64,000 nucleotides of DNA from a virus (Duplodnaviria; Heunggongvirae; Uroviricota; Caudoviricetes). The stretch covers positions 47,072 through 111,071 of the IMG/VR virus record IMGVR_UViG_3300030037_000008; one strand, written 5' to 3'. Shown here in pieces: positions 1 through 64,000 of this stretch. The translations under genes were made by a program, and so were the position numbers. Below the pieces are notes generated by a model. It saw only the letters and a list, made by a program, of their open reading frames with translations. It was not told the DNA's origin and made no database searches. Numbering within the stretch: position 1 is the first letter of the stretch; each line of letters begins with the position of its first letter.

Positions 1-252
1 AGAGATCTCTGGCTTAAGCATGTACCTGATGGACTATTAATTGACGAAGCTTTCCTTTTAATAAAGTACGGCAGTGAATACTTAGAAGATTGGTGGGACT
101 TTGACATGATAGAAGAAGGTGGAGACAGAGATGAGCCGGTTTATATTGAATATCTAATGCTATATGCTCCAGGTAAGATTGATATTTGGTATGATCAAAA
201 GTATTTCATGAAAACTAAATCTGAATTAATAGTGAGCATGTTATATGAGTAG
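1..252 (+). CDS. 3' portion of a WFDP/WWD-repeat family protein (gene begins upstream of the window)
   Basis: Frame open from base 1 to TAG at 250-252. Translation ...EDWWDFDMIEEGG...IDIWYDQKYFMKTKSELIVSMLYE carries the DxWWD / IDxWY repeat and the TK(x)ELIVxxMLY-x tail shared with 10 other ORFs. Stop overlaps the next start (ATGAGTAG). Confidence 0.55.
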   Translation, partial: RDLWLKHVPDGLLIDEAFLLIKYGSEYLEDWWDFDMIEEGGDRDEPVYIEYLMLYAPGKIDIWYDQKYFMKTKSELIVSMLYE

Positions 253-619
253 GAGATCAAACACGCCAAGTACAACAGTTCAACAATTCAGAGCTGTTAT
301 AGATTATTATGATATTTGGTTTGATCCGGATACATTTGATTGGGAGAATAATGCTAGATATCTAGCTAAACTTTACATGCATAAATACGACGATTGGGGC
401 AAACATTGTACTACTGAGCATATATCATATCATGTATTCTATTTTATTAAGTATGCTAATGAAACTATGGATGATTGGTGGGATGAAAGCTTTTTAGAAG
501 ACAGCTATTATGAGGAGAAACTACTTGATTATGCACTAGATCATATTGACGTCTGGTATAGCGATAAATATTTTACACAAACTAAGCAGACTATGATTGT
601 ACAAATGCTATATGTATAG
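245..619 (+). CDS. WFDP/WWD-repeat family protein
   Basis: 124 aa. Three degenerate ~28-aa repeats (DIWFDPDTFDWENNARYLAKLY..DDW / DDWWDESFLED..LLDYALDHIDVW / YSDKYFTQTKQTMIVQMLYV). Ends in LYV. Confidence 0.6.
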   Translation: MSRRSNTPSTTVQQFRAVIDYYDIWFDPDTFDWENNARYLAKLYMHKYDDWGKHCTTEHISYHVFYFIKYANETMDDWWDESFLEDSYYEEKLLDYALDHIDVWYSDKYFTQTKQTMIVQMLYV

Positions 620-657
620 TATATTGTTTAAACATTACTAAATAAGGAATAGTACAA

Positions 658-1467
658 ATGAATAAAACATTCAATTTTTTACCAGTAGCATGTCCCGCTT
701 GTAAGTCAAAACTTCAATGGGATGACAATGGAACTCATATCGTTTGTGTTTCTACTACGTGCTCTGCGCAAAATAGTAAAGGACTTCTTAACTTCTTTAC
801 AGTTCTTAAAGTAAAGCATGTTTCAATGGGAACGATCAATCGTTTGATTGAAGAAGGTCACACCTCGATTGAAGCAGTACTTCGTTTAGATGAATATGAA
901 ATTTCTCAAATGGATGGCTTAGGCAAATCAAAAGCAAAGCAAATTGTCAAAGGTCTTAAAGAAGCGGTTACTGATGTAGAACTTGCTACTATCCAAAAAG
1001 CAACTAACATCTTTGAAGGCTTTGGTGAACGTAAACTAAAATTGTTTAGTGACTATGTATGTCCATTAATGAAGCCTACTGAAGAAGACCTCCTCAAAAT
1101 TGAAGGTGTAGCTGGTGTTACTGCTAAAACGTTTGCTGATAACTATGATGAATTCTGGAAGTTCTTACAAAAGAATCCGATGATCAGAGTTAAGATGCCA
1201 GTTAAAGTAGTACAAGGATCTATTAACGAAGATCTCAACGGTGTAGTATTCACAGGTTTCAGAGATTCTGAATTGGAACAACAGATCATCGACAAAGGTG
1301 GTGTAATGAATTCAGGTGTATCGAAGAAAACAAAGATCCTCCTCTGTAAAGATCCTGATGGTAAGAGTAACAAACTCCAAGCAGCAAGAGAGAAAGGAGT
1401 TAAACTCATGACTAAACAAACCTTCATTGACACTTACATGTTAGAAGGTGGAATCATGGACATCTAA
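658..1467 (+). CDS. Stand-alone C-terminal module of NAD+-dependent DNA ligase (LigA-type Zn finger + HhH + BRCT), with no adenylation or OB domain
   Basis: 269 aa. Starts directly with the LigA Cys4 zinc finger (CPACKSKL...CVSTTCSAQ). Followed by helix-hairpin-helix-like GLGKSKAKQIV and a C-terminal BRCT signature (VFTGFRDSELEQQIIDKGGVMNSGVSKKTKILLCKDPDGKSNKLQAAREKGVKLMTKQTF). RBS AAGGAA is 7 nt upstream of ATG. Confidence 0.7.
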   Translation: MNKTFNFLPVACPACKSKLQWDDNGTHIVCVSTTCSAQNSKGLLNFFTVLKVKHVSMGTINRLIEEGHTSIEAVLRLDEYEISQMDGLGKSKAKQIVKGLKEAVTDVELATIQKATNIFEGFGERKLKLFSDYVCPLMKPTEEDLLKIEGVAGVTAKTFADNYDEFWKFLQKNPMIRVKMPVKVVQGSINEDLNGVVFTGFRDSELEQQIIDKGGVMNSGVSKKTKILLCKDPDGKSNKLQAAREKGVKLMTKQTFIDTYMLEGGIMDI

Positions 1468-2549
1468 TGGAAGCAATTCCAAATAGATTCAAGTTCACTA
1501 CTATTAAATCAAAGTTTAATAAAAGTGGGACTAGACATTTATCTTATTCTGATTCTCATATCATTATGTCTTATGGAAAGATCTTAGGATATTCTTTAGA
1601 AGATAGAGTTAATGTTTTGTATTCTGCTATTGATAAAGAGTACATCACTAAGTTTAAAACTCATTTTGAATTTGAAGGATACAACGAGAGAAATATATTC
1701 AATTCATTTAATAACTATGCCTTTAGTAATACTCAAATGTCCAAGGATGCTTTTAATTTTCGTTATAATGATCGCCTAGTACAAAAATCTTCTATGCGTC
1801 CAGACTATTCTAAGTTTATAGGATGTGAAAGTACAGAGACTATGTCAAAGAAGAACAAAGCTAAAGCTATGAAATATCTGCATAAATATCCTGACGACTT
1901 TTCTTACAATCTAATGCTAAGAAACCATGAAAACCTTGCATCACATCCTATTAATATGTATAGTAGTGATCTTCTTAACTATTATTTTGGAGCTCCTGGA
2001 ACTCTATCTACTGTAACAAAAACTTCTAGAATTATATTAGATAAGATATCTGATCCTAAGCTTATACAATCTTTTAAAGATTGTCCTTTCAGCAATTTGA
2101 TAAATGATAATACTGAATTGGAAACTACAATGGTAGTGTATAACTTTGATCAATATACAGGTAGACAAAGAAATCAGTCATCAGTAAGTCACTTCCATAC
2201 AGAAACCGATGATGCTAAAACAACTAGATTAAAACGACACGGTTCTTCTGGAGCATCGGTTATACAAGACTTGTATACAACCAAATGTATGCATCACTGT
2301 GATATTATTATGATGAGATTAGTTCTTGTTCAACTAGGAAAGTACAGTAGGTCTATTAAAAAACATATACAGATGCTACAACGAACAGATCAATATATAT
2401 TAGAAAGTTTAATTAGTAAGCTAATAATAATAAGAGGTGGTGTACAAAATGACATCCGTATATATAATAATAAAGTGAACGATTATTATACAGACTATAA
2501 TGAAAACATATTAAAAGGACAAGTAGGAGAACTATATGCAGATGATTGA
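1467..2549 (+). CDS. hypothetical protein (360 aa)
   Basis: Long ORF; ATG overlaps the preceding stop (TAATGG). Ends ...GELYADD. Confidence 0.5.
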   Translation: MEAIPNRFKFTTIKSKFNKSGTRHLSYSDSHIIMSYGKILGYSLEDRVNVLYSAIDKEYITKFKTHFEFEGYNERNIFNSFNNYAFSNTQMSKDAFNFRYNDRLVQKSSMRPDYSKFIGCESTETMSKKNKAKAMKYLHKYPDDFSYNLMLRNHENLASHPINMYSSDLLNYYFGAPGTLSTVTKTSRIILDKISDPKLIQSFKDCPFSNLINDNTELETTMVVYNFDQYTGRQRNQSSVSHFHTETDDAKTTRLKRHGSSGASVIQDLYTTKCMHHCDIIMMRLVLVQLGKYSRSIKKHIQMLQRTDQYILESLISKLIIIRGGVQNDIRIYNNKVNDYYTDYNENILKGQVGELYADD

Positions 2550-3723
2550 TCAAATAAATTCACGGCCGGCCCCTACGGATATGCTATACTGTAAAGGTGA
2601 TTATATTGTGCCTACATGTATGCTATCACTGAGAGACTTTTTTAAAAAACGACAATATGAAATGTCGTATGCTAACAATGGAAACAGTTTTAATTCTGAA
2701 TCTCTTGCTTCTCTTGCTATCAATATCTTAGATAAGATAAATTCAACTTTGTATTCAGATCAAGATCGATTTGGGATGGGCAAACATCTATACACGAATT
2801 TTGACTCAGATTACCGTACTATATTAGATATAGGAAATCCTGTATTTGATCATCTTATGTCAATGGGTTATGTATCATTTCAGAATTCTTATGATGAATC
2901 CAGTGTAGATAAACTTAGTAGCTTAGTATCAACATATCTAGATTCTACTGAATTTTTAGATTCGTTTTGTTTGGAACGGTTCTTATCTGGATTGGAAAAA
3001 TATGGGTTAGTTGCTCTACCGTTACTAGCAGATGCAAATTTGTTTATTGCTAACTGCGCATTAATTAACTCAACTTTAGAATACATTAATTCTACTCACA
3101 TGTCGTGTGGATATATTTCACCGGACACTTTTGAATTTGTAGTATTCATAGCAAAAATTATTAATGACTGTGACAATGCTTCAACATTAGGATCGTACAA
3201 CTATTCAAATAATACTTTTAATGAAATGATGTACGTATTATATCAATGCTCTTCTACTAATTGTGATTATAATATATCGTCCTTAGTATTAGAACACATC
3301 TTTGTTAAAAATCAAGTCAGTATGTGTAATACATTTAGATTGGGTGAAATAGTAAATAGATCAGCAAATGGTATAAGTAGTAACGCAGTAATTGAACTTT
3401 TAATGGAGTGTGAATATCTTATAAGTGATAATAACTTTTTCATACTATCAGAATCAGATATATCAACTGTATCTCGATTAATGAACATGGTAGAATTACA
3501 TCCAAGTGATTCATTAATGAATGATCGTTTATCTGATGTATTGATTAAAGATCTATTTAGTTTAGCTGATAATTATCCAGAAGTACCTTCATGGAAAACA
3601 TCAGTACTAGTAGAACTATTGTACAATAATCATGCAGAAGAAGTAATCACTCAAATGTCACCATGCGATTCTTATGAAGAAGTTAAAGAGGTATTAGATT
3701 CACGCAAATCTTTATACGCCTGA
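2536..3723 (+). CDS. hypothetical protein (395 aa)
   Basis: Long ORF overlapping the upstream gene by 14 nt. Ends ...RKSLYA. Confidence 0.5.
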   Translation: MQMIDQINSRPAPTDMLYCKGDYIVPTCMLSLRDFFKKRQYEMSYANNGNSFNSESLASLAINILDKINSTLYSDQDRFGMGKHLYTNFDSDYRTILDIGNPVFDHLMSMGYVSFQNSYDESSVDKLSSLVSTYLDSTEFLDSFCLERFLSGLEKYGLVALPLLADANLFIANCALINSTLEYINSTHMSCGYISPDTFEFVVFIAKIINDCDNASTLGSYNYSNNTFNEMMYVLYQCSSTNCDYNISSLVLEHIFVKNQVSMCNTFRLGEIVNRSANGISSNAVIELLMECEYLISDNNFFILSESDISTVSRLMNMVELHPSDSLMNDRLSDVLIKDLFSLADNYPEVPSWKTSVLVELLYNNHAEEVITQMSPCDSYEEVKEVLDSRKSLYA

Positions 3724-3782
3724 TCACTTAATACCACGTCCAACAAAAGGAGTATCAAATTAATGATACTCCTTTTTATTGT

Positions 3783-4601
3783 TTATTTAAAGATGCTTAA
3801 ATCTATTGGAGGAAGAGGACACATTAAATTGTCAACATCAGTAATACTAAGCATATCATCATTACCTAACATTACTAACTTATTAGATTGCATGTTAGTC
3901 TTTTCATGTACTGAGAATCGTTTCTTCATACTCTTAAGGTTTCTTAACATTGGATATATATGAGCAGTTCTAGAAGCTTCTAATGCTGCATTGTTATTGA
4001 ATATAGTATCTCCATCTTTAAGATCTTGGCAAATAAGATGTAAGTAAGAAAAAGTTTCATCGTCATCTTCAGTCTCAAATATTGTGTCATCTACTTGAGC
4101 ATTATACTTAAGTAGTACTTTAAATTTGAAGTAGTTTGGATATGTTTCTTTAAAGGTGCTCTCGGACGCTTTGTCTCTATTGACATATAGTCCTTCAAGT
4201 TCTTTAACTAATTCATCTATGTCCAACTTAGTAATGTCTCTAAGTTCATTAATGAACTGTATACGATCCAGTGGCTCAACATGATCCTTTTTAGCATACC
4301 AGTTTGAACACCATTTACTAGTTATATCAGTGTTATAACAATCAGTGGCATTATTAATAGAGTTCCACATGCAGATTGTTTTCCAACTAAAGAAGGACAT
4401 ATTATCTAGATCATCTAACCACTTAGTCAGACGTTCTTGCAGCAGTGGAAGTTCAAATGTTTTAAGATGATTAATGAACCTTAGGTTACGATCATCTAAA
4501 CACTTCTCAGCTTTAGTAATGCTTTGATCAATTACTTTAAGTAAATTACGAGTCTGATACTCATACTGTGTTGTATTGATTTCTACTTTACTTTTACTCA
4601 T
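3783..4601 (-). CDS. hypothetical protein (272 aa)
   Basis: Long minus-strand ORF. Stop overlaps the frd start region (ATGA-type junction at 4598-4601). Confidence 0.5.
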   Translation of the reverse strand: MSKSKVEINTTQYEYQTRNLLKVIDQSITKAEKCLDDRNLRFINHLKTFELPLLQERLTKWLDDLDNMSFFSWKTICMWNSINNATDCYNTDITSKWCSNWYAKKDHVEPLDRIQFINELRDITKLDIDELVKELEGLYVNRDKASESTFKETYPNYFKFKVLLKYNAQVDDTIFETEDDDETFSYLHLICQDLKDGDTIFNNNAALEASRTAHIYPMLRNLKSMKKRFSVHEKTNMQSNKLVMLGNDDMLSITDVDNLMCPLPPIDLSIFK

Positions 4602-5068
4602 CGTGTCATCTCCCAGAACTTAGCACGACCACAAGTTGATTCACCTAGCAGTGTTCTATTAGCCCATGGCATTTTTGGTTTATAGTAAGTGTCACCAGAA
4701 TAATCTCCGATAACTTCTGTCCAAATAATCTTTTGACAAATTGGTTCAAAGTGCTCATAAATCTGAGCTCCACCAATGATCATAAGTTCATCACATTCAG
4801 GAATCTCTTTGTATGAGTTGATGTAATGGAACCCGTCACTATGCGGACGACCATAATTTCTTAGACAGCGAGTAGTAAGAACGTAGTTAGTTCTATTAGG
4901 AAGTGGTCCATTAGGCAGTGTCTTAGCAGTAGTAGAACCCATAAGAACAGGCTTACCTTTAGTGTACTTTACGAAATGAGCAAAGTCTTCTTTGATATGC
5001 CATGGCAGTTTCATCCCGTCACCGATGAGACCGTCTGTAGTTGATGCATAAATCATTGTGACTTTCAT
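4598..5068 (-). CDS. frd: dihydrofolate reductase
   Basis: DHFR motifs MIYASTTDGLIGDGMKLPW ... LMGSTTAKTL ... LMIIGGAQIYEHF. Start trimmed to the internal ATG (MKVTMIYAS) preceded by AAAGGAAAATAT-ATG; the track ORF extends to 5101. Confidence 0.85.
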   Translation of the reverse strand: MKVTMIYASTTDGLIGDGMKLPWHIKEDFAHFVKYTKGKPVLMGSTTAKTLPNGPLPNRTNYVLTTRCLRNYGRPHSDGFHYINSYKEIPECDELMIIGGAQIYEHFEPICQKIIWTEVIGDYSGDTYYKPKMPWANRTLLGESTCGRAKFWEMTR

Positions 5069-5084
5069 ATATTTTCCTTTTGTT

Positions 5085-5855
5085 TTAGATAATTCTAGCA
5101 AAATCCCTAGATGTTAGATTAATAGTACCACCACATGAACTTAGCTTATTGCACATAGTGTGAGCTATGTTCAAGATGTTATTCTCAATGTAATACAGCT
5201 CATCATAAATAACACCCGTACTTTTGATATTTTCAGGTGCATCTTCTGTTACTAAACCAAAGCTAATTTTATGATCTTGATCAAGTCCGTGAAGTGCGAC
5301 ATAATTTAAAGATTGTACAAACGTTCTAGTATTAAATAGATCGCCATGTTTTTTATCATACATTTCTGCACTCATAACAAACATACCTCCAATAAAAGAT
5401 AGGAAATGTAAAGTGTCTTCTTTTCTACAATCACTAGTACTTAAAATGAAGTCATTGATATCAGCTTTGAGTTGGAGCTTATTTATTAAAGCACAATCAA
5501 GATTGTGTATCGCTTTCTCTAGAATTCTAGCGAATTCTTCTATATTCATAGTTTCATTTCGTAGATCAGCATTGTGTTTAATTTTAGTGAAAGTAGCTCT
5601 ATGTCTAAATGAATCATTAACTGTACCATGATAGATAACTTTCTTACTTCTAAACCAGCTAGCTGGCTTAACTTCAATGATACCGTTTTCACCTCGCAAT
5701 ATACCCAAAATCTCAGGTAGTTGAACATCTACAATAGAGTCTACTATAGCCTTTACATTATCATTCAATAGTTTATTAAGTGAATGTACTTTAGCTTGTG
5801 CTAGTACTAATACATCCTCTGCTTCTACTTCACACGTACTTAATTCTCTACTCAT
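5085..5855 (-). CDS. thyX: putative flavin-dependent thymidylate synthase (ThyX-like)
   Basis: 256 aa. RHR at residues 84-86 (FRHRATFT), matching the ThyX RHR position. A second ThyX-like block NTRTFVQSLNYVALH resembles NARSLMNFLNLRADSH. Sits immediately upstream of frd, the position td occupies in T4. Moderate confidence only. Confidence 0.5.
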   Translation of the reverse strand: MSRELSTCEVEAEDVLVLAQAKVHSLNKLLNDNVKAIVDSIVDVQLPEILGILRGENGIIEVKPASWFRSKKVIYHGTVNDSFRHRATFTKIKHNADLRNETMNIEEFARILEKAIHNLDCALINKLQLKADINDFILSTSDCRKEDTLHFLSFIGGMFVMSAEMYDKKHGDLFNTRTFVQSLNYVALHGLDQDHKISFGLVTEDAPENIKSTGVIYDELYYIENNILNIAHTMCNKLSSCGGTINLTSRDFARII

Positions 5856-5857
5856 AT

Positions 5858-6475
5858 TTAATCTCCATACATTCTGTTTATTATTGTTGTTCTTGTTAAT
5901 TTATTTTTTATGTTATCTGTAGATCTTTTATAAAACAAACTATGCCACTCGTCGATATCTTGAATTCTACATTTCTTTAATAGATCAATGTAATACATTC
6001 TAAAGTGTTTACATAAGTTGGTTTCAGCATACTTTGCATCTCCGTAAGTTTGTTCTAATAGAAAGTGTAAGTCTTTGTATTGTATAGTTTCTACTTGCTC
6101 AATTGCAGTACCCATACATCTAAGTAATCTTTGAGCATGTCCACCGTGATGTCCACGAGCACTACCTACTACAAAGAATGCAGGAGTTGTATATTTCAAA
6201 TGAATCATTTCACCAATTAGAATAGGCATCCAATATGCAGCATCATCACCTCTAAATTTACAGAAAGCGTGCATAATAGTACTAGGCCACATTGAATTTC
6301 CTTGGCGTCTGATATCATTAAAAACTTCAATAACAGAAGCATCTGTCATGAGTTCTTCAGTCGTATGATCTTTTCTTTCCAGATATTCTATTAAGAATTG
6401 GCGAGTCTTGATAGCTCCAGTTATGTTACTAAGTATTCCCATGTTAATCTTCTCCGAAAGATACGTTGGTAACAA
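5858..6475 (-). CDS. hypothetical protein (205 aa; His/Gly-rich segment GSARGHHGGHAQR)
   Basis: ORF tightly abutting the thyX-like gene. No assignable motif. Confidence 0.45.
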   Translation of the reverse strand: MLPTYLSEKINMGILSNITGAIKTRQFLIEYLERKDHTTEELMTDASVIEVFNDIRRQGNSMWPSTIMHAFCKFRGDDAAYWMPILIGEMIHLKYTTPAFFVVGSARGHHGGHAQRLLRCMGTAIEQVETIQYKDLHFLLEQTYGDAKYAETNLCKHFRMYYIDLLKKCRIQDIDEWHSLFYKRSTDNIKNKLTRTTIINRMYGD

Positions 6476-6698
6476 ATACAGTTTCTTTCGACTGATCCAT
6501 TGTAAATTCCATAAGCACTGTTATATCTTCGTTATCAACATGATTAGCATAATACTCGAAGGTTACGTTATCTATAGATAGTAGTTGACAAAATTCCCAA
6601 TCTTTAAGATATTTATTATGTACCGTTAACACATGTTCGAACTTTAAAGTTACACACAATGATACTTCATGTTCTTCGTAAATTTCTAACTTATACAT
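6444..6698 (-). CDS. hypothetical protein (84 aa)
   Basis: Small ORF in an overlapping gene train. Confidence 0.35.
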   Translation of the reverse strand: MYKLEIYEEHEVSLCVTLKFEHVLTVHNKYLKDWEFCQLLSIDNVTFEYYANHVDNEDITVLMEFTMDQSKETVFVTNVSFGED

Positions 6699-7098
6699 TT
6701 GTATTTCCTCTTAATGATATCTTCATCCAAAGATAAGGGTTAACTTCAGTATACAATTCATGTTCAAAATCGTCAATGTCAGGGCCTCCTTCTATATGAA
6801 ATACTTTAAGCATACGAGCAGCTTCGTTAATGCACATTTGTTTTCTATTGGGAGTTTCATTTTCAAATCCTTTCCATTCATGATTCCGTGCAATTTCAGG
6901 TACGAATAGTTGAATCCATAAGAATATCTGACATACATCTGTATTACCTGGATGTGAAGTCTGTAGAGCCATATTAAAATCTTGGCCTAGTAAGCATGTT
7001 ACATAACTTCCAGGTTCGAAACCGTACATTACATAATTCTTAATAGAAGACATAGTATTGACTTCTGCTCTATCAAATAAAGTTCTTGGTAATATCAT
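6691..7098 (-). CDS. hypothetical protein (135 aa)
   Basis: ORF in a minus-strand operon; overlaps both neighbours by 4-8 nt. Confidence 0.45.
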   Translation of the reverse strand: MILPRTLFDRAEVNTMSSIKNYVMYGFEPGSYVTCLLGQDFNMALQTSHPGNTDVCQIFLWIQLFVPEIARNHEWKGFENETPNRKQMCINEAARMLKVFHIEGGPDIDDFEHELYTEVNPYLWMKISLRGNTNV

Positions 7099-8648
7099 GA
7101 GTAAAGACTCTTTGAGCTGGTTAAAATTGAATTCAATTGCGAGTTAGATTCATTAGCAATTCGAGTTTTCCAATATACTGAATCATCTATTGTACCAGAC
7201 TCTATACCCTTAATCACAGTATAATACTTGCTAGGAGCAATATTTTTTAACAAAGCTTTATCCTTATAAGGATCTACATCATACAGAGACTTTGCTAATA
7301 CATCATACAATCCTTTGTCTTTAAGTAACTTACTATTCTTATTCAGAATATTATCTGACATAACAAATCTAACTGACTTAGCATAACTTATTCCATGTTT
7401 ATACACATAGGTACTGTAAGATTTAACAGCTTGTTTAGTTGAGTTGGATATCACATGGAAATATAAGAACAGTTCTAATGGTGTGATTAAGCCTCTGAAT
7501 TTTATAAGACGATAGTCTAATTGTTCAATGTCATCTTTACTAAATTTAGAGACAGCATTAATAACTTTAGATGTTGAAACAAATGAGTCAGTACCTTTTA
7601 TCATTAAACCATCTTCATAATGATTACTTACATCAATTGAACTACTAGAGTTGATACTTCCACTCCAACTGGTAGCATCCTTTGTAATCATATGAAATAT
7701 AATTTGCAAGGTCAGATCATTTACATTAGCAGAATGATTTACTTTAAAAGTATCTGATAGTTTTACATTTTTATTTGTAGCATACAATTTAGCAAACTGT
7801 TTGTACATTACATTAGTTCGATGTCCAAATAACTTAGTAGCTTCTTTGCATGAAATATCTAAAACTTCAAACTCCATCATATCATTTGCTTTACAAATTT
7901 CTTGTTGTATAGCAGTTTCTAATTGAAGTGTATACGATGTAACCATTTCGAACAAATCATCTTCTTTGTAATTGTAAGTAGCTGAGATTAAGTATGAATC
8001 AAATTGATGACGAGTTATTTTTAAATTTCTATTTGTATGAAATCTAATAAGTTGTTCTTTCAATTGCTTGTTAGAAAGTTTAACGTGTCTTACTCTGTTA
8101 TGAAAAGCATTTGACAAAGTGTTAAGTGAAGAGTACTCGTTTCTATTCTTATTGATCAATCCAGTAAGAGTCTCCATGTTATGATCATCTTCAATCATTT
8201 TGAATATAGCTAAGATGTTATCTATAAGATCGATAGCTTCTTCTTTACCATGTTGAAAAACATGTTGATTAATTGCTTTGATGCATGTATGTCTAACTAG
8301 AAGTTTAAGATGACTACTATTATAAGAAGTAGCTTTGTTTAAATCAATTAGATTAAGTAAGTTAAGAACAGTAGTATCTTTATTCTCTGTTTCTTTAAGA
8401 GAGTTTATGATAGGTAAGTTAATATCATCTTCAATAACACTTCTTAGCGCCTCGTCATCTAGCATTTTATCATAATGCTGAATTGCACTGACACTTGTTT
8501 GTTTAGATACCATGCGTAGTAGTAATTCGAATTTAGGTAAGTCTTCTGCTTCTACATACTTATCAAGTTTTTTGAATATGGAAGTTCGTGCCACTGTAGA
8601 AGTACTTAAAATATCTCGTACTTTCATGAATAATTCTGTTTCTGTCAT
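7095..8648 (-). CDS. hypothetical protein (517 aa)
   Basis: Long uninterrupted ORF, Lys/Asn/Ser-rich. No recognisable catalytic motif. Confidence 0.55.
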   Translation of the reverse strand: MTETELFMKVRDILSTSTVARTSIFKKLDKYVEAEDLPKFELLLRMVSKQTSVSAIQHYDKMLDDEALRSVIEDDINLPIINSLKETENKDTTVLNLLNLIDLNKATSYNSSHLKLLVRHTCIKAINQHVFQHGKEEAIDLIDNILAIFKMIEDDHNMETLTGLINKNRNEYSSLNTLSNAFHNRVRHVKLSNKQLKEQLIRFHTNRNLKITRHQFDSYLISATYNYKEDDLFEMVTSYTLQLETAIQQEICKANDMMEFEVLDISCKEATKLFGHRTNVMYKQFAKLYATNKNVKLSDTFKVNHSANVNDLTLQIIFHMITKDATSWSGSINSSSSIDVSNHYEDGLMIKGTDSFVSTSKVINAVSKFSKDDIEQLDYRLIKFRGLITPLELFLYFHVISNSTKQAVKSYSTYVYKHGISYAKSVRFVMSDNILNKNSKLLKDKGLYDVLAKSLYDVDPYKDKALLKNIAPSKYYTVIKGIESGTIDDSVYWKTRIANESNSQLNSILTSSKSLYS

Positions 8649-8746
8649 AGCGGTTTCCTTAATTGTTACTATAAGATAAACTACTAATATGATAAGTACA
8701 ACACAAAAGACCTAAATAAATAGATCTTTTGTTAAATTACTTTAAA

Positions 8747-9322
8747 TTAGATATTGTCTTCTGGCTCAATCTCTAACTTATCAATCTCTGTACGAATACC
8801 AGCGATTTCTTTTTCCATAGCTTCAGGATCTTCATTCTCAGAAAGAATAGAGTCACCATTGTCAGGTACTAAATCAAATTGATCGCCTGGCTTGTCAAAG
8901 AAAACTCCGTATTGATAAGTAGCATCAACTGGTGTAATTCTTACATAGGACATTAATGATTCACCTGCTCCTGGAGCTTCCATCTCTAAAACATCACTAA
9001 ATACTTTATCAGTTACATCTACTTCTGATTCAGAATAGTTAGCATCTTCAGGTTCATATGGATCACTATAATTAGAGTATTGGTATGTATGCTCAGCAGT
9101 AATTTCATTTGCAGAATCTACATCACTAAACACTCTAATGAATTGAACAGGATCACCGTGCTCATCTTCAATTGTAAATCTTTCTGTTTTGTATTCAGCT
9201 TCACGTTTTTCAGTCCAACCAACTCCGTAAATTTCAGAAATTGCAGTTGAAAGCAAACCGTTAAGAATTACAATATGCTCTTCATCTGATCTCTGTTGAG
9301 CTTCAGTTAAATCGTAATCCAC
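8747..9322 (-). CDS. highly acidic hypothetical protein (191 aa)
   Basis: Very D/E-rich, hydrophobic-poor ORF. Stop and start are adjacent to the next acidic ORF. Confidence 0.5.
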   Translation of the reverse strand: MDYDLTEAQQRSDEEHIVILNGLLSTAISEIYGVGWTEKREAEYKTERFTIEDEHGDPVQFIRVFSDVDSANEITAEHTYQYSNYSDPYEPEDANYSESEVDVTDKVFSDVLEMEAPGAGESLMSYVRITPVDATYQYGVFFDKPGDQFDLVPDNGDSILSENEDPEAMEKEIAGIRTEIDKLEIEPEDNI

Positions 9323-9822
9323 TAGTCTGCCATTGGTTGGTAATCATCTTCTGAATACTCGATAATAGAATTAGTAAGCTCAGCTTCAATTGAACTTTCT
9401 GGATCGATTGTAAATACGAATGTAGCTTGAGTTTTATCATCATTGAAGACTGTCTTCTGATCAGTAACATTAATACCTGCATTACTTAATTCATCAGCGA
9501 ATAATTCTAAATCACTATCAAGCATACTATCTTTATAATATGATGCATCATAATTATGTACGTCCAATGTCATTTCAGTGGCATCATCATTGTAATTAGC
9601 CGCACCCTCAATTGTAACTTCGTTACGAGGATCACCTGATTCCATGCCCATAACATCATCTGTTACAAGATCTATAAGTTGTTTTACCTGTTTAACTTTG
9701 CTACTAACTTCAGGAGCCTTTGGAGTTACTTCTTTCTTATCAGCTTCATCTCCGAAAATGATAATACTTCCATCTGTGTATTCTTGTTTAGTTGCTTCGT
9801 AAAGCTTCATGAATTTTGACAT
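9322..9822 (-). CDS. highly acidic hypothetical protein (166 aa)
   Basis: D/E-rich ORF with an RBS-like AAGGAATTAAAT-ATG upstream. Confidence 0.5.
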   Translation of the reverse strand: MSKFMKLYEATKQEYTDGSIIIFGDEADKKEVTPKAPEVSSKVKQVKQLIDLVTDDVMGMESGDPRNEVTIEGAANYNDDATEMTLDVHNYDASYYKDSMLDSDLELFADELSNAGINVTDQKTVFNDDKTQATFVFTIDPESSIEAELTNSIIEYSEDDYQPMAD

Positions 9823-9864
9823 ATTTAATTCCTTAAAATTGTTTTTATTTTATTTATCTTACTT

Positions 9865-10344
9865 TTAGGTATGTCTGCACCAGAAGTAATCTGATTCAGA
9901 AGTGTCAATGTCAATACCTTTGGTATGATATAAAACATCAATAAAGATAGAATCACTATCACCATTCCAGTAGTGTGGAATTACATTATCAAGTTTATGC
10001 CCGTTGTCATCTTCTGTTTCACTATTAGGTCTTAAGTAACCGAAGTGTCCACCATGAAAGAAAGTTTCATCATACTTAACTCCGTCAACATGGACAGTGT
10101 ATTCGTAATCTTCTATACCACCACAACATTCACAATCATATGAATCACGTTTAGTATCAATTTTAATATCAATACCTAACTTTGCTAGTATAGCTTTACC
10201 TACAATTTCTTCTGGATCTTTATCTTCTGCTACTGAGATGTTTTCAATTGTACCATCATCGTATGTAACTTTAAACTCTAGATTTTGAGGCCATTCATCT
10301 AAGTCAATATCCGGGTACTCTCCTTCTACTTTAATCTTTTGCAT
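9865..10344 (-). CDS. hypothetical protein (159 aa, Cys cluster CECCGG)
   Basis: ORF whose stop abuts the next gene start. Confidence 0.45.
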   Translation of the reverse strand: MQKIKVEGEYPDIDLDEWPQNLEFKVTYDDGTIENISVAEDKDPEEIVGKAILAKLGIDIKIDTKRDSYDCECCGGIEDYEYTVHVDGVKYDETFFHGGHFGYLRPNSETEDDNGHKLDNVIPHYWNGDSDSIFIDVLYHTKGIDIDTSESDYFWCRHT

Positions 10345-10586
10345 TAATGTCCCTTTAGTTTCATCATTCGTTTAATACTACTATCGCTAAAGATATGTTT
10401 CAAACAAATACCTGCTTGATCTCTAGGTTGTCCTGTACTCCAATCAATTTTCCATCCACCATGTGCAAGATTCTCGCATATACCAACATACGTACTTCTA
10501 TGATATTTGCCAATAAAATCGTTAGGCATGTCTGATACATTATCAATAGGATCATATAACTCTGTAACTGCTTTTTCAATATCCAT
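10344..10586 (-). CDS. YDPIDN-motif small protein, paralogue 1
   Basis: N-terminal ELYDPIDNVSDMPNDF and a central IDWSTGQPR block shared with 11158..11520. Confidence 0.5.
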   Translation of the reverse strand: MDIEKAVTELYDPIDNVSDMPNDFIGKYHRSTYVGICENLAHGGWKIDWSTGQPRDQAGICLKHIFSDSSIKRMMKLKGH

Positions 10587-10912
10587 TAATTAGTCCTTGC
10601 TCTAATAGCGGGTGCCATGTAATTAAGAACTTGCAATAAACGCGGATATCTAAAATGTACACTAAGCGATTCACCTGTAGAGTAAACAAATGCTTCTTCA
10701 TTTATCCAAGTAATCTGTACTTGATGTTTATCTTTAAACTCTTTAGAAATACGTATGTAATGATGTCCATACACGTTGTTTAATAAATTTTGAGGAATGT
10801 TGCTTATGTTGTCTATACAATCATATAAGCGATTGACACTCTCTAATAACTCTCTATCATCCGAGGACATAAGGACACCTATCAGTAGCAAGACTTGGTA
10901 ATGCTGTGACAT
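10586..10912 (-). CDS. YDPIDN-motif small protein, paralogue 2
   Basis: Contains RLYDCIDNISNIPQNL. Start may be the internal Met, because the track ORF overlaps its neighbour by 56 nt. Confidence 0.45.
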   Translation of the reverse strand: MSQHYQVLLLIGVLMSSDDRELLESVNRLYDCIDNISNIPQNLLNNVYGHHYIRISKEFKDKHQVQITWINEEAFVYSTGESLSVHFRYPRLLQVLNYMAPAIRARTN

Positions 10913-11165
10913 AGTACAAAGGTTTATGAAGTACTTCTATATGAAAGTACTTTGCAAGAGATCCAACACCTGGATCTTTACCTGCTATGTAAGGATGCAT
11001 GCAATCCCAATGAATATCAATTTCATACTTAGTAGCAAACTCTACTGCAACCTTTTTGTATAGAGAATACTTTGCATGAAATTTTAATTCTTCTGGTAAA
11101 TTAGAAACATTATCAATGTCTCCGTACATCTGACTTACCATTTCACGAACACTTTCGCTATTCAT
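10857..11165 (-). CDS. YDPIDN-motif small protein, paralogue 3
   Basis: Contains QMYGDIDNVSNLPEEL. Confidence 0.45.
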   Translation of the reverse strand: MNSESVREMVSQMYGDIDNVSNLPEELKFHAKYSLYKKVAVEFATKYEIDIHWDCMHPYIAGKDPGVGSLAKYFHIEVLHKPLYYVTALPSLATDRCPYVLG

Positions 11166-11520
11166 TATCGTGTCTTCCTATGTTCTCTTCTATAAAAGTA
11201 AAAGTTTCAGGATACATAAAGCAGACTGACATATCAACTCCTGGCATTCCATTCTCACTCTTTGTTCTAGGAGTTCCATCACTCCAATCTATTTCAACTC
11301 CTTGCTCTGCGAACTGTTCTGCTATGCCTCTGATGCCTTTATCAAAAGCTTGGTTGTTTTTGTAATTACTAGGCATTGATGATATGTTATCAATAGGATC
11401 ATATAGCTTTCTTACAGCGTCTTCAACTGAAGTATTATTCGCTGATTTAGTTCTTGTGGCAACTTCTTTCCAAAGTCTATCTACATGATCCTGGAGAAGA
11501 TCCTTTTCAGATTGTGTCAT
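11158..11520 (-). CDS. YDPIDN-motif small protein, paralogue 4
   Basis: Contains KLYDPIDNISSMPSNY and IDWSDGTPR. Confidence 0.5.
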   Translation of the reverse strand: MTQSEKDLLQDHVDRLWKEVATRTKSANNTSVEDAVRKLYDPIDNISSMPSNYKNNQAFDKGIRGIAEQFAEQGVEIDWSDGTPRTKSENGMPGVDMSVCFMYPETFTFIEENIGRHDNE

Positions 11521-11538
11521 ATCATCAATGCCTTTTAA

Positions 11539-11943
11539 TTAGATTGCTGATTCACCAGCAGCGATCAGAGCTTCTTGTGCCATTTGAGCTTTGAGTCTTG
11601 CTTCTTCTTTCTCGCGTTCAATCTGAGTCATGGATGCCCACTTCTCATTCTCGAGATTCTGCATTTTAGCTAATCGTTCAAGGCGCTGAGCATCAGTTAC
11701 AAATTCTCGTTGAGTGCCTTTAGCTGTATTGTGAGTAGTATGACTAAGCCATACTGAGTTGAAACGTTGTAAAGGAAGAGTTTGTACTTTACCAACTAGA
11801 CTTTCCTTAGGATGTTGAATAAATTTGTATGTAGCTTTGCCATTTTCATCCATAGCATTCTCACCAGTAGTTTCGATAACTTCGATAATAGAGTGCCAGT
11901 TTTCAGCTGATCTATACTTTGTTCCAACAATTGCATGTGCCAT
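11539..11943 (-). CDS. hypothetical protein (134 aa)
   Basis: ORF with an upstream promoter-like cassette (11988-12016) and RBS AAAAGGAATAAAGAAT-ATG. Confidence 0.5.
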   Translation of the reverse strand: MAHAIVGTKYRSAENWHSIIEVIETTGENAMDENGKATYKFIQHPKESLVGKVQTLPLQRFNSVWLSHTTHNTAKGTQREFVTDAQRLERLAKMQNLENEKWASMTQIEREKEEARLKAQMAQEALIAAGESAI

Positions 11944-11987
11944 ATTCTTTATTCCTTTTGTGTTTTGTTTAATAAGATGTTAGATCT

Positions 11988-12016
11988 AATATACACGTAC
12001 TTTAAGTATTGTACAA
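11988..12016 (-). promoter_or_regulatory. sigma70-type early promoter (TTGTAC-N17-TATATT), preceded by the shared AAGGATTGTACAAT element
   Basis: -35 is the reverse complement of gtacaa at 12011-12016. -10 is the reverse complement of aatata at 11988-11993. Spacer is 17 nt. Confidence 0.45.
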
Positions 12017-12045
12017 TCCTTTTATAAACTTTTTTACATTTAGTT

Positions 12046-12717
12046 CTACCAATCAACTCTACAACGAATATGTCCATTGTCAATAATCTCTTTCATAGTA
12101 AAGATTATTTGAAACATGTCATTAAAGTCTCCACTTTCATAATCACTTAGATTTTCGAATATATTACTGAAGTCTACTGCTTGGTGTCTATCATAGTTAT
12201 CTGTATAACGTCTGAGTAATTCATATTTTGAATCTACTATCCAGTAATCTTCAAGATCTTCGTCAATAGTTTCACGATACATACGTTCAATAACGTTAAA
12301 CATGTCATTAGGATAAGATTTATCTTCTTTCTTATCAGCACCAACTTGATAATAGCATGGAAGAAAATCATCAAATTCAAATGTTTCTTCAGTGTACGCT
12401 TCATTAATCAAAACGATAGTAAGCTCTTCTTTAGCTTTATCAATTGATATGATCTCATATAGATGATCGTACTTCTGATGAGTCTGTTCATTGACGAAGC
12501 CTTGCTTAGCAAAGAGCTCCCATTCAATGAACTTATCACCTACTGTTAGTGCATCTTTTCGTGATTGCCAGTAGCTATCTGATTCAATTTGTTCAGAGTT
12601 AAGTATGTTATCTAACTTCAATTGTAGTTCATCACCCTTGAACTTAGAGTGACAACATGAGATCATCTCAATACATTCTTTCGTAAGCTCAATTAGCTCT
12701 TCTTCTTTATTACGCAT
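12046..12717 (-). CDS. hypothetical protein (223 aa)
   Basis: ORF with no assignable motif. Confidence 0.5.
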   Translation of the reverse strand: MRNKEEELIELTKECIEMISCCHSKFKGDELQLKLDNILNSEQIESDSYWQSRKDALTVGDKFIEWELFAKQGFVNEQTHQKYDHLYEIISIDKAKEELTIVLINEAYTEETFEFDDFLPCYYQVGADKKEDKSYPNDMFNVIERMYRETIDEDLEDYWIVDSKYELLRRYTDNYDRHQAVDFSNIFENLSDYESGDFNDMFQIIFTMKEIIDNGHIRCRVDW

Positions 12718-12727
12718 TTGTTTTCCT

Positions 12728-13153
12728 TTATTTATGTAGTACCATTGTAGTAGATTCTATTTGAAATCCTAGAGACTTGTAAAAGTTTATTGCAACTAAG
12801 TTGTCTACATGACTTGAAATTTGAGGTAGCATATTATAATTGCTAAGTTGTTCTAGAACATGTAACATTAATTTACGCGCATATCCTTTTCTTCTATAGT
12901 TAGGCATAGTGTAAAGTGATCTTATATAACCGGTCTTGCTGCTCTTAAGAGCAGCAACATCACAGACGCATACTATCTTGTTATCAACTTCTATATACCA
13001 CGTGGTACTCTCAATAGGACTTGCTCCATGCTTAACTATATTAGTGTAATAAATTAATTCAGTCTCTCTTAAATCTTCTTTAAGAGAAGTCAATTGAACA
13101 TCTATTGCGCTATCATTGACTACATCTTTGTTTATTACGTTATGTATTTTCAC
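12728..13153 (-). CDS. GNAT-family N-acetyltransferase
   Basis: Acetyl-CoA-binding motif A YRRKGYARKLMLHVLE, in a ~140-aa protein of typical GNAT size. Confidence 0.55.
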   Translation of the reverse strand: MKIHNVINKDVVNDSAIDVQLTSLKEDLRETELIYYTNIVKHGASPIESTTWYIEVDNKIVCVCDVAALKSSKTGYIRSLYTMPNYRRKGYARKLMLHVLEQLSNYNMLPQISSHVDNLVAINFYKSLGFQIESTTMVLHK

Positions 13154-13207
13154 AGAGAAAAAAGGAGTACTACGCCACCTTCATAATTAGATGCTTCTTT
13201 ATTCATA

Positions 13208-13405
13208 TTACTCTCCTTTCATTGATTGAACTAAAGTTATTTCTTCACCACAGAATTTTTCTGGACATTCAGTATACCACTTATCACCCATGGCAGCCAC
13301 ATCCACATCATTATCATCACATTCTACTTCACAACCACATCCATTACATTTACCATGTAAGTACGTTACTACGCTTTTCTCTACACCACGCTTAGTTATT
13401 TTCAT
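13208..13405 (-). CDS. small Cys-rich zinc-ribbon protein (65 aa)
   Basis: Cys pairs CNGCGCEVEC ... CPEKFCG. Confidence 0.4.
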   Translation of the reverse strand: MKITKRGVEKSVVTYLHGKCNGCGCEVECDDNDVDVAAMGDKWYTECPEKFCGEEITLVQSMKGE

Positions 13406-13838
13406 TTTGTTCTTTCCATTTGTTAGTTACATTTCTAATAAATTCTCTACCGCATTGTGTGCCGAACCATTGTACTACACTTGCCGCAATCAATGCTTCA
13501 TGTTGAGTTGCTAGTTCAGGTTTATCTCCTTCATGAATAATATGTTCTAAAGCAGTGTACCCATTATTTCTCCCAGGAGATCTTTCGTTAAACTTATTCC
13601 ATTCTTCATAGTACAGTTTCTCAAATCCACCTGATGGTCCTAGAGTTCTATCAAACTTTACTCCTTTATGTATAGGTTCGGTCAGATCATCCATGATCTT
13701 GTATGCATTAGCAATTCTACATGAGTTACAATTACCGCATCTTTCTGAATAGGAATCTGTCTCATAGCATTCACCATGATTAGATCTCTCTAAGAGATTT
13801 AGAACATCATGTAACTTATCACGTTGAGAATCATGCAT
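13392..13838 (-). CDS. hypothetical protein (148 aa, Cys cluster CGNCNSC)
   Basis: ORF in an overlapping operon. Confidence 0.45.
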   Translation of the reverse strand: MHDSQRDKLHDVLNLLERSNHGECYETDSYSERCGNCNSCRIANAYKIMDDLTEPIHKGVKFDRTLGPSGGFEKLYYEEWNKFNERSPGRNNGYTALEHIIHEGDKPELATQHEALIAASVVQWFGTQCGREFIRNVTNKWKEQNENN

Positions 13839-14106
13839 CTAACATATCCAGTAAAGATTGAATGTATTCTCTTTTTAGAGTTGTAATACCTGGAGCAACC
13901 AAGTCTCTTGTTAATCTGATTTTAAGAGCTTTAATAATTTCTTTATCAGTGGTTGGCTTTACTTCTTTATCTAATGGAGGGAGTACTACCTTTACATTTG
14001 ATCTAGACGTTAACTGAACAAATACTTCTACTATACATGTTATTAATAGAATAAGTACTACAAACAATATTAATATTGAACATGGATTATTTAACATGGC
14101 TTCCAT
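13831..14106 (-). CDS. small membrane protein (91 aa, one TM helix)
   Basis: N-terminal hydrophobic segment ILILFVVLILLITCIVEVFV. Confidence 0.4.
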   Translation of the reverse strand: MEAMLNNPCSILILFVVLILLITCIVEVFVQLTSRSNVKVVLPPLDKEVKPTTDKEIIKALKIRLTRDLVAPGITTLKREYIQSLLDMLDA

Positions 14107-15050
14107 TAGGCATATCCATTTAAAGTATGAGAGAAAGATTCATAGTTCTGAACACCTCTGCCACCACAGCATTCACAATCTTTAAGAGGTTCATTGACAA
14201 CTTTCAGAATACTTTTTAAGTATACATCAAGTCTATCTTTAAGATCTTTTACATTGGAACCTTCCAGTGGTTCTACAGTGTGGTAGTCTTTGAGATATGT
14301 GGTAATACTAGGTGACTTAATTTTGAAGACACATGGAGTGTCACGTTGAGTTCTGAATGAAGTCGAGAATCTTGGTACTACATAAGGATCACCACCATTT
14401 TTCTTTTCTTCAGCCCAAATTTCTTCAGTTTTAATTTTAACAACTTTCTTAATAGCAATTGAAGATGAATCATCTCTATCAAATATTGCGTATCTAAGAT
14501 CCATGTTGTCACGTAAGAAAGATCTGATAACTTTCATTAGTTGAGCTGGTTTAATTGTACAAGGTTTGTTGTATAACAGAATGTCAGTATTCATTAAAGT
14601 CTGAAAGTCATTCCATGTTACGATGTCAGCAAACTTAAGTTTAACTGAGTGATCAGTCATGTTTGATACCTTTGGATCTAGTTGATATGCATCGTTAATG
14701 GGTTTAGAAAAATCACCAGCAGAAATTCTGCCTAAGCAAATGTCGGTAGCTTTAAGAACATGCCAAATTTGATCATGCATGGATTCTTTATACTCTAGCG
14801 ATTCAATTTTTGAAACACCTTTAATAATCATAAAGTCTTTAGAATTAAAGGTAGCAGTTGTTTCATAATCGTTTAGCACTTTACCGTTGATCTTTAGTGA
14901 CATTCGTTGTGACACAGCATTCATATCTTCATACTTTAAAACTGTTTGACCGGATGTAAAGTTATTTTCATACACGAATTTAGCTACGATCATGTCAGCA
15001 TCTTTAACTTCAAAGTATTGAATACTTTTAATATGTTGTATGTTACCCAT
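14106..15050 (-). CDS. hypothetical protein (314 aa)
   Basis: Long ORF; C-terminus carries CECCGG as in 9865..10344. Confidence 0.5.
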   Translation of the reverse strand: MGNIQHIKSIQYFEVKDADMIVAKFVYENNFTSGQTVLKYEDMNAVSQRMSLKINGKVLNDYETTATFNSKDFMIIKGVSKIESLEYKESMHDQIWHVLKATDICLGRISAGDFSKPINDAYQLDPKVSNMTDHSVKLKFADIVTWNDFQTLMNTDILLYNKPCTIKPAQLMKVIRSFLRDNMDLRYAIFDRDDSSSIAIKKVVKIKTEEIWAEEKKNGGDPYVVPRFSTSFRTQRDTPCVFKIKSPSITTYLKDYHTVEPLEGSNVKDLKDRLDVYLKSILKVVNEPLKDCECCGGRGVQNYESFSHTLNGYA

Positions 15051-15526
15051 TAGTCTTCTCCATAAAGTAAGTGTGAGTTAATTTGAGTTTGCCAATTGAA
15101 ATTGGATGGTAAGTAGATATGACAATAATCAGAGTTAGCTTCAAGCTTTCGGTATTGTTTAAACTTACTGCGTATACATTGTTTAATATCAGCGTGTCCT
15201 TTAATAACTTGAATAGGATCAAACCATTGTTCAGCTTTATCAGGAAAATGTGATACTAAAACTCTATGATCAATTGCCCATCTTAGGGTTTTTTTAGCAT
15301 AGAGATAATCAAAATGTTCAGGGTAATTAATTAAAACAGTATTGATAGTATCTGAATCAACCATCCATTTTGCTGGACCTTTAAACACTAAATCAAAATG
15401 TTTAGCATGAGGTTTAGCCATAAGAAGATAGATCTTATACTTACGCTTGAAAGTCAAAGGATTGAACCATTTATCGATTGAGTCGATATTTGATGCCATC
15501 CAGAATGATGTATAATTTACTTTCAT
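15050..15526 (-). CDS. divergent WFDP-repeat family protein
   Basis: IDKWFNPLTF and AEQWFDPIQV repeats. Ends LLYGED. Confidence 0.5.
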   Translation of the reverse strand: MKVNYTSFWMASNIDSIDKWFNPLTFKRKYKIYLLMAKPHAKHFDLVFKGPAKWMVDSDTINTVLINYPEHFDYLYAKKTLRWAIDHRVLVSHFPDKAEQWFDPIQVIKGHADIKQCIRSKFKQYRKLEANSDYCHIYLPSNFNWQTQINSHLLYGED

Positions 15527-15553
15527 TTATAATAGTCCTTATTTGTTTTATCT

Positions 15554-15582
15554 ATTATAACTCTACTACACACACTGTACAA
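15554..15582 (-). promoter_or_regulatory. early promoter cassette TAAAGTGATTGTACA-N17-TATAAT
   Basis: Reverse complement reads TTGTAC (15577-15582), a 17-nt spacer, then TATAAT (15554-15559). Lies within a ~55-nt near-identical repeat also found at 15906-15968. Confidence 0.55.
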
Positions 15583-15587
15583 TCACT

Positions 15588-15905
15588 TTATAGTTTATTT
15601 TCCCACTTTTGTAATTTAGCAAATGCAATCTCTTTAAAGTCTTTCATAGTGCCACCTCTTTTAAAGAATAGAGAAGCTACTACAATAAACATATCAACTG
15701 CTTCTGAATAAGAAGGCTCATCAAGTTTCTTATAGCCTTTTACTTTACTTCCATCTTCAATACAAACAGCAGTCGAAAACTCGCCAACTTCTTCCATAAG
15801 ATGCATTAGCATAGTGCCAGTATCTTCGTTAGGATCTTCTAACATTTTATCAGTGAGTCTTTCAATTTCTTTGAACATATTTTCTAATTCAATTGTTCCG
15901 GTCAT
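15588..15905 (-). CDS. MazG-like nucleoside triphosphate pyrophosphohydrolase (small all-alpha NTP-PPase)
   Basis: LMEEVGEFSTAV and EAVDMFIVVASL metal-binding E/D motifs with a KLQKW tail, in a 105-aa protein. Confidence 0.55.
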   Translation of the reverse strand: MTGTIELENMFKEIERLTDKMLEDPNEDTGTMLMHLMEEVGEFSTAVCIEDGSKVKGYKKLDEPSYSEAVDMFIVVASLFFKRGGTMKDFKEIAFAKLQKWENKL

Positions 15906-15929
15906 AGTATTTCCTTATTTGTTTTATCT

Positions 15930-15958
15930 ATTATAACTCTGTTATACACACTGTACAA
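15930..15958 (-). promoter_or_regulatory. early promoter cassette (second copy of the 15554 repeat), TTGTAC-N17-TATAAT
   Basis: Sequence ttatttgttttatctattataactct..cacactgtacaatcacttta is duplicated from 15530-15590. Followed by an identical RBS plus the first 5 codons (ATGACCGGAACAAT) shared by 15588..15905 and 15964..16416. Confidence 0.55.
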
Positions 15959-15963
15959 TCACT

Positions 15964-16416
15964 TTAGGAACTAAATTTAGACTTAAGCAATATAGGTGAA
16001 TTCTGTAAGTATATGCGTGAAGCAGCTGAATTCCAATCACCTCTTATACCAGGATAATTAGATCTATGCTCACCGTTCCATGCTACAATAGCGAATAGAT
16101 GGAAGTTAGGACGTGATGCGTAACTAATGAATTCAGTAATGTAATCTTTATTCAAGAGTCTGAGATGCCCGGCTTGGGCAATGTAATCTTCGCCTGATAT
16201 TTCGCACTTATGCCGCTGAATACAAGCTAGCATGTTAGTAGTACGAGTAGGAGGAATCCATTTAGTGAATTCATCTAGATAGCCAAGTAGTTCTTCTTCG
16301 GTACCTAAATGAGTTGCTCCATTTTTAATAGAGTTTCTGTACTGTTCTATACTATTAGTTCTTAGTATGTCAATTGAAAACTTATTAGAATGATTCAATT
16401 TTATTGTTCCGGTCAT
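15964..16416 (-). CDS. hypothetical protein (150 aa)
   Basis: N-terminus MTGTIKL is identical to that of the MazG-like gene, a duplicated 5' end. No clear domain. Confidence 0.45.
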   Translation of the reverse strand: MTGTIKLNHSNKFSIDILRTNSIEQYRNSIKNGATHLGTEEELLGYLDEFTKWIPPTRTTNMLACIQRHKCEISGEDYIAQAGHLRLLNKDYITEFISYASRPNFHLFAIVAWNGEHRSNYPGIRGDWNSAASRIYLQNSPILLKSKFSS

Positions 16417-16425
16417 AGTATTTCC

Positions 16426-16962
16426 TTAGTTGTATAAGTGTTTAGTTATTAGTTCTTGTTTTGAATAAACATCTTTGTATGCTTCTATACCTAGCTGTGC
16501 ATAATAAAGTAATAAATCATCTGAATACCAAAGGTCAATATCTTTGATACAATATTGAAGTAATAAATCTCCATCTTCCTGATCTGCAGAGTTGACATAC
16601 TTCTTTTCTAGAAGTCCAGGAATGAACCAATCTTCTATTCTATCAGGTACTCGTCTTATAACATGTCCCATATAGTTTAAGTTAAACATCATAGGATCCC
16701 ACCAAAGATCAAAGTATTGAGGAAAGTACTTAGGTAGAATGTGAGAGTAACTATGATAGCCAAATTGCTCCTTTGAAAATGTAGTTGGAAACATGTCAGT
16801 TACATATTCTTTGATTACTTTAGATTGTTCAAAGTATATAACTAAGTTTGCTAGTGGCTCAGTCTTGCATTGTTCCAAGTTAGATTCAATACGTTCTATT
16901 TCTTTGTCTACTCTAGCTTGTCTTACTGAGTTGTAGCCTACTGAAAATGATGATGTACTCAT
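16426..16962 (-). CDS. WFDP/WWD-repeat family protein
   Basis: FDLWWDP and IDLWYSDD repeats. C-terminus KQELITKHLYN. Confidence 0.55.
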   Translation of the reverse strand: MSTSSFSVGYNSVRQARVDKEIERIESNLEQCKTEPLANLVIYFEQSKVIKEYVTDMFPTTFSKEQFGYHSYSHILPKYFPQYFDLWWDPMMFNLNYMGHVIRRVPDRIEDWFIPGLLEKKYVNSADQEDGDLLLQYCIKDIDLWYSDDLLLYYAQLGIEAYKDVYSKQELITKHLYN

Positions 16963-17543
16963 GAGTAAAGCCTATCTGTCATATGCCAATTGACAATTTC
17001 TTCTTTAGTCATGTGAATCAGGGCATTGTATTTAGCTCCATCTTCGTTGTCTTTACGTTTTAGTGCGTGACACATTATAAATCTGTTTAGTGATTCAGGT
17101 GAGTACCAAATATCAATTTTATGTAGAGCGTTATCAAGTAACAGATAAAGCATATCACTTTCAATATATCTAATGTCTTTAAGCTTGGATCTATTCCACC
17201 ACTGTTCCATGTGGTCAGAACAATAGATAGTTAGCATTCTGTAATTTGCTTTAAAACAAACTTTACTTGGATCATACCAAATATCAAAGAAACGATTAAA
17301 GTGTATTAGCAAGTTGTTCATATGATTTTCAAAGTTATATGTGTCTTTATGAAGTGCCCACTGTTCTTCAAAGTTTTCATCCCACCATTTTCTAACAACT
17401 TCTGAAGTACTTTGAACTTGTCCTAATACAGAGAATACATTAGTACGTGAATATTGAATTTCAGCGTTTACTTTATCATATCTTCTGAGATAATCTTCTG
17501 TGAAGTCTTCGTATGATTGTTCTTGTTTTAAATTTTCATCCAT
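16959..17543 (-). CDS. WFDP/WWD-repeat family protein
   Basis: Repeats WWDENFEEQW, FDIWYDPSK, WWNRSK and IDIWYSPES. Ends RLYS. Confidence 0.55.
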   Translation of the reverse strand: MDENLKQEQSYEDFTEDYLRRYDKVNAEIQYSRTNVFSVLGQVQSTSEVVRKWWDENFEEQWALHKDTYNFENHMNNLLIHFNRFFDIWYDPSKVCFKANYRMLTIYCSDHMEQWWNRSKLKDIRYIESDMLYLLLDNALHKIDIWYSPESLNRFIMCHALKRKDNEDGAKYNALIHMTKEEIVNWHMTDRLYS

Positions 17544-17545
17544 AG

Positions 17546-17770
17546 CTATTCCTTATATTTTACCATTGCTTGATAAAAAGAGCTACAGTTATATCCGCTT
17601 GAATTAGTTCCTTGTAATACACCAAGAACTCCAAGTAGTTCATATCCACGTGCTGAAAGTTTAACAATTTGTTCAGGTATGCTTTGATGCATATTGGCTT
17701 GTACTATTTTGTAATCAAGTAATTCTTTCATAAAAAATCCTATTGCTGTTATCTTTATAATAACAAACAA
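17546..17770 (-). CDS. hypothetical small protein (74 aa)
   Basis: ORF only. Confidence 0.3.
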   Translation of the reverse strand: MFVIIKITAIGFFMKELLDYKIVQANMHQSIPEQIVKLSARGYELLGVLGVLQGTNSSGYNCSSFYQAMVKYKE

Positions 17771-17791
17771 TAGGATTATGTAAACCTCTAT

Positions 17792-17995
17792 TTAGTAAAT
17801 ACTGTGCATAAATGTTGATAAATAGTTTAATTGAGTTGGAGCTAATGTAATATCAGATCCATCAAAGTTTAAGTATTTACAATTTATATCTTCTACAACT
17901 GTACCTACTAGAACTTCTGACTTATCGTAGCTAATAAAGTATACTTTATCTTGCACGAGTTTGAATAACGGTGGTGCTTCTTTCTTTTTACTCAT
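17792..17995 (-). CDS. hypothetical small protein (67 aa)
   Basis: ORF only; stop overlaps the methyltransferase start (ATGA). Confidence 0.35.
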   Translation of the reverse strand: MSKKKEAPPLFKLVQDKVYFISYDKSEVLVGTVVEDINCKYLNFDGSDITLAPTQLNYLSTFMHSIY

Positions 17996-19197
17996 TTTTT
18001 CATTTCAGTCCATGTTGATGTTACTTTAGAGAGATCGCTGATTGAATCAAGATCTTCATATGTTAACTGGAAGCGCTGCATTTTAGTATGCTGTTGGTAT
18101 ACTAAGCTACAATCTTCTACCATATCTAGCTTGCCTTCTAATGCATCTATAGCTTGGCGTACAATGTATTCAACAGTAGAAGCTGCTACACCTTGAGCAA
18201 TACATTGTACTACAGAAGTTTTACATTCGTCTTGATAGAACTTGAAGTCTTTAGGATAACCCATAAGAGCTTTGAATTCTGCAATGTTTAAATCGCGATC
18301 TTCATGTGGGTGGATGTATTCTACCATAGAAGTAATAGAGCAACAATTCGAATCACCTCTCATCTTATATTTACCATGACCAAAGTACCGTTTACCTTCT
18401 TTAAGACATTGTGCAATACGTTTAACATTCTTATAGTTAGATGCATGCGATTCTTTAATAGATTCAATATCTACATTATTCATAGCAAGTGATTCAAACA
18501 TTGCTTTCTTAGGAAGAACATCTTTATAGAAAGGAACTAAAGCTGGATCAACATGGCCTTTGATGTATTCTCCCCAACCTTCATGACTAGAATCAACATT
18601 AACTAGAATATCATCTACTACGCATTTAGGATTTTTCATTGCATTAACGAGAGGTACTTTGTTATCAAACTCAGATTTCAACCAAGCAACAAACAAAGTT
18701 CTTTGGCGAATCATTGGAACACCGTGAGTATCATTAGTAAGACGAATAGCAGTGAAGTTATATTTTTCTTTCATAACATCAATAGCTTCTTTAAGAACAG
18801 GATAACCTTTTGAAATTAAAGCGGGCGCATTCTCGAGAATAAGTACCTTAGGTTCTAAGAGATTAGCTGTATGCGCTGATTCTACAATGTAGTTATTAAT
18901 TGAAGCATCAGCAGAAGCATGTCTATTAACAGAAGATAATCCAGAACAAGGAGCATTGGAAAACATAATATCAATCTTTCCTTTGTACTTCGCTTCTATA
19001 TCAGTTTCAGTCCATTCAGTTCTTCCAATAACATTTAGATCTTTTTCATTTTTAATCAAATGATATGAATTTTGTGTTAGAATATCATCTGAAATTTCCA
19101 GAATATCATTTACTTGGAGTCCAGCATTTTTCATTCCGAAGTATGCTGACCCGCCAAATATGAATTGACCGATGCCTGTGTATTTTTTCTTACTCAT
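17992..19197 (-). CDS. DNA (cytosine-5)-methyltransferase-like protein
   Basis: Motif I-like FIFGGSAYFGMKNAG. Catalytic motif IV PC, NAPCSGLSS. Motif VI ENV-like LILENAPAL. 401 aa. Confidence 0.65.
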   Translation of the reverse strand: MSKKKYTGIGQFIFGGSAYFGMKNAGLQVNDILEISDDILTQNSYHLIKNEKDLNVIGRTEWTETDIEAKYKGKIDIMFSNAPCSGLSSVNRHASADASINNYIVESAHTANLLEPKVLILENAPALISKGYPVLKEAIDVMKEKYNFTAIRLTNDTHGVPMIRQRTLFVAWLKSEFDNKVPLVNAMKNPKCVVDDILVNVDSSHEGWGEYIKGHVDPALVPFYKDVLPKKAMFESLAMNNVDIESIKESHASNYKNVKRIAQCLKEGKRYFGHGKYKMRGDSNCCSITSMVEYIHPHEDRDLNIAEFKALMGYPKDFKFYQDECKTSVVQCIAQGVAASTVEYIVRQAIDALEGKLDMVEDCSLVYQQHTKMQRFQLTYEDLDSISDLSKVTSTWTEMKK

Positions 19198-19237
19198 ATA
19201 TGTCCTTTATTTAGGTTTATCATTAAGAAACAACTAA

Positions 19238-19732
19238 CTATCCATACATGGATTCTGCTATATATTCTTGTTCTGTTTTATCAAAGAAGTTTTCTGATGG
19301 AGGATTTCTATGCCAAGTACTTATATTACTTATACAATACTTTACTAAGTATTCTGTTCTACATTTATCAGAATTATCTTTACTGTCAGTAAAGATATCA
19401 CTAAAATACAAACTAGGATTATACCATTCTCTGAAATACTCATTACAATATCTAGCTAATGCTTTAGCATACCTCCAAGTATAGTCTACATTCTTAACAT
19501 AAGGCCACCATTTTTCAAAATGTTCGGAACAGAATTCGAATAAGAATTCTACATCAGAAAAACAATATACTTCAGGGTCCCACCAATCATCAAATCTATC
19601 TGAACAGAATTCTGCTAAGTAAAGAGAGTAGTACCACTGAAATGTATCAGGATCAAACCAATCATCAAAGTACTTAGCATTATCTATCCACCAAAGATCT
19701 TCAAATACAATATCTTCGTTAGTTAGTTTCAT
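19238..19732 (-). CDS. WFDP/WWD-repeat family protein
   Basis: DDWFDPDTFQW, FDDWWDPEVY, FEKWWPYV and FREWYNPSLY repeats. Ends SMYG. Confidence 0.6.
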   Translation of the reverse strand: MKLTNEDIVFEDLWWIDNAKYFDDWFDPDTFQWYYSLYLAEFCSDRFDDWWDPEVYCFSDVEFLFEFCSEHFEKWWPYVKNVDYTWRYAKALARYCNEYFREWYNPSLYFSDIFTDSKDNSDKCRTEYLVKYCISNISTWHRNPPSENFFDKTEQEYIAESMYG

Positions 19733-20232
19733 TCGTACATTACATTTGATAGAATTGAAAGTTTAGATTCGCCATGCATATAAATAGAAGCATCATCAAA
19801 CCAAGTGTCAATGTCTTTTATACAATGCTCTACTAAATGAGTAACTTTGGTTGCAGATTCATATATATGAATCGATCTGTCATCCTCGCAGTAATATTTT
19901 ATATGGTACCAAAGATCAAAGTTATCAGCACAGAATATAGCAAGCAATCCGGAATATCTCCAATTGTACTTATCAGCATTCCACCATGTTTTTATATTAT
20001 CGTAGCAGTGTCGTGTTAATGCATCAGATTCATGGTAATCATAAAGATCTTTGTCCCACCAAAATTCAAAATATTGAGAACAATACTCTGCTAGATATCT
20101 ACAGTTACGCCATTCGAATAAGTCAGGATCAAACCAAGTATGAAACAACTTTCCATTCTCTTCGAACCAATCATCGTTATACTCGATTTCCCATCTTTCT
20201 CTAAGTACATTGTATTCTAATTTATTACTCAT
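19729..20232 (-). CDS. WFDP/WWD-repeat family protein
   Basis: HTWFDPDLFEW, FEFWWDKDLY, IKTWWNADKY, FDLWYHIKYY and IDTWFDD. Ends VMYE. Confidence 0.6.
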   Translation of the reverse strand: MSNKLEYNVLRERWEIEYNDDWFEENGKLFHTWFDPDLFEWRNCRYLAEYCSQYFEFWWDKDLYDYHESDALTRHCYDNIKTWWNADKYNWRYSGLLAIFCADNFDLWYHIKYYCEDDRSIHIYESATKVTHLVEHCIKDIDTWFDDASIYMHGESKLSILSNVMYE

Positions 20233-20264
20233 AATGTCTCTGATATATTTTTAAAATAATATCT

Positions 20265-20292
20265 ACTATACTACACTATTAAGAGATGTAAA
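20265..20292 (-). promoter_or_regulatory. promoter TTTACA-N16-TATAGT with conserved GTTTTACATCTC(T/A)TTAAT element
   Basis: Reverse complement of tgtaaa (20287-20292) and actata (20265-20270). The same -35 context recurs at 21747-21774. Confidence 0.45.
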
Positions 20293-20295
20293 ACT

Positions 20296-20820
20296 CTAGT
20301 TGTATAATGATGCAGTTATAAGTTCTTGTTTAGATTGAGTGAATATATCCGAGTCATACCAAGTATCGATAGCATACATAGCACTTAAAGTTAATGTCTT
20401 TGTTTTCTTTATCATGAGTCTTCTAAGATTCATCTTCTCTAGATTACTAACTGAATTAAAACTATACTTATCTAAATCGAAATACAACTTATGATCATAC
20501 CAATCATCAAATCTGTCGGCACAGTATATCATCATCAGTTCATTAGGTTTGATCTCATTCCAATTATGTCGCATAGGATTCCACCAAACATCTAGATAAT
20601 CATGACAATAATAAGGCAGATGATTATAACTAGACATATCAAACAAATCTATATCATACCACTTCTCTATATCTTTAGTGCAATATTTAGCTAGTAGATT
20701 ACATCCCCAGCGATCCCACTTAAAGGTCTCTATATCAAACCACTCATCAAATCTATCGGCATTACATCTGAACCAACTATGACTGTAATATAATTCTCTT
20801 CCTTCATCATCATTATGCAT
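20296..20820 (-). CDS. WFDP/WWD-repeat family protein
   Basis: FDEWFDIETFKW, IEKWYDIDLF, LDVWWNPMRH, FDDWYDHKLY and IDTWYDSD. Ends SLYN. Confidence 0.6.
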   Translation of the reverse strand: MHNDDEGRELYYSHSWFRCNADRFDEWFDIETFKWDRWGCNLLAKYCTKDIEKWYDIDLFDMSSYNHLPYYCHDYLDVWWNPMRHNWNEIKPNELMMIYCADRFDDWYDHKLYFDLDKYSFNSVSNLEKMNLRRLMIKKTKTLTLSAMYAIDTWYDSDIFTQSKQELITASLYN

Positions 20821-21253
20821 ACATAGAATCCACTATGATTTCTTGTTTAGTATGTACTAATCTTTCTTCACAATACCATACATCTATCCTGTCAATACAA
20901 TGGTCTTTTAGATAACACCACATATACCAATCAAACTTATCAGGATTCCACCATACATTAAAGTTCTTAGAATTAAACTGTGCTAAGTATTTAGAATATC
21001 CTTGGTAGTCAAATCTAGTATGATTCCACCAACTTGCAAAGTGTTCAGGACAATACTTAGCCAATTGACTATATGCTAAATCAGAAATAAGTCCAGGTCT
21101 ATACCACTTACCAAAATGATTAGAACAATTAACTATAAGTAGTTCAATACAATCCCAATCAAAAGTCTCTAGATCAAACCACTCATCAAATCTATGTTCG
21201 TTAGCCCCGAACCACATTTTGCTGTAATAAGGTTCGTACTTATCAGTTTCCAT
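20813..21253 (-). CDS. WFDP/WWD-repeat family protein
   Basis: FDEWFDLETFDW, FGKWYRPGL, FASWWNHTRF, FNVWWNPDKF and IDVWYCEE. Ends SMYA. Confidence 0.6.
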   Translation of the reverse strand: METDKYEPYYSKMWFGANEHRFDEWFDLETFDWDCIELLIVNCSNHFGKWYRPGLISDLAYSQLAKYCPEHFASWWNHTRFDYQGYSKYLAQFNSKNFNVWWNPDKFDWYMWCYLKDHCIDRIDVWYCEERLVHTKQEIIVDSMYA

Positions 21254-21710
21254 ACATACTCTCTACTATAAACTCTTGCTTAGTTTTCTCAATGTTTAAG
21301 TAAGGATACCACATATCTATATGACTAATAGTCCTACTTGCAAATAACTTTAAGGCGCTTCTTACGCATATGTCATGTATAATGGTGTGAGGATCGCATC
21401 TGAACCATGTAGGAAAGTTATCTGAACAGTGTCTAAGTAAACCATCTACTTCGAAATATCTAAAGTATTCAGGATCCCACCAAATATCAAAATGATCAGA
21501 ACAGTATCTAGCAAGTCGGTTACAATGTCTCCAATAGAACTTATCAGGATACCACCAAGTTTCAATCTTGCTACTACAGTGACTAGCTAGATAATGTGAT
21601 TCACTCCACATGTACATATCAGGATCGAACCATTCGTCGAATCTATGAGAATTGTTAATGAACCAAAGTTCTGTGTATGTAACATCAGAGGGGTCTAATT
21701 TATTAGGCAT
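21243..21710 (-). CDS. WFDP/WWD-repeat family protein
   Basis: FDEWFDPDMYMW, IETWWYPDKF, FDIWWDPEYF, FPTWF and IDMWYPY. Ends SMYGN. Confidence 0.6.
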   Translation of the reverse strand: MPNKLDPSDVTYTELWFINNSHRFDEWFDPDMYMWSESHYLASHCSSKIETWWYPDKFYWRHCNRLARYCSDHFDIWWDPEYFRYFEVDGLLRHCSDNFPTWFRCDPHTIIHDICVRSALKLFASRTISHIDMWYPYLNIEKTKQEFIVESMYGN

Positions 21711-21746
21711 GTTATGTTATAGTATCCTTGTTATTATGCTTAAGAT

Positions 21747-21774
21747 AAGATAACACACATTAATGAGATGTAAA
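21747..21774 (-). promoter_or_regulatory. promoter TTTACA-N16-TATCTT upstream of the five-gene WFDP-family operon
   Basis: Reverse complement TTTACATCTCATTAATGTGTGTTATCTT. Shares its 5' part with the 20265-20292 promoter. Confidence 0.4.
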
Positions 21775-21779
21775 CAAAC

Positions 21780-21811
21780 AAATGGACTAAATTTAATTAT
21801 TTAGTCCATTT
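21780..21811 (-). terminator. rho-independent terminator candidate downstream of a-gt
   Basis: Perfect 13-bp inverted repeat AAATGGACTAAAT / ATTTAGTCCATTT with a 6-nt loop. On the minus-strand RNA it is followed by GUUUGUUUAC. Confidence 0.45.
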
Positions 21812-21831
21812 GATTACCAGGAAGTTATATC

Positions 21832-23043
21832 TTAGATAGTCAAGTCTTTAAGAATGATATCATAAACTAATGGAGCATCTGCATGAGATTTCCAGAAAGC
21901 GAATGATTCTTCTCTCATCTTATCTCTTGCAATTGGATCGTTAGCAAGTTTTTCCATGAGTTGTGCAGTCTCTTCTAAGTTATTCTCATCTACCCAAATT
22001 GTACCATTGTTTGGACAATCGATAAGTGGAATATCTTTAGTAAGGTGCATAGTATGCTGACCAAAATGCTTGTGGAATACTGGAATAGTACCGGATGCAA
22101 TTACATCTGCATGGCAATATTCAAAGCTCTTACCATATTTCTGAGGTTTGAGATTATAGAAGTCACAACCAAATGCTGTCTTGGAAAGACGATGCATACA
22201 TTCTACATATTTGTAATCACCAAAGACATAAGCATTTTCTCCAACTACCATGTCATCTGGACCAATGCCACATTTCTTGTAGTTAAGGCATTCTTTAATA
22301 TCAGGGCGTTGACCATTTGCACGTTGACCATCATTGAAGAAGAATCGCAATCCACCAATAGATAGTTCCATACCTTCTAAAGAAGTTTTGAATCCCTGTG
22401 CCTTGAGGTGTTCACGGTGAAGGTCATAGACTTGTTCAGGACCTTTCCACATTGCAGATCGACCAATGAATTTGAAAGTCTTATCATCTTGTTCTTCAAT
22501 GGGTTTCCAATAGTTAGCACGATGTTCATCAAAGTTAAAGCCTACTGGAAAGACTTTCATTGGAGTAGTGACACCTTCACGCGCCATCTTCTTAGCCAAG
22601 TCACCTTCAGTAGAGTGAGCAAAGATAGTATGCATCTTACTACATATTTCCATCATACGAGCATTTCGAACAATTGAATGAACTGAATGGTCTACACAAA
22701 TCATAATCTGTTTAGTAGTAAGACCATCAATCATCGCCATGAAGTTATCAACTGATTCATCCGGAGTTTTCTTGGGTGGCTGAGAGAAATGAATGACTAG
22801 ATCATAGTCACTATTAAGACGAGCAGTAAGAGCTTCACATTCATCTTTGTTCTTCATTCCCCATTCTTCTATTTCGATAGGTTGAGCATTACGTCTGCCC
22901 CATTTTTTATCGTTAGTAGCAAAGATGTCACAATTGACACCAATAGTTCTACAGTACTTTTGCATTTCAATACAGTTCTTTGTATTGCCTACACCTGGAA
23001 TACCGCGCGCCATGATGAGTGCTACTGATTTATAATTTGACAT
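21832..23043 (-). CDS. a-gt: DNA alpha-glucosyltransferase homologue (T4 a-gt / AGT-like, GT-B fold)
   Basis: Block-wise identity to T4 AGT. LIMARGIPGVGNTK matches IFMARGLEGCGVTK. FIGRSAMWKGPEQVYDLHREHLK matches WIGRTTTWKGFYQMFDFHEKFLK. SFEYCHADVIASGTIPVF matches SLEYTHLELGACGTIPVF. NGTIWVDENNLEET matches SGIIWFDENDMEST. The RBS AACAAAAAGGAAAAAT-ATG is shared with frd and uvsX. Confidence 0.8.
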   Translation of the reverse strand: MSNYKSVALIMARGIPGVGNTKNCIEMQKYCRTIGVNCDIFATNDKKWGRRNAQPIEIEEWGMKNKDECEALTARLNSDYDLVIHFSQPPKKTPDESVDNFMAMIDGLTTKQIMICVDHSVHSIVRNARMMEICSKMHTIFAHSTEGDLAKKMAREGVTTPMKVFPVGFNFDEHRANYWKPIEEQDDKTFKFIGRSAMWKGPEQVYDLHREHLKAQGFKTSLEGMELSIGGLRFFFNDGQRANGQRPDIKECLNYKKCGIGPDDMVVGENAYVFGDYKYVECMHRLSKTAFGCDFYNLKPQKYGKSFEYCHADVIASGTIPVFHKHFGQHTMHLTKDIPLIDCPNNGTIWVDENNLEETAQLMEKLANDPIARDKMREESFAFWKSHADAPLVYDIILKDLTI

Positions 23044-23090
23044 ATTTTTCCTTTTTGTTTTGTTTTTGTTTAATAATAAGAAACAAGCTT

Positions 23091-24539
23091 TTATAGATTT
23101 AACAATCTTTTAACTTCTTTTTCCCAATACAATTTATCTTCTCTTATCTTAAATAAAATTCGCAATTCTAAAATAAGTAAGTATTGTTCTTGAGGGTTGC
23201 TGTTGTAGTATTCAATTTTGTCTTTGATATCTTGACCATTTTCTACTCTTAACTTATCCTGAATCTCTCTAGGAATCTGTAAGTAATCAGGATCATACTC
23301 TGAATCAATGAATGGAAGTACTCCTGCCATTGCATAAAATGCTGGTCTGAAGTTAAGAGAATCATAGCTACTAGTACATCGTAGTAAGAGAGAATATTTA
23401 TATTCAGATACTACCTTAAATTGTTCAGTTGGTAAGAAGGATCCTTTATAAAGAGGGTTAGCTTCGATCTCATCTTTAAGTTCTTTGAGGTGAGCATACT
23501 TCTCATCAGCCATGTACTTAGCCATCATAGTAGTCTTACGCTTAGCTTCTTTCTGGTTACATATGATACCATTAAGCGTTGTAGGAATGTACATAGAGTT
23601 CTTTTCAGGATCCAATCCTTCTAATCCTTTAAGGAATTTCTCGTACATCTTGTGACGTTCTCCTTTGCCGTAGAAGATAGAACCATAGAAGCAAAAGTCT
23701 TTAGGACATTCAATGTCTTCTTTGACTTGATACTCCGATCCAAACAAACATTGCATTTCACCCATTGGCATGTGAGTAAAATCACGAGTACCGCGATGGT
23801 CATCTGCAAAGTAAAATTTAGTACTCTTATAGCCAAGATGATCTGCGTAAGTCCAGTGATAGACAGGATCGATAATGTAGTTATAAGAAAGGCAACCTGG
23901 ATTGTTATTGATGATACATTCTAATACTCCAGCATGAGCAGCATTTTCATTTTGAGAGAATGCAAGTGGAGACATACCAGTAAGTGGTACAGCATTAACA
24001 CGATCATTAGTTTGATGTATAGCTTTAATAACATTTAGATCTGATCCAACATAATCAAAGTATTCATTTTGTAGATCTTTAAGAACTGGATTAGCATCTT
24101 TCTCAGGTTTGAGTACATGTTCCATTAGAGGAAGCATGAAACTAGGAAGTCCAATTGATACTGCTTTGATTTTGATATCACCAAGAACTTTACTGATAGA
24201 GTCTACTACAACAGTTTGGTTATGAACTCTAAACCAATCACATTCAGGGGTAGGAACAAAGTCTTTACTTCTGATAAGTTTCTCTGTAATGCCAGGGTTA
24301 TTTGAAATGTTAACAATGTTTCTGTATCCACGATCTTGGAAGTATTTGATATCATCCTTGTTTAACATACCAACAATGATTATGTTGTAATCTTTAGCTA
24401 CAGTATCCATGATGAACTTGTTAACAAATCCATGAGTGTATTCATACTTAACTGCTTTGCTTGTTAAAAATACAACATTCTCCTTTGAGCCGTCAAGCTC
24501 CATGTATTCGATGACTTCTGCATATTCATATTTTTTCAT
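23091..24539 (-). CDS. DNA beta-glucosyltransferase-like protein (T4 b-gt / BGT homologue) with a ~100-aa N-terminal extension
   Basis: FCFYGSIFYGKGERHKMYEKFL matches T4 BGT DVIYGGSFRSGQRESKMVEFL. NFRPAFYAMAGVLPFIDSEYD matches LRVWETMASDAVMLIDEEFD. 482 aa versus 351 in T4. Confidence 0.6.
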   Translation of the reverse strand: MKKYEYAEVIEYMELDGSKENVVFLTSKAVKYEYTHGFVNKFIMDTVAKDYNIIIVGMLNKDDIKYFQDRGYRNIVNISNNPGITEKLIRSKDFVPTPECDWFRVHNQTVVVDSISKVLGDIKIKAVSIGLPSFMLPLMEHVLKPEKDANPVLKDLQNEYFDYVGSDLNVIKAIHQTNDRVNAVPLTGMSPLAFSQNENAAHAGVLECIINNNPGCLSYNYIIDPVYHWTYADHLGYKSTKFYFADDHRGTRDFTHMPMGEMQCLFGSEYQVKEDIECPKDFCFYGSIFYGKGERHKMYEKFLKGLEGLDPEKNSMYIPTTLNGIICNQKEAKRKTTMMAKYMADEKYAHLKELKDEIEANPLYKGSFLPTEQFKVVSEYKYSLLLRCTSSYDSLNFRPAFYAMAGVLPFIDSEYDPDYLQIPREIQDKLRVENGQDIKDKIEYYNSNPQEQYLLILELRILFKIREDKLYWEKEVKRLLNL

Positions 24540-24817
24540 TTATTCTTATACTCCTCGTATAATTTGTGGTACGTACCATTTTGTATTAAAATTGTATGCT
24601 CAGCTTGTCCTTTAAAAGTAAGTCTATGCTCAACGTATTGTAAGAGTTCACATGTTCTAAGAGCTAGATCTAAGCTTGTATCATGTAGTTCTGGTCTAAG
24701 AAACTTTGACTGTTCTACAATATCTTTGCACATGTCTGTTTGTGTTACTACTTCGCTAGTGAAATTCATCAGGTGTCTCCAACATGGCCATTTCAATATT
24801 GTACATGAAGTTTCCAT
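24536..24817 (-). CDS. hypothetical small protein (93 aa)
   Basis: ORF whose stop overlaps the b-gt-like start. Sits between the glycosyltransferases and the sugar-activation genes. Confidence 0.4.
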   Translation of the reverse strand: METSCTILKWPCWRHLMNFTSEVVTQTDMCKDIVEQSKFLRPELHDTSLDLALRTCELLQYVEHRLTFKGQAEHTILIQNGTYHKLYEEYKNK

Positions 24818-25238
24818 ATTCGTCTAACTCTAAAAGTTCATTTCCAATTGTATCTGCTGAGAATACTCGAGTTCCTTTATATGTCATCATAGGTTCAATG
24901 ATATCTGACATTGATCCAACCGTGTCAGTAAGTCCTACGATGATATATTTAGGAGCTACGGTTATGTTATTCTTGAAATACTCTTTAAGTTCTCTAAGTT
25001 TATCACCAAAGAATCCAGTAGTATTGACTATAACAGTGTCAGGATAAATTCCATGAAGTCTTAACAAATTTTCTGGCTTTTCATACAGATTATCAATAAG
25101 TTTAAAAGTAGCAGCAGGATATAACTTTCTTACTACTGCAATTGTTTCATCAGTGAATTTGTCTACACTTATGTTAGATGACTCGCAATCTCCGCCACAG
25201 TCTTCACCGTCAAGTACTACTACTTTTAAAATATTCAT
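24756..25238 (-). CDS. hypothetical protein, possibly a small sugar-phosphate isomerase (weak RpiB/LacAB-like resemblance)
   Basis: 160 aa, about RpiB size. IVGLTDTVGSMSDI weakly resembles the RpiB ICGTGVGISIAANK loop. Call is driven mainly by context. Confidence 0.25.
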   Translation of the reverse strand: MNILKVVVLDGEDCGGDCESSNISVDKFTDETIAVVRKLYPAATFKLIDNLYEKPENLLRLHGIYPDTVIVNTTGFFGDKLRELKEYFKNNITVAPKYIIVGLTDTVGSMSDIIEPMMTYKGTRVFSADTIGNELLELDEYGNFMYNIEMAMLETPDEFH

Positions 25239-25280
25239 TTGATTTCCTTTATTAGCTTATGCTATACAATACCACACTAA

Positions 25281-27119
25281 CTAATTATTGACACCTGTGT
25301 TATTAACTTTAATTGAATTAAATATCTCTACTGCCTTTATATAAAACATCATACAACGATTTATATTATCTTTATGTAAAGGAATCATAGATAAAAATAA
25401 TGTTGCAGTAATGAACTTGATTTCTCTAAGATCAAAACTACATTCTACTAACTTCTTTTCAAATGCATCTATAATAGATTGATTCTGATTGGATGTAAGT
25501 ATTTTATATTGAAAGTCTTTAGGATCATTGTTATAAATCATGTATACATCATTTGAAATGTAGTCATAGTTACCTACAATAGAATGATAAAGTTTGGCTA
25601 CATCATATCGTACATCTCCATAGATAGTCGGAACAGATGAATCATAATGTCCCTTAGGATCAATAACTTTCAAAGTATCTGAGTTAGAATCAAACAACAT
25701 GTTACCGAAGAATAAGTCGCCATGAACTATCTGATAGTACTTGTTATAATTAGATCCTTTGAATATTTCATCATACTGTTCTGCTATATAATCATAGTTA
25801 CTAACTCTTCCATCAAGTTCCTTGCCATTTACAGTTATTGCATTATTTAAATAAAGACTAAGGAATTCTGTATCATTACATATACCAGTACTTGAATCCA
25901 TAGTATCTGCAATACGATTATTTAGTTTAGTTAGTATAGCATCCTTAAACATTTTGTTTGCAGGTATTAATGGGACACTATTAATTGATTCTGACTTAAA
26001 TCTTCTTAACATAGTAAATGTAGTTTCAAACAATCTATTCCAGTACTTAACGTCATTATTGTCATACATAAACTTACTAGCACATGTTACATGATTGATG
26101 TATTCTAACTCATATTGTTTATGCTCAGAGAAGAATGAACTGTCGGCATTATAATCAATAAATTGCGGAGTAAAGATTCTTAGTCTATTAGGAAGATTAA
26201 GATACCATGCAATTTCCTTTTCAATTTTGTCTGCATTCTCTTTGGATGATTTGACAATTGTATTATGATCTGTTACAGATATCTCATTAAAGTACCGAGT
26301 CATGTTCTTCTTACATTTAATGTAAGTATCAATCTCACCAACATCTTCCCAATTCTTAGCACGTACTGTTCTAATTTTAAATCCTATCGCAATGTACTTC
26401 TCCATGATAGTAGAGATTTGAAATTCGCCGGCAATAGTCTTACCCGATTCTTTAGCCATCTTAATAGCTTTACGAAACATCATTGGGTTAGTAAAATTGT
26501 ATGCTCCAATAAGAGCTCCATTGTCAGTAGGAGTAACATCTTCCATAGAAGGTTTATCTAAGAATTCTGTAACGTGAGTAATATGTTTAGGACCTTCCAT
26601 CTCACCATTAGCACCAAATCTTACATGGCCAGTAAACATCATGTTAGTATCATCACCTTTGAGAATACACCAACGTGATTGATCTCCGTGTTCTACTTCT
26701 CTATAATAGATAGCATCATCAAAATCTTCAGGACTTTCATTAAGTAAAGTATCGCCTAAAAGAATGAACATGTTTCTAATGTTTGCAAACTTATCAATAA
26801 CTTTATCTACTGCTAGTTCAACTGCACCGCCTAATCCGCTCAGAGTGTCTTGAGTAACATAAGTAATCGAGTCAAATTGATCCTTATAGATAAGATCTAC
26901 GTACTCTTTAATGCTGTCTTCGTTATATCCAGTGACGATGCAGATATCTTTGTAATCATGCTTTTTAAAGTAATCTAACTGATGTCCAATGATCGGCTTA
27001 CCTTCAATTGGCACTAGACACTTAGCAAAGTTATCAGTCAGACTCAGCATTCTACTACCTCTACCAGCTGCAGGTATAATTGCTACTTTAACTCCGTTAT
27101 TAGAAATTAAGTTTATCAT
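25281..27119 (-). CDS. bifunctional sugar-1-phosphate nucleotidyltransferase (N-terminal) / APH-choline-kinase-fold sugar anomeric kinase (C-terminal)
   Basis: N-terminus KVAIIPAAGRGSRMLSLTDNFAKCLVPIEGKPII is the G-x-G-(T/S)-R-(L/M) signature of RmlA/GalU/GlmU-type NDP-sugar pyrophosphorylases. C-terminal region has the Brenner kinase motif IVHGDLFFGNMLF and a downstream IDPKG (D-x-G). 612 aa. Confidence 0.7.
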   Translation of the reverse strand: MINLISNNGVKVAIIPAAGRGSRMLSLTDNFAKCLVPIEGKPIIGHQLDYFKKHDYKDICIVTGYNEDSIKEYVDLIYKDQFDSITYVTQDTLSGLGGAVELAVDKVIDKFANIRNMFILLGDTLLNESPEDFDDAIYYREVEHGDQSRWCILKGDDTNMMFTGHVRFGANGEMEGPKHITHVTEFLDKPSMEDVTPTDNGALIGAYNFTNPMMFRKAIKMAKESGKTIAGEFQISTIMEKYIAIGFKIRTVRAKNWEDVGEIDTYIKCKKNMTRYFNEISVTDHNTIVKSSKENADKIEKEIAWYLNLPNRLRIFTPQFIDYNADSSFFSEHKQYELEYINHVTCASKFMYDNNDVKYWNRLFETTFTMLRRFKSESINSVPLIPANKMFKDAILTKLNNRIADTMDSSTGICNDTEFLSLYLNNAITVNGKELDGRVSNYDYIAEQYDEIFKGSNYNKYYQIVHGDLFFGNMLFDSNSDTLKVIDPKGHYDSSVPTIYGDVRYDVAKLYHSIVGNYDYISNDVYMIYNNDPKDFQYKILTSNQNQSIIDAFEKKLVECSFDLREIKFITATLFLSMIPLHKDNINRCMMFYIKAVEIFNSIKVNNTGVNN

Positions 27120-27528
27120 TCTCGCATATCTCCTTTAATTCTTCGTAAGTACTTGTAACAAATTCACGTGGGCGTATAGCTTTGTCATCCACATAGAATC
27201 CTTCCTTTGCCCAGGGCTTTCCTATCATTAACTGATCGTATTGTACATTGTACTTAGTTAGCCATGCTTCTAGAACAGGTACTGTATGTTCTGTTATCTT
27301 TTCTATGTCTCCATCAAAAGATCTCATGTTTCTTGCAGTAAACAGAACTATTTGAAATCCTGAATCTTTATAAAGTTTTATCTTAGTTATCATATCATGA
27401 TTAGGAACTGCGTTAACATAGTCTCCATTGTATGTTGTACAAATCGTATCATCAATATCCATAACAATTGTCTTTTTGTTTATTGGCATATTATTATCTT
27501 CTTTAAGTTTATTACTTTTAAGAAACAC
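27100..27528 (-). CDS. HAD-superfamily phosphatase
   Basis: Motif I DxDxT in IVMDIDDTIC, motif II LFTARN, and C-terminal GKPWAKEGFYVDDKA (K and DD motifs). 142 aa. Overlaps the upstream gene by 20 nt. Confidence 0.65.
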   Translation of the reverse strand: MFLKSNKLKEDNNMPINKKTIVMDIDDTICTTYNGDYVNAVPNHDMITKIKLYKDSGFQIVLFTARNMRSFDGDIEKITEHTVPVLEAWLTKYNVQYDQLMIGKPWAKEGFYVDDKAIRPREFVTSTYEELKEICENDKLNF

Positions 27529-27549
27529 AGTTTAGTTGATTCTCAGATC

Positions 27550-28155
27550 TTAACTGTTATCATCTCCCCATTTAGTATTTTTCTTAAATACTTTTACACA
27601 TATAACGTTAAACCAAAATACTATAAATATTGATACAGTAATTACTGCAGGGCTTTTGGTAATTGTAAGTATGTTAATACAGTGGAGTATTGACATGATC
27701 ATTAGATATGGCATGAATGCTGAGTATATATAATGTCTGGCGCCCTTTTCGAATAAAATAGGAAGAAATGCTACTCCGCCTAATGCAAGACTAGTTAACA
27801 TAAACGCGCCTACCATCCACATAGCCGGACCTGACTTGTCAGGTCCAATGGCAATAGAAACTACCGCGATTACTACTGTTAAGAATCCTGCCCAACATGC
27901 ACCTAAAACTCTATGTAGCCATTCTTTATTAAACGCTCTAATATCTTCCGCTGATGGTTTATAGTCATCTGAATCAGACTGTGATAATCTAGATTCTACT
28001 CTAGCTAATCTTGCTTCAGACTTAGCAGCTTCAGATTCTCTTGTTCTACATTCGCTTGAACAGTATCCGCCATAGTAACTTTCACTAGCATCGTCACAAT
28101 GTCTATTAGCGCATTTAGAATAACCTCCATCTTGGTATAATCCATGTTGTCGCAT
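27550..28155 (-). CDS. integral membrane protein (Cys-rich N-terminus + 4 predicted TM helices)
   Basis: N-terminal CANRHCDD..GGYCSSEC, then four hydrophobic helices (AGFLTVVIAVVSIAIG, MWMVGAFMLTSLALGGVAFLPILF, IYSAFMPYLMIMSIL, ITVSIFIVFWFNVICV). Confidence 0.5.
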   Translation of the reverse strand: MRQHGLYQDGGYSKCANRHCDDASESYYGGYCSSECRTRESEAAKSEARLARVESRLSQSDSDDYKPSAEDIRAFNKEWLHRVLGACWAGFLTVVIAVVSIAIGPDKSGPAMWMVGAFMLTSLALGGVAFLPILFEKGARHYIYSAFMPYLMIMSILHCINILTITKSPAVITVSIFIVFWFNVICVKVFKKNTKWGDDNS

Positions 28156-28168
28156 ATTACTTTCCTTT

Positions 28169-28333
28169 ATTTGTTTAGACTTTTCTTAATACTAACAAAC
28201 TGTTCTTCGTTATTATCAAAGAATTCAAGTACTATTTTTCTACGTAAGTTTTTGACAAACGGATCTGTTTCGTTATCCATTTCTTTACGGAGTGTCATGA
28301 CCTTATTATATAATTCATCAGGTGTATATTTCA
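28169..28333 (-). CDS. small ORF (about 55 aa) not in the supplied track
   Basis: Reading the reverse complement gives MKYTPDELYNKVMTLRKEMDNETDPFVKNLRRKIVLEFFDNNEEQFVSIKKSLNK. Its TAA lies within the AGGAAAG RBS of the next gene, and it has its own AAGGA RBS. Coordinates are approximate. Confidence 0.35.
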
Positions 28334-28400
28334 TTTAATGATCCTTGTTATTGATTAATATAGTCTAACAGTAATCCAAGAATCACTAATGTACAATCAT

Positions 28401-29078
28401 CTAATCATAAAGTTTAGTCATCTTTCCTAGATTGAATGCTACATCAATAAGCTTAGTAGCATCCAAAGGTTCGGTATCATCTACAATAGGAGAAGAAAGA
28501 ATCATATCTACTGAAGCTCCACTACGTAATGCTATGTTAGTTGCCATGTTTCTAACATCACATTTAAATAGTTTAGGAATATCTTCAGGCTTTGGAGAGT
28601 TTTTACATTTAGCACAAGCTAATACGATTGTCATTTCAGATGAGGTAATAAGATCTACATCTATACAACATAACAACTCTGATTTATAAGAAGTTACTAA
28701 TGATGCAATACCCATTAAGATATCAGTTTCACGAAAGAAGTTAAATAAATCACCTGTATAAGAATGAACATCTACACAAGCTTTAACATAATTCCATGCA
28801 TCTTTCTGACAAGAAATTCCTATTATAGAGTTTTTATAAATCAGAGTACTATCATCAGCTTCAGTAACAAGAATTCTTATTTTAGCAGCTAGTTCTTTGT
28901 CAGTAAATCTACCAAGTAAATCATTGACTGATTCGTTTCCGTCAATCTTCATATCGCAATCTATTACTCTATTAATATGAGCTGAACCTATTGCTATATC
29001 ACTAAGGGCTCCTTGAACTCCAGTAGCACCAGATCCATATGGTATCGATGCTGCAGCATAACTCATAATATTACCCAT
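28401..29078 (-). CDS. hypothetical protein (225 aa)
   Basis: ORF with no confident motif. Ends TKLYD. Confidence 0.45.
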   Translation of the reverse strand: MGNIMSYAAASIPYGSGATGVQGALSDIAIGSAHINRVIDCDMKIDGNESVNDLLGRFTDKELAAKIRILVTEADDSTLIYKNSIIGISCQKDAWNYVKACVDVHSYTGDLFNFFRETDILMGIASLVTSYKSELLCCIDVDLITSSEMTIVLACAKCKNSPKPEDIPKLFKCDVRNMATNIALRSGASVDMILSSPIVDDTEPLDATKLIDVAFNLGKMTKLYD

Positions 29079-29331
29079 TATGCTTTTCGTACAGAGCTCT
29101 TAATCTAGCAATGCCATCGATGTAAGTCTTCTCTAACTCGTCTATAGATTCTTTAGTTACTAATTCGACATATACTTTGCTACAAGAATCTTTGCCACTA
29201 GACTTAGCAAGTTTAGCATTCAATACTTTTGATGACATAACGTGAGCACCATGAGCTCCACCGATAACTTCTTTTACTACATAATAGCCTTTAGTGTACG
29301 ATGTAACTAATCTACCTTCCTTTACTATCAT
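29071..29331 (-). CDS. hypothetical small protein (86 aa)
   Basis: ORF in an overlapping operon. Confidence 0.4.
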   Translation of the reverse strand: MIVKEGRLVTSYTKGYYVVKEVIGGAHGAHVMSSKVLNAKLAKSSGKDSCSKVYVELVTKESIDELEKTYIDGIARLRALYEKHNG

Positions 29332-29344
29332 TATAACTCTCCAA

Positions 29345-29581
29345 TCATTTGGTTAAGTGAGCATTACCCCACCATTCTTTTCCATCAATAACTTCTTCTA
29401 AAACTTTAGAATAATCTTCTTTAACTAACTTAACTAGTAAGTCTCTCATTTTATCATCACACTTAGTTTTTCTAAGAGTCTTCATAAATCTATAAGTACC
29501 TTTCGGCATGAAATCGAATCTAAATAGTATTCCGTCTTTAGTACTTTCTTTAATTTCAGATTGAGTCATTACGTTTTTCAT
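29345..29581 (-). CDS. hypothetical small protein (78 aa)
   Basis: ORF only. Confidence 0.4.
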   Translation of the reverse strand: MKNVMTQSEIKESTKDGILFRFDFMPKGTYRFMKTLRKTKCDDKMRDLLVKLVKEDYSKVLEEVIDGKEWWGNAHLTK

Positions 29582-29655
29582 ATTATATCTCGTTGTTAAT
29601 TAGTTTAGATAAAGATATACTACTAAAACATAATGTACAATCATTTATTAATATT

Positions 29656-30588
29656 TTATTTTGATTCTCCAATGATAGCATTAATTTTATCTCTAAGATC
29701 AGCGTTATGCTGAGTAACAGCGATACCATATTGTTGTGGTAAGTAAACATCTTTTAGTACTTTGTAATCATCTTTAACATAATCATTCAAAACACATTCA
29801 TCATACATTACAGAATCTACTTCCCCTTTGTACAGAGCTACCATACACTTATCAATATTGTCATATAGTTTAGGTTCATTACCAGCATGGGTCATTAAGT
29901 TATGTGAAGAAGTATTTCTAATAGTAGCAACCTTTTGTTGTTTAAGTTCTCCCATTGAATATGATTGTACTGAAGCTTTATTCCATGATGCAGCAGAGAT
30001 ACCAATGATAGCTCCGAAGTACATAATACCACTCATCATGATGAATGCTGCAAATATTCTACCTGATATAGTTTTTGGAGCTACATCACCTAGACCTGAT
30101 GTTGATGATAAATTAAGACTTAGCCATATACCATGTCCGGCTCCAGCCAAAAATCCTTCATCGTTATTATCTCCATTGAGATCTTTTTCTAATACAGAGA
30201 ATATCATTCCTGATATGATCAAGAACACTACGAAGAGTGCTGCTGGAATAATCATATTACCAAAGAAGTTACAACACTTATTCCACATGCCAGTAGTATC
30301 TTTCTTAAGGAGTTTAACTGGAGAGTTGTTATAAGGAATTGTAAAATCAATCACTGATTCTCGTTGAGCATTAATAGTGATGTTACCAATAGCTATATCG
30401 GAAACACCTGTCTGAACATTGTTTAACGCTGTTGCAAGATCTACGTTCTGCATCTTAACATCGAACTGTTTGGATAATTCAACAATAAGATTCTTATCTT
30501 TCTGTGAGGCGTCATGTGTCATAGAAACGTTTAAAGTCTCTGCGTTTAGTGAAACCATTAACGATAGTAATAGGGCGAGGTATTTCAT
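29656..30588 (-). CDS. ionotropic-glutamate-receptor-like (GluR0-type) ligand-gated K+ channel: periplasmic-binding domain split by a 2-TM pore with a TxGxGD selectivity filter
   Basis: Signal peptide MKYLALLLSLMVSLNA. S1 lobe with the family-3 solute-binding-protein motif DIAIGNITINAQRESVIDFTIPY. M1 helix IIPAALFVVFLIISGMIFSVL. Pore loop WLSLNLSSTSGLGDVAP, where TSGLGD matches T(V/I)G(Y/F/L)GD. M2 helix ISGRIFAAFIMMSGIMYFGAIIGI. S2 lobe KVATIRNTSSHNLM...YDNIDKCMVALYKGEVDSVMYDECVL, which resembles GlnH/HisJ. Confidence 0.65.
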   Translation of the reverse strand: MKYLALLLSLMVSLNAETLNVSMTHDASQKDKNLIVELSKQFDVKMQNVDLATALNNVQTGVSDIAIGNITINAQRESVIDFTIPYNNSPVKLLKKDTTGMWNKCCNFFGNMIIPAALFVVFLIISGMIFSVLEKDLNGDNNDEGFLAGAGHGIWLSLNLSSTSGLGDVAPKTISGRIFAAFIMMSGIMYFGAIIGISAASWNKASVQSYSMGELKQQKVATIRNTSSHNLMTHAGNEPKLYDNIDKCMVALYKGEVDSVMYDECVLNDYVKDDYKVLKDVYLPQQYGIAVTQHNADLRDKINAIIGESK

Positions 30589-30944
30589 TAGAGTAGTTCC
30601 TTTTTGTCTACGATTGGGCTAATTGTTATTGAGCATACAGTATGGAATCCATACTCACCATGATTACAATATTCTTCGAATTCTTCACAAAGTTCTTCTG
30701 AAACTCCATAATGTTCACTTGGACTTAATTGACCAAGATCATCTCTTAAACAATCTCCTGTTGGATAGTTATTACCATGCGTCCAGTCAGATCCAGATTT
30801 TGACGTAGTCTTATATGGTTCGAAGTTTTTGATCTTAATGATTAGCGGCATTAGCTCAGCTAACTTTTCATCAGTGATAGTACTAATTCGAATTAATTCA
30901 TCACCATCGTTGCAATCTACTGTTACCGTAATTTCATGTGTCAT
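30588..30944 (-). CDS. hypothetical protein (118 aa)
   Basis: ORF only. Confidence 0.4.
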   Translation of the reverse strand: MTHEITVTVDCNDGDELIRISTITDEKLAELMPLIIKIKNFEPYKTTSKSGSDWTHGNNYPTGDCLRDDLGQLSPSEHYGVSEELCEEFEEYCNHGEYGFHTVCSITISPIVDKKELL

Positions 30945-31468
30945 TTTATCTTACCTTCTTTTGTTAGATGTTGGCAAAACAATTGTTGTTTTGCATATTC
31001 TTTGAAACCTTTCTTATGAATAATAAACTTAGCTTTGATTGTAGAAATACGCCCAATCAAATCAGTTAACTTCGAATCGTATTGAACTAAAGCTTTCTGA
31101 TTAACTATTATAATGTCAATTACATCCGAAGTCTTATAAGAATCTTTAGTATTGATCATTACAGATGGATTAAAAGGATTTTCAATTAAGTAATCTATAT
31201 CGTTATAAAATAATTGTAAGTAGTTCTTATACAGATAACCTAGCTTTGTCGCATCAGTACCGTCATGTGCTTTGAGCCTTCCATTAATACTAGCTGTCAT
31301 AACTACATTGGATCCCATTATCTCAGTTGAATGAAATTTTCCACATGCAGATGTATAGGTGTTTTCTTTATAGACACTAAGTCTCATACTGAACTTTGGA
31401 AACTTAAGATAATCTAGTTCAGATTCATCTCCATACATTCTTAAACAATCTAATTTACTCATAATCAA
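30941..31468 (-). CDS. hypothetical protein (175 aa)
   Basis: ORF only. Confidence 0.45.
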   Translation of the reverse strand: MIMSKLDCLRMYGDESELDYLKFPKFSMRLSVYKENTYTSACGKFHSTEIMGSNVVMTASINGRLKAHDGTDATKLGYLYKNYLQLFYNDIDYLIENPFNPSVMINTKDSYKTSDVIDIIIVNQKALVQYDSKLTDLIGRISTIKAKFIIHKKGFKEYAKQQLFCQHLTKEGKIK

Positions 31469-31481
31469 TTCCTATGAAAAT

Positions 31482-31512
31482 CGGGTTAGTAGAATCTAAT
31501 CTATCTAACCCG
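31482..31512 (-). terminator. possible hairpin/attenuator (8-bp stem CGGGTTAG/CTAACCCG, 15-nt loop) followed by AUUUUCAU on the minus strand
   Basis: Inverted repeat between the SPFH gene stop and the next start. Overlaps a weak TTGTAC-N17-TAGATT promoter-like element, so its role is ambiguous. Confidence 0.25.
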
Positions 31513-31538
31513 CTTGTACAATCTATTTAGGAACTAAT

Positions 31539-32453
31539 TTACTTTTTAGTTTCTACAATTTCTTTGGTAGCTTGTAACTGTACTGCTTGGTTCATTGTGC
31601 TTTGTCCCATTGCTTCGTATGGAAGTACAAAGATTGTATTACTTTCACCTTTAGCTAATGCAATAGTTGTTTCTTCCATTACTTCTAATTGGCGCCATTT
31701 GACGAATGCTGGAGTTAATGAGTCAGCAAGTATTTGATTTTCTCTTGCTTGGCTCGTAGCTTTCAAGACTCTAACTTTATTCAATTCAGTAATTACGGTT
31801 ACTTGGCGAGCAGCATCGATAATATCAGCCTTTGCTTTAGCAGCTTTCAATTCATCTTGAAGTTGAGCGTGTTTGATCTCTTCTCGAAGTAATTTAATTG
31901 AAGCAGGGTGATCAAGATTACTAAGCATTACGGCAGAGATTTTGACTGGCATATTAAGTTGTTTGATTCTTTCTAGAACAATTGTACCGATCTTAGCTTC
32001 AATATTTTCTCGTTCATTACGAATATCATTGGTGTTATATTTACCAACTACATTCCTAGCAGTATTCCTTACAATATCTCGTATCACCATTGTATAGAAA
32101 TCTGCAATGCTCATTTCATTTTTATTATCAACCTTTTTTGTAGGTACTTTATTGATAAGGAATCCTACAGATGTAGTATCAACTTGGAATGATAAAACTG
32201 TCTTAACATCTACATCCATGTTAATTTCATCAGTACAAAGAATTTGAAGTTTCTCTGTATATGAACTGAGTTTTCCATCAACATAGAAGGCAACATCACG
32301 GCCAACTACTGTGTAGTAACCTTTATCATGGATAGTAGTTGCGCCATCAGGTTTCATGACAATAACAGTCTTGCCGGGTGGAACGATTTCACCACAACCC
32401 GCACAAACTAACATGATAGCAGCTAATAGTAATGTCTTAATAATTTTATTCAT
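31539..32453 (-). CDS. SPFH/band-7 (stomatin/prohibitin/HflKC-like) domain lipoprotein
   Basis: Signal peptide with a lipobox-like LVCAGC. Band-7 core LQILCTDEINMDVDVKTVLSFQVD, which matches T-x-D-x-V-x-V-D-x-V-V-x-Y-x-V. C-terminal coiled-coil region with AAKAKADIIDAARQ. Confidence 0.55.
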   Translation of the reverse strand: MNKIIKTLLLAAIMLVCAGCGEIVPPGKTVIVMKPDGATTIHDKGYYTVVGRDVAFYVDGKLSSYTEKLQILCTDEINMDVDVKTVLSFQVDTTSVGFLINKVPTKKVDNKNEMSIADFYTMVIRDIVRNTARNVVGKYNTNDIRNERENIEAKIGTIVLERIKQLNMPVKISAVMLSNLDHPASIKLLREEIKHAQLQDELKAAKAKADIIDAARQVTVITELNKVRVLKATSQARENQILADSLTPAFVKWRQLEVMEETTIALAKGESNTIFVLPYEAMGQSTMNQAVQLQATKEIVETKK

Positions 32454-32459
32454 ATTCTT

Positions 32460-32825
32460 TTATTCCTTTTTTGTGAATTCTAAGAATTCATTTATTGTTT
32501 TATCTCTTAATTCTTCTGTATCATTTAATGCTTTCTTTGAAGTAACATCATCAGTATTAGAAGGGTTGTAGATTATTGATCCTGCTTGGTTTTCTTTTGG
32601 TACTATCTGTCCTGCTTTATTAGATTCTTTGAAGTCTTTAAAAGTTCCAAAGTATAATAAAGATGTTACTGTACAGAACATAGAAAATAACAAGAATCTT
32701 AGTAGGTAGGACTTTGCTAATTTTTGAACATACTTATATTTGTCTAAATCATTTAAAACAATATGGAATGATGTAGCCATTATAATAATAAAGAAATATA
32801 AGAATAGTGTTAAACCGTGAATCAT
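32460..32825 (-). CDS. small membrane protein (2 predicted TM helices)
   Basis: Hydrophobic stretches LTLFLYFFIIIMATSF and LLFSMFCTVTSLLYFG. Confidence 0.45.
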   Translation of the reverse strand: MIHGLTLFLYFFIIIMATSFHIVLNDLDKYKYVQKLAKSYLLRFLLFSMFCTVTSLLYFGTFKDFKESNKAGQIVPKENQAGSIIYNPSNTDDVTSKKALNDTEELRDKTINEFLEFTKKE

Positions 32826-32893
32826 TTTGACACCTTAGAATTTAATCTCCTTGGTCACTATAATAGTAACCAAGGAGATCGTTTATACTTTAC

Positions 32894-33580
32894 TTACTTC
32901 TTAGTATTCTTTGCTTCTTCTTTCTTTGCTTTCATAGCTTCTGCAAAGGAAGGTTTGCTAGAAGAATTGATGTAAGTATCTTCAAGGTTCTGAACTTCAG
33001 CTCCGGCACTTGCAATTTCTTCGTAAGCTTCTGCTTCAGCTTCGTTGGAATTGACATGTTCTTCGAATGCTTTGAGTTTACCAAGAGCTGAATTCTCACC
33101 GTTAAGTGCTTCAGAGTCAGCAGCCATTTCTTTGCGAATCTCAGCAGATTCATTTCGAGCTTTAAGAGTATTGAGACCAGAAGCTGCAGAGTTAATTGCA
33201 TTTTCATACTTCTGAATATCAGCGCGGAGGCGATTTTCAATTTTCTGATTTTCATCAACTTGCTTAGTGAATGCTTTTACTTGTTTAGTAGCATCCTCAA
33301 GTTTGCCGATTGCGATATTGTAATGATCTTCGTTACCAGCTTCGAGAGCACCGTCAACGATAGTTTGATACTTGCCTTCGTTAACCTTAGCATCTTTGAG
33401 TTGGCGTTCAAGAAGATTAGTATTTGTCATAATCTTTGCCAACTTGTGTTTGCTTTCTTTAACTTTAGCTTTACCATCTTCGAGGCCAAGTTCTCCCTCT
33501 AATTCTTGATTTTTGATGCTGTTATCGAGATCTCTGATTTTACCGCGAAAAAGATTTTTCAATGTATTGAATAGTCCCAT
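32894..33580 (-). CDS. PspA/IM30 (phage-shock protein A / Vipp1) family coiled-coil protein
   Basis: N-terminus MGLFNTLKNLFRGKIRDL matches the PspA start MGIFSRFADIVNANINALL. The remaining ~220 aa is charged, heptad-rich coiled coil of PspA length. RBS AAGGAATACATATT-ATG. Confidence 0.55.
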   Translation of the reverse strand: MGLFNTLKNLFRGKIRDLDNSIKNQELEGELGLEDGKAKVKESKHKLAKIMTNTNLLERQLKDAKVNEGKYQTIVDGALEAGNEDHYNIAIGKLEDATKQVKAFTKQVDENQKIENRLRADIQKYENAINSAASGLNTLKARNESAEIRKEMAADSEALNGENSALGKLKAFEEHVNSNEAEAEAYEEIASAGAEVQNLEDTYINSSSKPSFAEAMKAKKEEAKNTKK

Positions 33581-33634
33581 AATATGTATTCCTTATTTTT
33601 ATTTTTATTAAAGATCGTTATTGATCCTTTATCT

Positions 33635-33663
33635 AAGATACAACACTTAAAGTGTTTGTACAA
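33635..33663 (-). promoter_or_regulatory. early promoter cassette AAAGCGATTGTACA-N17-TATCTT
   Basis: Reverse complement of gtacaa (33658-33663) and aagata (33635-33640). The spacer contains the palindrome ACACTTAAAGTGT. Confidence 0.45.
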
Positions 33664-33678
33664 TCGCTTTTATAACTT

Positions 33679-34095
33679 TTATGAATATAATTTACAAGCG
33701 CTATAAATCAATTCAATTTGTTTGTAGTTTAGTGAAGTGTCAGGTATTTCAAAGGTTCTACCAGGATCATCCAGCATGTCTAATAAGCTTTCTTCAGACA
33801 TAACTTGTAGCGCCATAGTTTTACAATCGTTAACTCTCATATGATAGTTAGAAGGCTTCTTAGAAAACCAATTCTTTTTATGAGGTTTAATATGAAATAT
33901 ATAAAAGCTATCTCCATTAACTCTTACTATGTATCTATTTAAGAATTGTTCTAATAAGAAGTTAGGAGTTTGCCAATTACCTTCACCACACGCGGTACAT
34001 CTAATTGTTCTACTTGCGTCACATCCAAAACAATGACTACTCATTAATATCCTCCTTCTACTACATGAGACATTAAATATCTTCATAGGTTTCAT
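33679..34095 (-). CDS. hypothetical protein with an N-terminal Cys4 zinc-finger-like cluster (138 aa)
   Basis: CFGCDASRTIRCTACGEG. Ends CKLYS. Confidence 0.45.
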   Translation of the reverse strand: MKPMKIFNVSCSRRRILMSSHCFGCDASRTIRCTACGEGNWQTPNFLLEQFLNRYIVRVNGDSFYIFHIKPHKKNWFSKKPSNYHMRVNDCKTMALQVMSEESLLDMLDDPGRTFEIPDTSLNYKQIELIYSACKLYS

Positions 34096-34342
34096 ATACT
34101 CTTACAGCTTTACAATCAAAGCCATTATCTCTAAGAGCTTGTGCTTTATCTAACACACTTTTCTTATTGACATATACTTTACCAGATTGATCAAATCGTG
34201 CTGACCATGCAGGCTCACCTGACTTATAAAACCATCCAATATCTGGTGAGTTATACTTTTTAGGTGATGTACCTTCAACTGCGATAATTTTATAAGTAGG
34301 TTTCATTTGACTAGTCGTTCTCGATAGTGTCATAGAGTTCAA
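34073..34342 (-). CDS. hypothetical small protein (89 aa)
   Basis: ORF only. Confidence 0.4.
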   Translation of the reverse strand: MNSMTLSRTTSQMKPTYKIIAVEGTSPKKYNSPDIGWFYKSGEPAWSARFDQSGKVYVNKKSVLDKAQALRDNGFDCKAVRVYETYEDI

Positions 34343-34952
34343 TATCAGATTCAGTAATGGTATTACCTTTAAAGATATTGATTACGCCAGCGCCATCTTC
34401 TTCAATATTAGGACCATAGCTTTCATCGATTACAATAACTGTATCATATTCAATGTCATCTTCTGTAACATATTCAGAGATAGTTAGAATGCCTTGACCA
34501 TCAAATTCTGAGTTAGTAACCGTACATTGCATTTCAGCATGTTTCTGAATAAACTCTGAATCATCACCATCAGTAATTGAATTAGTGAAACTGATATCAT
34601 CAAGTTGAGTATCTTCAAGATCTAAACCTTCAGTATCAAATAGGAATGTACAATCTTGTTCGAAGTAATCTGCTCTACCCCAATTTTCAAAATCATTGGT
34701 GTCATTGAATACTACGAAGATTGATTCTTCGTTGTCGATTGTTTTGTAGATGAGCGAGAGATCCTGTTCAGGATGATGAAGATCAATAATATCATAAGTT
34801 ACCATGTCTTCTAATTGAACGATTGAACGTTTACTTTTTACTTGAAATACAATGCCGTCTGGATTTGATCCGAATTCATGTGCATCCATCTGGCTTCTTG
34901 GGTCTTTAAGGAGAATGAAGTCTGTAATATCAATATGATTCTTGTTCACCAT
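34311..34952 (-). CDS. acidic hypothetical protein (213 aa)
   Basis: D/E-rich ORF. Confidence 0.45.
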   Translation of the reverse strand: MVNKNHIDITDFILLKDPRSQMDAHEFGSNPDGIVFQVKSKRSIVQLEDMVTYDIIDLHHPEQDLSLIYKTIDNEESIFVVFNDTNDFENWGRADYFEQDCTFLFDTEGLDLEDTQLDDISFTNSITDGDDSEFIQKHAEMQCTVTNSEFDGQGILTISEYVTEDDIEYDTVIVIDESYGPNIEEDGAGVINIFKGNTITESDIELYDTIEND

Positions 34953-35026
34953 TGGTGTGTTCCTTTTTAAATAGATATATGTAATAAAAGAGAGACCATA
35001 ATTGATCTCTCTAAGGTGTTAGTGTA

Positions 35027-35821
35027 TTAGTTTCGTGATTGTGTGATGCCTACACCAATGATAATTAGAATAAGGATTACTAAAACAATCGCCATTCCAT
35101 TTCCACTGGAAGTTCGGTGCACTACTACTGGTTGTTGTTGATGATGTACTGGAGCATAGATAGGAGCTGGTTGAACATAATATCCTGCGTTTCTCATAAG
35201 AATAGCAGTCATTGCTACATCAGCTAGAGAGTTATATGGAGAGAAGATTCCGCCATGATGATAACCGTATGAGAGAGTAACGGGGTTCCATCTTACATCG
35301 TAACTTCTACCACCTGATGAGTAAGTAGAAGGAATGTGGCTAGGTCGAGTTGCTGGTTTAGTTGCATAGGTTGATTTGTATTTAGTAGCATTTTTAGATT
35401 TGAAATCTGCCATGGCAGCTTTCTTGGTTTTGAATGAAGTACCAGAGGCTTTGGCCTTAGCTGCTAATTTAGCATCAGCTGGACTCAATTTCTTTGGTGG
35501 CATTAATTTCTTTTTAGGTGCAGGTTTTTTAACTGCAGTTGGAGTCTTTTTGACTGATGTTTTAGGGGCGGTTGTTTTTGGTTTTGTTGCATATCCAGAT
35601 GAAGCGGACTTTCGTGGAGCAGGTGTTGCTTTTGGTTTGGGTTTTGCTACCGGCTTTGCTTTGTACGGTGTGGATTTTGGTTTAGATGCCCGGTAAGGAC
35701 TGGATGAACTCGATCGTGATGAACTTGAGCGAGATGAAGAGGAGCCACGTTTAGCTTCTACGGAGGGAGCAATAAGAATTGCGAATGCGATAGCAAATGT
35801 TGCTAGTAGGTTTTTAACCAT
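35027..35821 (-). CDS. secreted/membrane-anchored low-complexity Ser/Lys/Pro/Ala/Thr-rich protein (264 aa)
   Basis: N-terminal signal peptide LLATFAIAFAILIAPSVEA. Long basic low-complexity core (SSSSRSSSSRSSSSS, KPKPKATPAPRK, AKLAAKAKA). C-terminal TM helix MAIVLVILILIIIGVGI. The coding DNA is locally GC-richer than the rest of the window. Confidence 0.5.
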   Translation of the reverse strand: MVKNLLATFAIAFAILIAPSVEAKRGSSSSRSSSSRSSSSSPYRASKPKSTPYKAKPVAKPKPKATPAPRKSASSGYATKPKTTAPKTSVKKTPTAVKKPAPKKKLMPPKKLSPADAKLAAKAKASGTSFKTKKAAMADFKSKNATKYKSTYATKPATRPSHIPSTYSSGGRSYDVRWNPVTLSYGYHHGGIFSPYNSLADVAMTAILMRNAGYYVQPAPIYAPVHHQQQPVVVHRTSSGNGMAIVLVILILIIIGVGITQSRN

Positions 35822-35868
35822 TTGTATATTCCTTTTTGTTTTTTTTTGTTTTTTTGTTTTTGTGAAAA

Positions 35869-36153
35869 TTATTTTGAATAGTTGTAGTAAAATCTTACAA
35901 TGTTACTGAATTGACTTGCATCATTAGAAGCACCGTAAGGATTCTGTAAGTACATGTTACAGTAGCTTGAGTTAATTTCAAGTAGAGTTTCTTTAGTTGA
36001 TCTAGATCCAACTTGTGAAGCATTACTAATAATATCAATTCCTAAATCATACTCACCTTTACATGTTGAAATAGAAGTTTTAGATTCAGAGTAGCAATCA
36101 GTTTGGATATTGTTGTCTTTCAGATGTTTTAAAACTTCTTGTAAATTTTTCAT
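35869..36153 (-). CDS. hypothetical small protein (94 aa)
   Basis: ORF downstream of the promoter cassette at 36194-36222. Confidence 0.4.
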   Translation of the reverse strand: MKNLQEVLKHLKDNNIQTDCYSESKTSISTCKGEYDLGIDIISNASQVGSRSTKETLLEINSSYCNMYLQNPYGASNDASQFSNIVRFYYNYSK

Positions 36154-36193
36154 ATTGTAAAGATTCCGTTAAGTTGTAATAAGTTGATATTAG

Positions 36194-36222
36194 AAGATAT
36201 ACCAATTTTAGTTATTGTACAA
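36194..36222 (-). promoter_or_regulatory. early promoter cassette AAAGTGATTGTACA-N17-TATCTT
   Basis: Reverse complement of gtacaa (36217-36222) and aagata (36194-36199). Confidence 0.45.
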
Positions 36223-36263
36223 TCACTTTACCATAAAATTTTAATTTATTTTTTACCTCATAC

Positions 36264-36617
36264 TTAGTCATACATTTCTTCTACTGCTACAGGGTTAACT
36301 GGAAGGCAATCTAAACTTTGCCATGCGACTATATTTTCATGAATACATGGCCCACAATCACTAATTGATCCTCTATCATCGTGATCATATCCAAGAAGAT
36401 AACGTTCAACTTTTTTATCATCAGTAGAATGCAATAGAGGCGTGTCTATATGTCTAACATCACCAAGTCTTCCTAAGACAACTATACCTGATGATAACGC
36501 AAGTACTACATTATCACCAAGTGGCGGAAGGTTCTTATCTTTAAATGCTACTGAATCTTTTTCTACAATGATTGTATGAGATAGAGTACCTAAGATGTAA
36601 TTCCATTCATACTTCAT
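36264..36617 (-). CDS. hypothetical protein (117 aa)
   Basis: ORF only. Confidence 0.4.
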   Translation of the reverse strand: MKYEWNYILGTLSHTIIVEKDSVAFKDKNLPPLGDNVVLALSSGIVVLGRLGDVRHIDTPLLHSTDDKKVERYLLGYDHDDRGSISDCGPCIHENIVAWQSLDCLPVNPVAVEEMYD

Positions 36618-36820
36618 TAGTCAATTTCCTTCAATTCGAATTTAGCTAACTTAGCATCAGGAAAGCCATGTGATTTAACATAGTTAAGTTTCTTCTGAGC
36701 AAATACTTCTTTAACATAGAGTTGACCATTCTGAGTCCATGCGATGTATGAATACTTTCCTTTGTCGAAATAGAGATCTTCATCAGGACTCTTCTTTACT
36801 TTGAATAGAATTTGAGACAT
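36617..36820 (-). CDS. hypothetical small protein (67 aa)
   Basis: ORF only. Confidence 0.35.
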   Translation of the reverse strand: MSQILFKVKKSPDEDLYFDKGKYSYIAWTQNGQLYVKEVFAQKKLNYVKSHGFPDAKLAKFELKEID

Positions 36821-37197
36821 TATAAAGCCTCCATTGATATTTTGATGGGCTTTACTACTACACCTTTAATTTCTGCTGAACATATGTCAGCGAACTTTCT
36901 ATGTTGGGCTGCTTTCCATTCTTCACTTTCATTAGCATAGTACTCGTCGTTTGAATCGATTTTCTTAATACATTCTTCTGCTCTTTTAAATGCAGGTAAT
37001 GAATTTGATTTAAGTAACTTATTAAGTCTTTTGCATGCTTTATTAGCATTAGCTTTACTTACATAGAATGACTTGTCTGAAAGTGTATAGAAATCTGCAT
37101 ACTGAGATATTAGGCGTGTCTCATCACAGGAATCTTTGAATGCCAGCACATACATGGTTATTTCTAATTCCATTTTACTATCCTTGACATCTGTCAA
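36820..37197 (-). CDS. hypothetical protein (125 aa)
   Basis: ORF only. Confidence 0.4.
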   Translation of the reverse strand: MTDVKDSKMELEITMYVLAFKDSCDETRLISQYADFYTLSDKSFYVSKANANKACKRLNKLLKSNSLPAFKRAEECIKKIDSNDEYYANESEEWKAAQHRKFADICSAEIKGVVVKPIKISMEAL

Positions 37198-37480
37198 TTA
37201 TCTGTTGTTTGAATTCTTTATAAGAATAGTTAAATTCATCTTTGTCAATTACTTCTACTAAGATGTTAACGGATGATTCCATGTAGACTACGTTACTAAC
37301 TACTTCACAACCTTCTAAAAGGTAAGTAGCTTTTATAGCTTCATGCCTATAAAGATAAGCTGCATCGTACTGAGATAGATTTTTAAATTTAGCATGCTTT
37401 CCTGTAATACGGATGATACCCATTCCAGTTAAACTATCAAGTTCTTTGCTAATACCGAATCTGTTTGATGTTCTAGACAT
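37178..37480 (-). CDS. hypothetical protein (100 aa)
   Basis: ORF with RBS AAAGGAGTAGCAC-ATG, downstream of the promoter cassette at 37507-37535. Confidence 0.45.
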   Translation of the reverse strand: MSRTSNRFGISKELDSLTGMGIIRITGKHAKFKNLSQYDAAYLYRHEAIKATYLLEGCEVVSNVVYMESSVNILVEVIDKDEFNYSYKEFKQQIIDRCQG

Positions 37481-37506
37481 GTGCTACTCCTTTAGTTGAT
37501 AGATAT

Positions 37507-37535
37507 AAGATACTCTACATTTAGGAGATGTACAA
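37507..37535 (-). promoter_or_regulatory. early promoter cassette AAAGTGATTGTACA-N17-TATCTT
   Basis: Reverse complement of gtacaa (37530-37535) and aagata (37507-37512). Confidence 0.45.
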
Positions 37536-37547
37536 TCACTTTAGGAA

Positions 37548-38048
37548 TTAAAATGGAATATCATCTTGAGCTATATCATTGATGTTGTGAAGACTTGATC
37601 GAATAGGAACTTCTTCTACTTTAACATCTACTAAATGATCATCTTCTTGAGCATCACCAGATAACCATCTGTCTTGTACAAATCTATTCTGAGTGTTTTC
37701 ATGCTCATGTAGATTGTTAATCTCTTCAGCAAATGTTTGATTCCATTTATGATTAAGATCATCCATCTTCTTGATAAATTGAATAGCAGATCTAAGATCA
37801 TTCATGTTAGTTTGCTTAGTAGGATCAGGTTTAAGTTTATTTGATACGCCACATCCCATACAATGGTATATGTCTTTTCTTGGAGTTATTCTTAGACTAG
37901 GAGTTCTTTCGTTATGAAATGGGCATATTGCTAAATAGTGTCCATCACCCTGTCTCTTTACTGGAAGATCCTTAATGAATGTTGGGATAATTTCTGATCC
38001 TTTGAATGGCTTTAAGAATCTCTTTCTACTTCTAATATAAAATTTCAT
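37548..38048 (-). CDS. CHC2-type (DnaG-primase-like) zinc-finger protein, 166 aa, no primase catalytic domain
   Basis: CPFHNERTPSLRI..YHCMGCGVSN matches the DnaG N-terminal zinc-ribbon signature CPFHxExTPSF...hCFGCG. Confidence 0.45.
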   Translation of the reverse strand: MKFYIRSRKRFLKPFKGSEIIPTFIKDLPVKRQGDGHYLAICPFHNERTPSLRITPRKDIYHCMGCGVSNKLKPDPTKQTNMNDLRSAIQFIKKMDDLNHKWNQTFAEEINNLHEHENTQNRFVQDRWLSGDAQEDDHLVDVKVEEVPIRSSLHNINDIAQDDIPF

Positions 38049-38296
38049 TTCTTTTCCTTTTTGTTAAAGAATCTTCTAACTGTGTATCCTCTAATAAAGC
38101 TTACTACAGAAAATCCTAAGCACATAGCAAAGTTCTGATTCATAGTAGATTCTACTCCACATAACGGGAGTATTAACAACTGAGCATAAAATGATATTAT
38201 GAATCCACTACAGATGTTAACAAGAGATTCTTTTGCTGATTCGAATTTAGTTTGCATTTGTGTTAGTTCTAATATGTGGTAGAACTTTATTATCAA
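38045..38296 (-). CDS. small membrane protein (83 aa)
   Basis: Hydrophobic core ICSGFIISFYAQLLILPLCGV. Confidence 0.35.
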   Translation of the reverse strand: MIIKFYHILELTQMQTKFESAKESLVNICSGFIISFYAQLLILPLCGVESTMNQNFAMCLGFSVVSFIRGYTVRRFFNKKEKK

Positions 38297-38477
38297 TTAC
38301 TTCTACCGTGTCCGACGGACAGTCACCAATTCTGCCATATTGATCGACATATCTAATATTGTCTTCCACCTTGCTTGAATTGCTATTTCTCTCGAATTTA
38401 TAAATGTCAATGATAGTTATGACTTCGTCGTATCTTCCATACTTGTCGTTTTTAATCTTTGCTAATATGTTTAACAT
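38247..38477 (-). CDS. hypothetical small protein (76 aa)
   Basis: ORF; ATG immediately follows the terminator-like hairpin and AAAAGGGAAAAACC RBS. Confidence 0.4.
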   Translation of the reverse strand: MLNILAKIKNDKYGRYDEVITIIDIYKFERNSNSSKVEDNIRYVDQYGRIGDCPSDTVEVIDNKVLPHIRTNTNAN

Positions 38478-38486
38478 GGTTTTTCC

Positions 38487-38537
38487 CTTTTAAAATGAAA
38501 GGTGGAAGATACAAATGAATGTACGCTTTCCACCCCT
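38487..38537 (-). terminator. rho-independent terminator candidate (stem GGUGGAAG/CUUCCACC with a one-base bulge, ~17-nt loop, then UUUCAUUUUAAAA) downstream of 38661..38993
   Basis: Inverted repeat ggtggaag (38501-38508) / ctttccacc (38526-38534). The T-run on the minus strand is the plus-strand aaaatgaaa at 38492-38500. Confidence 0.35.
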
Positions 38538-38660
38538 ATTGATTTGTTGCAGATCCGCCATAGAGGAGAGAAGACACTACAATCTTAACACTGTTAAGAT
38601 CTACTAGATTTTCAAACGTACTTCGAATCTAATTAGTAATAAACAACTTTTTATAATTTA

Positions 38661-38993
38661 TTATTCTTCCTCATCCTTTTTGTCTAAGTCGAAGCGTTCA
38701 GCTTCTAATAATCTTGCATAGCCAGGAGATACTAATTCATGCTTTAAGTAGTACATGAAATCATCACCACATTCCAATTCATCAAAGAACATAGTGATGA
38801 CATCTCGTGCATCGAAATCATCAAATCTGGTGTAAGTCATTAACTTAGCTTCTTCATCAGCATGGTGCATTACCACTCTGAAGAATTCTTTACTTTCTAA
38901 TAAGAAGTCTATTAAACGTTGCTTTTCCTCTGAGAATTCGCGTTCATCTTTTCTTCTTTCATATTCTGCAAATACTGACGATTTAAGTAACAT
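38661..38993 (-). CDS. acidic hypothetical protein (110 aa)
   Basis: ORF only. Confidence 0.4.
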   Translation of the reverse strand: MLLKSSVFAEYERRKDEREFSEEKQRLIDFLLESKEFFRVVMHHADEEAKLMTYTRFDDFDARDVITMFFDELECGDDFMYYLKHELVSPGYARLLEAERFDLDKKDEEE

Positions 38994-39076
38994 AATGTTG
39001 ATCCTTTATTTAGTTGATAGTCTTAGTATAAACCAACTAACAGGAAAGTAAACCGCTATACAGAAATAAATTGCAA

Positions 39077-39367
39077 TTATTCTTTCTCCTCTAATAATTT
39101 ACATTGAACTTCAAATCCAGATAATCCAGTGAGACCACTTACCCAATCTATTAATACTTCTCTTTCTTCAGTAAGAAACTTGAGTTCAGTATCATTTTCA
39201 TGAAGTTCATCAAGTATAGATTGCTTATATTCAGATTCATTCTCTTTGCTTAGTCCTACATAGAACATAGGAGGTAAGTCATCAGGAATAGGATCTATAT
39301 AATTGGAGAAGTAACTTTTAATCTTTTTCATCTTTATTTCCTGATGCTTTAATTTTTTTATAAACAT
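39077..39367 (-). CDS. hypothetical small protein (96 aa)
   Basis: ORF only. Confidence 0.4.
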   Translation of the reverse strand: MFIKKLKHQEIKMKKIKSYFSNYIDPIPDDLPPMFYVGLSKENESEYKQSILDELHENDTELKFLTEEREVLIDWVSGLTGLSGFEVQCKLLEEKE

Positions 39368-39554
39368 AAATTATTAATTTATTTAACCAAAATGCAATCC
39401 AACCAAGGAATCCTATAGAGTTAATTAGCAGTTTTTGTTTTAATGTCGGAGGCTTCATATCAGGAAAGGACCATAAAGTATTAACTACAAATCCAATTGC
39501 TAATGAAGTTCCACAAAAAATAATTGTACATGCTATTATCGTATAGAATTCCAT
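39318..39554 (-). CDS. small membrane protein (78 aa, 2 TM)
   Basis: IIACTIIFCGTSLAIGFVV and LINSIGFLGWIAFWL. Confidence 0.4.
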   Translation of the reverse strand: MEFYTIIACTIIFCGTSLAIGFVVNTLWSFPDMKPPTLKQKLLINSIGFLGWIAFWLNKLIIYVYKKIKASGNKDEKD

Positions 39555-39563
39555 GATTGTCTC

Positions 39564-41048
39564 TTAGGTTGTTGCTACGTTGTGGCGAATCTCTTTATAA
39601 GAGTATTTCTTTAAGAGCACTCCATTTTCAAAGATAGGTACCATGAGATCTTCCAATTCAGGATACTCTTCTAATCTTACAGTAGTAATCACACCATCAA
39701 TTTTGACATTTTTAAGTCTGCCTCTCATAGAAGCTTTTGACTTATCTGCAGGTTCTTTGTAAACATCATGCCAATCTTCGCCAATCTTACGTTGTGCACT
39801 ACATTTGAAAGCAGAGCGCTGAGAGTCTCTATTTCCTGATGCCAAGTGGAGATTACCACCTTGTCCAACTAAGCAATTCTCCGCTGACCATTTATTCTCT
39901 AAGAGCATGTCATAGATGTTAATGATGTCATCATCTTTAAGACCGTCACCGTAAATGCATCCAACTGACGGGTGCAATACTTTATAGCCTTTATCATTTG
40001 TAGTATAACCAAATGTTTCTGATAGAGTTTCTACAATCCATAGTACTTGATCTTCTGCAGTGTCGCCCTTGAATCTTGGTGAATCCGGACGAACTACAAA
40101 TTTAGTAAGTGAATCTTTTGGGGCATGTTCCCAACGTTTAATGATAGCATCTTTGAAGGTGCCACATATCATGTTAGTTAGAGTTTCAACTACACCATAA
40201 GAATCTGATACATAACTGAGTACACCAGTAGGACTAACTTTGATGTTATGTGCCATGACAAGATGTTCTTTGCCTTTGCCTTCTGATGTAGTAATGCTGT
40301 GTTCATTTGCTCGTACTGAAAAGCAATAAGGTTCATTAATGAAGTCACCTTCATAGTGGCCATCGATCATATCAAGTGTCGGACCTAATGTGTCAGTACC
40401 CATTCCACCCGCTAGAATGTGAGCTGCTCCACAAATGGCAGCTTGTTCGTAACAGCTTGATCCTCTCATTCCAAAATCATGGAGCATAAATGGAGCAACA
40501 TCTTCAGCATAGTCACAACTTTCTTGAAGAGCTTTAAGAATAATCTTTTGTGTTACAGCTGACTTAGTAATTGTAAGACTGCCACCCCAAACCCATGTTG
40601 AAATTGTTTCAAAGTGATTAGTGATATCACGGAAAGCATCTAATGAAAGATTATCAGGATCCATGTTCTCTACTACAAATAAAGCATTACCTTTTCCTAC
40701 TGGTACAGCTACACCTTCAGGCATTGCTTTAATACGGATAGATAGTTTGCCACCATTCAAATCAACCAATTCTTGCCATGGACGAAATTTGAATGCTTCT
40801 TCTAAAGGTTTATTGAAGTGAAGCGGAAGAACTAATTTAGCTTCATCGATATGCTCTTGGAATACTACTCTGCCTGCCATATATTCTTCAATAGTATATT
40901 GGAGACCCATGAGACGTGTGTGATCATATTGAGCACCGGGGCGAGATGCAAAGTATGCACTTACACCATTGACATTGTCAAATCGAAGGAAGGGTTGTTG
41001 CAATTTATACGAGTCGCTTCCTAGGATTAGGTTTTTCTGTTTACGCAT
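39564..41048 (-). CDS. nadV: nicotinamide phosphoribosyltransferase (NAMPT/NadV, NAD+ salvage)
   Basis: 494 aa with NAMPT-family blocks: GSDSYKLQQP (the N-terminal substrate-binding SxSYK), FMLHDFGMRGSS, SVRANEHSITTSEG and VVRPDSPRFKGD. Strong promoter (TTGTAC-N17-TATAAT) and RBS AAGGAGTTAAA-ATG upstream. Confidence 0.8.
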   Translation of the reverse strand: MRKQKNLILGSDSYKLQQPFLRFDNVNGVSAYFASRPGAQYDHTRLMGLQYTIEEYMAGRVVFQEHIDEAKLVLPLHFNKPLEEAFKFRPWQELVDLNGGKLSIRIKAMPEGVAVPVGKGNALFVVENMDPDNLSLDAFRDITNHFETISTWVWGGSLTITKSAVTQKIILKALQESCDYAEDVAPFMLHDFGMRGSSCYEQAAICGAAHILAGGMGTDTLGPTLDMIDGHYEGDFINEPYCFSVRANEHSITTSEGKGKEHLVMAHNIKVSPTGVLSYVSDSYGVVETLTNMICGTFKDAIIKRWEHAPKDSLTKFVVRPDSPRFKGDTAEDQVLWIVETLSETFGYTTNDKGYKVLHPSVGCIYGDGLKDDDIINIYDMLLENKWSAENCLVGQGGNLHLASGNRDSQRSAFKCSAQRKIGEDWHDVYKEPADKSKASMRGRLKNVKIDGVITTVRLEEYPELEDLMVPIFENGVLLKKYSYKEIRHNVATT

Positions 41049-41081
41049 TTTAACTCCTTTTAGTTTATTTACGTTATATCA

Positions 41082-41110
41082 ATTATAATACAACAATAAA
41101 GATTGTACAA
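41082..41110 (-). promoter_or_regulatory. sigma70-type promoter TTGTAC-N17-TATAAT driving nadV; the -35 lies in the palindrome ATTGTACAAT of a divergent intergenic region
   Basis: Reverse complement of gtacaa (41105-41110) and attata (41082-41087). Confidence 0.5.
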
Positions 41111-41127
41111 TTAAATATCAATAAATA

Positions 41128-41156
41128 GTGTACATTTTTATTTGTGGTGGTATCTT
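41128..41156 (+). promoter_or_regulatory. plus-strand promoter GTGTAC-N17-TATCTT for the 41186-44779 plus-strand island
   Basis: gtgtac at 41128-41133 and tatctt at 41151-41156, then AAGGAATAACTAA-ATG. Confidence 0.4.
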
Positions 41157-41185
41157 GTTAATATTAACTAATAAGGAATAACTAA

Positions 41186-41731
41186 ATGACTAAAGAATAT
41201 TTGGAATGCATGTTTCAAGATAAAAAGAATTTACGATTAGATATTACATTCTTAGAAGCAAACATTAACACTTTTGAAGAGTGGTATCCTAAACATAAGA
41301 GAGTTGCACTATGTGGCAAAAATAGTATCGCATTAATCACAAAGGCTTTTTATTATTTCGATACATGGTTCTATAAGAGTTCTTATAACTACGAGTCATG
41401 GTCAGATAAGCTACCTGTATTCGCTGCTGATAAATTTGATAGATGGTGGGATGAAAAGCAATATGATATGATTGGATGTTGGAGTGTTTTAGTTCAACTG
41501 TGTCCTGAAAAGTTTGATATTTATTGGCCAGCACTCCAACGAGAACTTCTTATATCACTTAATGATCCGGAAATTCATACTATGTATGGAAGAAAGGAAG
41601 GTTACGTGACAATAGATAACGTAATAGGTCTTTTATCTAACGTACTTCCTAGTAAAATAGATACGTGGTATAGTGAAGAATGGTGCGATAAAACTAAACA
41701 TGAAATAATTATAGATAATTTATATAGTTGA
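41186..41731 (+). CDS. WFDP/WWD-repeat family protein
   Basis: FEEWYPKHKR, FDTWFYKSSY, FDRWWDEKQY, FDIYWPAL and IDTWYSEEW. C-terminus KTKHEIIIDNLYS. Confidence 0.6.
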   Translation: MTKEYLECMFQDKKNLRLDITFLEANINTFEEWYPKHKRVALCGKNSIALITKAFYYFDTWFYKSSYNYESWSDKLPVFAADKFDRWWDEKQYDMIGCWSVLVQLCPEKFDIYWPALQRELLISLNDPEIHTMYGRKEGYVTIDNVIGLLSNVLPSKIDTWYSEEWCDKTKHEIIIDNLYS

Positions 41732-41732
41732 G

Positions 41733-41761
41733 GTGTACATTAGCTTTTAGTGTAGTATTGT
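41733..41761 (+). promoter_or_regulatory. promoter-like GTGTAC-N17-TATTGT
   Basis: Same architecture as 41128-41156, upstream of 41793. Confidence 0.3.
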
Positions 41762-41792
41762 GTATAAACAATAAAACTAAGGAATATGAATT

Positions 41793-42185
41793 ATGTTTAA
41801 ACTTTTAAAGCTAATGTTTGGTCCAAATGAACCTAAGCCTAAGCAAAAGACAGTTGAAGTTGAACGTTATGAGCCAACTGAAAAACAACTCAATCATAAA
41901 GTAAAAGTTGAACCTGATATTGAAACTAAACCTGAACCATCAAACGATTATTGGATTGACTACTTTCCAGTTAGAGACAAACATTATCCACGTTACAAAC
42001 AATCATGGCTCAAAACATGTCATCAAACTGGTATCATTAAATTAGATAGTGATGAATTTTCTGGAATGCTTTATGGTGATGCATACTCTGGTGTAGAAGG
42101 TAAAGAACAGGCTATCAAAAAACTTAAAGAGTATCAAGAACAAGCAAACATTACATTACGTAAACGAATTGAGGTAGATATCTAA
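41793..42185 (+). CDS. hypothetical protein (130 aa)
   Basis: ORF with RBS AAGGAATATGAATT-ATG. Confidence 0.45.
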   Translation: MFKLLKLMFGPNEPKPKQKTVEVERYEPTEKQLNHKVKVEPDIETKPEPSNDYWIDYFPVRDKHYPRYKQSWLKTCHQTGIIKLDSDEFSGMLYGDAYSGVEGKEQAIKKLKEYQEQANITLRKRIEVDI

Positions 42186-42409
42186 TGGAAAATCCACCAA
42201 CCAAAGCAACAACACTGGTTATGATTAACCAAATGCTATCAGAAGTAACTGACCAAGAAGGTCTTAATTACATGGCTAAGTTTAAGTTCTTAGATGTCAG
42301 ACTTCAAATTGACACTACTATCTTAATGGCAAAGGTTTATAGTGTTGAACGAAAACGTGAAGAGTATCATACTCTTGGAGCTTATCTACTTAATGCAAAG
42401 GCTATCTGA
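42185..42409 (+). CDS. hypothetical small protein (74 aa)
   Basis: ATG overlaps the upstream stop (TAATGG). Confidence 0.4.
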   Translation: MENPPTKATTLVMINQMLSEVTDQEGLNYMAKFKFLDVRLQIDTTILMAKVYSVERKREEYHTLGAYLLNAKAI

Positions 42410-43668
42410 TGGATGCTACTAAATTTTTAAAGAAGTATAAAACTGATCAGATTGTAGATCTATCTAAGCTATTCAGTAATTGTAAACTCAGATTTGATTT
42501 AGATGAAGTTCTAAATTTACAGAAGATTACTAAAACGGTAGGATCCTCACATTTCAAAAATGTAATGGTATGTTTAGATCAACATAACATATCAGAAGAA
42601 ACTTTACTTCGTTGGAAAGAAAAGGGTGCACTTAAACAAGCAATTGATTTTTATGCTTCATTAATGTGTATTGAATTAGGATACGAAGAAGATTACTGGT
42701 GTGATATCTTAGATAAGTTAAGTAATGCACTTGATAACAAACCTTTATTAGCCAAGAAAAACACATCTTCTACTATTAAACTTAATGCAATGCAAATCAT
42801 TGTTACTAACAAAATAATGGAAGATACTAAATCTCTTGGTATTTCTGAAACTGCTACAAAGTACTTAAGCAATCCTACTCCTGCTACATGCTTTTTCTTA
42901 CATTACTCAGAAACTAACATATCTGTGGCTGATCTATTATCTCAGATATTTAGAAACTCGAGATCAAGTGGCGGCAAATGTGGAGACAGATATTTAAAAG
43001 GTAATGAAAGTATAGTCAAGAGTTTAGGCGTCCTAGCAATGTTACCATCAAACGATATTTATATGAGAACTTCTGGTAATGTATTCACTGAAATTAATAG
43101 AAGAGGTCGAACTGTTAACTTCCTTGACATTGAAACTAGAGCTGATGAAATTTCAGGAGGAAGTAATGCTAGAAGTAATTTCGCTAGACACTGCTACACT
43201 TCAGCATATAACTATGCTCTTACTGAATTTAACTCTACTGACATATTCTTTGCTCATGCTGCTAAGTATCAAAAGGATGATGATCTAAACAAGACCATGA
43301 CTCATTACTTACGATACATTAAGAGATGGAAACATGTTGATTTAGATGTGTTCTTCAGTAAGAACTTATTAAAGATTTTATCTCTTACTTTAGTAAATAA
43401 ATACGGAGATTATGGATTCCCTTTATATTCATATACAACTAATGTAATCCGTCAAGAATCTAAAGAGATTAGTGACTATATGCTAAACTTATTAGATGAT
43501 CATCCTTATATATCATGTGAAGTATTACATGCTCTCGTAGAATGCAAGAAGAAAGATGTGTATGTACCTGAAGTGATATTCGAATTCATAGACAACAATA
43601 AACGTGATTATAATTTAAAAGAATTGATAATACTAATTGTCAAGCAATCAAAGGATTTATATGCATAA
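42409..43668 (+). CDS. hypothetical protein (419 aa)
   Basis: Long ORF. Ends KDLYA. Confidence 0.5.
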   Translation: MDATKFLKKYKTDQIVDLSKLFSNCKLRFDLDEVLNLQKITKTVGSSHFKNVMVCLDQHNISEETLLRWKEKGALKQAIDFYASLMCIELGYEEDYWCDILDKLSNALDNKPLLAKKNTSSTIKLNAMQIIVTNKIMEDTKSLGISETATKYLSNPTPATCFFLHYSETNISVADLLSQIFRNSRSSGGKCGDRYLKGNESIVKSLGVLAMLPSNDIYMRTSGNVFTEINRRGRTVNFLDIETRADEISGGSNARSNFARHCYTSAYNYALTEFNSTDIFFAHAAKYQKDDDLNKTMTHYLRYIKRWKHVDLDVFFSKNLLKILSLTLVNKYGDYGFPLYSYTTNVIRQESKEISDYMLNLLDDHPYISCEVLHALVECKKKDVYVPEVIFEFIDNNKRDYNLKELIILIVKQSKDLYA

Positions 43669-44779
43669 CCCAAGTACATCGAAACTAAGTTCATTTCTTT
43701 ATACAATGTTTCAAACTTATTATAGAGACGATGCTGTCTGTATGCTTAAGCAATCTAACTTAGATAGATTTGATGACTACAACAAAATTCAAGATGTAGT
43801 AGACTTTACATTAGATCATAAAGAAGATCCTGTTTTAGTATGTCTAATAGGATGGGAGTTTGGATTAAACTCTGAAGATCTTTCCTATGCAAAAACTCTA
43901 GGACAAGATCTCTATGATGTAGTACTTATTGAAGTTATGAAAGCTATTAAAATGGATTCTGCTGAATACATCAAGTTAGCTAGTGGTATTGAATGGAATG
44001 CTTCAAGCAAAATAACTTTATTCATTATGCTTCTGAATAATGCGTACAGATCTAAGAATTTAGTTAAAGCAAGACTCAATAAGGCTTTTGATTCTTTACT
44101 TTACATCCAAAGATTAAGTCGTTCTAGATTGTATACAACTGATAGCATAAAAGGTAACTATCATTGCTTTGATATTGAAATTCCTAAAAGTAAAAGTTAT
44201 GCTTACTTCGGTCTTAAAGATGGTAGAGTAGATAACTTCCTTATAGATACAAACAACAAGAATTTGATTGATGTCGATTATATCTTATCTACTCGCATTG
44301 GTTTTAGTCAAGGTGATGCAGAAGCTGATTTCACCGCAGTTAAATTCTACGAAGAGATAAAGGTAGAAGAGCCACCTAACGCATGGAATAATGATCCTAC
44401 TTCTATAAATGCTATTTATAACAGCTATAATTATACTCGCTCTTCTTACAACGACGATTATCAACAAAGGCAATATAGCAATCAAATTCAAATGATAATG
44501 AATGGGAATAATAGTTTGAATGCTGTAGCTTTAATGTTAGCTTTCGATTTTCCTGATACAGCCATTGAAGCTATTAAAGTTCAATTAGATAGATTAAAAC
44601 CTGATGTTAATTACAATGAAATTCAAATTGAGTATATGTTTAATTGTGCAGTTAATGATAGATATATTCCTTCAGTAGTATTTGAAGAAAGATTAACCAG
44701 TTACGAAAATATAACAAAAGCCATAGCAAAAGATGCTATGGCTCTCTACGGAGATCATGATGAAGAGCCTCCTTTCTAA
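43637..44779 (+). CDS. hypothetical protein (380 aa)
   Basis: Long ORF. C-terminal ...MALYGDHDEEPPF. Confidence 0.5.
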   Translation: MSSNQRIYMHNPSTSKLSSFLYTMFQTYYRDDAVCMLKQSNLDRFDDYNKIQDVVDFTLDHKEDPVLVCLIGWEFGLNSEDLSYAKTLGQDLYDVVLIEVMKAIKMDSAEYIKLASGIEWNASSKITLFIMLLNNAYRSKNLVKARLNKAFDSLLYIQRLSRSRLYTTDSIKGNYHCFDIEIPKSKSYAYFGLKDGRVDNFLIDTNNKNLIDVDYILSTRIGFSQGDAEADFTAVKFYEEIKVEEPPNAWNNDPTSINAIYNSYNYTRSSYNDDYQQRQYSNQIQMIMNGNNSLNAVALMLAFDFPDTAIEAIKVQLDRLKPDVNYNEIQIEYMFNCAVNDRYIPSVVFEERLTSYENITKAIAKDAMALYGDHDEEPPF

Positions 44780-45927
44780 GAATAGAGTGTATATGACTTG
44801 ACTATAAACTCAAGTCTTTCAGCATATTCTTCATCACTGACACTAATATCAAATAATTCTTGGTATTGGTGTCTTTCTATTATGTCTATAACATTCATTT
44901 TGCCATAGTCATATTGATCCATACATACTTCTTTAATTCGTACGAGAGCACTTGGATAAGTGGTTACAAGTTCTTTAACCTTATCTAACTTATGGTATTC
45001 TGCTAATGACAGAAAGAACTCTTCTAGTACCGACGGGAGTGAATAGCTAAATGCTTGACTAAACTTAGTCGTATCTAATACCAATGACTCGGTTTTGTCA
45101 GAAGCCCAATCCGCATCACTATCATCATACAAATCATTAACATAGTTAGAAACTTTAAAGTGTTCAACTTTGTCAAGATCGTTGGTTGCTAGGAATTCCG
45201 GATTGATATCAATACACATTTTATCAATGATGGATCCTATACAGTTCTCTTTAAAGTTCTTTACTCCATGAGTTATAGGTGAAGCTGATAAATTGTAGAC
45301 ACCATATTTGTTTAATTCATTATCTACTATATGAGCTATAGCTTTAGCTACTGTCCTAGTTCGAGTATAACTTTTAGATGTACTCGCAGTATAATCATAC
45401 CCAATCATTCTAGTATTCGATAACGCACCACGTAATAATGAGTCAAACTCCTCTTGTATTTTAGTGGAATAGTCAAAGTCTAACGGGTTTGTTGTTGATA
45501 ATCTTAGAATAATAGATTGAGGATTATAAACTTGTACAATATCTTCAGCTAGCTTAGTAGGACATTGCTCAGCCATTGATTCATTCTTCAGTTCATTCTT
45601 GTTGCTGTTATATACTTTATCATTACTGAGATGTATTAACACCTGATCTTTATTGTTAGTCGTTTCTGCTATACTTCCAGTGATTACATTACTATTTATA
45701 AATTTACTAGGACATACATTAAAGTCATTATCGTGCAGTAGAGTGTTGATAACGTATTCATAGTTCTTTTTTCTTAGATCACTGTTAATACCGTTTATCA
45801 GTAAAGAACAGTCGTCATCTAACATGTTGTTAGTTACTTCAATCACATCATACATAGCATCAAGAGATTCCTCTAGACATTTAAGTATCCATGATCCTGG
45901 TTCTGCTATTATTGCTACTGTTGACAT
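44776..45927 (-). CDS. hypothetical protein (383 aa)
   Basis: Long ORF immediately downstream of uvsX. Its stop overlaps the convergent plus-strand stop at 44776-44779. Ends YTLYS. Confidence 0.5.
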   Translation of the reverse strand: MSTVAIIAEPGSWILKCLEESLDAMYDVIEVTNNMLDDDCSLLINGINSDLRKKNYEYVINTLLHDNDFNVCPSKFINSNVITGSIAETTNNKDQVLIHLSNDKVYNSNKNELKNESMAEQCPTKLAEDIVQVYNPQSIILRLSTTNPLDFDYSTKIQEEFDSLLRGALSNTRMIGYDYTASTSKSYTRTRTVAKAIAHIVDNELNKYGVYNLSASPITHGVKNFKENCIGSIIDKMCIDINPEFLATNDLDKVEHFKVSNYVNDLYDDSDADWASDKTESLVLDTTKFSQAFSYSLPSVLEEFFLSLAEYHKLDKVKELVTTYPSALVRIKEVCMDQYDYGKMNVIDIIERHQYQELFDISVSDEEYAERLEFIVKSYTLYS

Positions 45928-45950
45928 ATTAATTCTTTATTTAAATTTAT

Positions 45951-45984
45951 AATTAAAAGAGGGTAGAAATTAATTTCTACCCTC
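45951..45984 (-). terminator. rho-independent terminator downstream of uvsX
   Basis: Perfect 13-bp inverted repeat GAGGGTAGAAATT/AATTTCTACCCTC (45959-45984), followed on the minus-strand RNA by UUUUAAUU. Confidence 0.6.
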
Positions 45985-45991
45985 AATTAAA

Positions 45992-47965
45992 TTAACCTAG
46001 CAGTAAGCTAGGATCAATTACTACTTTACCACCATCAAGTTCAGCAACAGCCAAATCATTAGCGGCATCAATTTCAGCTTCCATTTCAGCGTCAGTTAAT
46101 CCAGAAGAATATCCACGATCTTTAGCATAAGACTTATTAAGCTCTGTAATGATCGGTGCCCACATTTCAGTGTCATCAATAAATTGAGATAGTCTGCGTT
46201 TCTTTTCAGGATCCGGACTAGACGGAACAGTATAGAAACTACCATGTTGAACAATATGTCCAAAACGTTTAGCATCTTCTACTAATCCAAAGTACTTCTT
46301 AGGACCTTGAGCATAGGAGAGGAACATTTCCGATTGATAGAAAGGTTTAACAATTCTGTTCTTAACTGTCAAGAATCTAAGGATAGATGCATTGAAGTGT
46401 TGACCTTCAGCTTTACCATTAGCATTCTTTTCATTTTTCTTAGAACATTGGATGATTAAGTGAGCAGCATAAACTACACCTCTACCACCACCCATTGGTT
46501 TAACTTTAGTAGCATGCATTGCAGCAGGATCATCATAAGTGTGGTTAATAAGAATACAAGAAGTATCTGATTTGAGAGCAGGAATAATAAGAGCTTTAAC
46601 TAAAGAGTTAATTTTCTTTGCTCTGCCACCCATCTCTGAAACTTGCTTACCTTTTTCAACAGCATCAACCATTGTCTTATCAGTTACTAGCATACCAAGT
46701 GAGTCAAGAATACAAAGGAACTTCGCATCTGGATTATCTTTCTTATATTCACTAAGCTTCTTATAAGTAGTTAGAAGTTTAACTGCACAATCTTCTACAG
46801 ATTCTACTAACACATGTTCGATCTTATCAGGATCACAACCACGTGATTCAAAGAATTCAACCAAGCCACCACCTTCAGAGTCGAAGTAGAAGATAACATC
46901 ATAGTCTTCTTCGTTCAATGCATTAGCTGCAATGTTAGCTGCGATAAAAGATTTACCTGAGTTGTGTGAAGCAATTCCACCAGCAAAGTATCTATGATTC
47001 TCATGAGCAACTTCGATATCATAGCACATCTCTTTTGTTTTTAGATCTTCTATGTGAGTAACTGCAGCAGGATATACTGATCCTTCAAGTTCAACTTTAG
47101 TAATGTCATACTCATTAAGATCTTTAACAAAGACGAATTTTTCAATACCTTCGTTTTCAGTATCAGTAAGTTGTAAAGCATGTTCAGCGGCACATTCAAG
47201 TGTAAGCTTACGTTCCTTTTCTTCAAACGTTCCATCTTCTTGTTCAACACTAAACTTGCTAGTAGTTGTAACAGACCAGATATCTTGTTCACCTTTCTCA
47301 AAGAAATTTGCTATACGAACTAAACCATCAGGACTTGATACAAATAATCCTTCATGGTTTCCATTTGCTAATAGCTTAATAGGAAGTTCTTTCTCACACA
47401 TCTGAGACATAAGCATTACTTTAATAAGAGTAAGGTTAGTAAGGTTTCTACCAATCCATTCATATAGAGTAATGTCTTTAGGACGATCTTTACTAAAACT
47501 TGCAGATAATAGTTTATTTGGGATAGAAGTTTGAGAAACAATCTCATCTGAAGTAAAACCAAATTCTACTAAAGTTTCAACTGCATGCATAAATGATTGA
47601 CCTTTACTAATATCAGAATGTTCAGCATAACCTTCTTGGTTCATATTTGCAAGATCTTGTTTATCTGAGTCAGCGACTACGTTAAGGTAGTGATCACTTG
47701 CGATAGCTTCAGTGTAATGATCCTCATTAAATAAAGATTTACCATACACATGGAGAAGAGTGTCTCCAGTGATACACTGTGATTCACCAGCAAGAATTAT
47801 AATTTTACCGGATGGAACACCTCTATCAGTACTACCAGAGATGATAGAGTTTAGAGCCATGTCTCCTGTGGAGATCCAATTCTTAATTACACCATAAGAT
47901 GATTCAGTGAATGATGCAGAATCTGTTTTCTTGCGGATGTCTTTCATTAGACTTTTTATAGACAT
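45992..47965 (-). CDS. uvsX: UvsX-type RecA-like recombinase interrupted by an intein
   Basis: Extein portions total ~385 aa. Walker A is split as ...IIILAGESQ | intein | SGKSFIAANIA. RecA-fold C-terminal half follows. Start taken at the ATG (MSIKSLMKD) with RBS AAAAAAGGAAAATAT-ATG, the same as frd and a-gt; the track ORF begins at a TTG at 48010. Confidence 0.75.
   Translation of the reverse strand: MSIKSLMKDIRKKTDSASFTESSYGVIKNWISTGDMALNSIISGSTDRGVPSGKIIILAGESQCITGDTLLHVYGKSLFNEDHYTEAIASDHYLNVVADSDKQDLANMNQEGYAEHSDISKGQSFMHAVETLVEFGFTSDEIVSQTSIPNKLLSASFSKDRPKDITLYEWIGRNLTNLTLIKVMLMSQMCEKELPIKLLANGNHEGLFVSSPDGLVRIANFFEKGEQDIWSVTTTSKFSVEQEDGTFEEKERKLTLECAAEHALQLTDTENEGIEKFVFVKDLNEYDITKVELEGSVYPAAVTHIEDLKTKEMCYDIEVAHENHRYFAGGIASHNSGKSFIAANIAANALNEEDYDVIFYFDSEGGGLVEFFESRGCDPDKIEHVLVESVEDCAVKLLTTYKKLSEYKKDNPDAKFLCILDSLGMLVTDKTMVDAVEKGKQVSEMGGRAKKINSLVKALIIPALKSDTSCILINHTYDDPAAMHATKVKPMGGGRGVVYAAHLIIQCSKKNEKNANGKAEGQHFNASILRFLTVKNRIVKPFYQSEMFLSYAQGPKKYFGLVEDAKRFGHIVQHGSFYTVPSSPDPEKKRRLSQFIDDTEMWAPIITELNKSYAKDRGYSSGLTDAEMEAEIDAANDLAVAELDGGKVVIDPSLLLG
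46961..47776 (-). mobile_element. intein (~272 aa) inserted in the uvsX P-loop
   Basis: Block A CITGDTLL begins with the required Cys. Block F/G MCYDIEVAHENHRYFAGGIASHN ends in HN followed by the Ser nucleophile of SGKS. The insertion splits the Walker A box GESQ/SGKS. No LAGLIDADG motif was recognised. Confidence 0.7.
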
Positions 47966-48011
47966 ATATTTTCCTTTTTTGTTATTGGTTTCATATAGTA
48001 TATAAAACAAA

Positions 48012-48043
48012 AAAAGGCGCCGTTAGGCACCTCTTCTCTTATT
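48012..48043 (-). terminator. rho-independent terminator between 48071..48604 and uvsX
   Basis: Minus-strand RNA: GGUGCC-UAAC-GGCGCC (6-bp GC-rich stem with one G-U) followed by UUUUUUUGUUUUAU. Confidence 0.6.
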
Positions 48044-48070
48044 GATTTGCAACTATTTTAAGTTACTTTA

Positions 48071-48604
48071 TTAAGCACTCACTGTCTCAATAAACTCAGC
48101 CATAGCTGCTTCATTAATAGCAAGGAGTTCATCAATATTACCAGCATGTCGTTTAACAGATTCTTTAGCCAGAGCTTTCATCATAGCTAAATCGTCGTCT
48201 TCATCTTCTTGAATAACAACAGAAGCTTCTTTACTTGGATTAGCTACTGCGTTAAATGTTGCAACTTGATGAGTCATAACATCAGCTTCTTCTTTAATTT
48301 CTACAAGAACCTTTTGAGTTTTGTCATTCAATTTAGTAAGAGCAGTTGCCCATAGTTTAGCATAGGAAGGGTTCTTAAGTTTATCATGGCTTTTACGCTT
48401 GATAGTAAGTACGGCATCTTTAGTTGATATAATTTTCTCACCATGCTCTTCCATATCTTTTACTACTTCTGCTACGATAGCTTCAGAGTTTTTAGCTTTT
48501 GCTTTAAGAGCTTTAAGACTAGCATTAAGAGCTTCAATCTCTTTGGTATAAGCTTCGTACTCTGCAATTGCAGCTTCTTGTTCTTTAGTAATTGTGATTG
48601 CCAT
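48071..48604 (-). CDS. hypothetical coiled-coil protein (177 aa, Ala/Lys/Glu-rich)
   Basis: ORF; its stop precedes the terminator. Confidence 0.5.
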   Translation of the reverse strand: MAITITKEQEAAIAEYEAYTKEIEALNASLKALKAKAKNSEAIVAEVVKDMEEHGEKIISTKDAVLTIKRKSHDKLKNPSYAKLWATALTKLNDKTQKVLVEIKEEADVMTHQVATFNAVANPSKEASVVIQEDEDDDLAMMKALAKESVKRHAGNIDELLAINEAAMAEFIETVSA

Positions 48605-48605
48605 C

Positions 48606-49856
48606 TTACAGTTCCTCTACTTCGATGTTATGTTTCTTGACCAGCTTGGCGAGTTTTGCATCGATTTGGCTATCTGACATGTCAGAGAACTCATCTTTAG
48701 ATTCTAGAAGGTAACCTTCATATTCTTTAACTTTTTCTAGAAATTCAGAATAAGTATCAACTGCGAATAGCCAATCATCTGATGAATTGTTGAATGCTCC
48801 ACTTTCTGGAATATCTTGTACAAACAATTGACCTGCATTAGTATCAATTGTTAGTTTTGGATATTTAGAAGCATTAGTAAAAAGACCAATGCCGTGAGTT
48901 TCTTCCCATCCATCATCAACCATTTCTTGTTCAGAGTCAGTAAAAGAACGAGTAAATGGCTTGTTTTTAGCATTGTTATAATACATACTGATAAGCTCTT
49001 GCTTCTCTTCTTCTGTCATGCTGTACTCTACCCAAAGATCTTCTTGAGCTTTGACAAAATCGGCACCTGGAATGTAAGCGTTAAAGCCTTCTTCGTCGAA
49101 TACAATATCACTAAACTTCTTATAGATTTCTGACATTCTTTCAGAGCTAGGTTCTTGATAATTTGCATTGTCTTCTGATTCATTAATCGTGGAAGTTAAG
49201 TCTCTAAGTTCTTGAACTTTAGGATCGTCCGCAAACTCTTCAGTAACATCTGAGTCATAATCTAACATATCATCATTTCTTATTGCTGCTGTTACCGCAT
49301 TAATAACGTTATCAATTTTTGATGTATGATAATCACTACTCATTTCATAGTACGTACGGATAGGTCCAGTTGAATCAGTCTTACCTGTCCAATCAAATAC
49401 AGTTAAACGAGCTTTCTCATCATCTTTATATGAAGGAGAAATCTTTACTCTGTTAGGCCAATCTGAGCTACTCTCATTAAGATTAGAAGTAGTTTCAATT
49501 TCTGTAACAAGCTTATCAGTTTTGATTTCAAATTCATTCAGATTAAGAACGAAAATAGCGCCATCAGATAGGGCGTCAATTTCTACTTCTTTATCTGCTG
49601 AAGCTTTGAGCTTTTCTAGAACATCAGTACCAGATGATTCGTTGTCTTGTGCTTCTACACCATTAACTGTCATATTGCTAAGTGACTCTATATTGTCACC
49701 CCAATCTTTGCCTTCTGCCCATGTCATAACAGCATCAACGGTAGCTACTAATGGACCATCTTCATTCATCAGATGTTTACGAGTATCAGAAGTCCTAGAC
49801 TCCAAAAGCTCTTTCTTTGTAGACTCTAATAGAGTCTTGAATTTTGTTTCTTTCAT
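48606..49856 (-). CDS. acidic hypothetical protein (416 aa)
   Basis: Long D/E-rich ORF. Confidence 0.5.
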   Translation of the reverse strand: MKETKFKTLLESTKKELLESRTSDTRKHLMNEDGPLVATVDAVMTWAEGKDWGDNIESLSNMTVNGVEAQDNESSGTDVLEKLKASADKEVEIDALSDGAIFVLNLNEFEIKTDKLVTEIETTSNLNESSSDWPNRVKISPSYKDDEKARLTVFDWTGKTDSTGPIRTYYEMSSDYHTSKIDNVINAVTAAIRNDDMLDYDSDVTEEFADDPKVQELRDLTSTINESEDNANYQEPSSERMSEIYKKFSDIVFDEEGFNAYIPGADFVKAQEDLWVEYSMTEEEKQELISMYYNNAKNKPFTRSFTDSEQEMVDDGWEETHGIGLFTNASKYPKLTIDTNAGQLFVQDIPESGAFNNSSDDWLFAVDTYSEFLEKVKEYEGYLLESKDEFSDMSDSQIDAKLAKLVKKHNIEVEEL

Positions 49857-49874
49857 ATAAGTTCCTGTTGTCGT

Positions 49875-50420
49875 TTAATTATTAAAAATTTTATCATTAG
49901 CATCAGCCATTTCTTCAGGAGTAGAAGAATATGTTATGCCATATTTTGTCATATCAGATGCGATATTATCTGAGTAAGATATTAGATGTTCTAGTTCAAG
50001 CAATTGCTCGAATTCCCATTTAGTATCAAGTAAAATAGTTGGATCTTTCTCAGATTCAAGTACAGATACAATAACACTCATATGTCCAGCATCATACTTA
50101 GGATCGTTGAATAGTTTAACTTCATCCACAGTAAGATCATCTTCAAGTGCAAACTTAATTGCCATCATCTGATCTGTATCAAACTCAGGGTCAGCATACA
50201 TTTCAACTGGGAGTTCTTGTTTAATGCCATCAATTAAGAGATGCATTTTACGTGAAGTATAATTACCAGAAGTCTTGTACTTATTGATCTCTGCTAGTAT
50301 TTCTTCTTCTGTTCTAGTACCTTTGTACTCATCCATCCAAGCCAATGAGCCTGATTCATTGAGCTCTTGTCTAATAGACTCAACAAATGATTTGAACTGA
50401 AGCTTTCGTTTCTTACTCAT
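49875..50420 (-). CDS. hypothetical protein (181 aa)
   Basis: ORF only. Confidence 0.45.
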   Translation of the reverse strand: MSKKRKLQFKSFVESIRQELNESGSLAWMDEYKGTRTEEEILAEINKYKTSGNYTSRKMHLLIDGIKQELPVEMYADPEFDTDQMMAIKFALEDDLTVDEVKLFNDPKYDAGHMSVIVSVLESEKDPTILLDTKWEFEQLLELEHLISYSDNIASDMTKYGITYSSTPEEMADANDKIFNN

Positions 50421-50462
50421 TAGTTATCGTTTCCTTTTTCATTTTCATTATTATATTTATCT

Positions 50463-51269
50463 CTAAAATAGATGTAAGAAGATATATAAATCCTCTTCCA
50501 TGCCACCCATAGATATGAATTCATCTAGAATGTCATACACCCTGTCAACAGGGTATTCATTAAGATTTTTAAAGCACGTTTGAAAGTCTTCAAACATCTG
50601 ATGTATATTATCTGCGACAGGAATAGAAGCACTACGTTCACTAATATTTACACATACTGAATTGAATGCATTAATATAACTATCAATCACGTACATAATA
50701 CTAGCACGACAATCATCAGATTCTTTTAAGTGTTCTTCATAATTTTTATCTTCACCATCAGATGATCTACAATTTAAATAAGCATGAGCCTTAAAGAAAT
50801 CAGTGATGTATTTGTTAATATTACGTCTCTGTTTAAAGACACCTAGCTTAAAGTATGATTCTTCTATTAGACTAAGTTTAAAGTTAGATCCAAGTTTAGC
50901 ATTACGTACTTTAGTGACAGCAGTGATCTCTTCTTCATATACTAAGGTTGGATTAATAGCACCTTCATTAAACTCTTTCTCGGTACACTTGAGTGGTAGT
51001 GTGTAGATCTGATACTTAGTTTCGTGATACTGTTTGAATTGAATAATTTTCTCTTTACGTTTAACAACTAAATCTCTACCAAGCCATGCTGCATATAGAA
51101 TAGGAATAGAAAGCCTAACTGTATGTTTATACTCCTTATCTTTTAATTGTTTATTCTCTTTTAAATAGAAAGCAAATTTGGCATTAGGAATATCTACGAA
51201 TCGATTTACAAGAGACCAGATCTCCATACACTCAGGAAACTCTACTGAACCATCTTTATTTACTATCAT
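50463..51269 (-). CDS. hypothetical protein (268 aa)
   Basis: ORF only. Confidence 0.45.
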   Translation of the reverse strand: MIVNKDGSVEFPECMEIWSLVNRFVDIPNAKFAFYLKENKQLKDKEYKHTVRLSIPILYAAWLGRDLVVKRKEKIIQFKQYHETKYQIYTLPLKCTEKEFNEGAINPTLVYEEEITAVTKVRNAKLGSNFKLSLIEESYFKLGVFKQRRNINKYITDFFKAHAYLNCRSSDGEDKNYEEHLKESDDCRASIMYVIDSYINAFNSVCVNISERSASIPVADNIHQMFEDFQTCFKNLNEYPVDRVYDILDEFISMGGMEEDLYIFLHLF

Positions 51270-51742
51270 TATACTCTTTCCATTTGCATGATTGAAATTG
51301 CATTTTTAATTGACCATGGGTTTTCTTTAATTATCTTAACTGTTTCTGCTAAATATCTTACAACATCTGCTTGAATATCTATAGCATCTTTAAGTTTTTT
51401 AATTGATACATCTTTTTCAGCTGCAGCAATAGTAACATACTTAGGAACATGATCTCCTCCGTATTGTTCTACATAAGCATCTTGTAAAGTGTCCAATTTG
51501 TTTTCTAATTTCTTGAGGACATGCTGTTCTGTGTGGTGTTTAGTTACCCATGTGAGTGCTATTCTACTTGCAGCCATTGACCTTTCTTGTATATTAAATT
51601 CAGATAAATCAAGAGACTCGATAAGAGCTTGGTGTAACTTCTGCATCTTATCTGGTAATACGCTTTCGTAATTACTTTTGAGTATGTCAACTGATGCATC
51701 TGATAGACCTTCTATCTGGTCCATAGCGTGTTTATCTTCCAT
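51269..51742 (-). CDS. hypothetical protein (157 aa)
   Basis: ORF only. Confidence 0.45.
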   Translation of the reverse strand: MEDKHAMDQIEGLSDASVDILKSNYESVLPDKMQKLHQALIESLDLSEFNIQERSMAASRIALTWVTKHHTEQHVLKKLENKLDTLQDAYVEQYGGDHVPKYVTIAAAEKDVSIKKLKDAIDIQADVVRYLAETVKIIKENPWSIKNAISIMQMERV

Positions 51743-51764
51743 TGCAAAAATCTCTTTTTAGTTT

Positions 51765-52100
51765 CTAAGAAACATTAATCCAGTTATCATCTAAAATTTT
51801 GTTAAGATACTCTATATGTTTTATAAAGTTTTCACTACGTTCATGATATTTAACGTACTTCTGTCTTTGTGTAATAGAAGAACTTTCAATAGGATGTCTA
51901 AGATACTTATGTTGTTCTACTGATTCACCGTCACTTAATTGAAATAACCAAAAGAGTTTCATACCTTTAGTTCTTCTCTTGATAAGCAATAAATCAAATA
52001 CTTGGTATATATCTCCGTCAGAATATCTTACTAGTCTAGTACGAGTCTCGTATGCTAATATTCGATCTCGTTCTTCGCCATTCATATACATCATATCCAT
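51765..52100 (-). CDS. hypothetical protein (111 aa)
   Basis: ORF only. Confidence 0.4.
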   Translation of the reverse strand: MDMMYMNGEERDRILAYETRTRLVRYSDGDIYQVFDLLLIKRRTKGMKLFWLFQLSDGESVEQHKYLRHPIESSSITQRQKYVKYHERSENFIKHIEYLNKILDDNWINVS

Positions 52101-52106
52101 GATGAT

Positions 52107-54092
52107 CTATCCTTTTAATGCCGTATGAATAATTGAATCGTAGATTTCGTCTTCACTTAATACATTGATGTTGAGACCTTTTATATCTGGAAAGGTGCTA
52201 TAATCTTTGAAGTGGGTAAAGTTTAGACTGTTGATTGCCATTTCAGGTTTCATCTGTCCTTTGATTTTTTTGTATCTGCTATAGATCATATTGTAATCAC
52301 TGATAGGATTTGTTAAGTCTCTTTCAGGTGTAAGAGAGTTACTAAACTTTGCTCTGTATGTATAACCATGTTGAACAATTGGCATGACCGGATTGTAATG
52401 TTCGTTCTGTTCGTATAAGAAACCTGCCATTGAAATTCGCATTCGCTTTGATAAGTCAAGAATGAATTCATATCTACCTTCAGACATATCATATTTCTTA
52501 ATAACTGATTCAATATGTGGCTTAATCTTTTTCTCTAGCATGAAATGATCTTTCACTTTTCTAAGAAAGCTAGTCTGGGAGAATATCATATCATTTGTAG
52601 AAAGACCATTCATAAATCTCATAACATGGGCATGTGAGGTAATAAGAATGTCAGTTGAATCAAGACTATCTAATCCTTTTATAATTGATGATTTTTTATC
52701 AGGGGCATATACAACTGTATTTTGAGTTTTAGTGTTGTGAGTTCTGAATTCATTTGATACTGCTATAATAAAAATAGCTAGATCAATTGAGCTACAGTAA
52801 TAATAAGGGATATTAGAAGAGGCACATTGAAAGGTAGTAGTGCTATACGGATCTGGTTGAGATACTAGAACATCATAGTTCTTAATAGATTCAACTGTTT
52901 TATTAACAGTTCGTCTTAGCATACATGTATTATCAATACCTTTAAACTTTTCGTTAATAAGCTTACCGAATTCATAAACTTTGTGAAGTTCAGGTTTACT
53001 CTTTTTAAGTTCAGCAAGAATATCTACTTCTGATTCACTACTGTAATAAGATTCTGTTCCTGTTAGTCCAATAAGCCGTGATGTCTGTATGATGATTGCT
53101 TTCTTATATTCCTTAAAAGATTCGAATAAGCGTTTCTCAATCACTGTTTCATTTGTTAAGTAGCGTTCTTCTATATCATAGCTGATAGATTTGCTTGTTA
53201 AAGCAATGTAAGTTGAATCTGATTTGTTGGTATACTCTTCGATAAAGAACTTATGTAGATTGAGATAGGATTCTTCTAATGTACATGCAGTTAGTAAATT
53301 GTTATGTGTGTCAGAGATATGCGATGTTGCTTCAGATAGAATTTTCATTTTACCTGTAAGTTCTGTGTAGCCATTGAACGATACTGTCCATTCTAATAAA
53401 GAAGATACAATTGTTGTAATGTCTTCATCACCTGTACTATCAGCAATTGCTGTTGCTAAATCTCCAATAGTAGTAAGCTCTCCGTAACCTTCGCCATGAA
53501 ATAAATCATAGTTATCAAACGTTTCAATTACAGACTCTAATGAAAACATAATTTCTTTAGTATCACCTGTTGAGTTGTGACTTTTAATAAGTTCTTTAAG
53601 AGAGTGATTAGCATTTACGAATGGGTTAATATCATCTACTCTAGTAGTGTTAATAATGCATGATGGTTTAATAATATCTAAGCGATCTTTAATAGATGTT
53701 AGACTATGTTTCATTGTCTTTTTGAATGCTTTCATTAGAGTTTGAGAGGCTCCAATACTTTGTTCTACTTCTGCTTTGTAATAGTCTACAAATTCTTTAA
53801 GAGTAGTAGTGTGATCAAATCTTTCATTGTAATTAAGAAAAGTGTTATCATAATCAAATGAAAGATCTAATGCATCTACATTATCAGATCCATAAGAGTA
53901 ATCATAGAATCTGAAGGTTGTTTCATTCAGCTTGAAAACTTGACCGTTAACCCATGGTGATGTTTTTTGATTAAGACTAAATACATGCACATCTTCATAT
54001 AAATAGTTTGACTCGGTACCTAAAGTTGCTAATAAACTTTGTGCCGTAAAATTATCACCAATAATTGCAAGAGTTGCGGGTTTCGTTTTCAT
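52107..54092 (-). CDS. large hypothetical protein (661 aa)
   Basis: Long uninterrupted ORF, RBS AAAAGGAAATTAAACATA-ATG. No motif recognised. Not obviously the gp52 topo subunit, as no GyrA-like active-site RY block was seen. Confidence 0.55.
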   Translation of the reverse strand: MKTKPATLAIIGDNFTAQSLLATLGTESNYLYEDVHVFSLNQKTSPWVNGQVFKLNETTFRFYDYSYGSDNVDALDLSFDYDNTFLNYNERFDHTTTLKEFVDYYKAEVEQSIGASQTLMKAFKKTMKHSLTSIKDRLDIIKPSCIINTTRVDDINPFVNANHSLKELIKSHNSTGDTKEIMFSLESVIETFDNYDLFHGEGYGELTTIGDLATAIADSTGDEDITTIVSSLLEWTVSFNGYTELTGKMKILSEATSHISDTHNNLLTACTLEESYLNLHKFFIEEYTNKSDSTYIALTSKSISYDIEERYLTNETVIEKRLFESFKEYKKAIIIQTSRLIGLTGTESYYSSESEVDILAELKKSKPELHKVYEFGKLINEKFKGIDNTCMLRRTVNKTVESIKNYDVLVSQPDPYSTTTFQCASSNIPYYYCSSIDLAIFIIAVSNEFRTHNTKTQNTVVYAPDKKSSIIKGLDSLDSTDILITSHAHVMRFMNGLSTNDMIFSQTSFLRKVKDHFMLEKKIKPHIESVIKKYDMSEGRYEFILDLSKRMRISMAGFLYEQNEHYNPVMPIVQHGYTYRAKFSNSLTPERDLTNPISDYNMIYSRYKKIKGQMKPEMAINSLNFTHFKDYSTFPDIKGLNINVLSEDEIYDSIIHTALKG

Positions 54093-54150
54093 TATGTTTA
54101 ATTTCCTTTTAGTTTTAGTTAGTACTTACTATACCACACTAATAGAAAAT

Positions 54151-54768
54151 TTACACTGCTATATTGTACTTTTTAAACATTTTTATTTGGTTATGTTCAG
54201 GTGAACACTCGAACAGTTCATCGATTCTTTTAAGTGATTGAATTGGAACATAGTCTTCAAACTTTTTAGTTTCGTCTTTAGCGTTCTTCAATAGCATTAT
54301 GATATCAAATAGATCTTGATTATCTGCAATTAGTTGTTCGTTAAGTCTTGGAATTTTCTCAGAAAAGATTAAAGACATGTTACTACCTGAACTGATGTAA
54401 GTACCAGACTCGAGTAACATTGCTTCAATAGCAGAATGTACTCGAGTTCTATCTGATGTATCCAATGGAATGAGATGTTGAACTACCTTTGATAAAGTAT
54501 AATCAGTTAATGCATCGATAACATAACTAGGATCAATTGTTGGATGTTGTCTAACACCATTCTTTACTTCTTTGACAGGTGTTAGTAATTGTTTAATGTA
54601 TTTAGCTACTTCTTCTCTGTCAGGCATATCATTTGGAAAAATCGATTGCATGGTTGCATCTTGTACTTTCTCTTTAGCTTGTTCTTTAGGGAAGTACTCT
54701 ACATTAGTAAATCTATTTAGCATTTCTTCCAATGCTTTCTTTCCGTCACGTTTTTGGTGTATCGACAT
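54151..54768 (-). CDS. hypothetical protein (205 aa)
   Basis: ORF only. Confidence 0.45.
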   Translation of the reverse strand: MSIHQKRDGKKALEEMLNRFTNVEYFPKEQAKEKVQDATMQSIFPNDMPDREEVAKYIKQLLTPVKEVKNGVRQHPTIDPSYVIDALTDYTLSKVVQHLIPLDTSDRTRVHSAIEAMLLESGTYISSGSNMSLIFSEKIPRLNEQLIADNQDLFDIIMLLKNAKDETKKFEDYVPIQSLKRIDELFECSPEHNQIKMFKKYNIAV

Positions 54769-54866
54769 AATTTATATCCTTTATAAGTTTTTTGTATTTT
54801 GAATGACTCAACAGTCCAACCTTATTAGCTCTAAGAGTGCGGGCTGCGAGTCTATCAACGGTTGTA

Positions 54867-56768
54867 TTACTTTTCTTCAAGTGCTAACCACTCTTTTCTA
54901 TCATCAGCTCTACCAGAATTAAATCCTAGATCTAAAAGCTCTACAGTTTCTTTAACATTGGAGTGAGTGATATCATATAAGTAGCTATCAATATTTTTAA
55001 AGTAATGTTTGAAGTCTTTAGATGTATGACCACCTAGACCTTTAAAGTATTTAGAAACAAACTTGAGATCAGGATTTTTCTCTTTCCATGCTTCGAAATC
55101 TGGTTCTGTTAAGAATTCTGCCATTGGTTCCTTAGCACTCCAAGTTTTCATTACTTTAATAAGAGGTAATCTTAAGTCTTGGAAGAAGTTAAGTTCCATT
55201 AATTCAGGCCAGAATTTTACGAACATATTAATCAACAAGAATTTAATGTGAGTTCCATCTACATCCGCATCACAGCAAATGATAAATTTGTTATATCGAA
55301 GTTGATCAAGTGATTTAACTTCTATACCAATCTTAAGGCCAATGATAACAATAAGATTTTTGAATTCTTCATTAAGAAGTAGTTTGTTTGGATCAATTCC
55401 ATTTACATTTACGAACTTACCTCTTAAAGGATAGCCTCCGTAAATAGATTTATCACAACTACCAATGAGACCACTGAGTGCTGATAGACCTTCTGTTGTT
55501 AATAGCTTTGCTTTAGTTCTATCTTTAGTTTCAGCATCAATAAGTTTAGCAATTTTACGAGGATTGAATCCATCTACATTCTTATTAAGTTTTCTAAGTT
55601 TAGCATTCTCTTCTTGTTTAGCTTTAAGCTCTACATAATCTACAATAGATTGAATAACATCAGTCTTAAGAATGTTTCTCATGAATGACTTAGGAAGTTC
55701 GAATGTAGTACCAAAGTTAGCTACTGTAGTAGTTAAAAGTGATTTAGTTTGAGAATCAAATTCAGGGTTAATGATTGTAGCATCAATGTAAAGTTTAATA
55801 AAGTTACGAATGATATTTGGCTTAACATCAATTTTATATTTCTTCTTTAGATAAGGTCTAACTTCTGCTATAATCTGATTGATAACATACTGTACGTGAG
55901 TTGAACCTGTGTCTGAACATGCAGATCCATTAACAAATGATACTACGTCAAATGATCCATTACTTGGAGCAATCGCAACTTTAAATCTACGATCTTCTGA
56001 TTCTTCATAGTAGAAGTCATCGATGAATAGTGATACATAATCTTTAAATGATTTGATTCTAATAAGATGTCCATTAATCTTGACTTGAATATTTGAATTA
56101 AGACCAGCCATGTCATATACACGCTTAGTAATTGCAGCTACAGTATCTTCATCAAGTTTAGTTCCAAGTCTTTCAAGATCTGGATAGAAAGTAATTTTAG
56201 TAAATCCTTTACAATCTTTAGCATCTTTTATTTGAGCTTCATCTCTTTCAAATAGATTGTTCTTGAATGTTTGTTTGAAATGTTTCTTTCCATCAGATGT
56301 TTCTACAGTAAATTTAGTAGAGAAGATATTAGTAAGAGTACTACCAACACCATTTGTACCAATCTGAGTACGCTCTTCATCATCGTTATAATTAGAACCA
56401 CATCGGAGACTAGAGAAGATCATTTCAGGAATCCATTGATCATACTCTTCATGCATTTCTACCGGTATGCCACCATTATCAAAGATAGAAATCCAACCTT
56501 TATCAATATCAAAATCTACTTTAATACGATTGAGATCTTTATTTCTTTTAGATTCATCTACGCTATTATCTAGAACTTCGGCTACCATTTTAATTAGAGC
56601 AGGGTTATATGTAAGATTTTTCTTTACGAACTTGTTAGATTCTTTATCCATCACCAGAGAATTCTCAAACTTAGTATCGTTAGTATTACCAAGATACATG
56701 TTACTTCTTTGTAGTACATGCTCAATGTCAGTAAGTTTTTTATACTTATCTTGATTAGATTTACTCAT
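54867..56768 (-). CDS. DNA topoisomerase II large subunit (GyrB-like ATPase + Toprim; T4 gp39 fused with the gp60 equivalent)
   Basis: GHKL ATPase motifs AEVLDNSVDE, FDNGGIPVE and QIGTNGVGSTLTN. Toprim EGxSA in LLTTEGLSALSGLIG. Also DADVDGTHIKFLLINMF. 633 aa. Confidence 0.8.
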   Translation of the reverse strand: MSKSNQDKYKKLTDIEHVLQRSNMYLGNTNDTKFENSLVMDKESNKFVKKNLTYNPALIKMVAEVLDNSVDESKRNKDLNRIKVDFDIDKGWISIFDNGGIPVEMHEEYDQWIPEMIFSSLRCGSNYNDDEERTQIGTNGVGSTLTNIFSTKFTVETSDGKKHFKQTFKNNLFERDEAQIKDAKDCKGFTKITFYPDLERLGTKLDEDTVAAITKRVYDMAGLNSNIQVKINGHLIRIKSFKDYVSLFIDDFYYEESEDRRFKVAIAPSNGSFDVVSFVNGSACSDTGSTHVQYVINQIIAEVRPYLKKKYKIDVKPNIIRNFIKLYIDATIINPEFDSQTKSLLTTTVANFGTTFELPKSFMRNILKTDVIQSIVDYVELKAKQEENAKLRKLNKNVDGFNPRKIAKLIDAETKDRTKAKLLTTEGLSALSGLIGSCDKSIYGGYPLRGKFVNVNGIDPNKLLLNEEFKNLIVIIGLKIGIEVKSLDQLRYNKFIICCDADVDGTHIKFLLINMFVKFWPELMELNFFQDLRLPLIKVMKTWSAKEPMAEFLTEPDFEAWKEKNPDLKFVSKYFKGLGGHTSKDFKHYFKNIDSYLYDITHSNVKETVELLDLGFNSGRADDRKEWLALEEK

Positions 56769-56813
56769 TTATTTTCCTTGTAAGTTTTTCTTTATTTATC
56801 ATAGTAAACAATA

Positions 56814-57182
56814 CTAAGAGTAAAGTTTCAATGCTATTGAAATATTCTGTAATTCTTTTAGTGTAGTCTTTTTATAATAGCCAGATTGTACTAAATTCTT
56901 GAAAGTTAAGTCGCAGCATTTTGATATCATATATTTACTTGAGTCAAGTCTCATATCTTCTCGGCAACTATCATATGAATCAAGTACTTGAGGTTCAGAT
57001 ACTGCGTGTAATACTAGATCATAGATATATCCATCACGTTTAGGAATAGCAAATACAACTGTAACAAAGTTCTGCATAGAAGTTTCCATTGGCAGGTAAT
57101 ATAGATCTTCAATTAGGTTTATGTTTTCTATTTTTTCACTCATGCGTATAAGCTCCTTAGTTATAAAGTATTGATGACGCAA
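56814..57182 (-). CDS. small protein with conserved C-terminal LYx tail (array member 1)
   Basis: C-terminus GYYKKTTLKELQNISIALKLYS parallels the next-but-one gene (GEYTETTLEELEHLLIVRSLYS). Confidence 0.45.
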   Translation of the reverse strand: MRHQYFITKELIRMSEKIENINLIEDLYYLPMETSMQNFVTVVFAIPKRDGYIYDLVLHAVSEPQVLDSYDSCREDMRLDSSKYMISKCCDLTFKNLVQSGYYKKTTLKELQNISIALKLYS

Positions 57183-57480
57183 ACAATGTAGCTATATCAT
57201 CAAGCTTAATTATTATTAGTTCACCACTATCAACAGCATCAAAAAATGAAGGAGTGGATCTATATGGGTGCTTTCCTGTAGTTTTGGTAGATATCAATTC
57301 AGGGTTTGCATCTGAGCATAGATGAACGTCATATGATGATATAGTATGCTTAAGCATTTCTATACAATTTTCTACATGTTCACAGTAATAAACATGCATG
57401 ACAGCCCATCCAAATTCAAATTTAAGCGAAGACTTACTATACGCATAGAACTTAGAATCATAGTCACGATAATTTTTCAA
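57157..57480 (-). CDS. small protein (array member 2)
   Basis: Ends SILYN. Confidence 0.4.
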   Translation of the reverse strand: MKNYRDYDSKFYAYSKSSLKFEFGWAVMHVYYCEHVENCIEMLKHTISSYDVHLCSDANPELISTKTTGKHPYRSTPSFFDAVDSGELIIIKLDDIATLFASSILYN

Positions 57481-57821
57481 GAGTATAAGCTCCTTACTAT
57501 TAATAGATGTTCCAGTTCTTCTAAAGTTGTCTCAGTATATTCTCCTGAAGAGATCTTCTCTTGCAAGAAAGCATTTGTCATAGCAGTAACCATGAGACCC
57601 ATAGCTTCTCTATATAAGTATCTATTAAAGTTAGCATGAAGTCTGTCAATATTTTCATTGTCTAGGTGATGTTCAATTAGATCTGTTGCGTTATCTGTTC
57701 TTCTTATACAGTAATACACAATAGCATGTGTATGTTTTGATGCATCCATCGTTTCCGTTTTGTATAGATAAGTAGGATCTTTGTCTGGTTTACCTAATGC
57801 AAATTGTGGGTGACTAATCAT
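57477..57821 (-). CDS. small protein (array member 3)
   Basis: Ends ...LLIVRSLYS; C-terminal 22 aa are paralogous to member 1. Confidence 0.45.
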   Translation of the reverse strand: MISHPQFALGKPDKDPTYLYKTETMDASKHTHAIVYYCIRRTDNATDLIEHHLDNENIDRLHANFNRYLYREAMGLMVTAMTNAFLQEKISSGEYTETTLEELEHLLIVRSLYS

Positions 57822-58086
57822 AAAGCTTGAATGCCCTTCTTCTAAGTGTTATTAAATTGTCCATCTCTTCTTTTGATTCTAATCTACGATAAGTACCATT
57901 CATTTCTTTTATAGAAATAGCTATGAAGTGTTCTGATTGTTTTATCATAGTTACAACATTAATCATTTCTAAATTTTCACTACCAAATGTTTTAGGCATC
58001 GATGTTACTTCATAGTAATTGTAATGAAAAGATCTTGTGTTGAAATTATCTATCTCAGTTTCTTCAATGTAAAAATGACTATCCAT
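57814..58086 (-). CDS. small protein (array member 4)
   Basis: Ends RRAFKLYD. Confidence 0.4.
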   Translation of the reverse strand: MDSHFYIEETEIDNFNTRSFHYNYYEVTSMPKTFGSENLEMINVVTMIKQSEHFIAISIKEMNGTYRRLESKEEMDNLITLRRRAFKLYD

Positions 58087-58363
58087 ACAACTTACTCGTT
58101 AACATTTCTACTCTCATTTCATCTTCATCTTTAAACATGACAACTTTTCTTGCCATAGCTTTTCTAGAAGTAAAGTGATTCCAAACCAGGAAAAAATCGT
58201 CTGTATGCAAAGTGTCATCTACATATCTAGATACAAGCCATTCATGTCTACCTTCACATTTATAATGTCCTGACATATAAGTATCAGGACCAGCATCAGG
58301 AGAATAAGGAGCAGGCTGAAGAAGATCAGTTAGTTTAAAATAGTAAGTCTTATCTTTATTCAT
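58079..58363 (-). CDS. small protein (array member 5)
   Basis: Ends MLTSKLYG. Confidence 0.4.
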   Translation of the reverse strand: MNKDKTYYFKLTDLLQPAPYSPDAGPDTYMSGHYKCEGRHEWLVSRYVDDTLHTDDFFLVWNHFTSRKAMARKVVMFKDEDEMRVEMLTSKLYG

Positions 58364-58655
58364 ATAACTCTCTACACATTACTTTATTCTGTAAAGCTTC
58401 TATATCTAAGTGTTCTTTAAACTTTCCTGTCATTATCTTAATATTTAGAGTATGAGATCCAACTATGAAATTATCACTATCATCCATCATATTACAACAG
58501 TCATAATTATCCAGAGTTGAATGTACATCACTGAGATTAAGTGTAGCTTTATAGTATTGCATTTTAGATTCACCGGTGAACCCATTTCCATACCCCTCGA
58601 ATTCAAAATAAACTATGTCTTTATTCATCGCCATACAACCTTGACACTTCATCAT
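58356..58655 (-). CDS. small protein (array member 6)
   Basis: Ends VMCRELYE. Confidence 0.4.
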   Translation of the reverse strand: MMKCQGCMAMNKDIVYFEFEGYGNGFTGESKMQYYKATLNLSDVHSTLDNYDCCNMMDDSDNFIVGSHTLNIKIMTGKFKEHLDIEALQNKVMCRELYE

Positions 58656-58968
58656 GCAATTTGAACAAATTGTAGTTTTCCCATGAAGGAAAACATTCCA
58701 ACGCTTCTATATTTAAATGCATCATTGATAAGACGTCTTTAGAATTATGTAAATGATTATAATATGTAACGGATAAATCATCAAGTGATTCTGCTACATA
58801 GCATTTATAAGTATCTAAATGAGTCTGTTCGGGTAGCTTCTTTATATAGCATGTTGGATAGTTAGCCATCAGCATTTGGAGAGATTTAGTCGTTCTTAAT
58901 AATTTTTCATATACCATTTCAGATTTTTCATACTTAATCATATCTGCTTTAGAAATTCTATACCACAT
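58621..58968 (-). CDS. small protein (array member 7)
   Basis: Ends VSRLYGDE. Confidence 0.4.
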   Translation of the reverse strand: MWYRISKADMIKYEKSEMVYEKLLRTTKSLQMLMANYPTCYIKKLPEQTHLDTYKCYVAESLDDLSVTYYNHLHNSKDVLSMMHLNIEALECFPSWENYNLFKLHDEVSRLYGDE

Positions 58969-59411
58969 TATGAGTACATCCTCGTTGTACTAATATAAGT
59001 ATACAGCTCTTCATATTTTATTTCTTTTGACATACTCAGTATAGTTTTAAGTTCAAAGTCAAGCTCTGTCTCATTCATAGTAACAGTATAGTAGACATCA
59101 GATTCATCGATGCTACAATCAGGTGATGCTAGAATACTTGACATTTTGTAGTATTTTAAATGTAACTTACCTGGCATATATTTAATAAGACTTACGATTA
59201 CAACAGATTCTATTTTAGTGTTTATATATTCTGTTGTCTTGACATCTGTTATAAATACTCTGTCGGTTGAATGATCAGTTTTAGAGATTTCATCTATATC
59301 AATATCATCTAAGAAATCTTTCTGATTTAGATAATAAGGTTGTTCAATAGCTGGGTCTGTCATCTGTCTCTCCGTATAATTGTTCACATGATGTATAAAG
59401 TTCAGCAGCAT
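58968..59411 (-). CDS. small protein (array member 8)
   Basis: Ends ISTTRMYS. True start may be the internal Met (MTDPAIE). Confidence 0.4.
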   Translation of the reverse strand: MLLNFIHHVNNYTERQMTDPAIEQPYYLNQKDFLDDIDIDEISKTDHSTDRVFITDVKTTEYINTKIESVVIVSLIKYMPGKLHLKYYKMSSILASPDCSIDESDVYYTVTMNETELDFELKTILSMSKEIKYEELYTYISTTRMYS

Positions 59412-59649
59412 CCTTTGTATTAAAAAGTATTATTTTATTTGTCACACTTAGTGCTAGTAAATCAGCTTCAGAGAAACGAGTAACTTTACTTGTGGTACCA
59501 GGAGCATCCCACTTAATAAAGTATTCTAGAACTCCGTCAGAATATCTAATCTTTCCTGAATACAATTTTTCAGGATCAGCCATCTTAGAATAATCTCCAA
59601 TGACTAACTTAGCTTTTGCTACTACGTATTTATTTACGAAATCAGTCAT
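59344..59649 (-). CDS. small protein (array member 9)
   Basis: ...CEQLYGETDDRPSY. Confidence 0.4.
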   Translation of the reverse strand: MTDFVNKYVVAKAKLVIGDYSKMADPEKLYSGKIRYSDGVLEYFIKWDAPGTTSKVTRFSEADLLALSVTNKIILFNTKDAAELYTSCEQLYGETDDRPSY

Positions 59650-59998
59650 ATAAATCCTTGCATAAGTAATGAGTTTTAAGAACTTCTATGCTCTCATGTA
59701 TTATAAGACTGTTGAAGCAATCATCGCGAGTATCTTCATCCAGCATAAGATTAATTGTACATTCATCTATAGTTTGACTGCATGTCATATGATCATCTTC
59801 CACGAAATGCCAATCAGTATAATATCTTCCGTCGTATGATGTCCATTTAGAGCTGGATGGAGGTATATATTTTAGAATACAATAACATATAGATTGCGAT
59901 TCATATTCACGTCTACCTTCATATATTTTAGCATGTGAATCATAATCTCTTAGTATTCCATATCTTGCAGACACTATCGCTTTATCGTATTTAGGCAT
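59642..59998 (-). CDS. small protein (array member 10)
   Basis: Ends YLCKDLYD. Confidence 0.4.
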   Translation of the reverse strand: MPKYDKAIVSARYGILRDYDSHAKIYEGRREYESQSICYCILKYIPPSSSKWTSYDGRYYTDWHFVEDDHMTCSQTIDECTINLMLDEDTRDDCFNSLIIHESIEVLKTHYLCKDLYD

Positions 59999-60362
59999 AT
60001 AGAGCCTTGCAATCTAGATACTTCTGAGCTTCGAATAGATCATTAAGTTTTAAATCACCTTCGCATGCTACATTATATAATGATCCAATATTTCCGTGAA
60101 TTTTATACAAACGATAAGGCATTTCAAATAAAGCTACACTACCTACTTCTTCAGGTAATTGTAAATGTTTAGCTGGATCAATGAAGTAATTTGCAACTAC
60201 ATAACATCCATCAGTGTCCATGAAATATTTAGCACAAGCATCATATTCAGGAGCTACTTTGCTGTATTTAAAGAGTACAATAAACTCAGCTTTAGTGGCA
60301 AGCAATTCTAAATAATCATCTGGAACTATAGCAGATTTATCTCTAAGTTCTTCTCTATCCAT
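59991..60362 (-). CDS. small protein (array member 11)
   Basis: Ends LDCKALYA. Confidence 0.4.
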   Translation of the reverse strand: MDREELRDKSAIVPDDYLELLATKAEFIVLFKYSKVAPEYDACAKYFMDTDGCYVVANYFIDPAKHLQLPEEVGSVALFEMPYRLYKIHGNIGSLYNVACEGDLKLNDLFEAQKYLDCKALYA

Positions 60363-60687
60363 ATAATTTTCCTACTGTTACATGTTGTATAGCATCTTCT
60401 CGATTATCATACTGAGTATAAGCCCACATAGTTTCAAAGGCATCATGGAGTTCATCTTTCAGAGCTCTGGTAAATAAATCAGTATGATGTATTTCTTGTG
60501 GTTCAGCATCTCCGTAAGTGGACCATTTGTACCATCTACATACATACCAATTAGTTACAGAAGGACATTGATGAGCTACTAGCATATAAGTACCGATAGC
60601 GTTATCTTCTAATCTATATCTGATGTACAGCGGATCAGGCATAGTGCTACTGTGTATTGTTAATTTTTCTCTATCCGTATAATTCAT
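60355..60687 (-). CDS. small protein (array member 12)
   Basis: Ends VTVGKLYG. Confidence 0.4.
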   Translation of the reverse strand: MNYTDREKLTIHSSTMPDPLYIRYRLEDNAIGTYMLVAHQCPSVTNWYVCRWYKWSTYGDAEPQEIHHTDLFTRALKDELHDAFETMWAYTQYDNREDAIQHVTVGKLYG

Positions 60688-61039
60688 AAGCTATTCCTTG
60701 TTCAACTAATATATCCATCGAAGTACTAATTGACACTATCTTTTCAAAAAAACCATAACAATCTTCTATTTCATCTGAATTGAAAACAAACTTAGAAGTT
60801 GTATACAATTGAATATTATTATCACTATAGAAATTTATATCATATACTGACATGAAAGAACTACGATTAGCTTTAACTTGTAGTACATCATTAAATACAC
60901 AGACATCTATAATTCTATAATAAACGAATCTATTTTTACTAATCTGATCCGGGTGATGTACTAAAACATGACATATTTCATAAGGATCTAATTCAGTGAA
61001 TAATTTTTTATAGTCTTTCATGCGTACATCTTGTTGCAA
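60671..61039 (-). CDS. small protein (array member 13)
   Basis: Ends GIAYELYG. Confidence 0.4.
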   Translation of the reverse strand: MQQDVRMKDYKKLFTELDPYEICHVLVHHPDQISKNRFVYYRIIDVCVFNDVLQVKANRSSFMSVYDINFYSDNNIQLYTTSKFVFNSDEIEDCYGFFEKIVSISTSMDILVEQGIAYELYG

Positions 61040-61470
61040 GTTAATTTATACAAACATTCTTCCATGTCTTTTCCTACTGCTCCAATAAACCAATTAGATT
61101 TAATGAATTCATCCTTTATTGAATACTCCAATTCAATTGAATGTGACATGTGTTTAGTGTTTGGTAGTGTTTGAAAATTTGTCCATGTGTCTGGATTAGA
61201 AGTTAACTTATCATAAGGTCCAACATCTAATTTAACTGTTAAAATTTTATGACTAATTGTTGTTACTGAGTAGTTTGATGGATCGCGTGAAGAGAAGACC
61301 GGATAGTCAGTGCTATATTTAGAAGAATAATCTAATCCTAGTACTATACCAAAACCAAATTTCTTACTAGAATCAAATGACTTAAAATCCATAATAACTC
61401 TATTATCATCAGATGCATAAGCTAATACCATTCCTGGTACTAGATTAATCATGAAGTCGTTAGGATGCAT
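61018..61470 (-). CDS. small protein (array member 14)
   Basis: Ends LTCNKMYA. Confidence 0.4.
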   Translation of the reverse strand: MHPNDFMINLVPGMVLAYASDDNRVIMDFKSFDSSKKFGFGIVLGLDYSSKYSTDYPVFSSRDPSNYSVTTISHKILTVKLDVGPYDKLTSNPDTWTNFQTLPNTKHMSHSIELEYSIKDEFIKSNWFIGAVGKDMEECLYKLTCNKMYA

Positions 61471-62081
61471 TAGATTGAAATGTATCTAAAACAACAATAA
61501 TCTTCTTCTTCATCTTTGTCGGTAATGTATGCTGATTGGCGACCTACCCAAACTTTAATAGTTCGCTCGACTTCTTTAACTTCGCATTCAGATTTAGTGA
61601 GATTAAAGTTAGCAGCTTTTCGAAGATCTTGCACTTCATGCCATTTCTTAAATCGAAGTTTGATATCAAGAATAAATTCATCTACATCAATTTTATTTTT
61701 ATTTTCTTCTAAAAAGTCATCGGTATGCATACTGTTGATATATAAGCTTCCAATTGGACCAATCTTAAATTTGTAATCATCCATGTAGACATATACAAAT
61801 TCGCCTGTCTCGTGGTTGGTTTGTTTTAGAAATATTTCAGTAATGTCTTTTTCATATCTTTCATAAACATTGTTACTGAAATATTCTCCATATTTGTAAT
61901 CATCATCTAGATCTTCTAACATATGATCTTTAGGTGTAATACCTTTAATAGCAAATGTGTTACACTGATTCACTGTAAATAGTTTAGTTTTCCATGGAGC
62001 CCATTTAAAAAATTTATCAGGACCTCTGAAGTAAAATTTGATTTTATTTTTATAAAATCTAGTAATGTAATATTCTTTCAT
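61470..62081 (-). CDS. hypothetical protein (203 aa)
   Basis: ORF only. Confidence 0.45.
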   Translation of the reverse strand: MKEYYITRFYKNKIKFYFRGPDKFFKWAPWKTKLFTVNQCNTFAIKGITPKDHMLEDLDDDYKYGEYFSNNVYERYEKDITEIFLKQTNHETGEFVYVYMDDYKFKIGPIGSLYINSMHTDDFLEENKNKIDVDEFILDIKLRFKKWHEVQDLRKAANFNLTKSECEVKEVERTIKVWVGRQSAYITDKDEEEDYCCFRYISI

Positions 62082-62425
62082 TAGAAAAACACCGATTTAG
62101 TACGAGTTAGTTTAAACCATGTTCGATCTTCGATAGGACCAGTTTTTGTATTGTCAAGAATATACAAGGTGCGATTATCAAAATCAGAACGTGAACGGAA
62201 TACATCTATAGTATCATCAACAATAAAGTATACTTCATCATCACCATGTTCAGGTGCTAGATAGACACTGTAATCAACAAGACCACCAAGACCACCAATC
62301 ATACGCTGACCATCTACGTAAATAGTTTCAGCTCCTTCAAACCAGAGTTTAAGTTGTCTGCGATTTTGTTTAACGAATGTTGATTTGGGTGGGGCGGTTC
62401 GTATATGTGGTCGAGGTTTACTCAT
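62081..62425 (-). CDS. hypothetical protein (114 aa)
   Basis: ORF with the promoter cassette at 62457-62485 upstream and RBS AATGGAAACGCTAAT-ATG. Confidence 0.45.
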   Translation of the reverse strand: MSKPRPHIRTAPPKSTFVKQNRRQLKLWFEGAETIYVDGQRMIGGLGGLVDYSVYLAPEHGDDEVYFIVDDTIDVFRSRSDFDNRTLYILDNTKTGPIEDRTWFKLTRTKSVFF

Positions 62426-62456
62426 ATTAGCGTTTCCATTTATTAATTGTTATTAG

Positions 62457-62485
62457 ATAATAAACCATCTAAAAGAAATGTACAA
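62457..62485 (-). promoter_or_regulatory. early promoter cassette AAAGTGATTGTACA-N17-TATTAT
   Basis: Reverse complement of gtacaa (62480-62485) and ataata (62457-62462). Confidence 0.45.
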
Positions 62486-62497
62486 TCACTTTATGAA

Positions 62498-62824
62498 CTA
62501 AATAGCAATTCCAAAGCTAAAAACTATCCTATTTCCTTTAATCACTTCTGTCACTTCATGGCGCTCTTTGTCTGGTCTGAATATGTATATACGATTAAAC
62601 AGACTAAGTATATTTCTAGTACATACAAAGTCACCACCTTCTTTAGCAGGCTTAATTATTATGTTACATCTGAAATGAGATTTATTTGATACTTCATCTA
62701 CATGTGGAGATATAGAAGAACCTTCTTTGAATTTAATTAGGTATGCATCAAAGAACCAGAAATATACTAAGCACAGTTTAGAATATCCTGATTCTTGTCT
62801 TCCTTTGATCCATTTGAACATCAC
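62498..62824 (-). CDS. possible small 2OG-Fe(II) oxygenase-fold protein
   Basis: HxD...H arrangement: SPHVDE ... KERHEVTEV, then RIVFSF. 108 aa. Weak. Confidence 0.3.
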   Translation of the reverse strand: MMFKWIKGRQESGYSKLCLVYFWFFDAYLIKFKEGSSISPHVDEVSNKSHFRCNIIIKPAKEGGDFVCTRNILSLFNRIYIFRPDKERHEVTEVIKGNRIVFSFGIAI

Positions 62825-63258
62825 GTGGAATGGAATCTTAAAAGTAAACCAAAGTCATCAGTTGTTTTATAAATCTTATCTGGTTCTAATGGAGCTAATA
62901 TAAGATCGCATACATTAACTAATTCACAATCACCGTATAGTAATATAACAGAAAGCCATGTCTCTAATACTTCATATGAACCGAATCTAATTGTTCTGCA
63001 TTCATGAACACTTGATGACATATATGCGTTGTTTGCACTAAAGCATCGTATTACTGAATTAGGATCATGTGGAATTCTATTAGCTTCAAGCAAAGGGCAT
63101 ATTTTATCAAGTACAGCATGGAGTATTGTAGGTAGACTTAAACTTTTAAGTTCATCTGACAATGTATGTTCAAAGCTATAGTAAGTTTTTAAATATTTCT
63201 TAAATGAATGTTCTTTAAACTTTTCCGCGTGTCCTTCTTTATAAATAGTTGCCAACAT
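62821..63258 (-). CDS. hypothetical protein (145 aa)
   Basis: ORF only. Confidence 0.4.
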   Translation of the reverse strand: MLATIYKEGHAEKFKEHSFKKYLKTYYSFEHTLSDELKSLSLPTILHAVLDKICPLLEANRIPHDPNSVIRCFSANNAYMSSSVHECRTIRFGSYEVLETWLSVILLYGDCELVNVCDLILAPLEPDKIYKTTDDFGLLLRFHST

Positions 63259-63674
63259 TAGTAATATACCAGTTCGTAGGTTAAGTCTTCTGGCTTGCTA
63301 TAAAATTCATAGCCAACTATTGGATGTATTCCTATATGAGAAATTCTATGAATATCAGAACAGTCTCCACCATACATAGAATAAGTAGTAAAAAATAGTA
63401 GAAGTTCATCGGAAGTTTTAAACTTTTTCCATTTCTTTTCTAGTATCAAATATTCATCAGTGCCTGGTACTATATGTTTAATTACACTTAATGTTGCTTT
63501 ACTATGTATAGCTTCTAACGTAAATAACATCGGCTTAATAGCTACAAACGTCTTGTCCATAAATTTAAACAGTGCTTTTTCTGACATCATATCACGCAAA
63601 TTTGTACTATTTAAAAAGCGCCTAAAGCTAGAATATGTAGAGTTATAAAAGTCGCTTATATCAGGATGCCTCAC
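63258..63674 (-). CDS. hypothetical protein (138 aa)
   Basis: ORF only. Confidence 0.4.
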   Translation of the reverse strand: MRHPDISDFYNSTYSSFRRFLNSTNLRDMMSEKALFKFMDKTFVAIKPMLFTLEAIHSKATLSVIKHIVPGTDEYLILEKKWKKFKTSDELLLFFTTYSMYGGDCSDIHRISHIGIHPIVGYEFYSKPEDLTYELVYY

Positions 63675-63877
63675 GGGTAATCTGAATTGTCAGTATCACG
63701 ATCAATCTCTTTACCTACAATAATAAGTCTTGCTATACAATAAGTCATGTTCATACCAATGATAATTACAACGGCAATCATCAGTTGAACTAATAATTCT
63801 TGCTTAGTGAACCAATTTAAATATTCCATCATTTTTTTACCTCTTCTCTTAATCGTTTTAATTCGCAACCTGAGCAC
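63671..63877 (-). CDS. small membrane protein (TM helix LLVQLMIAVVIIIGMNMTYCIARLIIV). Start probably the internal ATGATG at about 63832
   Basis: ORF; hydrophobic core. Confidence 0.35.
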   Translation of the reverse strand: MLRLRIKTIKRRGKKMMEYLNWFTKQELLVQLMIAVVIIIGMNMTYCIARLIIVGKEIDRDTDNSDYP

Positions 63878-63930
63878 TCGGTAATTCTACCGTCACCAGT
63901 CAAAGCACCACAAGTTCTACATGGTGTCAT
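63829..63930 (-). CDS. tiny zinc-ribbon ORF (~33 aa) not in the track
   Basis: MTPCRTCGALTGDGRITECSGCELKRLREEVKK. GGAG lies 9 nt upstream of ATG. Stop TGA overlaps the ATGATG start of the next gene. Coordinates approximate. Confidence 0.3.
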   Translation of the reverse strand: MTPCRTCGALTGDGRITECSGCELKRLREEVKK

Positions 63931-64000
63931 TATGCCATTCTCCATTTATTTTATAGTCTTCTTCTTTATAGATCATGAGCGATGTTCCTTGTCCGCAGAT

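Follow-up and report, generated by a model that had tools for sequence, protein, structure and literature searches.

The 64,000-nt stretch of phage DNA analyzed here (the window) encodes a four-gene core, consisting of two proteins that we call A and B, a PspA homologue, and a GluR0-type channel, which is conserved across distantly related phages and points to an undescribed phage means of managing the host cell membrane. We give an even chance to the reading that these four genes would maintain the host inner membrane as a phage-encoded Psp-like system linked to a K+ channel gated by amino acids. The source is a very divergent, uncultured jumbo phage (contig of 255,591 bp) that is not close to T4, and its topoisomerase II shares at most 44% identity with that of any GenBank phage. 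The features of the region are collected in Table 1.

Table 1. Features of the module region, with positions in the window
Feature	Position	Strand	Basis or detail
4-TM Cys-rich orphan, 201 aa, unlinked to module	27550..28155	-	hydropathy scan
GluR0-type ligand-gated channel, 310 aa, core	29656..30588	-	Pfam and structure-profile matches
Pair of ORFs (175 aa; 118 aa) in translational coupling with channel gene, window-specific	30588..31468	-	overlaps of 4 and 1 nt
Terminator-like hairpin after SPFH gene	31482-31512	-	folding
Predicted promoter, same class as upstream of PspA, for 175-aa, 118-aa, and channel operon	31493..31523	-	overlaps terminator-like hairpin
SPFH/Band_7 lipoprotein, 304 aa, accessory cassette between PspA and channel operon	31539..32453	-	Band_7
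2-TM small protein, 121 aa, upstream cassette partner	32460..32825	-	6 nt upstream of SPFH gene
Perfect 17-bp stem-loop directly downstream of PspA	32844..32880	-	dG -25.5 kcal/mol, z -5.96
PspA/IM30/Vipp1 homologue, 228 aa, ESCRT-III superfamily, core	32894..33580	-	Pfam PF04012
Predicted phage promoter upstream of PspA	33635..33665	-	GATTGTAC(A), 17-nt spacer, TATCTT
Two small ORFs (89 aa; Cys-rich 138 aa) between B and PspA, window-specific	33679..34342	-	
Protein B, 213 aa, core	34311..34952	-	acidic, soluble, beta-rich; predicted cytoplasmic
Terminator-like hairpin after protein A	34989-35012	-	
Protein A, 264 aa, core	35027..35821	-	signal peptide, linker, domain, C-terminal TM anchor
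Predicted promoter, same class, upstream of 94-aa ORF and protein A	36194..36224	-	

The initial annotation had grouped five minus-strand ORFs into one membrane-stress unit, a mere candidate for perturbing and then protecting the host membrane: the 4-TM protein, the channel, the SPFH lipoprotein, the 2-TM protein, and PspA. All five were present in the translations exactly where it had placed them, as were the peptides that it quoted (MGLFNTLKNLF, LVCAGC, and LCTDEINMDVDVKTVLSFQVD), the hydropathy scan found four and two hydrophobic segments in the proteins described as 4-TM and 2-TM, and the PspA, SPFH, and iGluR-like assignments all passed profile tests.

Specifically, the PspA gene matched PspA_IM30 (E = 4.7e-23; 82.4 bits against a cutoff of 33.9) over profile positions 1-214 of 220, and positions 1-221 of its family profile aligned to residues 1-218 of solved Vipp1/PspA chains (E = 3e-35), the closest solved relatives being Vipp1 proteins. 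Its score against the proteobacterial PspA equivalog, 37.5 bits, was far below the 243-bit cutoff. The protein keeps a cationic amphipathic helix of the membrane-binding kind at its N-terminus (muH 0.58, reached by 1.3% of shuffles) and is a full-length ESCRT-III-type PspA/Vipp1. PspA/Vipp1 proteins are ESCRT-III-type remodelers, and the module carriers are jumbo phages with contigs of 207-257 kb, as might be expected if PspA shaped internal membranes or vesicles used in protecting the genome, in assembly, or in release, and A/B and the channel served as membrane-resident cofactors. We consider such a role highly improbable, given that the alignment stops at chain residue 218 of 277, leaving the phage protein without the Vipp1 C-terminal extension, that the window shows no sign of genes for a membrane-containing virion or compartment, and that the module's neighbors are early-type accessory rather than structural genes.

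The channel comprises a signal peptide, an S1 lobe, an M1-P-M2 pore, and an S2 lobe, with two TM segments in the hydropathy scan. Pfam matches were to SBP_bac_3 (E = 2.6e-12), a domain that is split around the K+-channel pore, Ion_trans_2 (E = 1.5e-8), and Lig_chan-Glu_bd (E = 6e-7). Moreover, its profile matched the ligand-binding domains of bacterial iGluR homologues (2pyy, E = 6e-30; GluR0 1ii5, E = 3e-23) and was collinear with plant GLR3.4 and GluN1 through S1-pore-S2. The phage copies are only 22-29% identical to each other; R76, T226, and D263 never vary among them, and when a solved amino-acid-binding protein is aligned, the Arg and Asp coincide with its equivalent conserved positions. 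The filter reads TSGLGD in the window, not TxGYGD, and TIGYGR in one lineage. The protein has a secreted clamshell domain of the amino-acid-binding type, which a two-TM K+-channel pore splits.

Proteins A and B are conserved partners located upstream, outside the coordinates covered by the initial annotation. Protein A has a basic, low-complexity, Ser/Lys/Pro-rich linker and a conserved domain of ~100 aa that is predicted to be periplasmic. Fold and family searches returned no recognizable fold or family for A and B, and one B member weakly matched DUF4178. In a distant contig (L025) both are fused into a single protein, with the A domain first, then a TM helix and the B domain, and because of this fusion we take A and B as two halves of one transmembrane unit. 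Near the fusion are an AAA ATPase, a 219-aa protein, a PspA-like protein (28.3 bits, under the 33.9-bit Pfam threshold), and a protein combining TM, NMT1/SBP, and OmpA. A further contig (L027) has the gene order DUF350, A, B, with PspA 5 kb distant, and another (L029) has a distant A-family member without detectable PspA or channel. Position, topology, and analogy suggest that A/B may act as a PspA anchor or sensor.

Homologues of PspA, the channel, or B led to the related loci (L002/L023, L005/L006, L008, L010, L011, L012, L014, and L021, the last being the window's closest relative). The core recurred in nine non-redundant loci from four lineages, with 22-57% identity and 33-50% GC, and in each locus the genes were on a single strand in the order A, B, zero to two small genes, PspA, zero or one small gene, channel. 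In every related phage lineage reached, PspA and the channel shared a strand and had no more than one small gene between them. Because the same adjacency occurred in each related locus examined, their clustering far exceeds chance. Beyond these loci, the PspA/channel clade had no confirmed relative in 185,579 species-representative genomes, in pattern-based scans of limited sensitivity, or in IMG/VR or among GenBank phages.

The SPFH gene matched Band_7 (E = 1e-10; 42.4 bits against a cutoff of 23.6) and phrog_200, 'lipoprotein' (E = 9e-21). Its lipobox, CAGC, has Cys at -3 and in our reading misfits the strict PROSITE lipobox rule, while the homologues from cultured phages carry canonical ones (e.g., VGC/S, TGC/S, SGC/G). 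Homologues with 22-26% identity were found in 64 GenBank phage records, none of which had PspA. In pf16, PA1C, Miami, and KPP10, the SPFH homologue is tightly coupled to an upstream protein of like architecture (102-122 aa with a polar tail; two hydrophobic segments in three phages, one in KPP10) that has no significant sequence similarity to the window's 2-TM protein, and the pair occurs there without PspA or a channel. It is also missing from L021, L002/L023, and L005/L006. Since the pair lives apart from PspA in cultured phages and is missing in relatives, we assign it to a separately mobile two-gene cassette and not to the core. The Band_7 genes near the module in L008, L010, L011, and L012 are of another subfamily and showed no similarity to the window SPFH in pairwise comparison; in their case a distinct SPFH type was recruited independently.

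The remaining ORFs were specific to the window. No counterparts of the 175-aa and 118-aa ORFs were found in related loci; the latter matched phrog_8428 and was 44% identical to an ORF of the 595-kb uncultured phage LR756511.1. The 89-aa and 138-aa ORFs had no homologues in related loci, and family-profile searches gave no match for the 138-aa ORF. The 4-TM protein had no homologue in related loci or among GenBank phages and no family match, and its gene belongs to a separate transcription unit from a promoter at 28398. The comparison with related phages therefore upheld part of the proposed unit, the PspA and channel co-inherited in all related lineages reached, while neither the 4-TM protein nor the SPFH pair is tied to them; the five elements do not make up a single unit.

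Promoters of the individual units were predicted from a recurring motif. Exact matches to GATTGTACA numbered 14 in the window against ~0.8 expected (from base composition, by our own arithmetic), and there were 57 matches with at most one mismatch against 24.9 ± 4.8 in shuffles. The motif's strand agreed with gene orientation save in one case (5311, within a minus-strand ORF), and a constant 17-nt spacer preceded a TAnnnT hexamer, mostly TAnnTT. These promoters probably represent one phage class with sigma-70 geometry. A strong hairpin followed PspA in all eight of the other loci folded, usually with a U-tract after it.

That each unit has its own promoter, that the 2-TM and SPFH cassette moves independently, and that the 4-TM protein and four small ORFs are confined to one lineage would fit a chance neighborhood, in which the five elements are unrelated accessory genes of a hyperplastic region with no joint function. 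This we judge very unlikely: four lineages preserve the core order despite identities as low as 22-30% and GC contents spanning 17 points, one lineage has a fused A-B protein, and SPFH cassettes of two unrelated subfamilies were independently recruited next to the module. Identities of 22-57% likewise argue against recent horizontal copies of one block. For the four-gene core, a chance neighborhood is contradicted by the synteny data.

Under the Psp-like reading, the A/B unit would span the inner membrane after infection, with A on the periplasmic side and B on the cytoplasmic side, and would recruit or regulate PspA at the inner leaflet, as PspB/C, LiaI, and YdjG/H do in cells. PspA oligomers would then curb proton leak and stabilize the membrane, while a periplasmic amino acid would open the channel, so that K+ moves and membrane potential and turgor are reset. 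The hairpin would allow for bulk PspA and scant, potentially toxic channel, and the 2-TM and SPFH cassette would act as a mobile add-on at the periplasmic face of the envelope. Together, the module would keep the infected cell energized during the long jumbo-phage cycle. We favor this reading on the domain assignments, the synteny, the fusion in L025, the A-B pair of L027, the hairpin after PspA, the common promoter motif, and the lack of confirmed relatives in the genome scans, together with cellular precedents in which PspA requires dedicated membrane partners or occurs with SPFH proteins (PMC8581546, PMC11237479). The TSGLGD and TIGYGR filters and the A-family member of L029 weigh against it.

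Gene content, on which we rely here, does not separate membrane maintenance from counter-defense or lysis control. In the former alternative, the module would protect against Abi effectors that permeabilize or depolarize the inner membrane (gasdermins, CBASS/retron TM effectors, RexB-like channels), with PspA patching the lesions, much as ESCRT-III acts against gasdermin pores in eukaryotes, and the channel restoring ionic balance, or phage PspA would be a decoy for users of host PspA, such as CBASS Cap2-cyclase conjugation; these two variants, taken jointly, are possible but doubtful. Many counter-defense genes occupy the arm that carries the module (in the window, a Gad1 homologue, E = 7.6e-28, and NAMPT), and NAD-salvage genes (NadE, NAPRTase, a PRPP-synthase-like gene, and NAD kinase) surround it in other lineages; however, accessory genes of all sorts cluster in such arms, which makes this weak evidence, and no module protein matched defense or anti-defense models. 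In B. subtilis, PspA holds a CBASS cyclase (bioRxiv 10.1101/2023.09.29.560134), and the sigma-70-like, host-type promoter geometry is compatible with early expression, but counter-defense gives the periplasmic ligand-gated channel and A/B no specific role.

The same periplasmic ligand-binding domain, which keeps residues for alpha-carboxylate and alpha-amino binding, would be explained if the channel sensed amino acids (e.g., glutamate from lysed neighbors) and altered membrane potential, and PspA buffered the PMF against early holin triggering, the two acting as a switch for lysis inhibition or superinfection exclusion. Holin triggering is PMF-dependent, and the envelope-spanning A and periplasmic SPFH lipoprotein sit where external signals arrive. 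We regard this as unlikely, as no holin, endolysin, or spanin gene adjoins the module in the window or related loci, and the sigma-70-like promoters suggest early, not late, expression.

The expectation that the combination was undescribed held in the literature searched, in which neither the phage module, nor A/B partners, nor a GluR0-type channel partner was found. The A/B/PspA/channel module as described here is thus undescribed in that literature, although in cells, PspA operons are already known to include Band-7, solute-binding, or K+-channel partners (PMC11237479). Among phages, a pspA-like gene next to terD is mentioned in passing for Jug gut jumbo phages (PMC12880540), without further analysis there; that gene has terD as its partner and neither a channel nor A/B. 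Minimal viral K+ channel pores also exist in the Kcv family of chloroviruses, which are eukaryotic viruses, and such channels alter host membrane potential, but Kcv is without a ligand-binding domain.

Bacterial PspA operon classes include a CesT/Tir-like chaperone, DUF350, a lipoprotein, DUF4178, Band-7, and a K+ channel (Ravi et al. 2024, PMC11237479). They resemble the phage module in having a secreted or lipoprotein partner, a beta-rich intracellular protein, small TM proteins, and Band-7/flotillin, and one class has a potassium channel, as the module does (PMC11237479). The DUF350-A-B order of L027 and the weak DUF4178 match of one B are further likenesses. In one phage lineage an acidic ~160-aa protein, missing from the window, lies directly upstream of PspA, in the position of the CesT/Tir partner; it had no CesT/Tir match (Pfam on one member; PDB sequence profile). 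Unlike these operons, the module is phage-borne and has no polyamine genes. Operons with PspA/Snf7, an AAA+ ATPase, and PBPb-OmpA (PMC11237479) are approached by L025, where a PspA-like protein is linked with a periplasmic solute-binding domain, as PspA is through the phage channel; the window is without an AAA+ ATPase or OmpA domain, and its solute-binding domain would gate a pore, not serve a transporter.

In B. subtilis pspA-ydjGHI (samGHI), the SPFH protein YdjI and YdjG/H recruit PspA (PMC8581546). Both systems have a PspA gene, then a small membrane protein gene, then an SPFH gene, and the concept of dedicated membrane partners for PspA is common to both. However, YdjI is described as cytosolic, while the window SPFH is predicted on the opposite membrane side from PspA and, because it is a secreted lipoprotein, would be unable to contact cytoplasmic PspA as YdjI does. 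The phage also lacks TPM or zinc-ribbon partners, and its SPFH cassette is dispensable for the module and moves independently.

Finally, GluR0 and other prokaryotic iGluRs share with the phage channel the signal peptide, S1, M1-P-M2, S2 layout, a K+-channel-type filter, the Arg/Thr/Asp ligand-binding triad, and profile matches to ligand-binding-domain structures. GluR0 (Synechocystis Slr1257) presumably has no further TM helix after S2, as in the phage channel. The phage channel differs in being encoded by a virus, in being shorter (310 aa), with the ligand-binding domain trimmed N- and C-terminally, in its TSGLGD or, in one lineage, TIGYGR filter, and in its strict linkage to PspA.

Four genes of the window, encoding the proteins A and B, a PspA homologue and a GluR0-type channel, formed a conserved core whose order and strand were kept in nine non-redundant loci from four lineages, at pairwise identities of 22-57% and GC contents of 33-50%. 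A large protein database was entered from three of these genes, PspA, the channel and B. PspA had only five homologues there (26-34% identity), and on their contigs a SBP_bac_3/ion-channel protein was the next gene or the next but one. The channel profile recovered about 15 full-length homologues, with PspA directly upstream in every context examined, and a BLAST comparison of all window proteins with these loci placed A and B upstream of PspA in all of them. The search with B returned 21 family members and two further lineages (comparison loci L021 and L023), in both of which A, B, PspA and channel were contiguous. L021, on a 207-kb contig of 33% GC, was the closest relative of the window (PspA 39% identical) and had no insertions, so that the extra genes of the window represent lineage-specific insertions. 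Chance neighbourhood is refuted as an account of this core, but it does apply to the SPFH cassette and to the 4-TM gene.

The initial annotation had proposed a single five-element membrane-stress unit at 27550-33580, made up of a 4-TM Cys-rich protein, an iGluR-like channel, an SPFH lipoprotein, a 2-TM protein and PspA. All five minus-strand ORFs lie exactly where it placed them, with the quoted peptides present in the translations, and a hydropathy scan gave the 4-TM and 2-TM proteins four and two hydrophobic segments, respectively. As a unit, the proposal stood for PspA and the channel, whose linkage was kept across loci, but not for the SPFH cassette and the 4-TM protein, which fall outside the core; likewise, in related phages PspA and the channel co-occurred, whereas SPFH moved separately and the 4-TM protein, an orphan, had no homologue in related loci or, by tblastn, in GenBank phages. 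Moreover, its limits cut off the conserved partners A and B. The observation is confirmed, and it is of more interest than a loose gene cluster would be, but its boundaries and membership need correction.

Coordinates of the core genes, accessory genes, promoter elements and neighbouring features in the window and in comparison loci (L numbers) on other contigs
Locus	Feature	Position	Strand
Window	A	35027-35821	-
Window	B	34311-34952	-
Window	89-aa and 138-aa ORFs, window-specific, between B and PspA		
Window	PspA	32894-33580	-
Window	Two-gene cassette	31539-32825	-
Window	2-TM protein, lineage-specific insertion between PspA and channel	32460-32825	-
Window	SPFH lipoprotein, lineage-specific insertion between PspA and channel	31539-32453	-
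Window	175-aa and 118-aa ORFs, window-specific, between PspA and channel	30588-31468	-
Window	118-aa ORF	30588-30944	-
Window	GluR0-type channel	29656-30588	-
Window	4-TM Cys-rich protein	27550-28155	-
Window	612-aa NTP_transferase fusion, 142-aa ORF, alpha-glucosyltransferase	25281-27528 / 21832-23043	-
Window	Gad1 homologue, 314 aa	14106-15050	-
Window	NAMPT	39564-41048	-
Window	UvsX-like recombinase	45992-48010	-
Window	Exact GATTGTACA cores	595, 5311, 41101	+
Window	Exact GATTGTACA cores	12018, 15584, 15960, 28398, 29642, 31523, 33665, 34655, 36224, 37537, 62487	-
L005	TTGACA-type promoter region	10664-10760	
L008	TTGACA-type promoter region	7916-8006	
L010	TTGACA-type promoter region	4378-4473	
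L011	TTGACA-type promoter region	7910-8006	
L012	TTGACA-type promoter region	7090-7190	
L005	Acidic 151-169-aa protein directly upstream of PspA	9493-9960	
L008	Acidic 151-169-aa protein directly upstream of PspA	6722-7201	
L010	Acidic 151-169-aa protein directly upstream of PspA	3165-3674	
L011	Acidic 151-169-aa protein directly upstream of PspA	6753-7208	
L012	Acidic 151-169-aa protein directly upstream of PspA	5885-6394	
L014	Acidic 151-169-aa protein directly upstream of PspA	429-884	
L017 (pf16)	Two-gene cassette	3690-4846	
L018 (PA1C)	Two-gene cassette	2154-3367	
L019 (Miami)	Two-gene cassette	2160-3367	
L020 (KPP10)	Two-gene cassette	2126-3355	
L023	PspC-domain protein, 57 aa	4334-4507	+
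L025	Natural A-B fusion, 587 aa, on a 63%-GC contig	109-1872	+
L025	AAA ATPase, 219-aa protein, weak PspA_IM30-like protein, TM + NMT1/SBP + OmpA protein	2424-6539	-

The source of the window is a deeply divergent, uncultured jumbo phage. At 33% GC and as part of a 255,591-bp contig present in several public collections, the window encodes a T4-type topoisomerase II large subunit, a UvsX-like recombinase, an alpha-glucosyltransferase, a DNA methyltransferase and NAMPT. The best topoisomerase match among 50,697 GenBank phage records was only 44% identical, and the top matches included the jumbo phages RsoM2USA and XacN1 and the 158-kb phage pf16. Megablast against GenBank phages gave no nucleotide-level relative of the block, and tblastn against them gave no match for PspA, the channel or the A domain; with the L021 PspA as query, two marginal matches to unannotated faecal contigs appeared. 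Scans of IMG/VR with single proteins and alignments returned no relatives, and pattern-based scans of a cellular genome collection, a weak negative, returned no confirmed relative for the PspA or channel profile. The window held no tRNA genes and thus no clue to the host. Two proteins of JGI contig L008 (256,855 bp), P0019 and P0036, also occur in NCBI as 'Promethearchaeota archaeon' MAG proteins; the gene content looks phage-like, and the contig, listed there as 557,248 bp, may be mis-binned. Additionally, the UvsX-like recombinase was unusually long (672 aa); its recombinase match does not begin until about residue 350, which leaves a large uncharacterised N-terminal region. Immediately downstream of the block, the NTP_transferase is fused to a domain of phage proteins without known function (phrogs 24015 and 21938), and together with the 142-aa ORF and the alpha-glucosyltransferase it may belong to a nucleotide-sugar or DNA-modification pathway.

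The assignment of PspA in the initial annotation was borne out by profile search (PspA_IM30, PF04012, E 4.7e-23, 82.4 bits against a cutoff of 33.9), residues 2-220 covering profile positions 1-214 of 220. Positions 1-221 of the family profile aligned with residues 1-218 of Synechocystis Vipp1 (E 3.3e-35), and the profile also aligned with PspA chain 8qbw (E 5.7e-34), collinear from helix alpha0 through the entire core. In the PspA/Vipp1 family, a cationic amphipathic N-terminal helix confers membrane binding. Residues 2-19 of the window protein had a muH of 0.58, a value reached in 1.3% of shuffles, and a net charge of +2; of five homologues tested, four kept the amphipathic helix (no more than 4% of shuffles) and L005 was borderline at 6.8%, and F4 and F11 were invariant or nearly so. 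The score against TIGR02977, the equivalog of PspF-regulated proteobacterial PspA (37.5 bits, cutoff 243), was far below threshold, and by sequence the protein is classed as a PspA-family member, not an orthologue of E. coli PspA. A second component of the Psp system was found on one of the phage contigs, a PspC-domain protein (E 2.9e-19) 4.5 kb upstream of the module in L023.

The proposed iGluR-like assignment of the channel was likewise supported by matches to SBP_bac_3 (E 2.6e-12, residues 41-308), Ion_trans_2 (E 1.5e-8, residues 119-197) and Lig_chan-Glu_bd (E 6e-7; all Pfam). Besides its signal peptide the channel has two TM segments, the two-TM pore splitting the ligand domain into S1 and S2, and its profile was collinear with the eukaryotic iGluRs GLR3.4 and GluN1 over S1-pore-S2. 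The selectivity filter reads TSGLGD in the window, with Leu for the Tyr of the K+-channel signature TxGYGD; it was TIGYGD in L002, L021 and L023 and TIGYGR in L005-L012. R76, T226 and D263 were invariant in 15 of 15 sequences, and alignment to AncQR, a solved amino-acid-binding protein, placed the Arg in the ...ITxxR...F..PY motif and the Asp in AVvxD. Arg, Asp and Thr positions in this ligand-binding fold contact the alpha-carboxylate and alpha-amino groups of the ligand, and the channel keeps these amino-acid-binding residues. The 118-aa ORF co-transcribed with it matched phrog_8428 and was 44% identical to an ORF in LR756511.1, a 595-kb uncultured huge phage.

Used as query in an exhaustive search, the conserved C-terminal domain of A gave 387 cluster representatives at E<=1e-3, including 221 at E<=1e-10, nearly all of 210-300 aa with the domain at the C-terminus. 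Among the loci was a natural A-B fusion (L025), comprising in order a signal peptide, a Ser-rich linker, an A domain with a TM helix, and a B-like domain; its A part was 38% identical to the A of the window (E 3e-29), and its B part matched the B profile with an hhalign probability of 99.8% (E 2.3e-28). The fusion sets the topology, with A outside, one TM helix and B inside, and it shows that the two act together, as one unit. In the distant locus L027, a true B (probability 99.1%) followed A, with a DUF350 protein just upstream and PspA 5 kb away. A distant A in L029 stood without recognisable partners; its neighbours were considered as B or PspA, and this identity could not be demonstrated. 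AlphaFold models were confident for the A domain (pLDDT 89.6) and for the beta-rich B (81.7), and neither resembled a solved structure, nor did that of B match any predicted viral structure. Neither protein could be placed in any family of Pfam or NCBIfam. Among PDB sequences, the profile of B had no match, nor did C0, the profile of the acidic protein upstream of PspA, and PF13785 (DUF4178) matched weakly in 1 of 21 B members (E 0.011). A and B offer confident models without a solved structural relative, the A domain representing a family of more than 200 sequence clusters without annotation.

A generic promoter and terminator scan of the window did no better than shuffles; the promoter was recognised by reading the intergenic regions. 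The motif consists of TAAAgTGATTGTAC(A), a 17-nt spacer and a TAnnnT hexamer, most often TAnnTT. Exact GATTGTACA cores numbered 14 against about 0.8 expected, on the strand of the gene they serve apart from the one at 5311, which lies within a minus-strand ORF. Separate copies preceded the A-containing unit, PspA, the operon of the 175-aa ORF, 118-aa ORF and channel, and two units further downstream. The genes of the module have this promoter class in common but do not make up one operon in the window. The motif is phage-specific and probably marks one temporal gene class with host sigma-70-like geometry. PspA was followed by a perfect 17-bp hairpin (dG -25.5 kcal/mol, z -6), and a strong hairpin, usually with a U-tract, occurred after PspA in all eight other loci folded; such a hairpin would make for a high ratio of PspA to channel expression. 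In one lineage a TTGACA-N16/17-TATACT-like promoter followed the PspA stop codon and preceded the strong hairpin; the hairpin would there form the 5' end of the channel mRNA, possibly as an attenuator or stabiliser.

The SPFH gene lies outside this core. Its identity was confirmed by a Band_7 match (PF01145, residues 23-208, E 1e-10, 42.4 bits against a cutoff of 23.6) and by a match to phrog_200 'lipoprotein' (E 9e-21), and by tblastn 64 GenBank phage records contained window-type SPFH (22-26% identity). The homologue was a canonical lipoprotein in pf16, PA1C, Miami and KPP10, preceded in all four, as in the window, by a tightly coupled protein of 102-122 aa with a polar tail and, in three of the four, two hydrophobic segments. 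tblastn found no PspA in these cultured carriers, and the cassette was missing near the module in L021, L002/L023 and L005/L006; a 111-aa and 302-aa pair in L021 was rejected as a candidate. In L008, L010, L011 and L012 a confirmed Band_7 gene lay 3-4 kb downstream of the channel, and L014 had a 370-aa and 118-aa ORF pair at that position. The four confirmed Band_7 proteins have a TM anchor and resemble flotillins, and a 1-TM protein is encoded after each. We rejected common inheritance with the window SPFH, given the lack of pairwise similarity, the other anchor type and the other partners. Belonging to unrelated SPFH subfamilies, two 'SPFH + small membrane protein' cassettes must have reached the module independently, which suggests a functional affinity for it without fixed partnership. 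The 2-TM protein had no match in Pfam or NCBIfam to NfeD, a family of operon partners of SPFH/Band 7 proteins. The N-terminal signal/lipoprotein sequence, together with the canonical lipoboxes of the phage homologues, would put the SPFH domain outside the cytoplasm. Separating this widespread phage cassette from the module corrects the picture given by the window genome alone, and the uncharacterised cassette could be studied directly in its cultured carriers, which are large phages.

The best-supported reading of the core is a phage-encoded Psp-like membrane-maintenance module. The analysis shows the domain identities, the A/B topology given by the fusion, the conserved order, the promoter class and the hairpin. 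As to the roles of A and B, the ligand and ion flux of the channel, and the purpose of the whole, we infer that A/B would span the membrane as an adaptor or sensor serving PspA at its inner leaflet, that PspA would limit leak and stabilise the membrane, and that an amino-acid-gated K+ channel would adjust potential and turgor. The module might instead serve counter-defence against membrane-targeting abortive infection, a rival favoured by its surroundings: a Gad1 homologue (Gabija anti-defence 1, Pfam, E 7.6e-28, 98 bits), a known counter-defence gene, lies about 17 kb away, NAMPT, an NAD-salvage gene, is close by, and the flanks in L005, L008, L010, L011 and L012 carry NadE, NAPRTase, a PRPP-synthase-like gene, NAD kinase and CTP_transf_like. 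These NAD-salvage genes may constitute an NAD-reconstitution counter-defence set. In PADLOC, nine of ten block proteins had no match, and the 175-aa ORF had a weak candidate-system match (PDC-S06, E 5e-4). Control of lysis timing or exclusion and internal membrane remodelling are further rivals to membrane maintenance. An unlikely but far-reaching extension is that jumbo phages carry their own ESCRT-III-type repair system, wired via a previously unknown two-part transmembrane adaptor, A/B, to an extracellular amino-acid-gated potassium channel; the phage would then sense outside chemistry (e.g., neighbours lysing) and actively set host membrane potential, while sealing the membrane against its own insults or host pore-forming suicide defences. 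If true, the result would be a viral circuit to 'sense, depolarise and repair', and bacteriophages would have their first functional iGluR-type receptor. For the question of how PspA/Vipp1 proteins, the bacterial branch of ESCRT-III, are targeted to membranes, A, B and the channel offer a compact, conserved partner set open to expression and testing. On the membrane-maintenance reading, the phage would clearly supply membrane-stress machinery of its own and not merely trigger that of the host, and a phage-encoded iGluR-type ligand-gated channel bears on glutamate-receptor evolution and on viral control of host bioenergetics.

Finally, on this reading the module would be a Psp-type membrane-stress system, new in being phage-borne and in its partners. 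In the literature searched, neither a phage GluR0-type channel nor an A-B-PspA-channel module was described; a pspA-like gene adjoining terD has had brief mention in Jug phages (PMC12880540). That PspA and SPFH are linked is well documented in B. subtilis (PMC8581546), and the connection is considered ancient (PMC10936438). In B. subtilis PspA-YdjGHI, SPFH is on the cytoplasmic face, where it can recruit PspA, unlike its predicted position in the window, and the TPM-domain (YdjH) and zinc-ribbon (YdjG) partners had no equivalent domains in the larger ORFs of the block (Pfam, NCBIfam). Ravi et al. (PMC11237479) described several cellular PspA operon classes, with partners that include CesT/Tir-like chaperones, TM-Band-7-flotillin proteins, DUF350, a lipoprotein, beta-rich DUF4178, PBPb-OmpA solute-binding proteins and a K+ channel with intracellular ligand sensing; viruses are not mentioned there, nor ion channels apart from that one. 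That channel differs in kind from the phage channel, with its periplasmic GluR0-type ligand domain. DUF350 (YjfL) of the CesT/Tir-PspA operons was absent from the window and core loci and present only in L027, where DUF350, A and B stand in that order. The chaperone slot upstream of PspA in those operons is occupied in one lineage (L005-L014) by the conserved acidic protein, which matched no Pfam family or PDB sequence and has no counterpart in the window. The L025 neighbourhood matches the AAA + PBPb-OmpA class. For DUF4178, the beta-rich intracellular protein of the cellular operons, B is at most a candidate: it is beta-rich and, by the fusion topology, cytoplasmic, with the single weak PF13785 match. 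The phage module looks like a relative of the cellular PspA operon classes and is a candidate for membership in them.

Follow-up and report, generated by a model that had tools for sequence, protein, structure and literature searches.

The uvsX gene of the viral DNA analysed here (64,000 nucleotides, hereafter the window, with positions counted from its first letter) is interrupted within its Walker A P-loop by 272 in-frame codons, which we interpret as a real and probably active intein: class 1, cis-splicing, of the VidaL family, and lodged in the UvsX of a jumbo phage. From the conserved sequence features set out below, we give this reading a probability of roughly 0.8. The insertion site is already known. 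As judged from its sequence, the intein differs from its known relatives in carrying about 110 additional residues at S1, the point where VidaL-type inteins naturally split, within a contiguous intein.

The host gene

On the minus strand, an open frame spans positions 45992-48010, and its most plausible start is the ATG at 47965 (MSIKS...), just before which lies AAAGGAAAATAT. Based on this frame and start, the uvsX precursor gene was placed at 45992..47965 on the minus strand, encoding 657 residues plus the stop. It comprises an N-extein of 63 residues (47777..47965, minus strand), ending in ...ILAGESQ with the first four residues of the Walker A motif GxxxxGK[ST], then the intein, and finally a C-extein of 322 residues (45995..46960, minus strand), which starts with Ser+1 (SGKSFIAAN...) and contributes the remaining Walker A residues and the RecA core. 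Read through, the frame passes from ...GKIIILAGESQ into 272 residues (CITGDTLL ... YDIEVAHENHRYFAGGIASHN) and from there into SGKSFIAANIA.

Once the insert is removed, the 385-residue product passes the Pfam RecA cutoff of 27 bits (32.9 bits, E 6e-8), whereas the precursor with the insert scores 18.1 bits and falls below it. The spliced sequence matches the solved UvsX structures 9gbg (E 3e-36), 7z3m (E 8e-32) and 3io5, that of T4 UvsX (E 8e-24), the last being the alignment that the original prediction had proposed as a check. Within this sequence, GESQSGKS aligns with GPESSGKT, the Walker A motif of E. coli RecA. The extein has all RecA motifs and shares up to 61% identity with homologues that lack the intein. 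On these grounds the host gene encodes a recombinase of the UvsX/RecA family, as had been read from the sequence originally.

The nearest homologues in a collection of 5.8 billion proteins, P0009 (61% identical) and P0010 (56%), have 375-377 residues and an unbroken P-loop region (...GGESQSGKSFIAAN... and ...LGGESQSGKSFIAANLAADALN...).

Terminator-like hairpins flank uvsX on the minus strand, upstream at 48009-48038 and downstream at 45959-45984, with none inside the gene; three such hairpins were seen in the uvsX region against 0.9 expected. This arrangement suggests that uvsX is a separate transcription unit. A UvsY-like recombination mediator (51269-51742, minus strand; PHROG 231, E 5e-9) lies ~3.3 kb upstream, and most of the ORFs between the two genes have no Pfam or PHROG match.

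Boundaries and catalytic residues of the intein

The end of the N-extein aligns with RecA (...iyGPES|SGKT) and with the intein-free P0009 and P0010 (...LGGESQSGKS), which places the insertion between the fourth and fifth residues of GxxxxGK[S/T] (GESQ|SGKS). The intein runs from the Cys1 codon (TGT, 47774-47776) to a final AAC codon (46961-46963) and is followed by TCA, which encodes Ser+1; the predicted coordinates, 46961-47776, were thus exact. The inserted segment is in frame and missing from the orthologues P0009 and P0010, and the exteins are colinear with them over the junction. As both orthologues read through uninterrupted, the insertion is precisely delimited, dispensable and splits the ATP-binding loop. 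Its excision restores GESQSGKS, the sequence that the original prediction expected and that is read in both homologues.

The segment has the features of a class 1 intein, namely an N-terminal Cys nucleophile, a C-terminal His-Asn and a Ser at +1, and it has the horseshoe-shaped Hint fold. Residues 1-13 (CITGDTLLHVYGK; 47738..47776, minus strand) form block A with Cys1 and the first Hint strand or strands. They are the counterpart of the 16-residue IntN of VidaL-type split inteins, and residues 7-13 are modelled as a strand with a pLDDT of 88. The Hint core, residues 125-272 (46961..47404, minus strand), holds blocks B, F and G and has an extra β-hairpin at residues ~167-190. The catalytic residues of these blocks are His199 in block B (codon 47180-47182), Asp253 in block F (47018-47020) and His271-Asn272 in block G (46961-46966); His199 and Asp253 are invariant columns of a 43-sequence family alignment. 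All catalytic and family-invariant residues are kept. The reading frame therefore contains an intein inside Walker A that keeps Cys1, the His of block B, the terminal His-Asn and Ser+1.

Membership of the VidaL family follows from the Hint core, which matches the family with a phmmer E of 2.7e-6 and hhalign E-values from 1e-17 to 5e-19; the intein is only ~30% identical to any relative. The residue at -1 is Gln here and Gly in the relatives. Since intein-free homologues of the clade also carry Gln at this position, Gln-1 is native.

An insertion at the S1 site

From Cys1 to the conserved (T/S)PDG strand there are 147 residues in this intein, compared with 37-51 in 30 of 30 contiguous relatives. 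From this difference, ~110 residues (~14-124) are inserted exactly at S1. The equivalent Met1-to-TPDG distance in split relatives is 25-37 residues, or 57-82 residues in 19 loci whose ORF is extended at the N-terminus. The extra residues sit between block A and the TPDG strand, not between blocks B and F, the canonical endonuclease site. In the fractured uvsX genes of relatives, S1 is also the place taken by a free-standing endonuclease gene.

This architecture fits neither of the two descriptions that had been offered for the element. A mini-intein consists of the Hint domain only, at ~130-200 residues; here there are 272, including ~110 non-Hint residues at S1. Nor is it a recognisable degenerate LAGLIDADG intein: no such motif is present, as the original prediction itself had remarked, and the additional residues lie between blocks A and B instead of B and F. 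The intein is also not split into separate ORFs for an IntN of ~16 residues and an IntC, as one unbroken ORF crosses S1.

The S1 insert was absent from every other relative found. When 1.84 billion representatives were searched exhaustively with phmmer, the insert region was covered by the protein itself only, the other matches corresponding to the C-terminal Hint region. Matches of P0002 and P0003 to the insert region in phmmer were discarded as spurious, these being low-complexity repeat proteins. Pfam and PHROGs gave no match on the insert, a word-indexed protein search gave none with the intein or with the HTH-IntC part of P0125, the IntC-bearing protein of a split relative, and a BFVD fold search yielded no viral model spanning the Hint core together with the helical insert (TMq at most 0.43). 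A limited literature search returned no description of an S1 insertion in a contiguous intein or of helix-turn-helix (HTH)-type S1 extensions in split relatives.

A direct repeat of 11 nt, AAAGATTTACC, occurs in frame at 46947-46957 and 47733-47743, 786 nt apart, and is the only exact repeat flanking the element. One copy encodes G-K-S-F of the C-extein P-loop and the other G-K-S-L, intein residues 12-15, at the start of the insert. The whole window contains two copies against 0.05 expected; a repeat of this length arises in 31% of codon-shuffled regions, so it is not statistically significant, and as a possible recombination scar it is suggestive at that level. Base composition does not shift in the manner of a nested mobile element (GC of 34% in the intein, 37% in the extein and 33% in the window).

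Nature of the inserted segment

The insertion opens with an acidic segment, intein residues 14-58 (47603..47737, minus strand), which is predicted to be disordered from its pLDDT and composition. Residues 15-58 are modelled with pLDDT below 50 and have a net charge of about -8, and residues ~14-58 are probably a disordered acidic linker. It is followed by a small helical bundle without a nuclease motif, residues 59-124 (47405..47602, minus strand). Helices were modelled in the insert at residues 54-71, 76-82, 87-93, 104-111 and 115-123. The pLDDT is 55-68 over residues ~59-113 of the bundle, and the helix at 115-123 falls in a low-confidence stretch (114-124). The model was built from an alignment of eight rows that included P0125, which may bias it; single-sequence AlphaFold (pLDDT 33) gave four of the same helices, without the one at 115-123.

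We lean towards the bundle being a Cro/Xre-type HTH, the positional homologue of the N-terminal HTH of some split IntC proteins, and the separate lines of evidence for this reading are each weak. The IntC ORF of P0125, whose extein is 42% identical to that of the window and whose fractured gene has an endonuclease upstream, opens with Pfam HTH_3 (26.3 bits, cutoff 23). That of L047 opens with HTH_26 (22.6, cutoff 22), while the N-terminal HTH of L107 is just sub-threshold in Pfam. These domains lie at S1 too, and the MAFFT alignment pairs them with ...VETLVEFGFTSDEIVSQTSIPNKLLSAS... of the insert. HMMs made from the HTH-type extensions rank the real insert above 98-99.5% of shuffles (p about 0.01). 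Broader HTH profiles gave no significant match to the insert, none of the curated HTH families in Pfam and PHROGs was reported at E up to 10, and the helical segment is not basic.

There is a smaller though appreciable chance that the insert is not an HTH at all, and is instead a very small novel nuclease, an FNIP/LRR-like repeat or a functionless spacer that the intein tolerates. The blank Pfam and PHROGs results and the lack of a homologue in the exhaustive phmmer search (1.84e9 proteins) speak for this, as do a sequence support for the HTH of only p about 0.01 and a loose H..N..H pattern within the linker. A PDB match to the CroV FNIP-repeat protein Crov588, with a full-sequence E of 5e-6, would point in the same direction; it was judged a repeat-summing artefact, the individual repeat alignments being insignificant, and is kept as an alternative.

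Nuclease search and mobility

Motif regexes for LAGLIDADG, GIY-YIG and PD-(D/E)xK found none in the intein, and neither Pfam nor PHROGs matched a LAGLIDADG, HNH, GIY-YIG or PD-(D/E)xK/Vsr-like domain there. When the free-standing endonucleases of relatives were compared with the 64-kb window by tblastn, no match was obtained anywhere, and a search for remnants of a nuclease, in which the 2003 ORFs of all loci collected were set against the linker and the insert, returned nothing below E 0.9. With no nuclease domain, and no extra domain between blocks B and F, the intein does not qualify as a homing-endonuclease intein. As neither the intein nor its surroundings encode a nuclease, the element is unlikely to be mobile on its own.

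The intein may be a fused or pre-fracture form of those split inteins that bear an HTH, or else what is left of a homing module since lost. The S1 module, for its part, may serve DNA binding or regulation in a homing apparatus, with the nuclease lost or encoded elsewhere, or it may be a neutral remnant. As to evolutionary direction, the contiguous form could be ancestral to the HTH-bearing split forms or could have arisen by re-fusion of one of them. A more specific proposal, which we regard as speculative and on balance unlikely, is that the S1 module is a functional DNA-binding homing domain that reads the uvsX P-loop DNA and cooperates with, or regulates, an endonuclease acting in trans, the contiguous intein being the missing unsplit form, whether ancestral or re-fused. 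If so, S1 would count as the Hint fold's second site of domain insertion, one not recognised before, where an insertion of 110 residues would be tolerated with cis-splicing kept, and "atypical" S1 splits would arise where a homing module had inserted.

Proposed splicing and alternative explanations

We infer splicing itself from the conservation of the catalytic positions with VidaL, which is experimentally active. The 657-residue precursor would be inert and unable to bind ATP because its P-loop is broken. After folding of the Hint domain, Cys1 would perform the N-S acyl shift, Ser+1 would attack the resulting thioester (transesterification), and Asn272 would cyclise with the assistance of His271; His199 and Asp253 would also assist. 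The expected products are a 385-residue UvsX with an intact GESQSGKS and a free intein of 272 residues. The predicted sizes are 74 kDa for the precursor, 43 kDa for ligated UvsX and 31 kDa for the free intein, and the predicted peptide over the ligated junction is ...ILAGESQSGKSFIAANIAANALNEEDYDVIFYFDSEGGGLVEFFESR.

Three other explanations of the 272 residues were weighed alongside an actively splicing intein. That they form a lineage-specific UvsX domain kept in the protein is effectively refuted. It is quite improbable that the intein is real and splicing-dead, through the S1 insertion or through drift, leaving this uvsX copy a non-functional relic. The low identity to any relative (~30%), the large and unique S1 insertion and a Gln instead of Gly at -1 could all be taken as signs of decay. 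However, the catalytic and family-invariant residues are retained without exception, the frame of 657 codons is unbroken in a genome of 33% GC, the RecA motifs of the extein are complete at up to 61% identity to intein-free homologues, the gene for the UvsY partner is kept, and Gln-1 is native to the clade.

A post-translational switch, in which the intein and its extra domain would hold the UvsX ATPase off until a redox, DNA or infection-timing cue, is compatible with an active intein, and we consider it unlikely. The position in the P-loop guarantees an inactive precursor, and Cys1 is in principle redox-sensitive. Inteins cluster in P-loops, the commonest intein site in general (PMC4760082; PMC4513877), and extein-regulated splicing of the P-loop RadA intein of Pyrococcus offers a precedent (PMC4513877). 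On the other hand, relatives in the VidaL family splice very fast, and the intein is dispensable, as the intein-free homologues in the same clade demonstrate.

Genomic context

The genome appears to belong to an uncultured jumbo phage lineage. Its GC content is 33%, and neither the uvsX gene nor 22 kb of the window had a nucleotide match among 50,697 phage records; the genome has no close cultured relative. The topoisomerase II of the window shares only ~44% identity with the jumbo-phage enzymes (RsoM2USA, pf16). The window also encodes NAMPT (39564-41048) and a nucleotidyl-transferase fusion (25281-27119), and protein P0001 is encoded on a contig of 255,591 bp.

Adjacent to the gene for the large subunit of topoisomerase II (54867-56768) is an ORF of 661 residues (52107-54092, minus strand) without a Pfam or PHROG match. 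In the relative contig L067, the medium subunit (PF00521) is encoded at roughly this place. Two H-N-[CST] tripeptides occur in the ORF, which showed no Hint signal.

Distribution of UvsX P-loop inteins

A tblastn search with the intein against phage genomes matched Salicola phage SCTP-2 and the jumbo phages of the PA5oct group, and scans of IMG/VR and JGI added 106 further loci, 30 of them contiguous and about 70 split, with SGKS at +1 in nearly all. The insertion takes the form GESQ|C...HN|SGKS in the window and GESG|C...HN|SGKS in SCTP-2, PA5oct and ~100 loci. SCTP-2 gene 204 (L002 2444-4414, MF360958.1) is a UvsX with a P-loop mini-intein of 143 residues (GDSG|CLPEDA...GIVSHN|SGKSF) and another intein closer to the C-terminus (...ISGG|CLVADTDIL...VVSHN|SGQIFASS).

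In Pseudomonas phage PA5oct, uvsX is fractured (L001 754-3760, NC_071039.1). Its gp276 ("hypothetical") consists of the N-extein and a 16-residue IntN (...FAGESG|CLPETAKVKIRLSKKQS*), gp275 ("hypothetical") stands alone as an endonuclease-like ORF and has the motif ...IEFYGNFWH..., and gp274 ("UvsX-like recombinase", detected by MS) is an IntC of ~127 residues followed by the C-extein. The annotation of this record makes no mention of an intein. Fractured genes with a free-standing endonuclease have been described for other genes (Dassa et al. 2009, PMC2677866).

IntC-first ORFs with a helical N-terminal extension of 40-60 residues at S1 were found in L011, L028, L034, L044, L047, L062, L073, L077, L095, L101, L102, L107 and L109 and in P0008 and P0125. 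The Pfam threshold is passed by the extensions of P0125 and L047, with L107 just below, and the others are unrecognised.

In P0011 (542 residues, from an ENA metagenome), which belongs to the UvsX clade of the window, there is no P-loop intein, and one of ~157 residues lies elsewhere in UvsX (...GLRAKL|CVHGDTDVL...DNIVSHN|CNNLVKG...). In this clade, inteins are thus inserted into UvsX at two sites or more. Inteins of the VidaL family (YD[FI]EV.H.NHRY...SHN) also occur in the P-loops of several different phage ATPases, with Ser, Thr or Cys at +1. By reading of their sequences, the exteins of L011 and L062 (C-extein TGKT...) resemble PhoH, and that of P0006 is a candidate large terminase; P0007 is another P-loop ATPase.

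As a further member of a known and exploited family, the UvsX P-loop intein as first stated changes little. The S1 insert, on the other hand, ties contiguous inteins to atypically split ones and bears on the origin of fractured genes and of atypical splits. If the precursor splices, the S1 loop accepts a large insertion, which would be useful for the design of conditional or domain-inserted inteins. The survey also corrects annotation: the genes for SCTP-2 gp204 and for the PA5oct pair gp276 and gp274, which are now labelled "hypothetical" or taken for ordinary ones, are uvsX genes that contain an intein or are fractured.

Comparison with known inteins

Other recombinase inteins provide the more distant comparison. 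The "site c" inteins of Pyrococcus horikoshii RadA and E. coli RecA lie at the end of the P-loop and are unrelated in sequence to the one described here; site c reportedly follows the Lys (GK|T), which puts it three residues C-terminal to our insertion point. The Mycobacterium tuberculosis RecA intein (PI-MtuI) interrupts its host protein outside the P-loop, and its endonuclease, of the LAGLIDADG type, occupies the canonical position between blocks B and F. The window's intein is at another site, as originally supposed, and is without a LAGLIDADG domain. An insertion in the N-terminal region of the Hint domain has a parallel in the Aes123 PolB1 intein, where two extra strands at S2 indicate that this region tolerates insertions (PMC13014065); there it is a two-strand element at S2, whereas here it is a linker and helical domain of ~110 residues at S1.

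The closest characterised counterpart is VidaL (PDB 6vgv/6vgw), a metagenomic split UvsX intein, which is naturally split at S1 after β2, with a 16-residue IntN, and trans-splices with a half-life of ~1 min (PMC13014065). Locus L019 encodes an IntC with ~98% identity to the PDB chain of VidaL, in which the native SGK extein is kept, and VidaL is therefore the UvsX P-loop intein; a further copy lies on a contig named LV_Brine (L082). The novelty implied by the original prediction for this site is thus too high, because it is the VidaL site in the UvsX P-loop, already known and present in published phage genomes, and the family has been characterised experimentally. VidaL and the window's intein share the host protein, the point of insertion in Walker A and SGKS at +1, together with a homologous Hint core, Cys1, Ser+1 and the motifs of blocks B (A-x-x-H), F (CYD[IF]EV.H.NHRY) and G (SHN). 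They differ in that VidaL acts in trans as a 16-residue IntN and an IntC of ~123 residues, whereas the window's intein is a single chain with ~110 residues at S1 and an extra β-hairpin (residues ~167-190), the identity between the two being ~24-34%.

The contiguous mini-inteins (for example SCTP-2 gene 204 and the IMG/VR or JGI loci L003, L004, L008, L015, L025, L029 and L031) belong to the same family and share the site G-x-S-G|C...SHN|SGKS. They have 133-152 residues, with 37-51 from Cys1 to TPDG, in contrast to 272 and 147 here. The fractured uvsX genes (PA5oct, L006, L009, L047 and P0125 on L066) also have the same site and family. They are distributed over three ORFs, for N-extein with IntN, endonuclease, and IntC with C-extein, in place of the single ORF of the window, and in P0125, L047 and L107 the IntC ORF opens with an HTH at the position equivalent to the insert of the contiguous intein.

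What the first reader, a model, noticed from the sequence alone, without database searches (positions are those of the whole stretch)
56814..61470. More than 30 proteins in this window end in a conserved C-terminal [LM]-Y-(G/A/S/D/E/N) tail, including an uninterrupted array of 14 small genes
Reading the C-termini of the ORFs shows an extreme over-representation of ...L-Y-x-stop or ...M-Y-x-stop. Examples: all 14 consecutive small genes 56814..61470 (KLYS, SLYS, KLYD, KLYG, ELYE, RLYGDE, RMYS, QLYGE.., DLYD, ALYA, KLYG, ELYG, KMYA); all WFDP-family members (SMYG, SMYA, SLYN, NLYS, MLYV, MLYE); and unrelated larger ORFs (28401 KLYD, 33679 KLYS, 42409 DLYA, 44776 TLYS, 2536 SLYA, 1467 ELYADD, 43637 ALYGDHDEEPPF). 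The tail is usually preceded by a short amphipathic stretch with a basic residue at -3/-4 (for example ...EFIVESMYG, ...LLIVRSLYS). Chance expectation for [LM]Y within the last 3 residues is a few per cent per protein. This looks like a shared C-terminal signal, possibly capsid or packaging targeting of internal proteins, a degron or adaptor tag, or an interaction motif. It is not a described T4 feature; T4 internal proteins use an N-terminal capsid-targeting sequence.
Basis: seen in the sequence. Interest (0 to 1): 0.75.

Follow-up and report, generated by a model that had tools for sequence, protein, structure and literature searches.

The report
Shared C-terminal Leu-Tyr protein tag
About a third of the genes in this stretch of an uncultured 256-kb phage, from some two dozen unrelated protein families, end in the same Leu/Met-Tyr-x tail; it is selected at the protein level and looks like a portable address tag for one common partner that is still unknown.

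Summary
Of 107 ORFs in the window, 28 end exactly in [LM]-Y-x-stop, against 0.6 expected (p about 4e-38). With short extensions the count is 35, including all 14 genes of the array at 56814-61470. The 12.3 kb to the left of the window adds 9 of 24 genes. In 166 kb of other AT-rich phage loci, 0 of 281 ORFs have the exact tail.

The tail is not a nucleotide artefact. Leu and Tyr codons vary as they do across the genome, and the tail occurs equally before overlapping, distant and convergent neighbours. Overlapping ribosome-binding sites and start codons shape only the flanking positions.

With the tail removed, only the WFDP repeat family and one gene pair are detectably related, so about 24 families carry it. 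In a YqiA-type esterase the tail is a roughly 10-residue extension that homologues lack. WFDP relatives in other genomes end differently. Tara Oceans phage contigs have arrays from at least five families ending ...DE-LLI-xS-IK.

The best reading is a lineage-specific C-terminal helix tag that docks accessory proteins to one shared partner. My preferred guess for the partner, an AAA+ protease or unfoldase, is weak. The tail resembles the T4 clamp-binding tails and the LYH Lon degron, but fails the defining residues of both. Function is untested.

The parts
56814..57143 (-). array gene 14, ends ...ALKLYS
   Evidence: paralogue of 57477..57821
57157..57480 (-). array gene 13 (TTG start, or ATG at 57399), ends ...SSILYN
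57477..57821 (-). array gene 12, ends ...VRSLYS; the tail codons double as the AAGGAG ribosome-binding site of the next gene
   Evidence: repeat D4
57814..58086 (-). array gene 11, ends ...FKLYD; 8-nt overlap with the next ATG
58079..58363 (-). array gene 10, ends ...SKLYG; 8-nt overlap
58356..58655 (-). array gene 9, ends ...RELYE; 8-nt overlap
58621..58968 (-). array gene 8, ends ...SRLYGDE
58968..59411 (-). array gene 7, ends ...TRMYS
59344..59649 (-). array gene 6, ends ...EQLYGETDDRPSY (tail plus acidic extension)
59642..59998 (-). array gene 5, ends ...KDLYD
59991..60362 (-). array gene 4, ends ...KALYA
60355..60687 (-). array gene 3, ends ...GKLYG
60671..61021 (-). array gene 2, ends ...YELYG
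61018..61470 (-). array gene 1, ends ...NKMYA
15050..21710 (-). cluster with 8 WFDP helical-repeat paralogues: 15050, 16426, 16959, 19238, 19729, 20296, 20813, 21243. They end ...T/S-K-Q-E-I-I-x-x-S-[LM]-Y-x. A methyltransferase-like gene without the tail (17992..19197) lies among them
106..619 (+). two WFDP paralogues ending ...VSMLYE and ...VQMLYV; the first runs off the left edge of the window
41186..41731 (+). WFDP paralogue ending ...IDNLYS
1467..2549 (+). 360-aa ORFan ending ...GELYADD
2536..3723 (+). 395-aa ORFan ending ...RKSLYA; the neighbour is convergent, so no downstream start codon is involved
5858..6442 (-). 194-aa ORFan ending ...INRMYGD
7095..8648 (-). 517-aa ORFan ending ...SKSLYS
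28401..29078 (-). 225-aa ORFan ending ...MTKLYD
33679..34095 (-). 138-aa ORFan ending ...ACKLYS
36264..36617 (-). 117-aa ORFan ending ...VEEMYD
42409..43668 (+). 419-aa ORFan ending ...SKDLYA
43661..44779 (+). 372-aa ORFan ending ...MALYGDHDEEPPF (tail followed by an SSB-tip-like acidic end)
44776..45927 (-). 383-aa protein with a weak RmlD-like match, ending ...SYTLYS; the neighbour is convergent
62457..62497 (-). promoter-like motif AGTGATTGTACA-N17-TTATTAT at the head of the operon that contains the 14-gene array

Best explanation
The tail is the end of a short, portable C-terminal alpha-helix. The helix often opens with an S/T-x-D/E-E capping box, runs through a hydrophobic stretch, and ends in [K/R/S]-[L/M]-Y followed by one small or acidic residue or a short acidic extension. 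It works as a short linear docking motif, an address tag. In this phage lineage it has been attached to, or retained by, more than 40 otherwise unrelated accessory proteins, which are probably expressed early, so that all of them bind the same pocket on one common partner.

Shown:
- enrichment of the tail;
- selection at the protein level;
- presence on about two dozen unrelated families;
- addition as an extension to a conserved enzyme;
- lineage specificity;
- a sister motif in related marine phages.

Inferred:
- that there is a single receptor;
- early expression.

My preferred guess for the receptor, held weakly, is the substrate- or adaptor-binding domain of an AAA+ unfoldase or protease (Lon- or ClpX-like, from host or phage). 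The tail would then act either as a degron that limits the lifetime of accessory proteins, or as a tether that lets them act as adaptors.
For: 1. Enrichment. 28 exact tails against 0.6 expected in 107 ORFs (p = 3.6e-38). None in 78 alternative-frame ORFs. None in 281 ORFs of other AT-rich phage loci. 9 of 24 genes in the left flank carry it.

2. Protein-level selection. Synonymous codon use at Leu and Tyr mirrors the genome, and the tail is independent of downstream context. In the -8 overlaps the codon holding the 'AT' of the next ATG could be Y, H, N or D but is always Y, and the preceding 'spacer' codon is always L or M.

3. Last residue. It is restricted to S, N, D, A, G (one V) even in the 13 cases with no overlap (read). 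When residues follow the tail, the first is always G or A and the rest are mostly acidic. So the recognised element is LY plus a small residue plus a negative charge, not a strict C-terminus.

4. Unrelated carriers. After the tail is stripped, phmmer links only the WFDP family and the pair 56814/57477. Carriers range from 80 to 517 aa (one 48-aa ORF is the end of a gene that runs off the window edge). They include a helical-repeat fold (AF2 pLDDT 88) and an alpha/beta hydrolase.

5. Appended, not inherited. In the YqiA/UPF0227 esterase, homologues stop about 10 residues earlier. The tail prolongs the last helix and confidence drops at its tip.

6. Lineage-specific. Of the 150 best of 351 WFDP relatives, essentially only members from this genome and one marine fragment (P0102...RAMYR) have the tail. 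Others end ...ELLIxSIK or ...DYIIYKL....

7. Same architecture elsewhere. Tara contigs L015 and L017 carry arrays from at least five sequence-unrelated families, all ending ...[ST]x[DE]E-phi-phi-phi-x-[SG]-I-K.

8. Class bias. Only 1 of 26 tailed proteins tested has a Pfam or PHROG family, whereas many untailed ones do: topoisomerase II, UvsX-like, alpha-glucosyltransferase, methyltransferase, NAMPT, DHFR, ligase, PspA, Gad1.

9. Precedents. Interchangeable C-terminal tails bind the T4 clamp (PMC2988020). In the SulA and Smg Lon degrons, which end LYH, the last three residues contribute to recognition (PMC11986505, PMC8087443).
Against: - No receptor was identified, and nothing here demonstrates binding or degradation.
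- In the WFDP model the tail helix is predicted with high confidence (pLDDT 86-94). It may therefore pack on its own domain rather than be free.
- Only about 80 kb of a 255.6-kb genome could be read, and only one fragment of a second genome with the LY form was found.
- Part of the flanking pattern (K/R before the Leu, a GNN last codon) is explained by overlapping ribosome-binding sites and start codons.
- Against the protease sub-hypothesis: the Lon degron class depends chiefly on a terminal His, and His-to-Asp weakens it (PMC11986505). None of the 44 tails ends in His, and 7 of the 28 exact tails in the window end in Asp or Glu.
- ClpX-type tails are non-polar (own knowledge).
Confidence: 0.6

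Rival explanations
1. The tail is a divergent sliding-clamp-binding motif. In T4, gp43, gp55 and gp33 dock to the gp45 clamp through interchangeable C-terminal tails. Here the tail would hitch many accessory proteins to the phage clamp (or the host beta clamp) on DNA.
For: - The T4 tails read from NC_000866 are ...KASLDFLFG...SPSLDFLYEAND and ...TNTLDFLL.
- They share with the LY tail an extreme C-terminal position, a Leu-aromatic pair, a small or short acidic continuation (gp55 LY-EAND compared with LY-GDE, LY-ADD and LY-GED here) and attachment to unrelated proteins (PMC2988020, PMC7892883).
- The phage has T4-like genes: alpha-glucosyltransferase, UvsX-like, a weak UvsY match, topoisomerase II.
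Against: - None of the 44 tails has the L-D-F core.
- None of the recognisable DNA-metabolism proteins (topoisomerase II, UvsX-like, both ligase parts, methyltransferase, alpha-glucosyltransferase, primase-like) carries the tail, whereas an esterase and dozens of ORFans do.
- The UvsX-like protein ends ...DPSLLLG, closer to the classical clamp motif.
- More than 40 clients for three clamp pockets is hard to picture.
Confidence: 0.12
2. The tail is a capsid- or virion-targeting signal. Tailed proteins would be packed into the head and injected with the DNA. This is analogous to T4 internal proteins, but at the C-terminus as in encapsulin cargo peptides.
For: - Many small, fast-evolving proteins of unknown function with one shared terminal peptide is what a cargo signal would look like.
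- Anti-defence proteins are often packaged (own knowledge: T4 IPI and Alt, P1 Dar).
- A Gad1 anti-defence homologue lies in the same region, though it has no tail.
Against: - Tailed genes sit in operons with replication and nucleotide-metabolism genes, behind sigma-70-like GATTGTACA-N17-TATCTT motifs. TATAAATA is not enriched.
- No structural genes are nearby.
- 30% of genes as cargo would be unprecedented.
- Carriers reach 517 aa and include an esterase.
Confidence: 0.1
3. There is no common partner. The tail is a structural C-terminal cap helix inherited from a few ancestral small genes. Tandem duplication and 3'-end recombination at gene junctions spread it, and it is kept only because it stabilises each protein's own fold.
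For: - Tailed genes are clustered in tandem arrays.
- The WFDP family shows that the helix (TKQEII..S) is older than the LY ending.
- The WFDP model gives the tail helix high confidence.
- Junction repeats exist (D3, D4, D8 and D17).
- The Tara arrays are largely paralogous within each family.
Against: - A purely intramolecular role does not explain why unrelated folds (helical repeat, alpha/beta hydrolase, Rossmann-like, 80-517 aa) keep the same two residues at the same distance from the end.
- It does not explain why the last residue is constrained, or why the ending changes as a block between lineages (LYx here, IK in the Tara contigs) across several families at once.
- The tail-coding DNA is not conserved between genes, so recent recombinational spread is not visible.
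Confidence: 0.13
4. The tail is a nucleotide-level by-product. It is simply the translation of the ribosome-binding site, spacer and start codon of the overlapping downstream gene (AAGGA-N-TTATATG).
For: - Nine junctions have the next ATG inside TAT-GNN.
- AAG/AGG + GAN codons before the Leu form AAGGA-like Shine-Dalgarno sequences.
- One 20-mer, TAAGGAGCTTATAC.., serves once as a pure ribosome-binding site and once encodes ...VRSLYS.
- In the Tara arrays the final K plus stop codon is AAATGA, a start/stop overlap.
Against: - The tail is as frequent before convergent or distant neighbours as before overlapping ones.
- 11 of 28 tails use TAC, which cannot provide an ATG.
- Leu uses five different codons.
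- Free-standing ribosome-binding sites in this phage have no TTATAT spacer.
- Alternative-frame ORFs never show the tail.
Confidence: 0.03

Closest known systems
T4 sliding-clamp-binding motif (C-terminal tails of gp43, gp55 and gp33)
   Same: A short hydrophobic/acidic peptide at the extreme C-terminus. It contains a Leu-aromatic pair followed by nothing, by Gly or by a few acidic residues. It sits on otherwise unrelated proteins of one phage and is interchangeable between them (PMC2988020).
   Different: The T4 consensus is [ST]-L-D-F-L-[FYL] on three replication and transcription proteins. Here there is no LDF core, there are more than 40 carriers, and none of them is a recognisable DNA or RNA enzyme.
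Lon C-terminal 'H-degron' (SulA ...SNLYH, Smg ...DGLYH)
   Same: Leu-Tyr at positions -3 and -2 from the C-terminus, with the last three residues contributing to recognition. It is autonomous and transferable (PMC11986505, PMC8087443).
   Different: The terminal His is the main determinant, and changing it to Asp weakens the degron. The tails here never end in His and often end in Asp, Glu, Ser, Asn, Gly or Ala. Short extensions are tolerated.
Poxvirus ankyrin-repeat / PRANC (F-box-like) multigene families, and bacterial adaptor tethers such as the SspB C-terminal ClpX-binding peptide (own knowledge)
   Same: Expanded, fast-evolving families of repeat or binder proteins with variable bodies and one constant short C-terminal element that plugs them into a single degradation machine.
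   Different: This is an analogy only. Pfam scans found no PRANC or F-box domain in the tailed proteins tested. The motif here is about 10-17 residues long, and no partner is known.
SSB C-terminal tip (D-D-D-I-P-F) and T7 gp2.5/gp4 acidic tails ending in Phe (own knowledge)
   Same: An acidic C-terminal peptide ending in an aromatic residue, used as a hub-docking element. Two window proteins really do end ...DDIPF and ...DEEPPF.
   Different: The LY tail has the aromatic residue at -2 rather than at the end, and it is preceded by a hydrophobic helix rather than a disordered acidic linker.
T4 capsid-targeting sequence and encapsulin cargo-loading peptides (own knowledge)
   Same: Short terminal peptides that address diverse cargo to one protein shell.
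   Different: The T4 sequence is N-terminal and is cleaved. The encapsulin peptides have a different consensus. The genomic context here is not late or structural.

Membership tests
T4-type sliding-clamp-binding motif | Short hydrophobic/acidic peptide at the extreme C-terminus of otherwise unrelated proteins | tested here: met
   35 window proteins and 9 left-flank proteins have it. T4 reference tails were read.
T4-type sliding-clamp-binding motif | Consensus [ST]-L-D-F-L-[FYL] | tested here: not met
   None of the 44 tails has L-D-F. The consensus here is phi-phi-x-x-[KRS]-[LM]-Y-x.
T4-type sliding-clamp-binding motif | Carried by the DNA polymerase, the late sigma factor (gp55) and the co-activator (gp33) | not testable with these tools
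   These genes are not in the roughly 80 kb that could be read. The rest of the 255.6-kb contig was not retrievable.
T4-type sliding-clamp-binding motif | Binds the hydrophobic pocket of the clamp | not testable with these tools
   Needs the clamp sequence plus binding or co-folding experiments.
Lon C-terminal H-degron (SulA/Smg class) | C-terminal His as the main determinant | tested here: not met
   None of the 44 tails ends in His. In the 28 exact window tails the last residues are S8, A5, G4, D4, E3, N3 and V1. His-to-Asp weakens the degron (PMC11986505).
Lon C-terminal H-degron (SulA/Smg class) | Hydrophobic or aromatic residues at -3 and -2 (L-Y in SulA and Smg) | tested here: met
   [LM]-Y at -3/-2 in 28 ORFs. 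SulA ends SNLYH/SYLYH and Smg ends DGLYH (PMC11986505, PMC8087443).
Lon C-terminal H-degron (SulA/Smg class) | Confers Lon-dependent degradation when fused to a reporter | not testable with these tools
   Experimental.
ssrA-like ClpXP/ClpAP C-terminal degron | Non-polar last residues (L-A-A-COOH type) | tested here: not met
   The last residue is polar, acidic or small, and the penultimate residue is Tyr. The defining feature is from own knowledge.
SSB C-terminal tip | Acidic run ending in I/L/P-P-F-COOH | tested here: not met
   Only 37548..38048 (...DDIPF) and 43661..44779 (...DEEPPF) have it. The latter carries the LY motif nine residues further in.
T4 capsid-targeting sequence of internal proteins | N-terminal peptide removed by the prohead protease | tested here: not met
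   The shared element is C-terminal, and no shared N-terminal motif was seen.
Poxvirus-type PRANC / F-box C-terminal domain | Match to the Pfam PRANC or F-box models at the C-terminus | tested here: not met
   No such hits in Pfam scans of 27 tailed proteins.

The most novel reading that the evidence does not exclude
A clade of uncultured marine phages uses a proteome-wide C-terminal address code. A short helix whose last residues are lineage-specific ([LM]Y-x here, I-K in the Tara contigs) plugs a large, rapidly diversifying repertoire of small binder proteins (WFDP helical repeats and many ORFan families) into one machine, for example an AAA+ protease. The phage could then direct many different host targets, such as defence proteins, to that machine. 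This would be a prokaryotic counterpart of the poxvirus ankyrin/F-box families.
Probability: 0.15. Interest if true: 0.9.

Novelty: new variant of a known kind. Interest (0 to 1): 0.7.

Why it matters
Most genes of large phages are ORFans with no route to a function. If the tag is functional, one peptide marks about 30% of the genes read here as clients of a single partner. A pull-down with a single peptide could then assign a pathway to more than 40 unknown proteins at once, and could identify a hub that the phage depends on.

The tail would also give a simple sequence rule for finding the same class of genes in metagenomes, together with its lineage variants such as ...SIK. It would also be a transferable tag with possible use in engineering. 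No phage case of this scale turned up in the literature searches: the closest described one, the T4 clamp-binding tail, involves three proteins.

Tried and rejected
- Source and close relatives. Megablast of the array region against 50,697 phage records found nothing. Exact 46-mer scans of IMG/VR, GTDB genomes and JGI metagenomes found nothing. The topoisomerase gave no IMG/VR relatives. The genome is a singleton 255,591-bp contig.

- Homologues of tailed proteins. The 517-aa ORFan has none. No cultured phage has a WFDP protein or the Tara small proteins.

- Family annotation. Pfam and PHROGs returned nothing for tailed proteins except the esterase.

- Fold of the WFDP repeat. No significant PDB match.

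- T4 late promoter TATAAATA. Not enriched. The generic sigma-70 scan was not informative.

- DNA repeats. The tails are not a repeated DNA element.

- tRNA and tmRNA. No tmRNA tag that could relate to the tail.

- Literature. Searches for a described phage C-terminal tag of this kind found nothing relevant. A citable source for the SspB ClpX-binding peptide was not found, so it is given as own knowledge.

- Rejected on evidence: the ribosome-binding-site or codon artefact; a single superfamily of paralogues (the esterase extension, and the stripped-tail comparisons); and membership in the Lon H-degron, the T4 clamp-binding motif or the ssrA classes.

Full report
**1. What is in the sequence**

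The window is AT-rich (32-35% GC) and densely packed with genes, mostly on the minus strand. A mechanical, non-overlapping ORF set has 107 members. It agrees with the public gene calls on an identical Logan contig.

The region 56814-61470 holds 14 consecutive small genes of 90-150 aa upstream of a topoisomerase II large-subunit gene (54867-56768). All 14 end in [LM]-Y followed by one residue, by GDE, or by GETDDRPSY.

Across the window:
- 28 ORFs end exactly in [LM]-Y-x-stop, against 0.61 expected from the internal dipeptide frequency (p = 3.6e-38).
- Five more have two or three extra residues, and two have longer acidic extensions, giving 35 in total.
- None of 78 alternative-frame ORFs has the exact tail.
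- None of 281 ORFs in 166 kb of other phage loci of 25-38% GC has it, T4 segments included.

**2. Protein-level or nucleotide-level?**

It fails on four counts.
- Leu is encoded by TTA 12, CTT 6, CTA 2, CTC 1 and TTG 1, and Tyr by TAT 17 and TAC 11. These are the proportions used throughout the genome.
- The tail is equally frequent before convergent neighbours (3/8), gaps over 20 nt (9/37) and overlapping genes (14/47).
- Free-standing ribosome-binding sites in this phage are AAGGA plus a variable A/T spacer, without TTATAT.
- The tails are not a repeated DNA element.

The nucleotide level does contribute to the flanking positions. In nine junctions (eight in the table, plus 59642/59344, which that table scores as a 230-nt gap) the next gene's ATG lies inside TAT-GNN. 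This gives an unusual 8-nt overlap and explains part of the G/A/D/E preference at the last residue. AAG/AGG-GAN codons just before the Leu make the downstream Shine-Dalgarno sequence. This explains part of the 'basic residue' pattern: 11/15 with overlap against 6/13 without (read). One 20-mer, TAAGGAGCTTATAC, is a pure ribosome-binding site at one junction and encodes ...VRSLYS at the next.

Even without any overlap the last residue is confined to S, N, D, A, G or V.

**3. One family or many?**

BLASTP and phmmer all-against-all, with the tails stripped, link only two groups:
- the 'WFDP' family, with 11 members in the window and 2 more in the left flank;
- the pair 56814/57477.

About 24 sequence-unrelated families therefore carry the tail. 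Complete carriers range from 80 to 517 aa; a 48-aa ORF at 106..252 is the end of a 127-aa gene that runs off the window's left edge.

The WFDP proteins are helical repeats (AlphaFold2 pLDDT 88, with the tail as the last helix, residues 154-163). The fold has no solved relative.

One tailed protein in the left flank is a YqiA/UPF0227 alpha/beta hydrolase. Its homologues end about 10 residues earlier, so the ...QQQCEVNKLYN end of the phage protein runs beyond theirs as an extension. The model shows the tail prolonging the last helix, with confidence falling at the tip.

Aligned on the LY, the tails share more than the dipeptide:
- a small or hydrophobic residue three positions before the Leu;
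- hydrophobic residues five to seven and nine positions before it;
- acidic residues ten and eleven positions before it.

An [STD]-x-[DEQ]-E-phi capping box occurs in 13/40 tailed against 5/87 untailed C-termini (p = 1.5e-4). The unit is therefore a short terminal helix ending in LY.

**4. Who has it and who does not**

Only 1 of 26 tailed proteins tested has any Pfam or PHROG family. Untailed proteins include topoisomerase II, a UvsX-like ATPase, alpha-glucosyltransferase, a DNA methyltransferase, a nucleotidyltransferase, NAMPT, DHFR, both halves of a split NAD-ligase, PspA, an SPFH protein, a GluR0-like channel and a Gad1 anti-Gabija homologue.

For the PHROG scans alone the contrast is 0/20 against 9/20 (p = 0.0012).

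Tailed genes share operons and the same intergenic promoter-like motif with these genes. The motif is GATTGTACA-N17-TATCTT/TATAAT, with 14 exact copies of the 9-mer, most of them intergenic and co-oriented with the downstream gene. Its -35/-10-like form suggests host sigma-70 and therefore early expression. That is an inference.

**5. Beyond the window**

The source is a singleton 255,591-bp contig found in NCBI, JGI, ENA and Logan run SRR3580189. It is absent from the phage, IMG/VR, GTDB and JGI collections searched. Its topoisomerase is at most 44% identical to any cultured phage.
- The 12.3 kb directly left of the window (L021) has 9 tails in 24 genes.
- The 3.3 kb to the right has none in 8 genes.

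A profile of the WFDP family finds 351 relatives in metagenomes. Among the best 150, the LY ending is essentially confined to this genome plus one 700-bp marine fragment (P0102...RAMYR, from a SOLA station sample). Other relatives keep the same helix but end ...ESYDELLIxSIK or ...DYIIYKL....

Two Tara Oceans contigs (L015 and L017, 32% GC) contain arrays in which at least five families that are unrelated once the tails are stripped all end ...[ST]x[DE]E-phi-phi-phi-x-[SG]-I-K. There the final K plus stop codon coincides with an AAATGA start/stop overlap.

So a shared terminal helix on unrelated small proteins is a trait of a group of marine phages, and the last residues are lineage-specific.

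**6. Mechanism**

The data fit a short linear docking motif: a portable helix whose Leu-Tyr, followed by a small residue and a negative charge (the C-terminus or Asp/Glu), fits one pocket on one partner. The tail is added to, or retained by, many accessory proteins, and it changes as a block between lineages as the partner changes.

No partner could be identified. My weakly preferred guess is an AAA+ protease or unfoldase, for three reasons:
- The ending copies the L-Y of the SulA and Smg Lon degrons, where the last three residues contribute to recognition (PMC11986505, PMC8087443).
- The upstream hydrophobic stretch is the kind of sequence such enzymes bind.
- Expendable accessory proteins, probably expressed early, are plausible substrates or adaptors.

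The defining terminal His of that degron class is absent, however, and Asp and Glu endings are common. The tail is therefore not a member of that class.

The T4 clamp-binding tails (gp43 ...SLDFLFG, gp55 ...SLDFLYEAND, gp33 ...TLDFLL) are the closest phage precedent in form. But the LDF core is missing, no DNA enzyme carries the tail, and the UvsX-like protein ends ...SLLLG instead.

Capsid targeting is disfavoured by the genomic context. A purely structural cap helix does not explain the shared, position-fixed LY on unrelated folds. The ribosome-binding-site artefact is refuted for the core of the motif.

**7. Novelty and verdict**

I found no description of such a tag. In kind it is a C-terminal docking or addressing peptide, which is a known principle. 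It is new in sequence, in scale (about 31% of 140 genes read) and in its lineage-specific variants across several families.

The weaknesses are that function is wholly inferred, only a third of the genome was seen, and no second genome with the LY form is available.

Noticed in passing
window 15576, 15952, 29634, 31515, 33657, 36216, 37529, 62479 (- strand); 41101 (+ strand): Intergenic promoter-like motif (A/G)TGATTGTACA-N17-TATCTT/TATAAT. There are 14 exact copies of GATTGTACA, most of them intergenic and co-oriented with the downstream gene. With one mismatch allowed there are 57 matches against 25 expected. It probably marks the phage's early, sigma-70-type promoters. The Shine-Dalgarno consensus is AAGGA.
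   Followed up: partly
window 37548-38048 (-) and 43661-44779 (+): Two proteins end like the bacterial SSB C-terminal tip. A primase zinc-finger-like protein ends ...QDDIPF, and a 372-aa ORFan ends ...LYGDHDEEPPF. They may mimic the SSB tail to recruit SSB-binding host enzymes.
   Followed up: no
L021 9014-10132 and window 658-1467 (+): The NAD-dependent DNA ligase appears split into two genes: adenylation plus OB domains, and HhH plus BRCT domains. Six small genes separate them, and five of these carry the LY tail.
   Followed up: no
window 45992-47965 (-): The UvsX-like recombinase is 657 aa long. It has an unexplained N-terminal region of about 330 aa and ends ...DPSLLLG, which resembles a clamp-binding motif more than the LY tail does.
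   Followed up: no
window 15050-21710, 106-619, 41186-41731; L021 64-934: The WFDP family consists of repeats of about 32 aa of the form ..L..yC...Fd.WWDP..F.W. It has 13 paralogues in the DNA read here and 351 metagenomic relatives, but no Pfam or PHROG family, no cultured-phage member and no PDB fold match. The AlphaFold2 model is confident (pLDDT 88).
   Followed up: partly
L015 13-2379 and 8859-11036; L017 245-804 and 8929-10356; L008 (whole locus): Other uncultured phages have arrays of small genes with their own shared C-terminal endings. The two Tara contigs use ...DE-LLI-xS-IK across at least five families. An IMG/VR contig has about 20 genes ending ...KM-x-x-HL-x-x.
   Followed up: partly
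window, all tailed genes: TAG stop codons are over-represented in tailed genes: 11/28 against 12/79 in the others (Fisher p = 0.014). This is unexplained.
   Followed up: no
window 57140-57166 and 57477-57503: The same 20-mer, TAAGGAGCTTATAC.., is a non-coding ribosome-binding site at one gene junction and encodes the tail ...VRSLYS at the next. This shows how the tail and the downstream ribosome-binding site are interwoven.
   Followed up: partly
window 14106-15050 (-), 9865-10344 (-): A Gad1 (Gabija anti-defence) homologue (Pfam E = 8e-28) and a shorter paralogue. Neither has the tail.
   Followed up: no
window 29656-30588, 31539-32453, 32894-33580 (-): A run of membrane-related genes that is unusual for a phage: a GluR0-like ligand-gated K+ channel, an SPFH/Band-7 protein and a PspA/IM30 homologue.
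   Followed up: no
window 10344-11520 (-): A second tandem family of four small paralogues (80-120 aa) that does not carry the LY tail.
   Followed up: no
L002 1265-1491 (about 1.4-1.6 kb right of the window end): tRNA-Met (CAT) and tRNA-Arg (TCT) genes lie just beyond the window's right edge.
   Followed up: no
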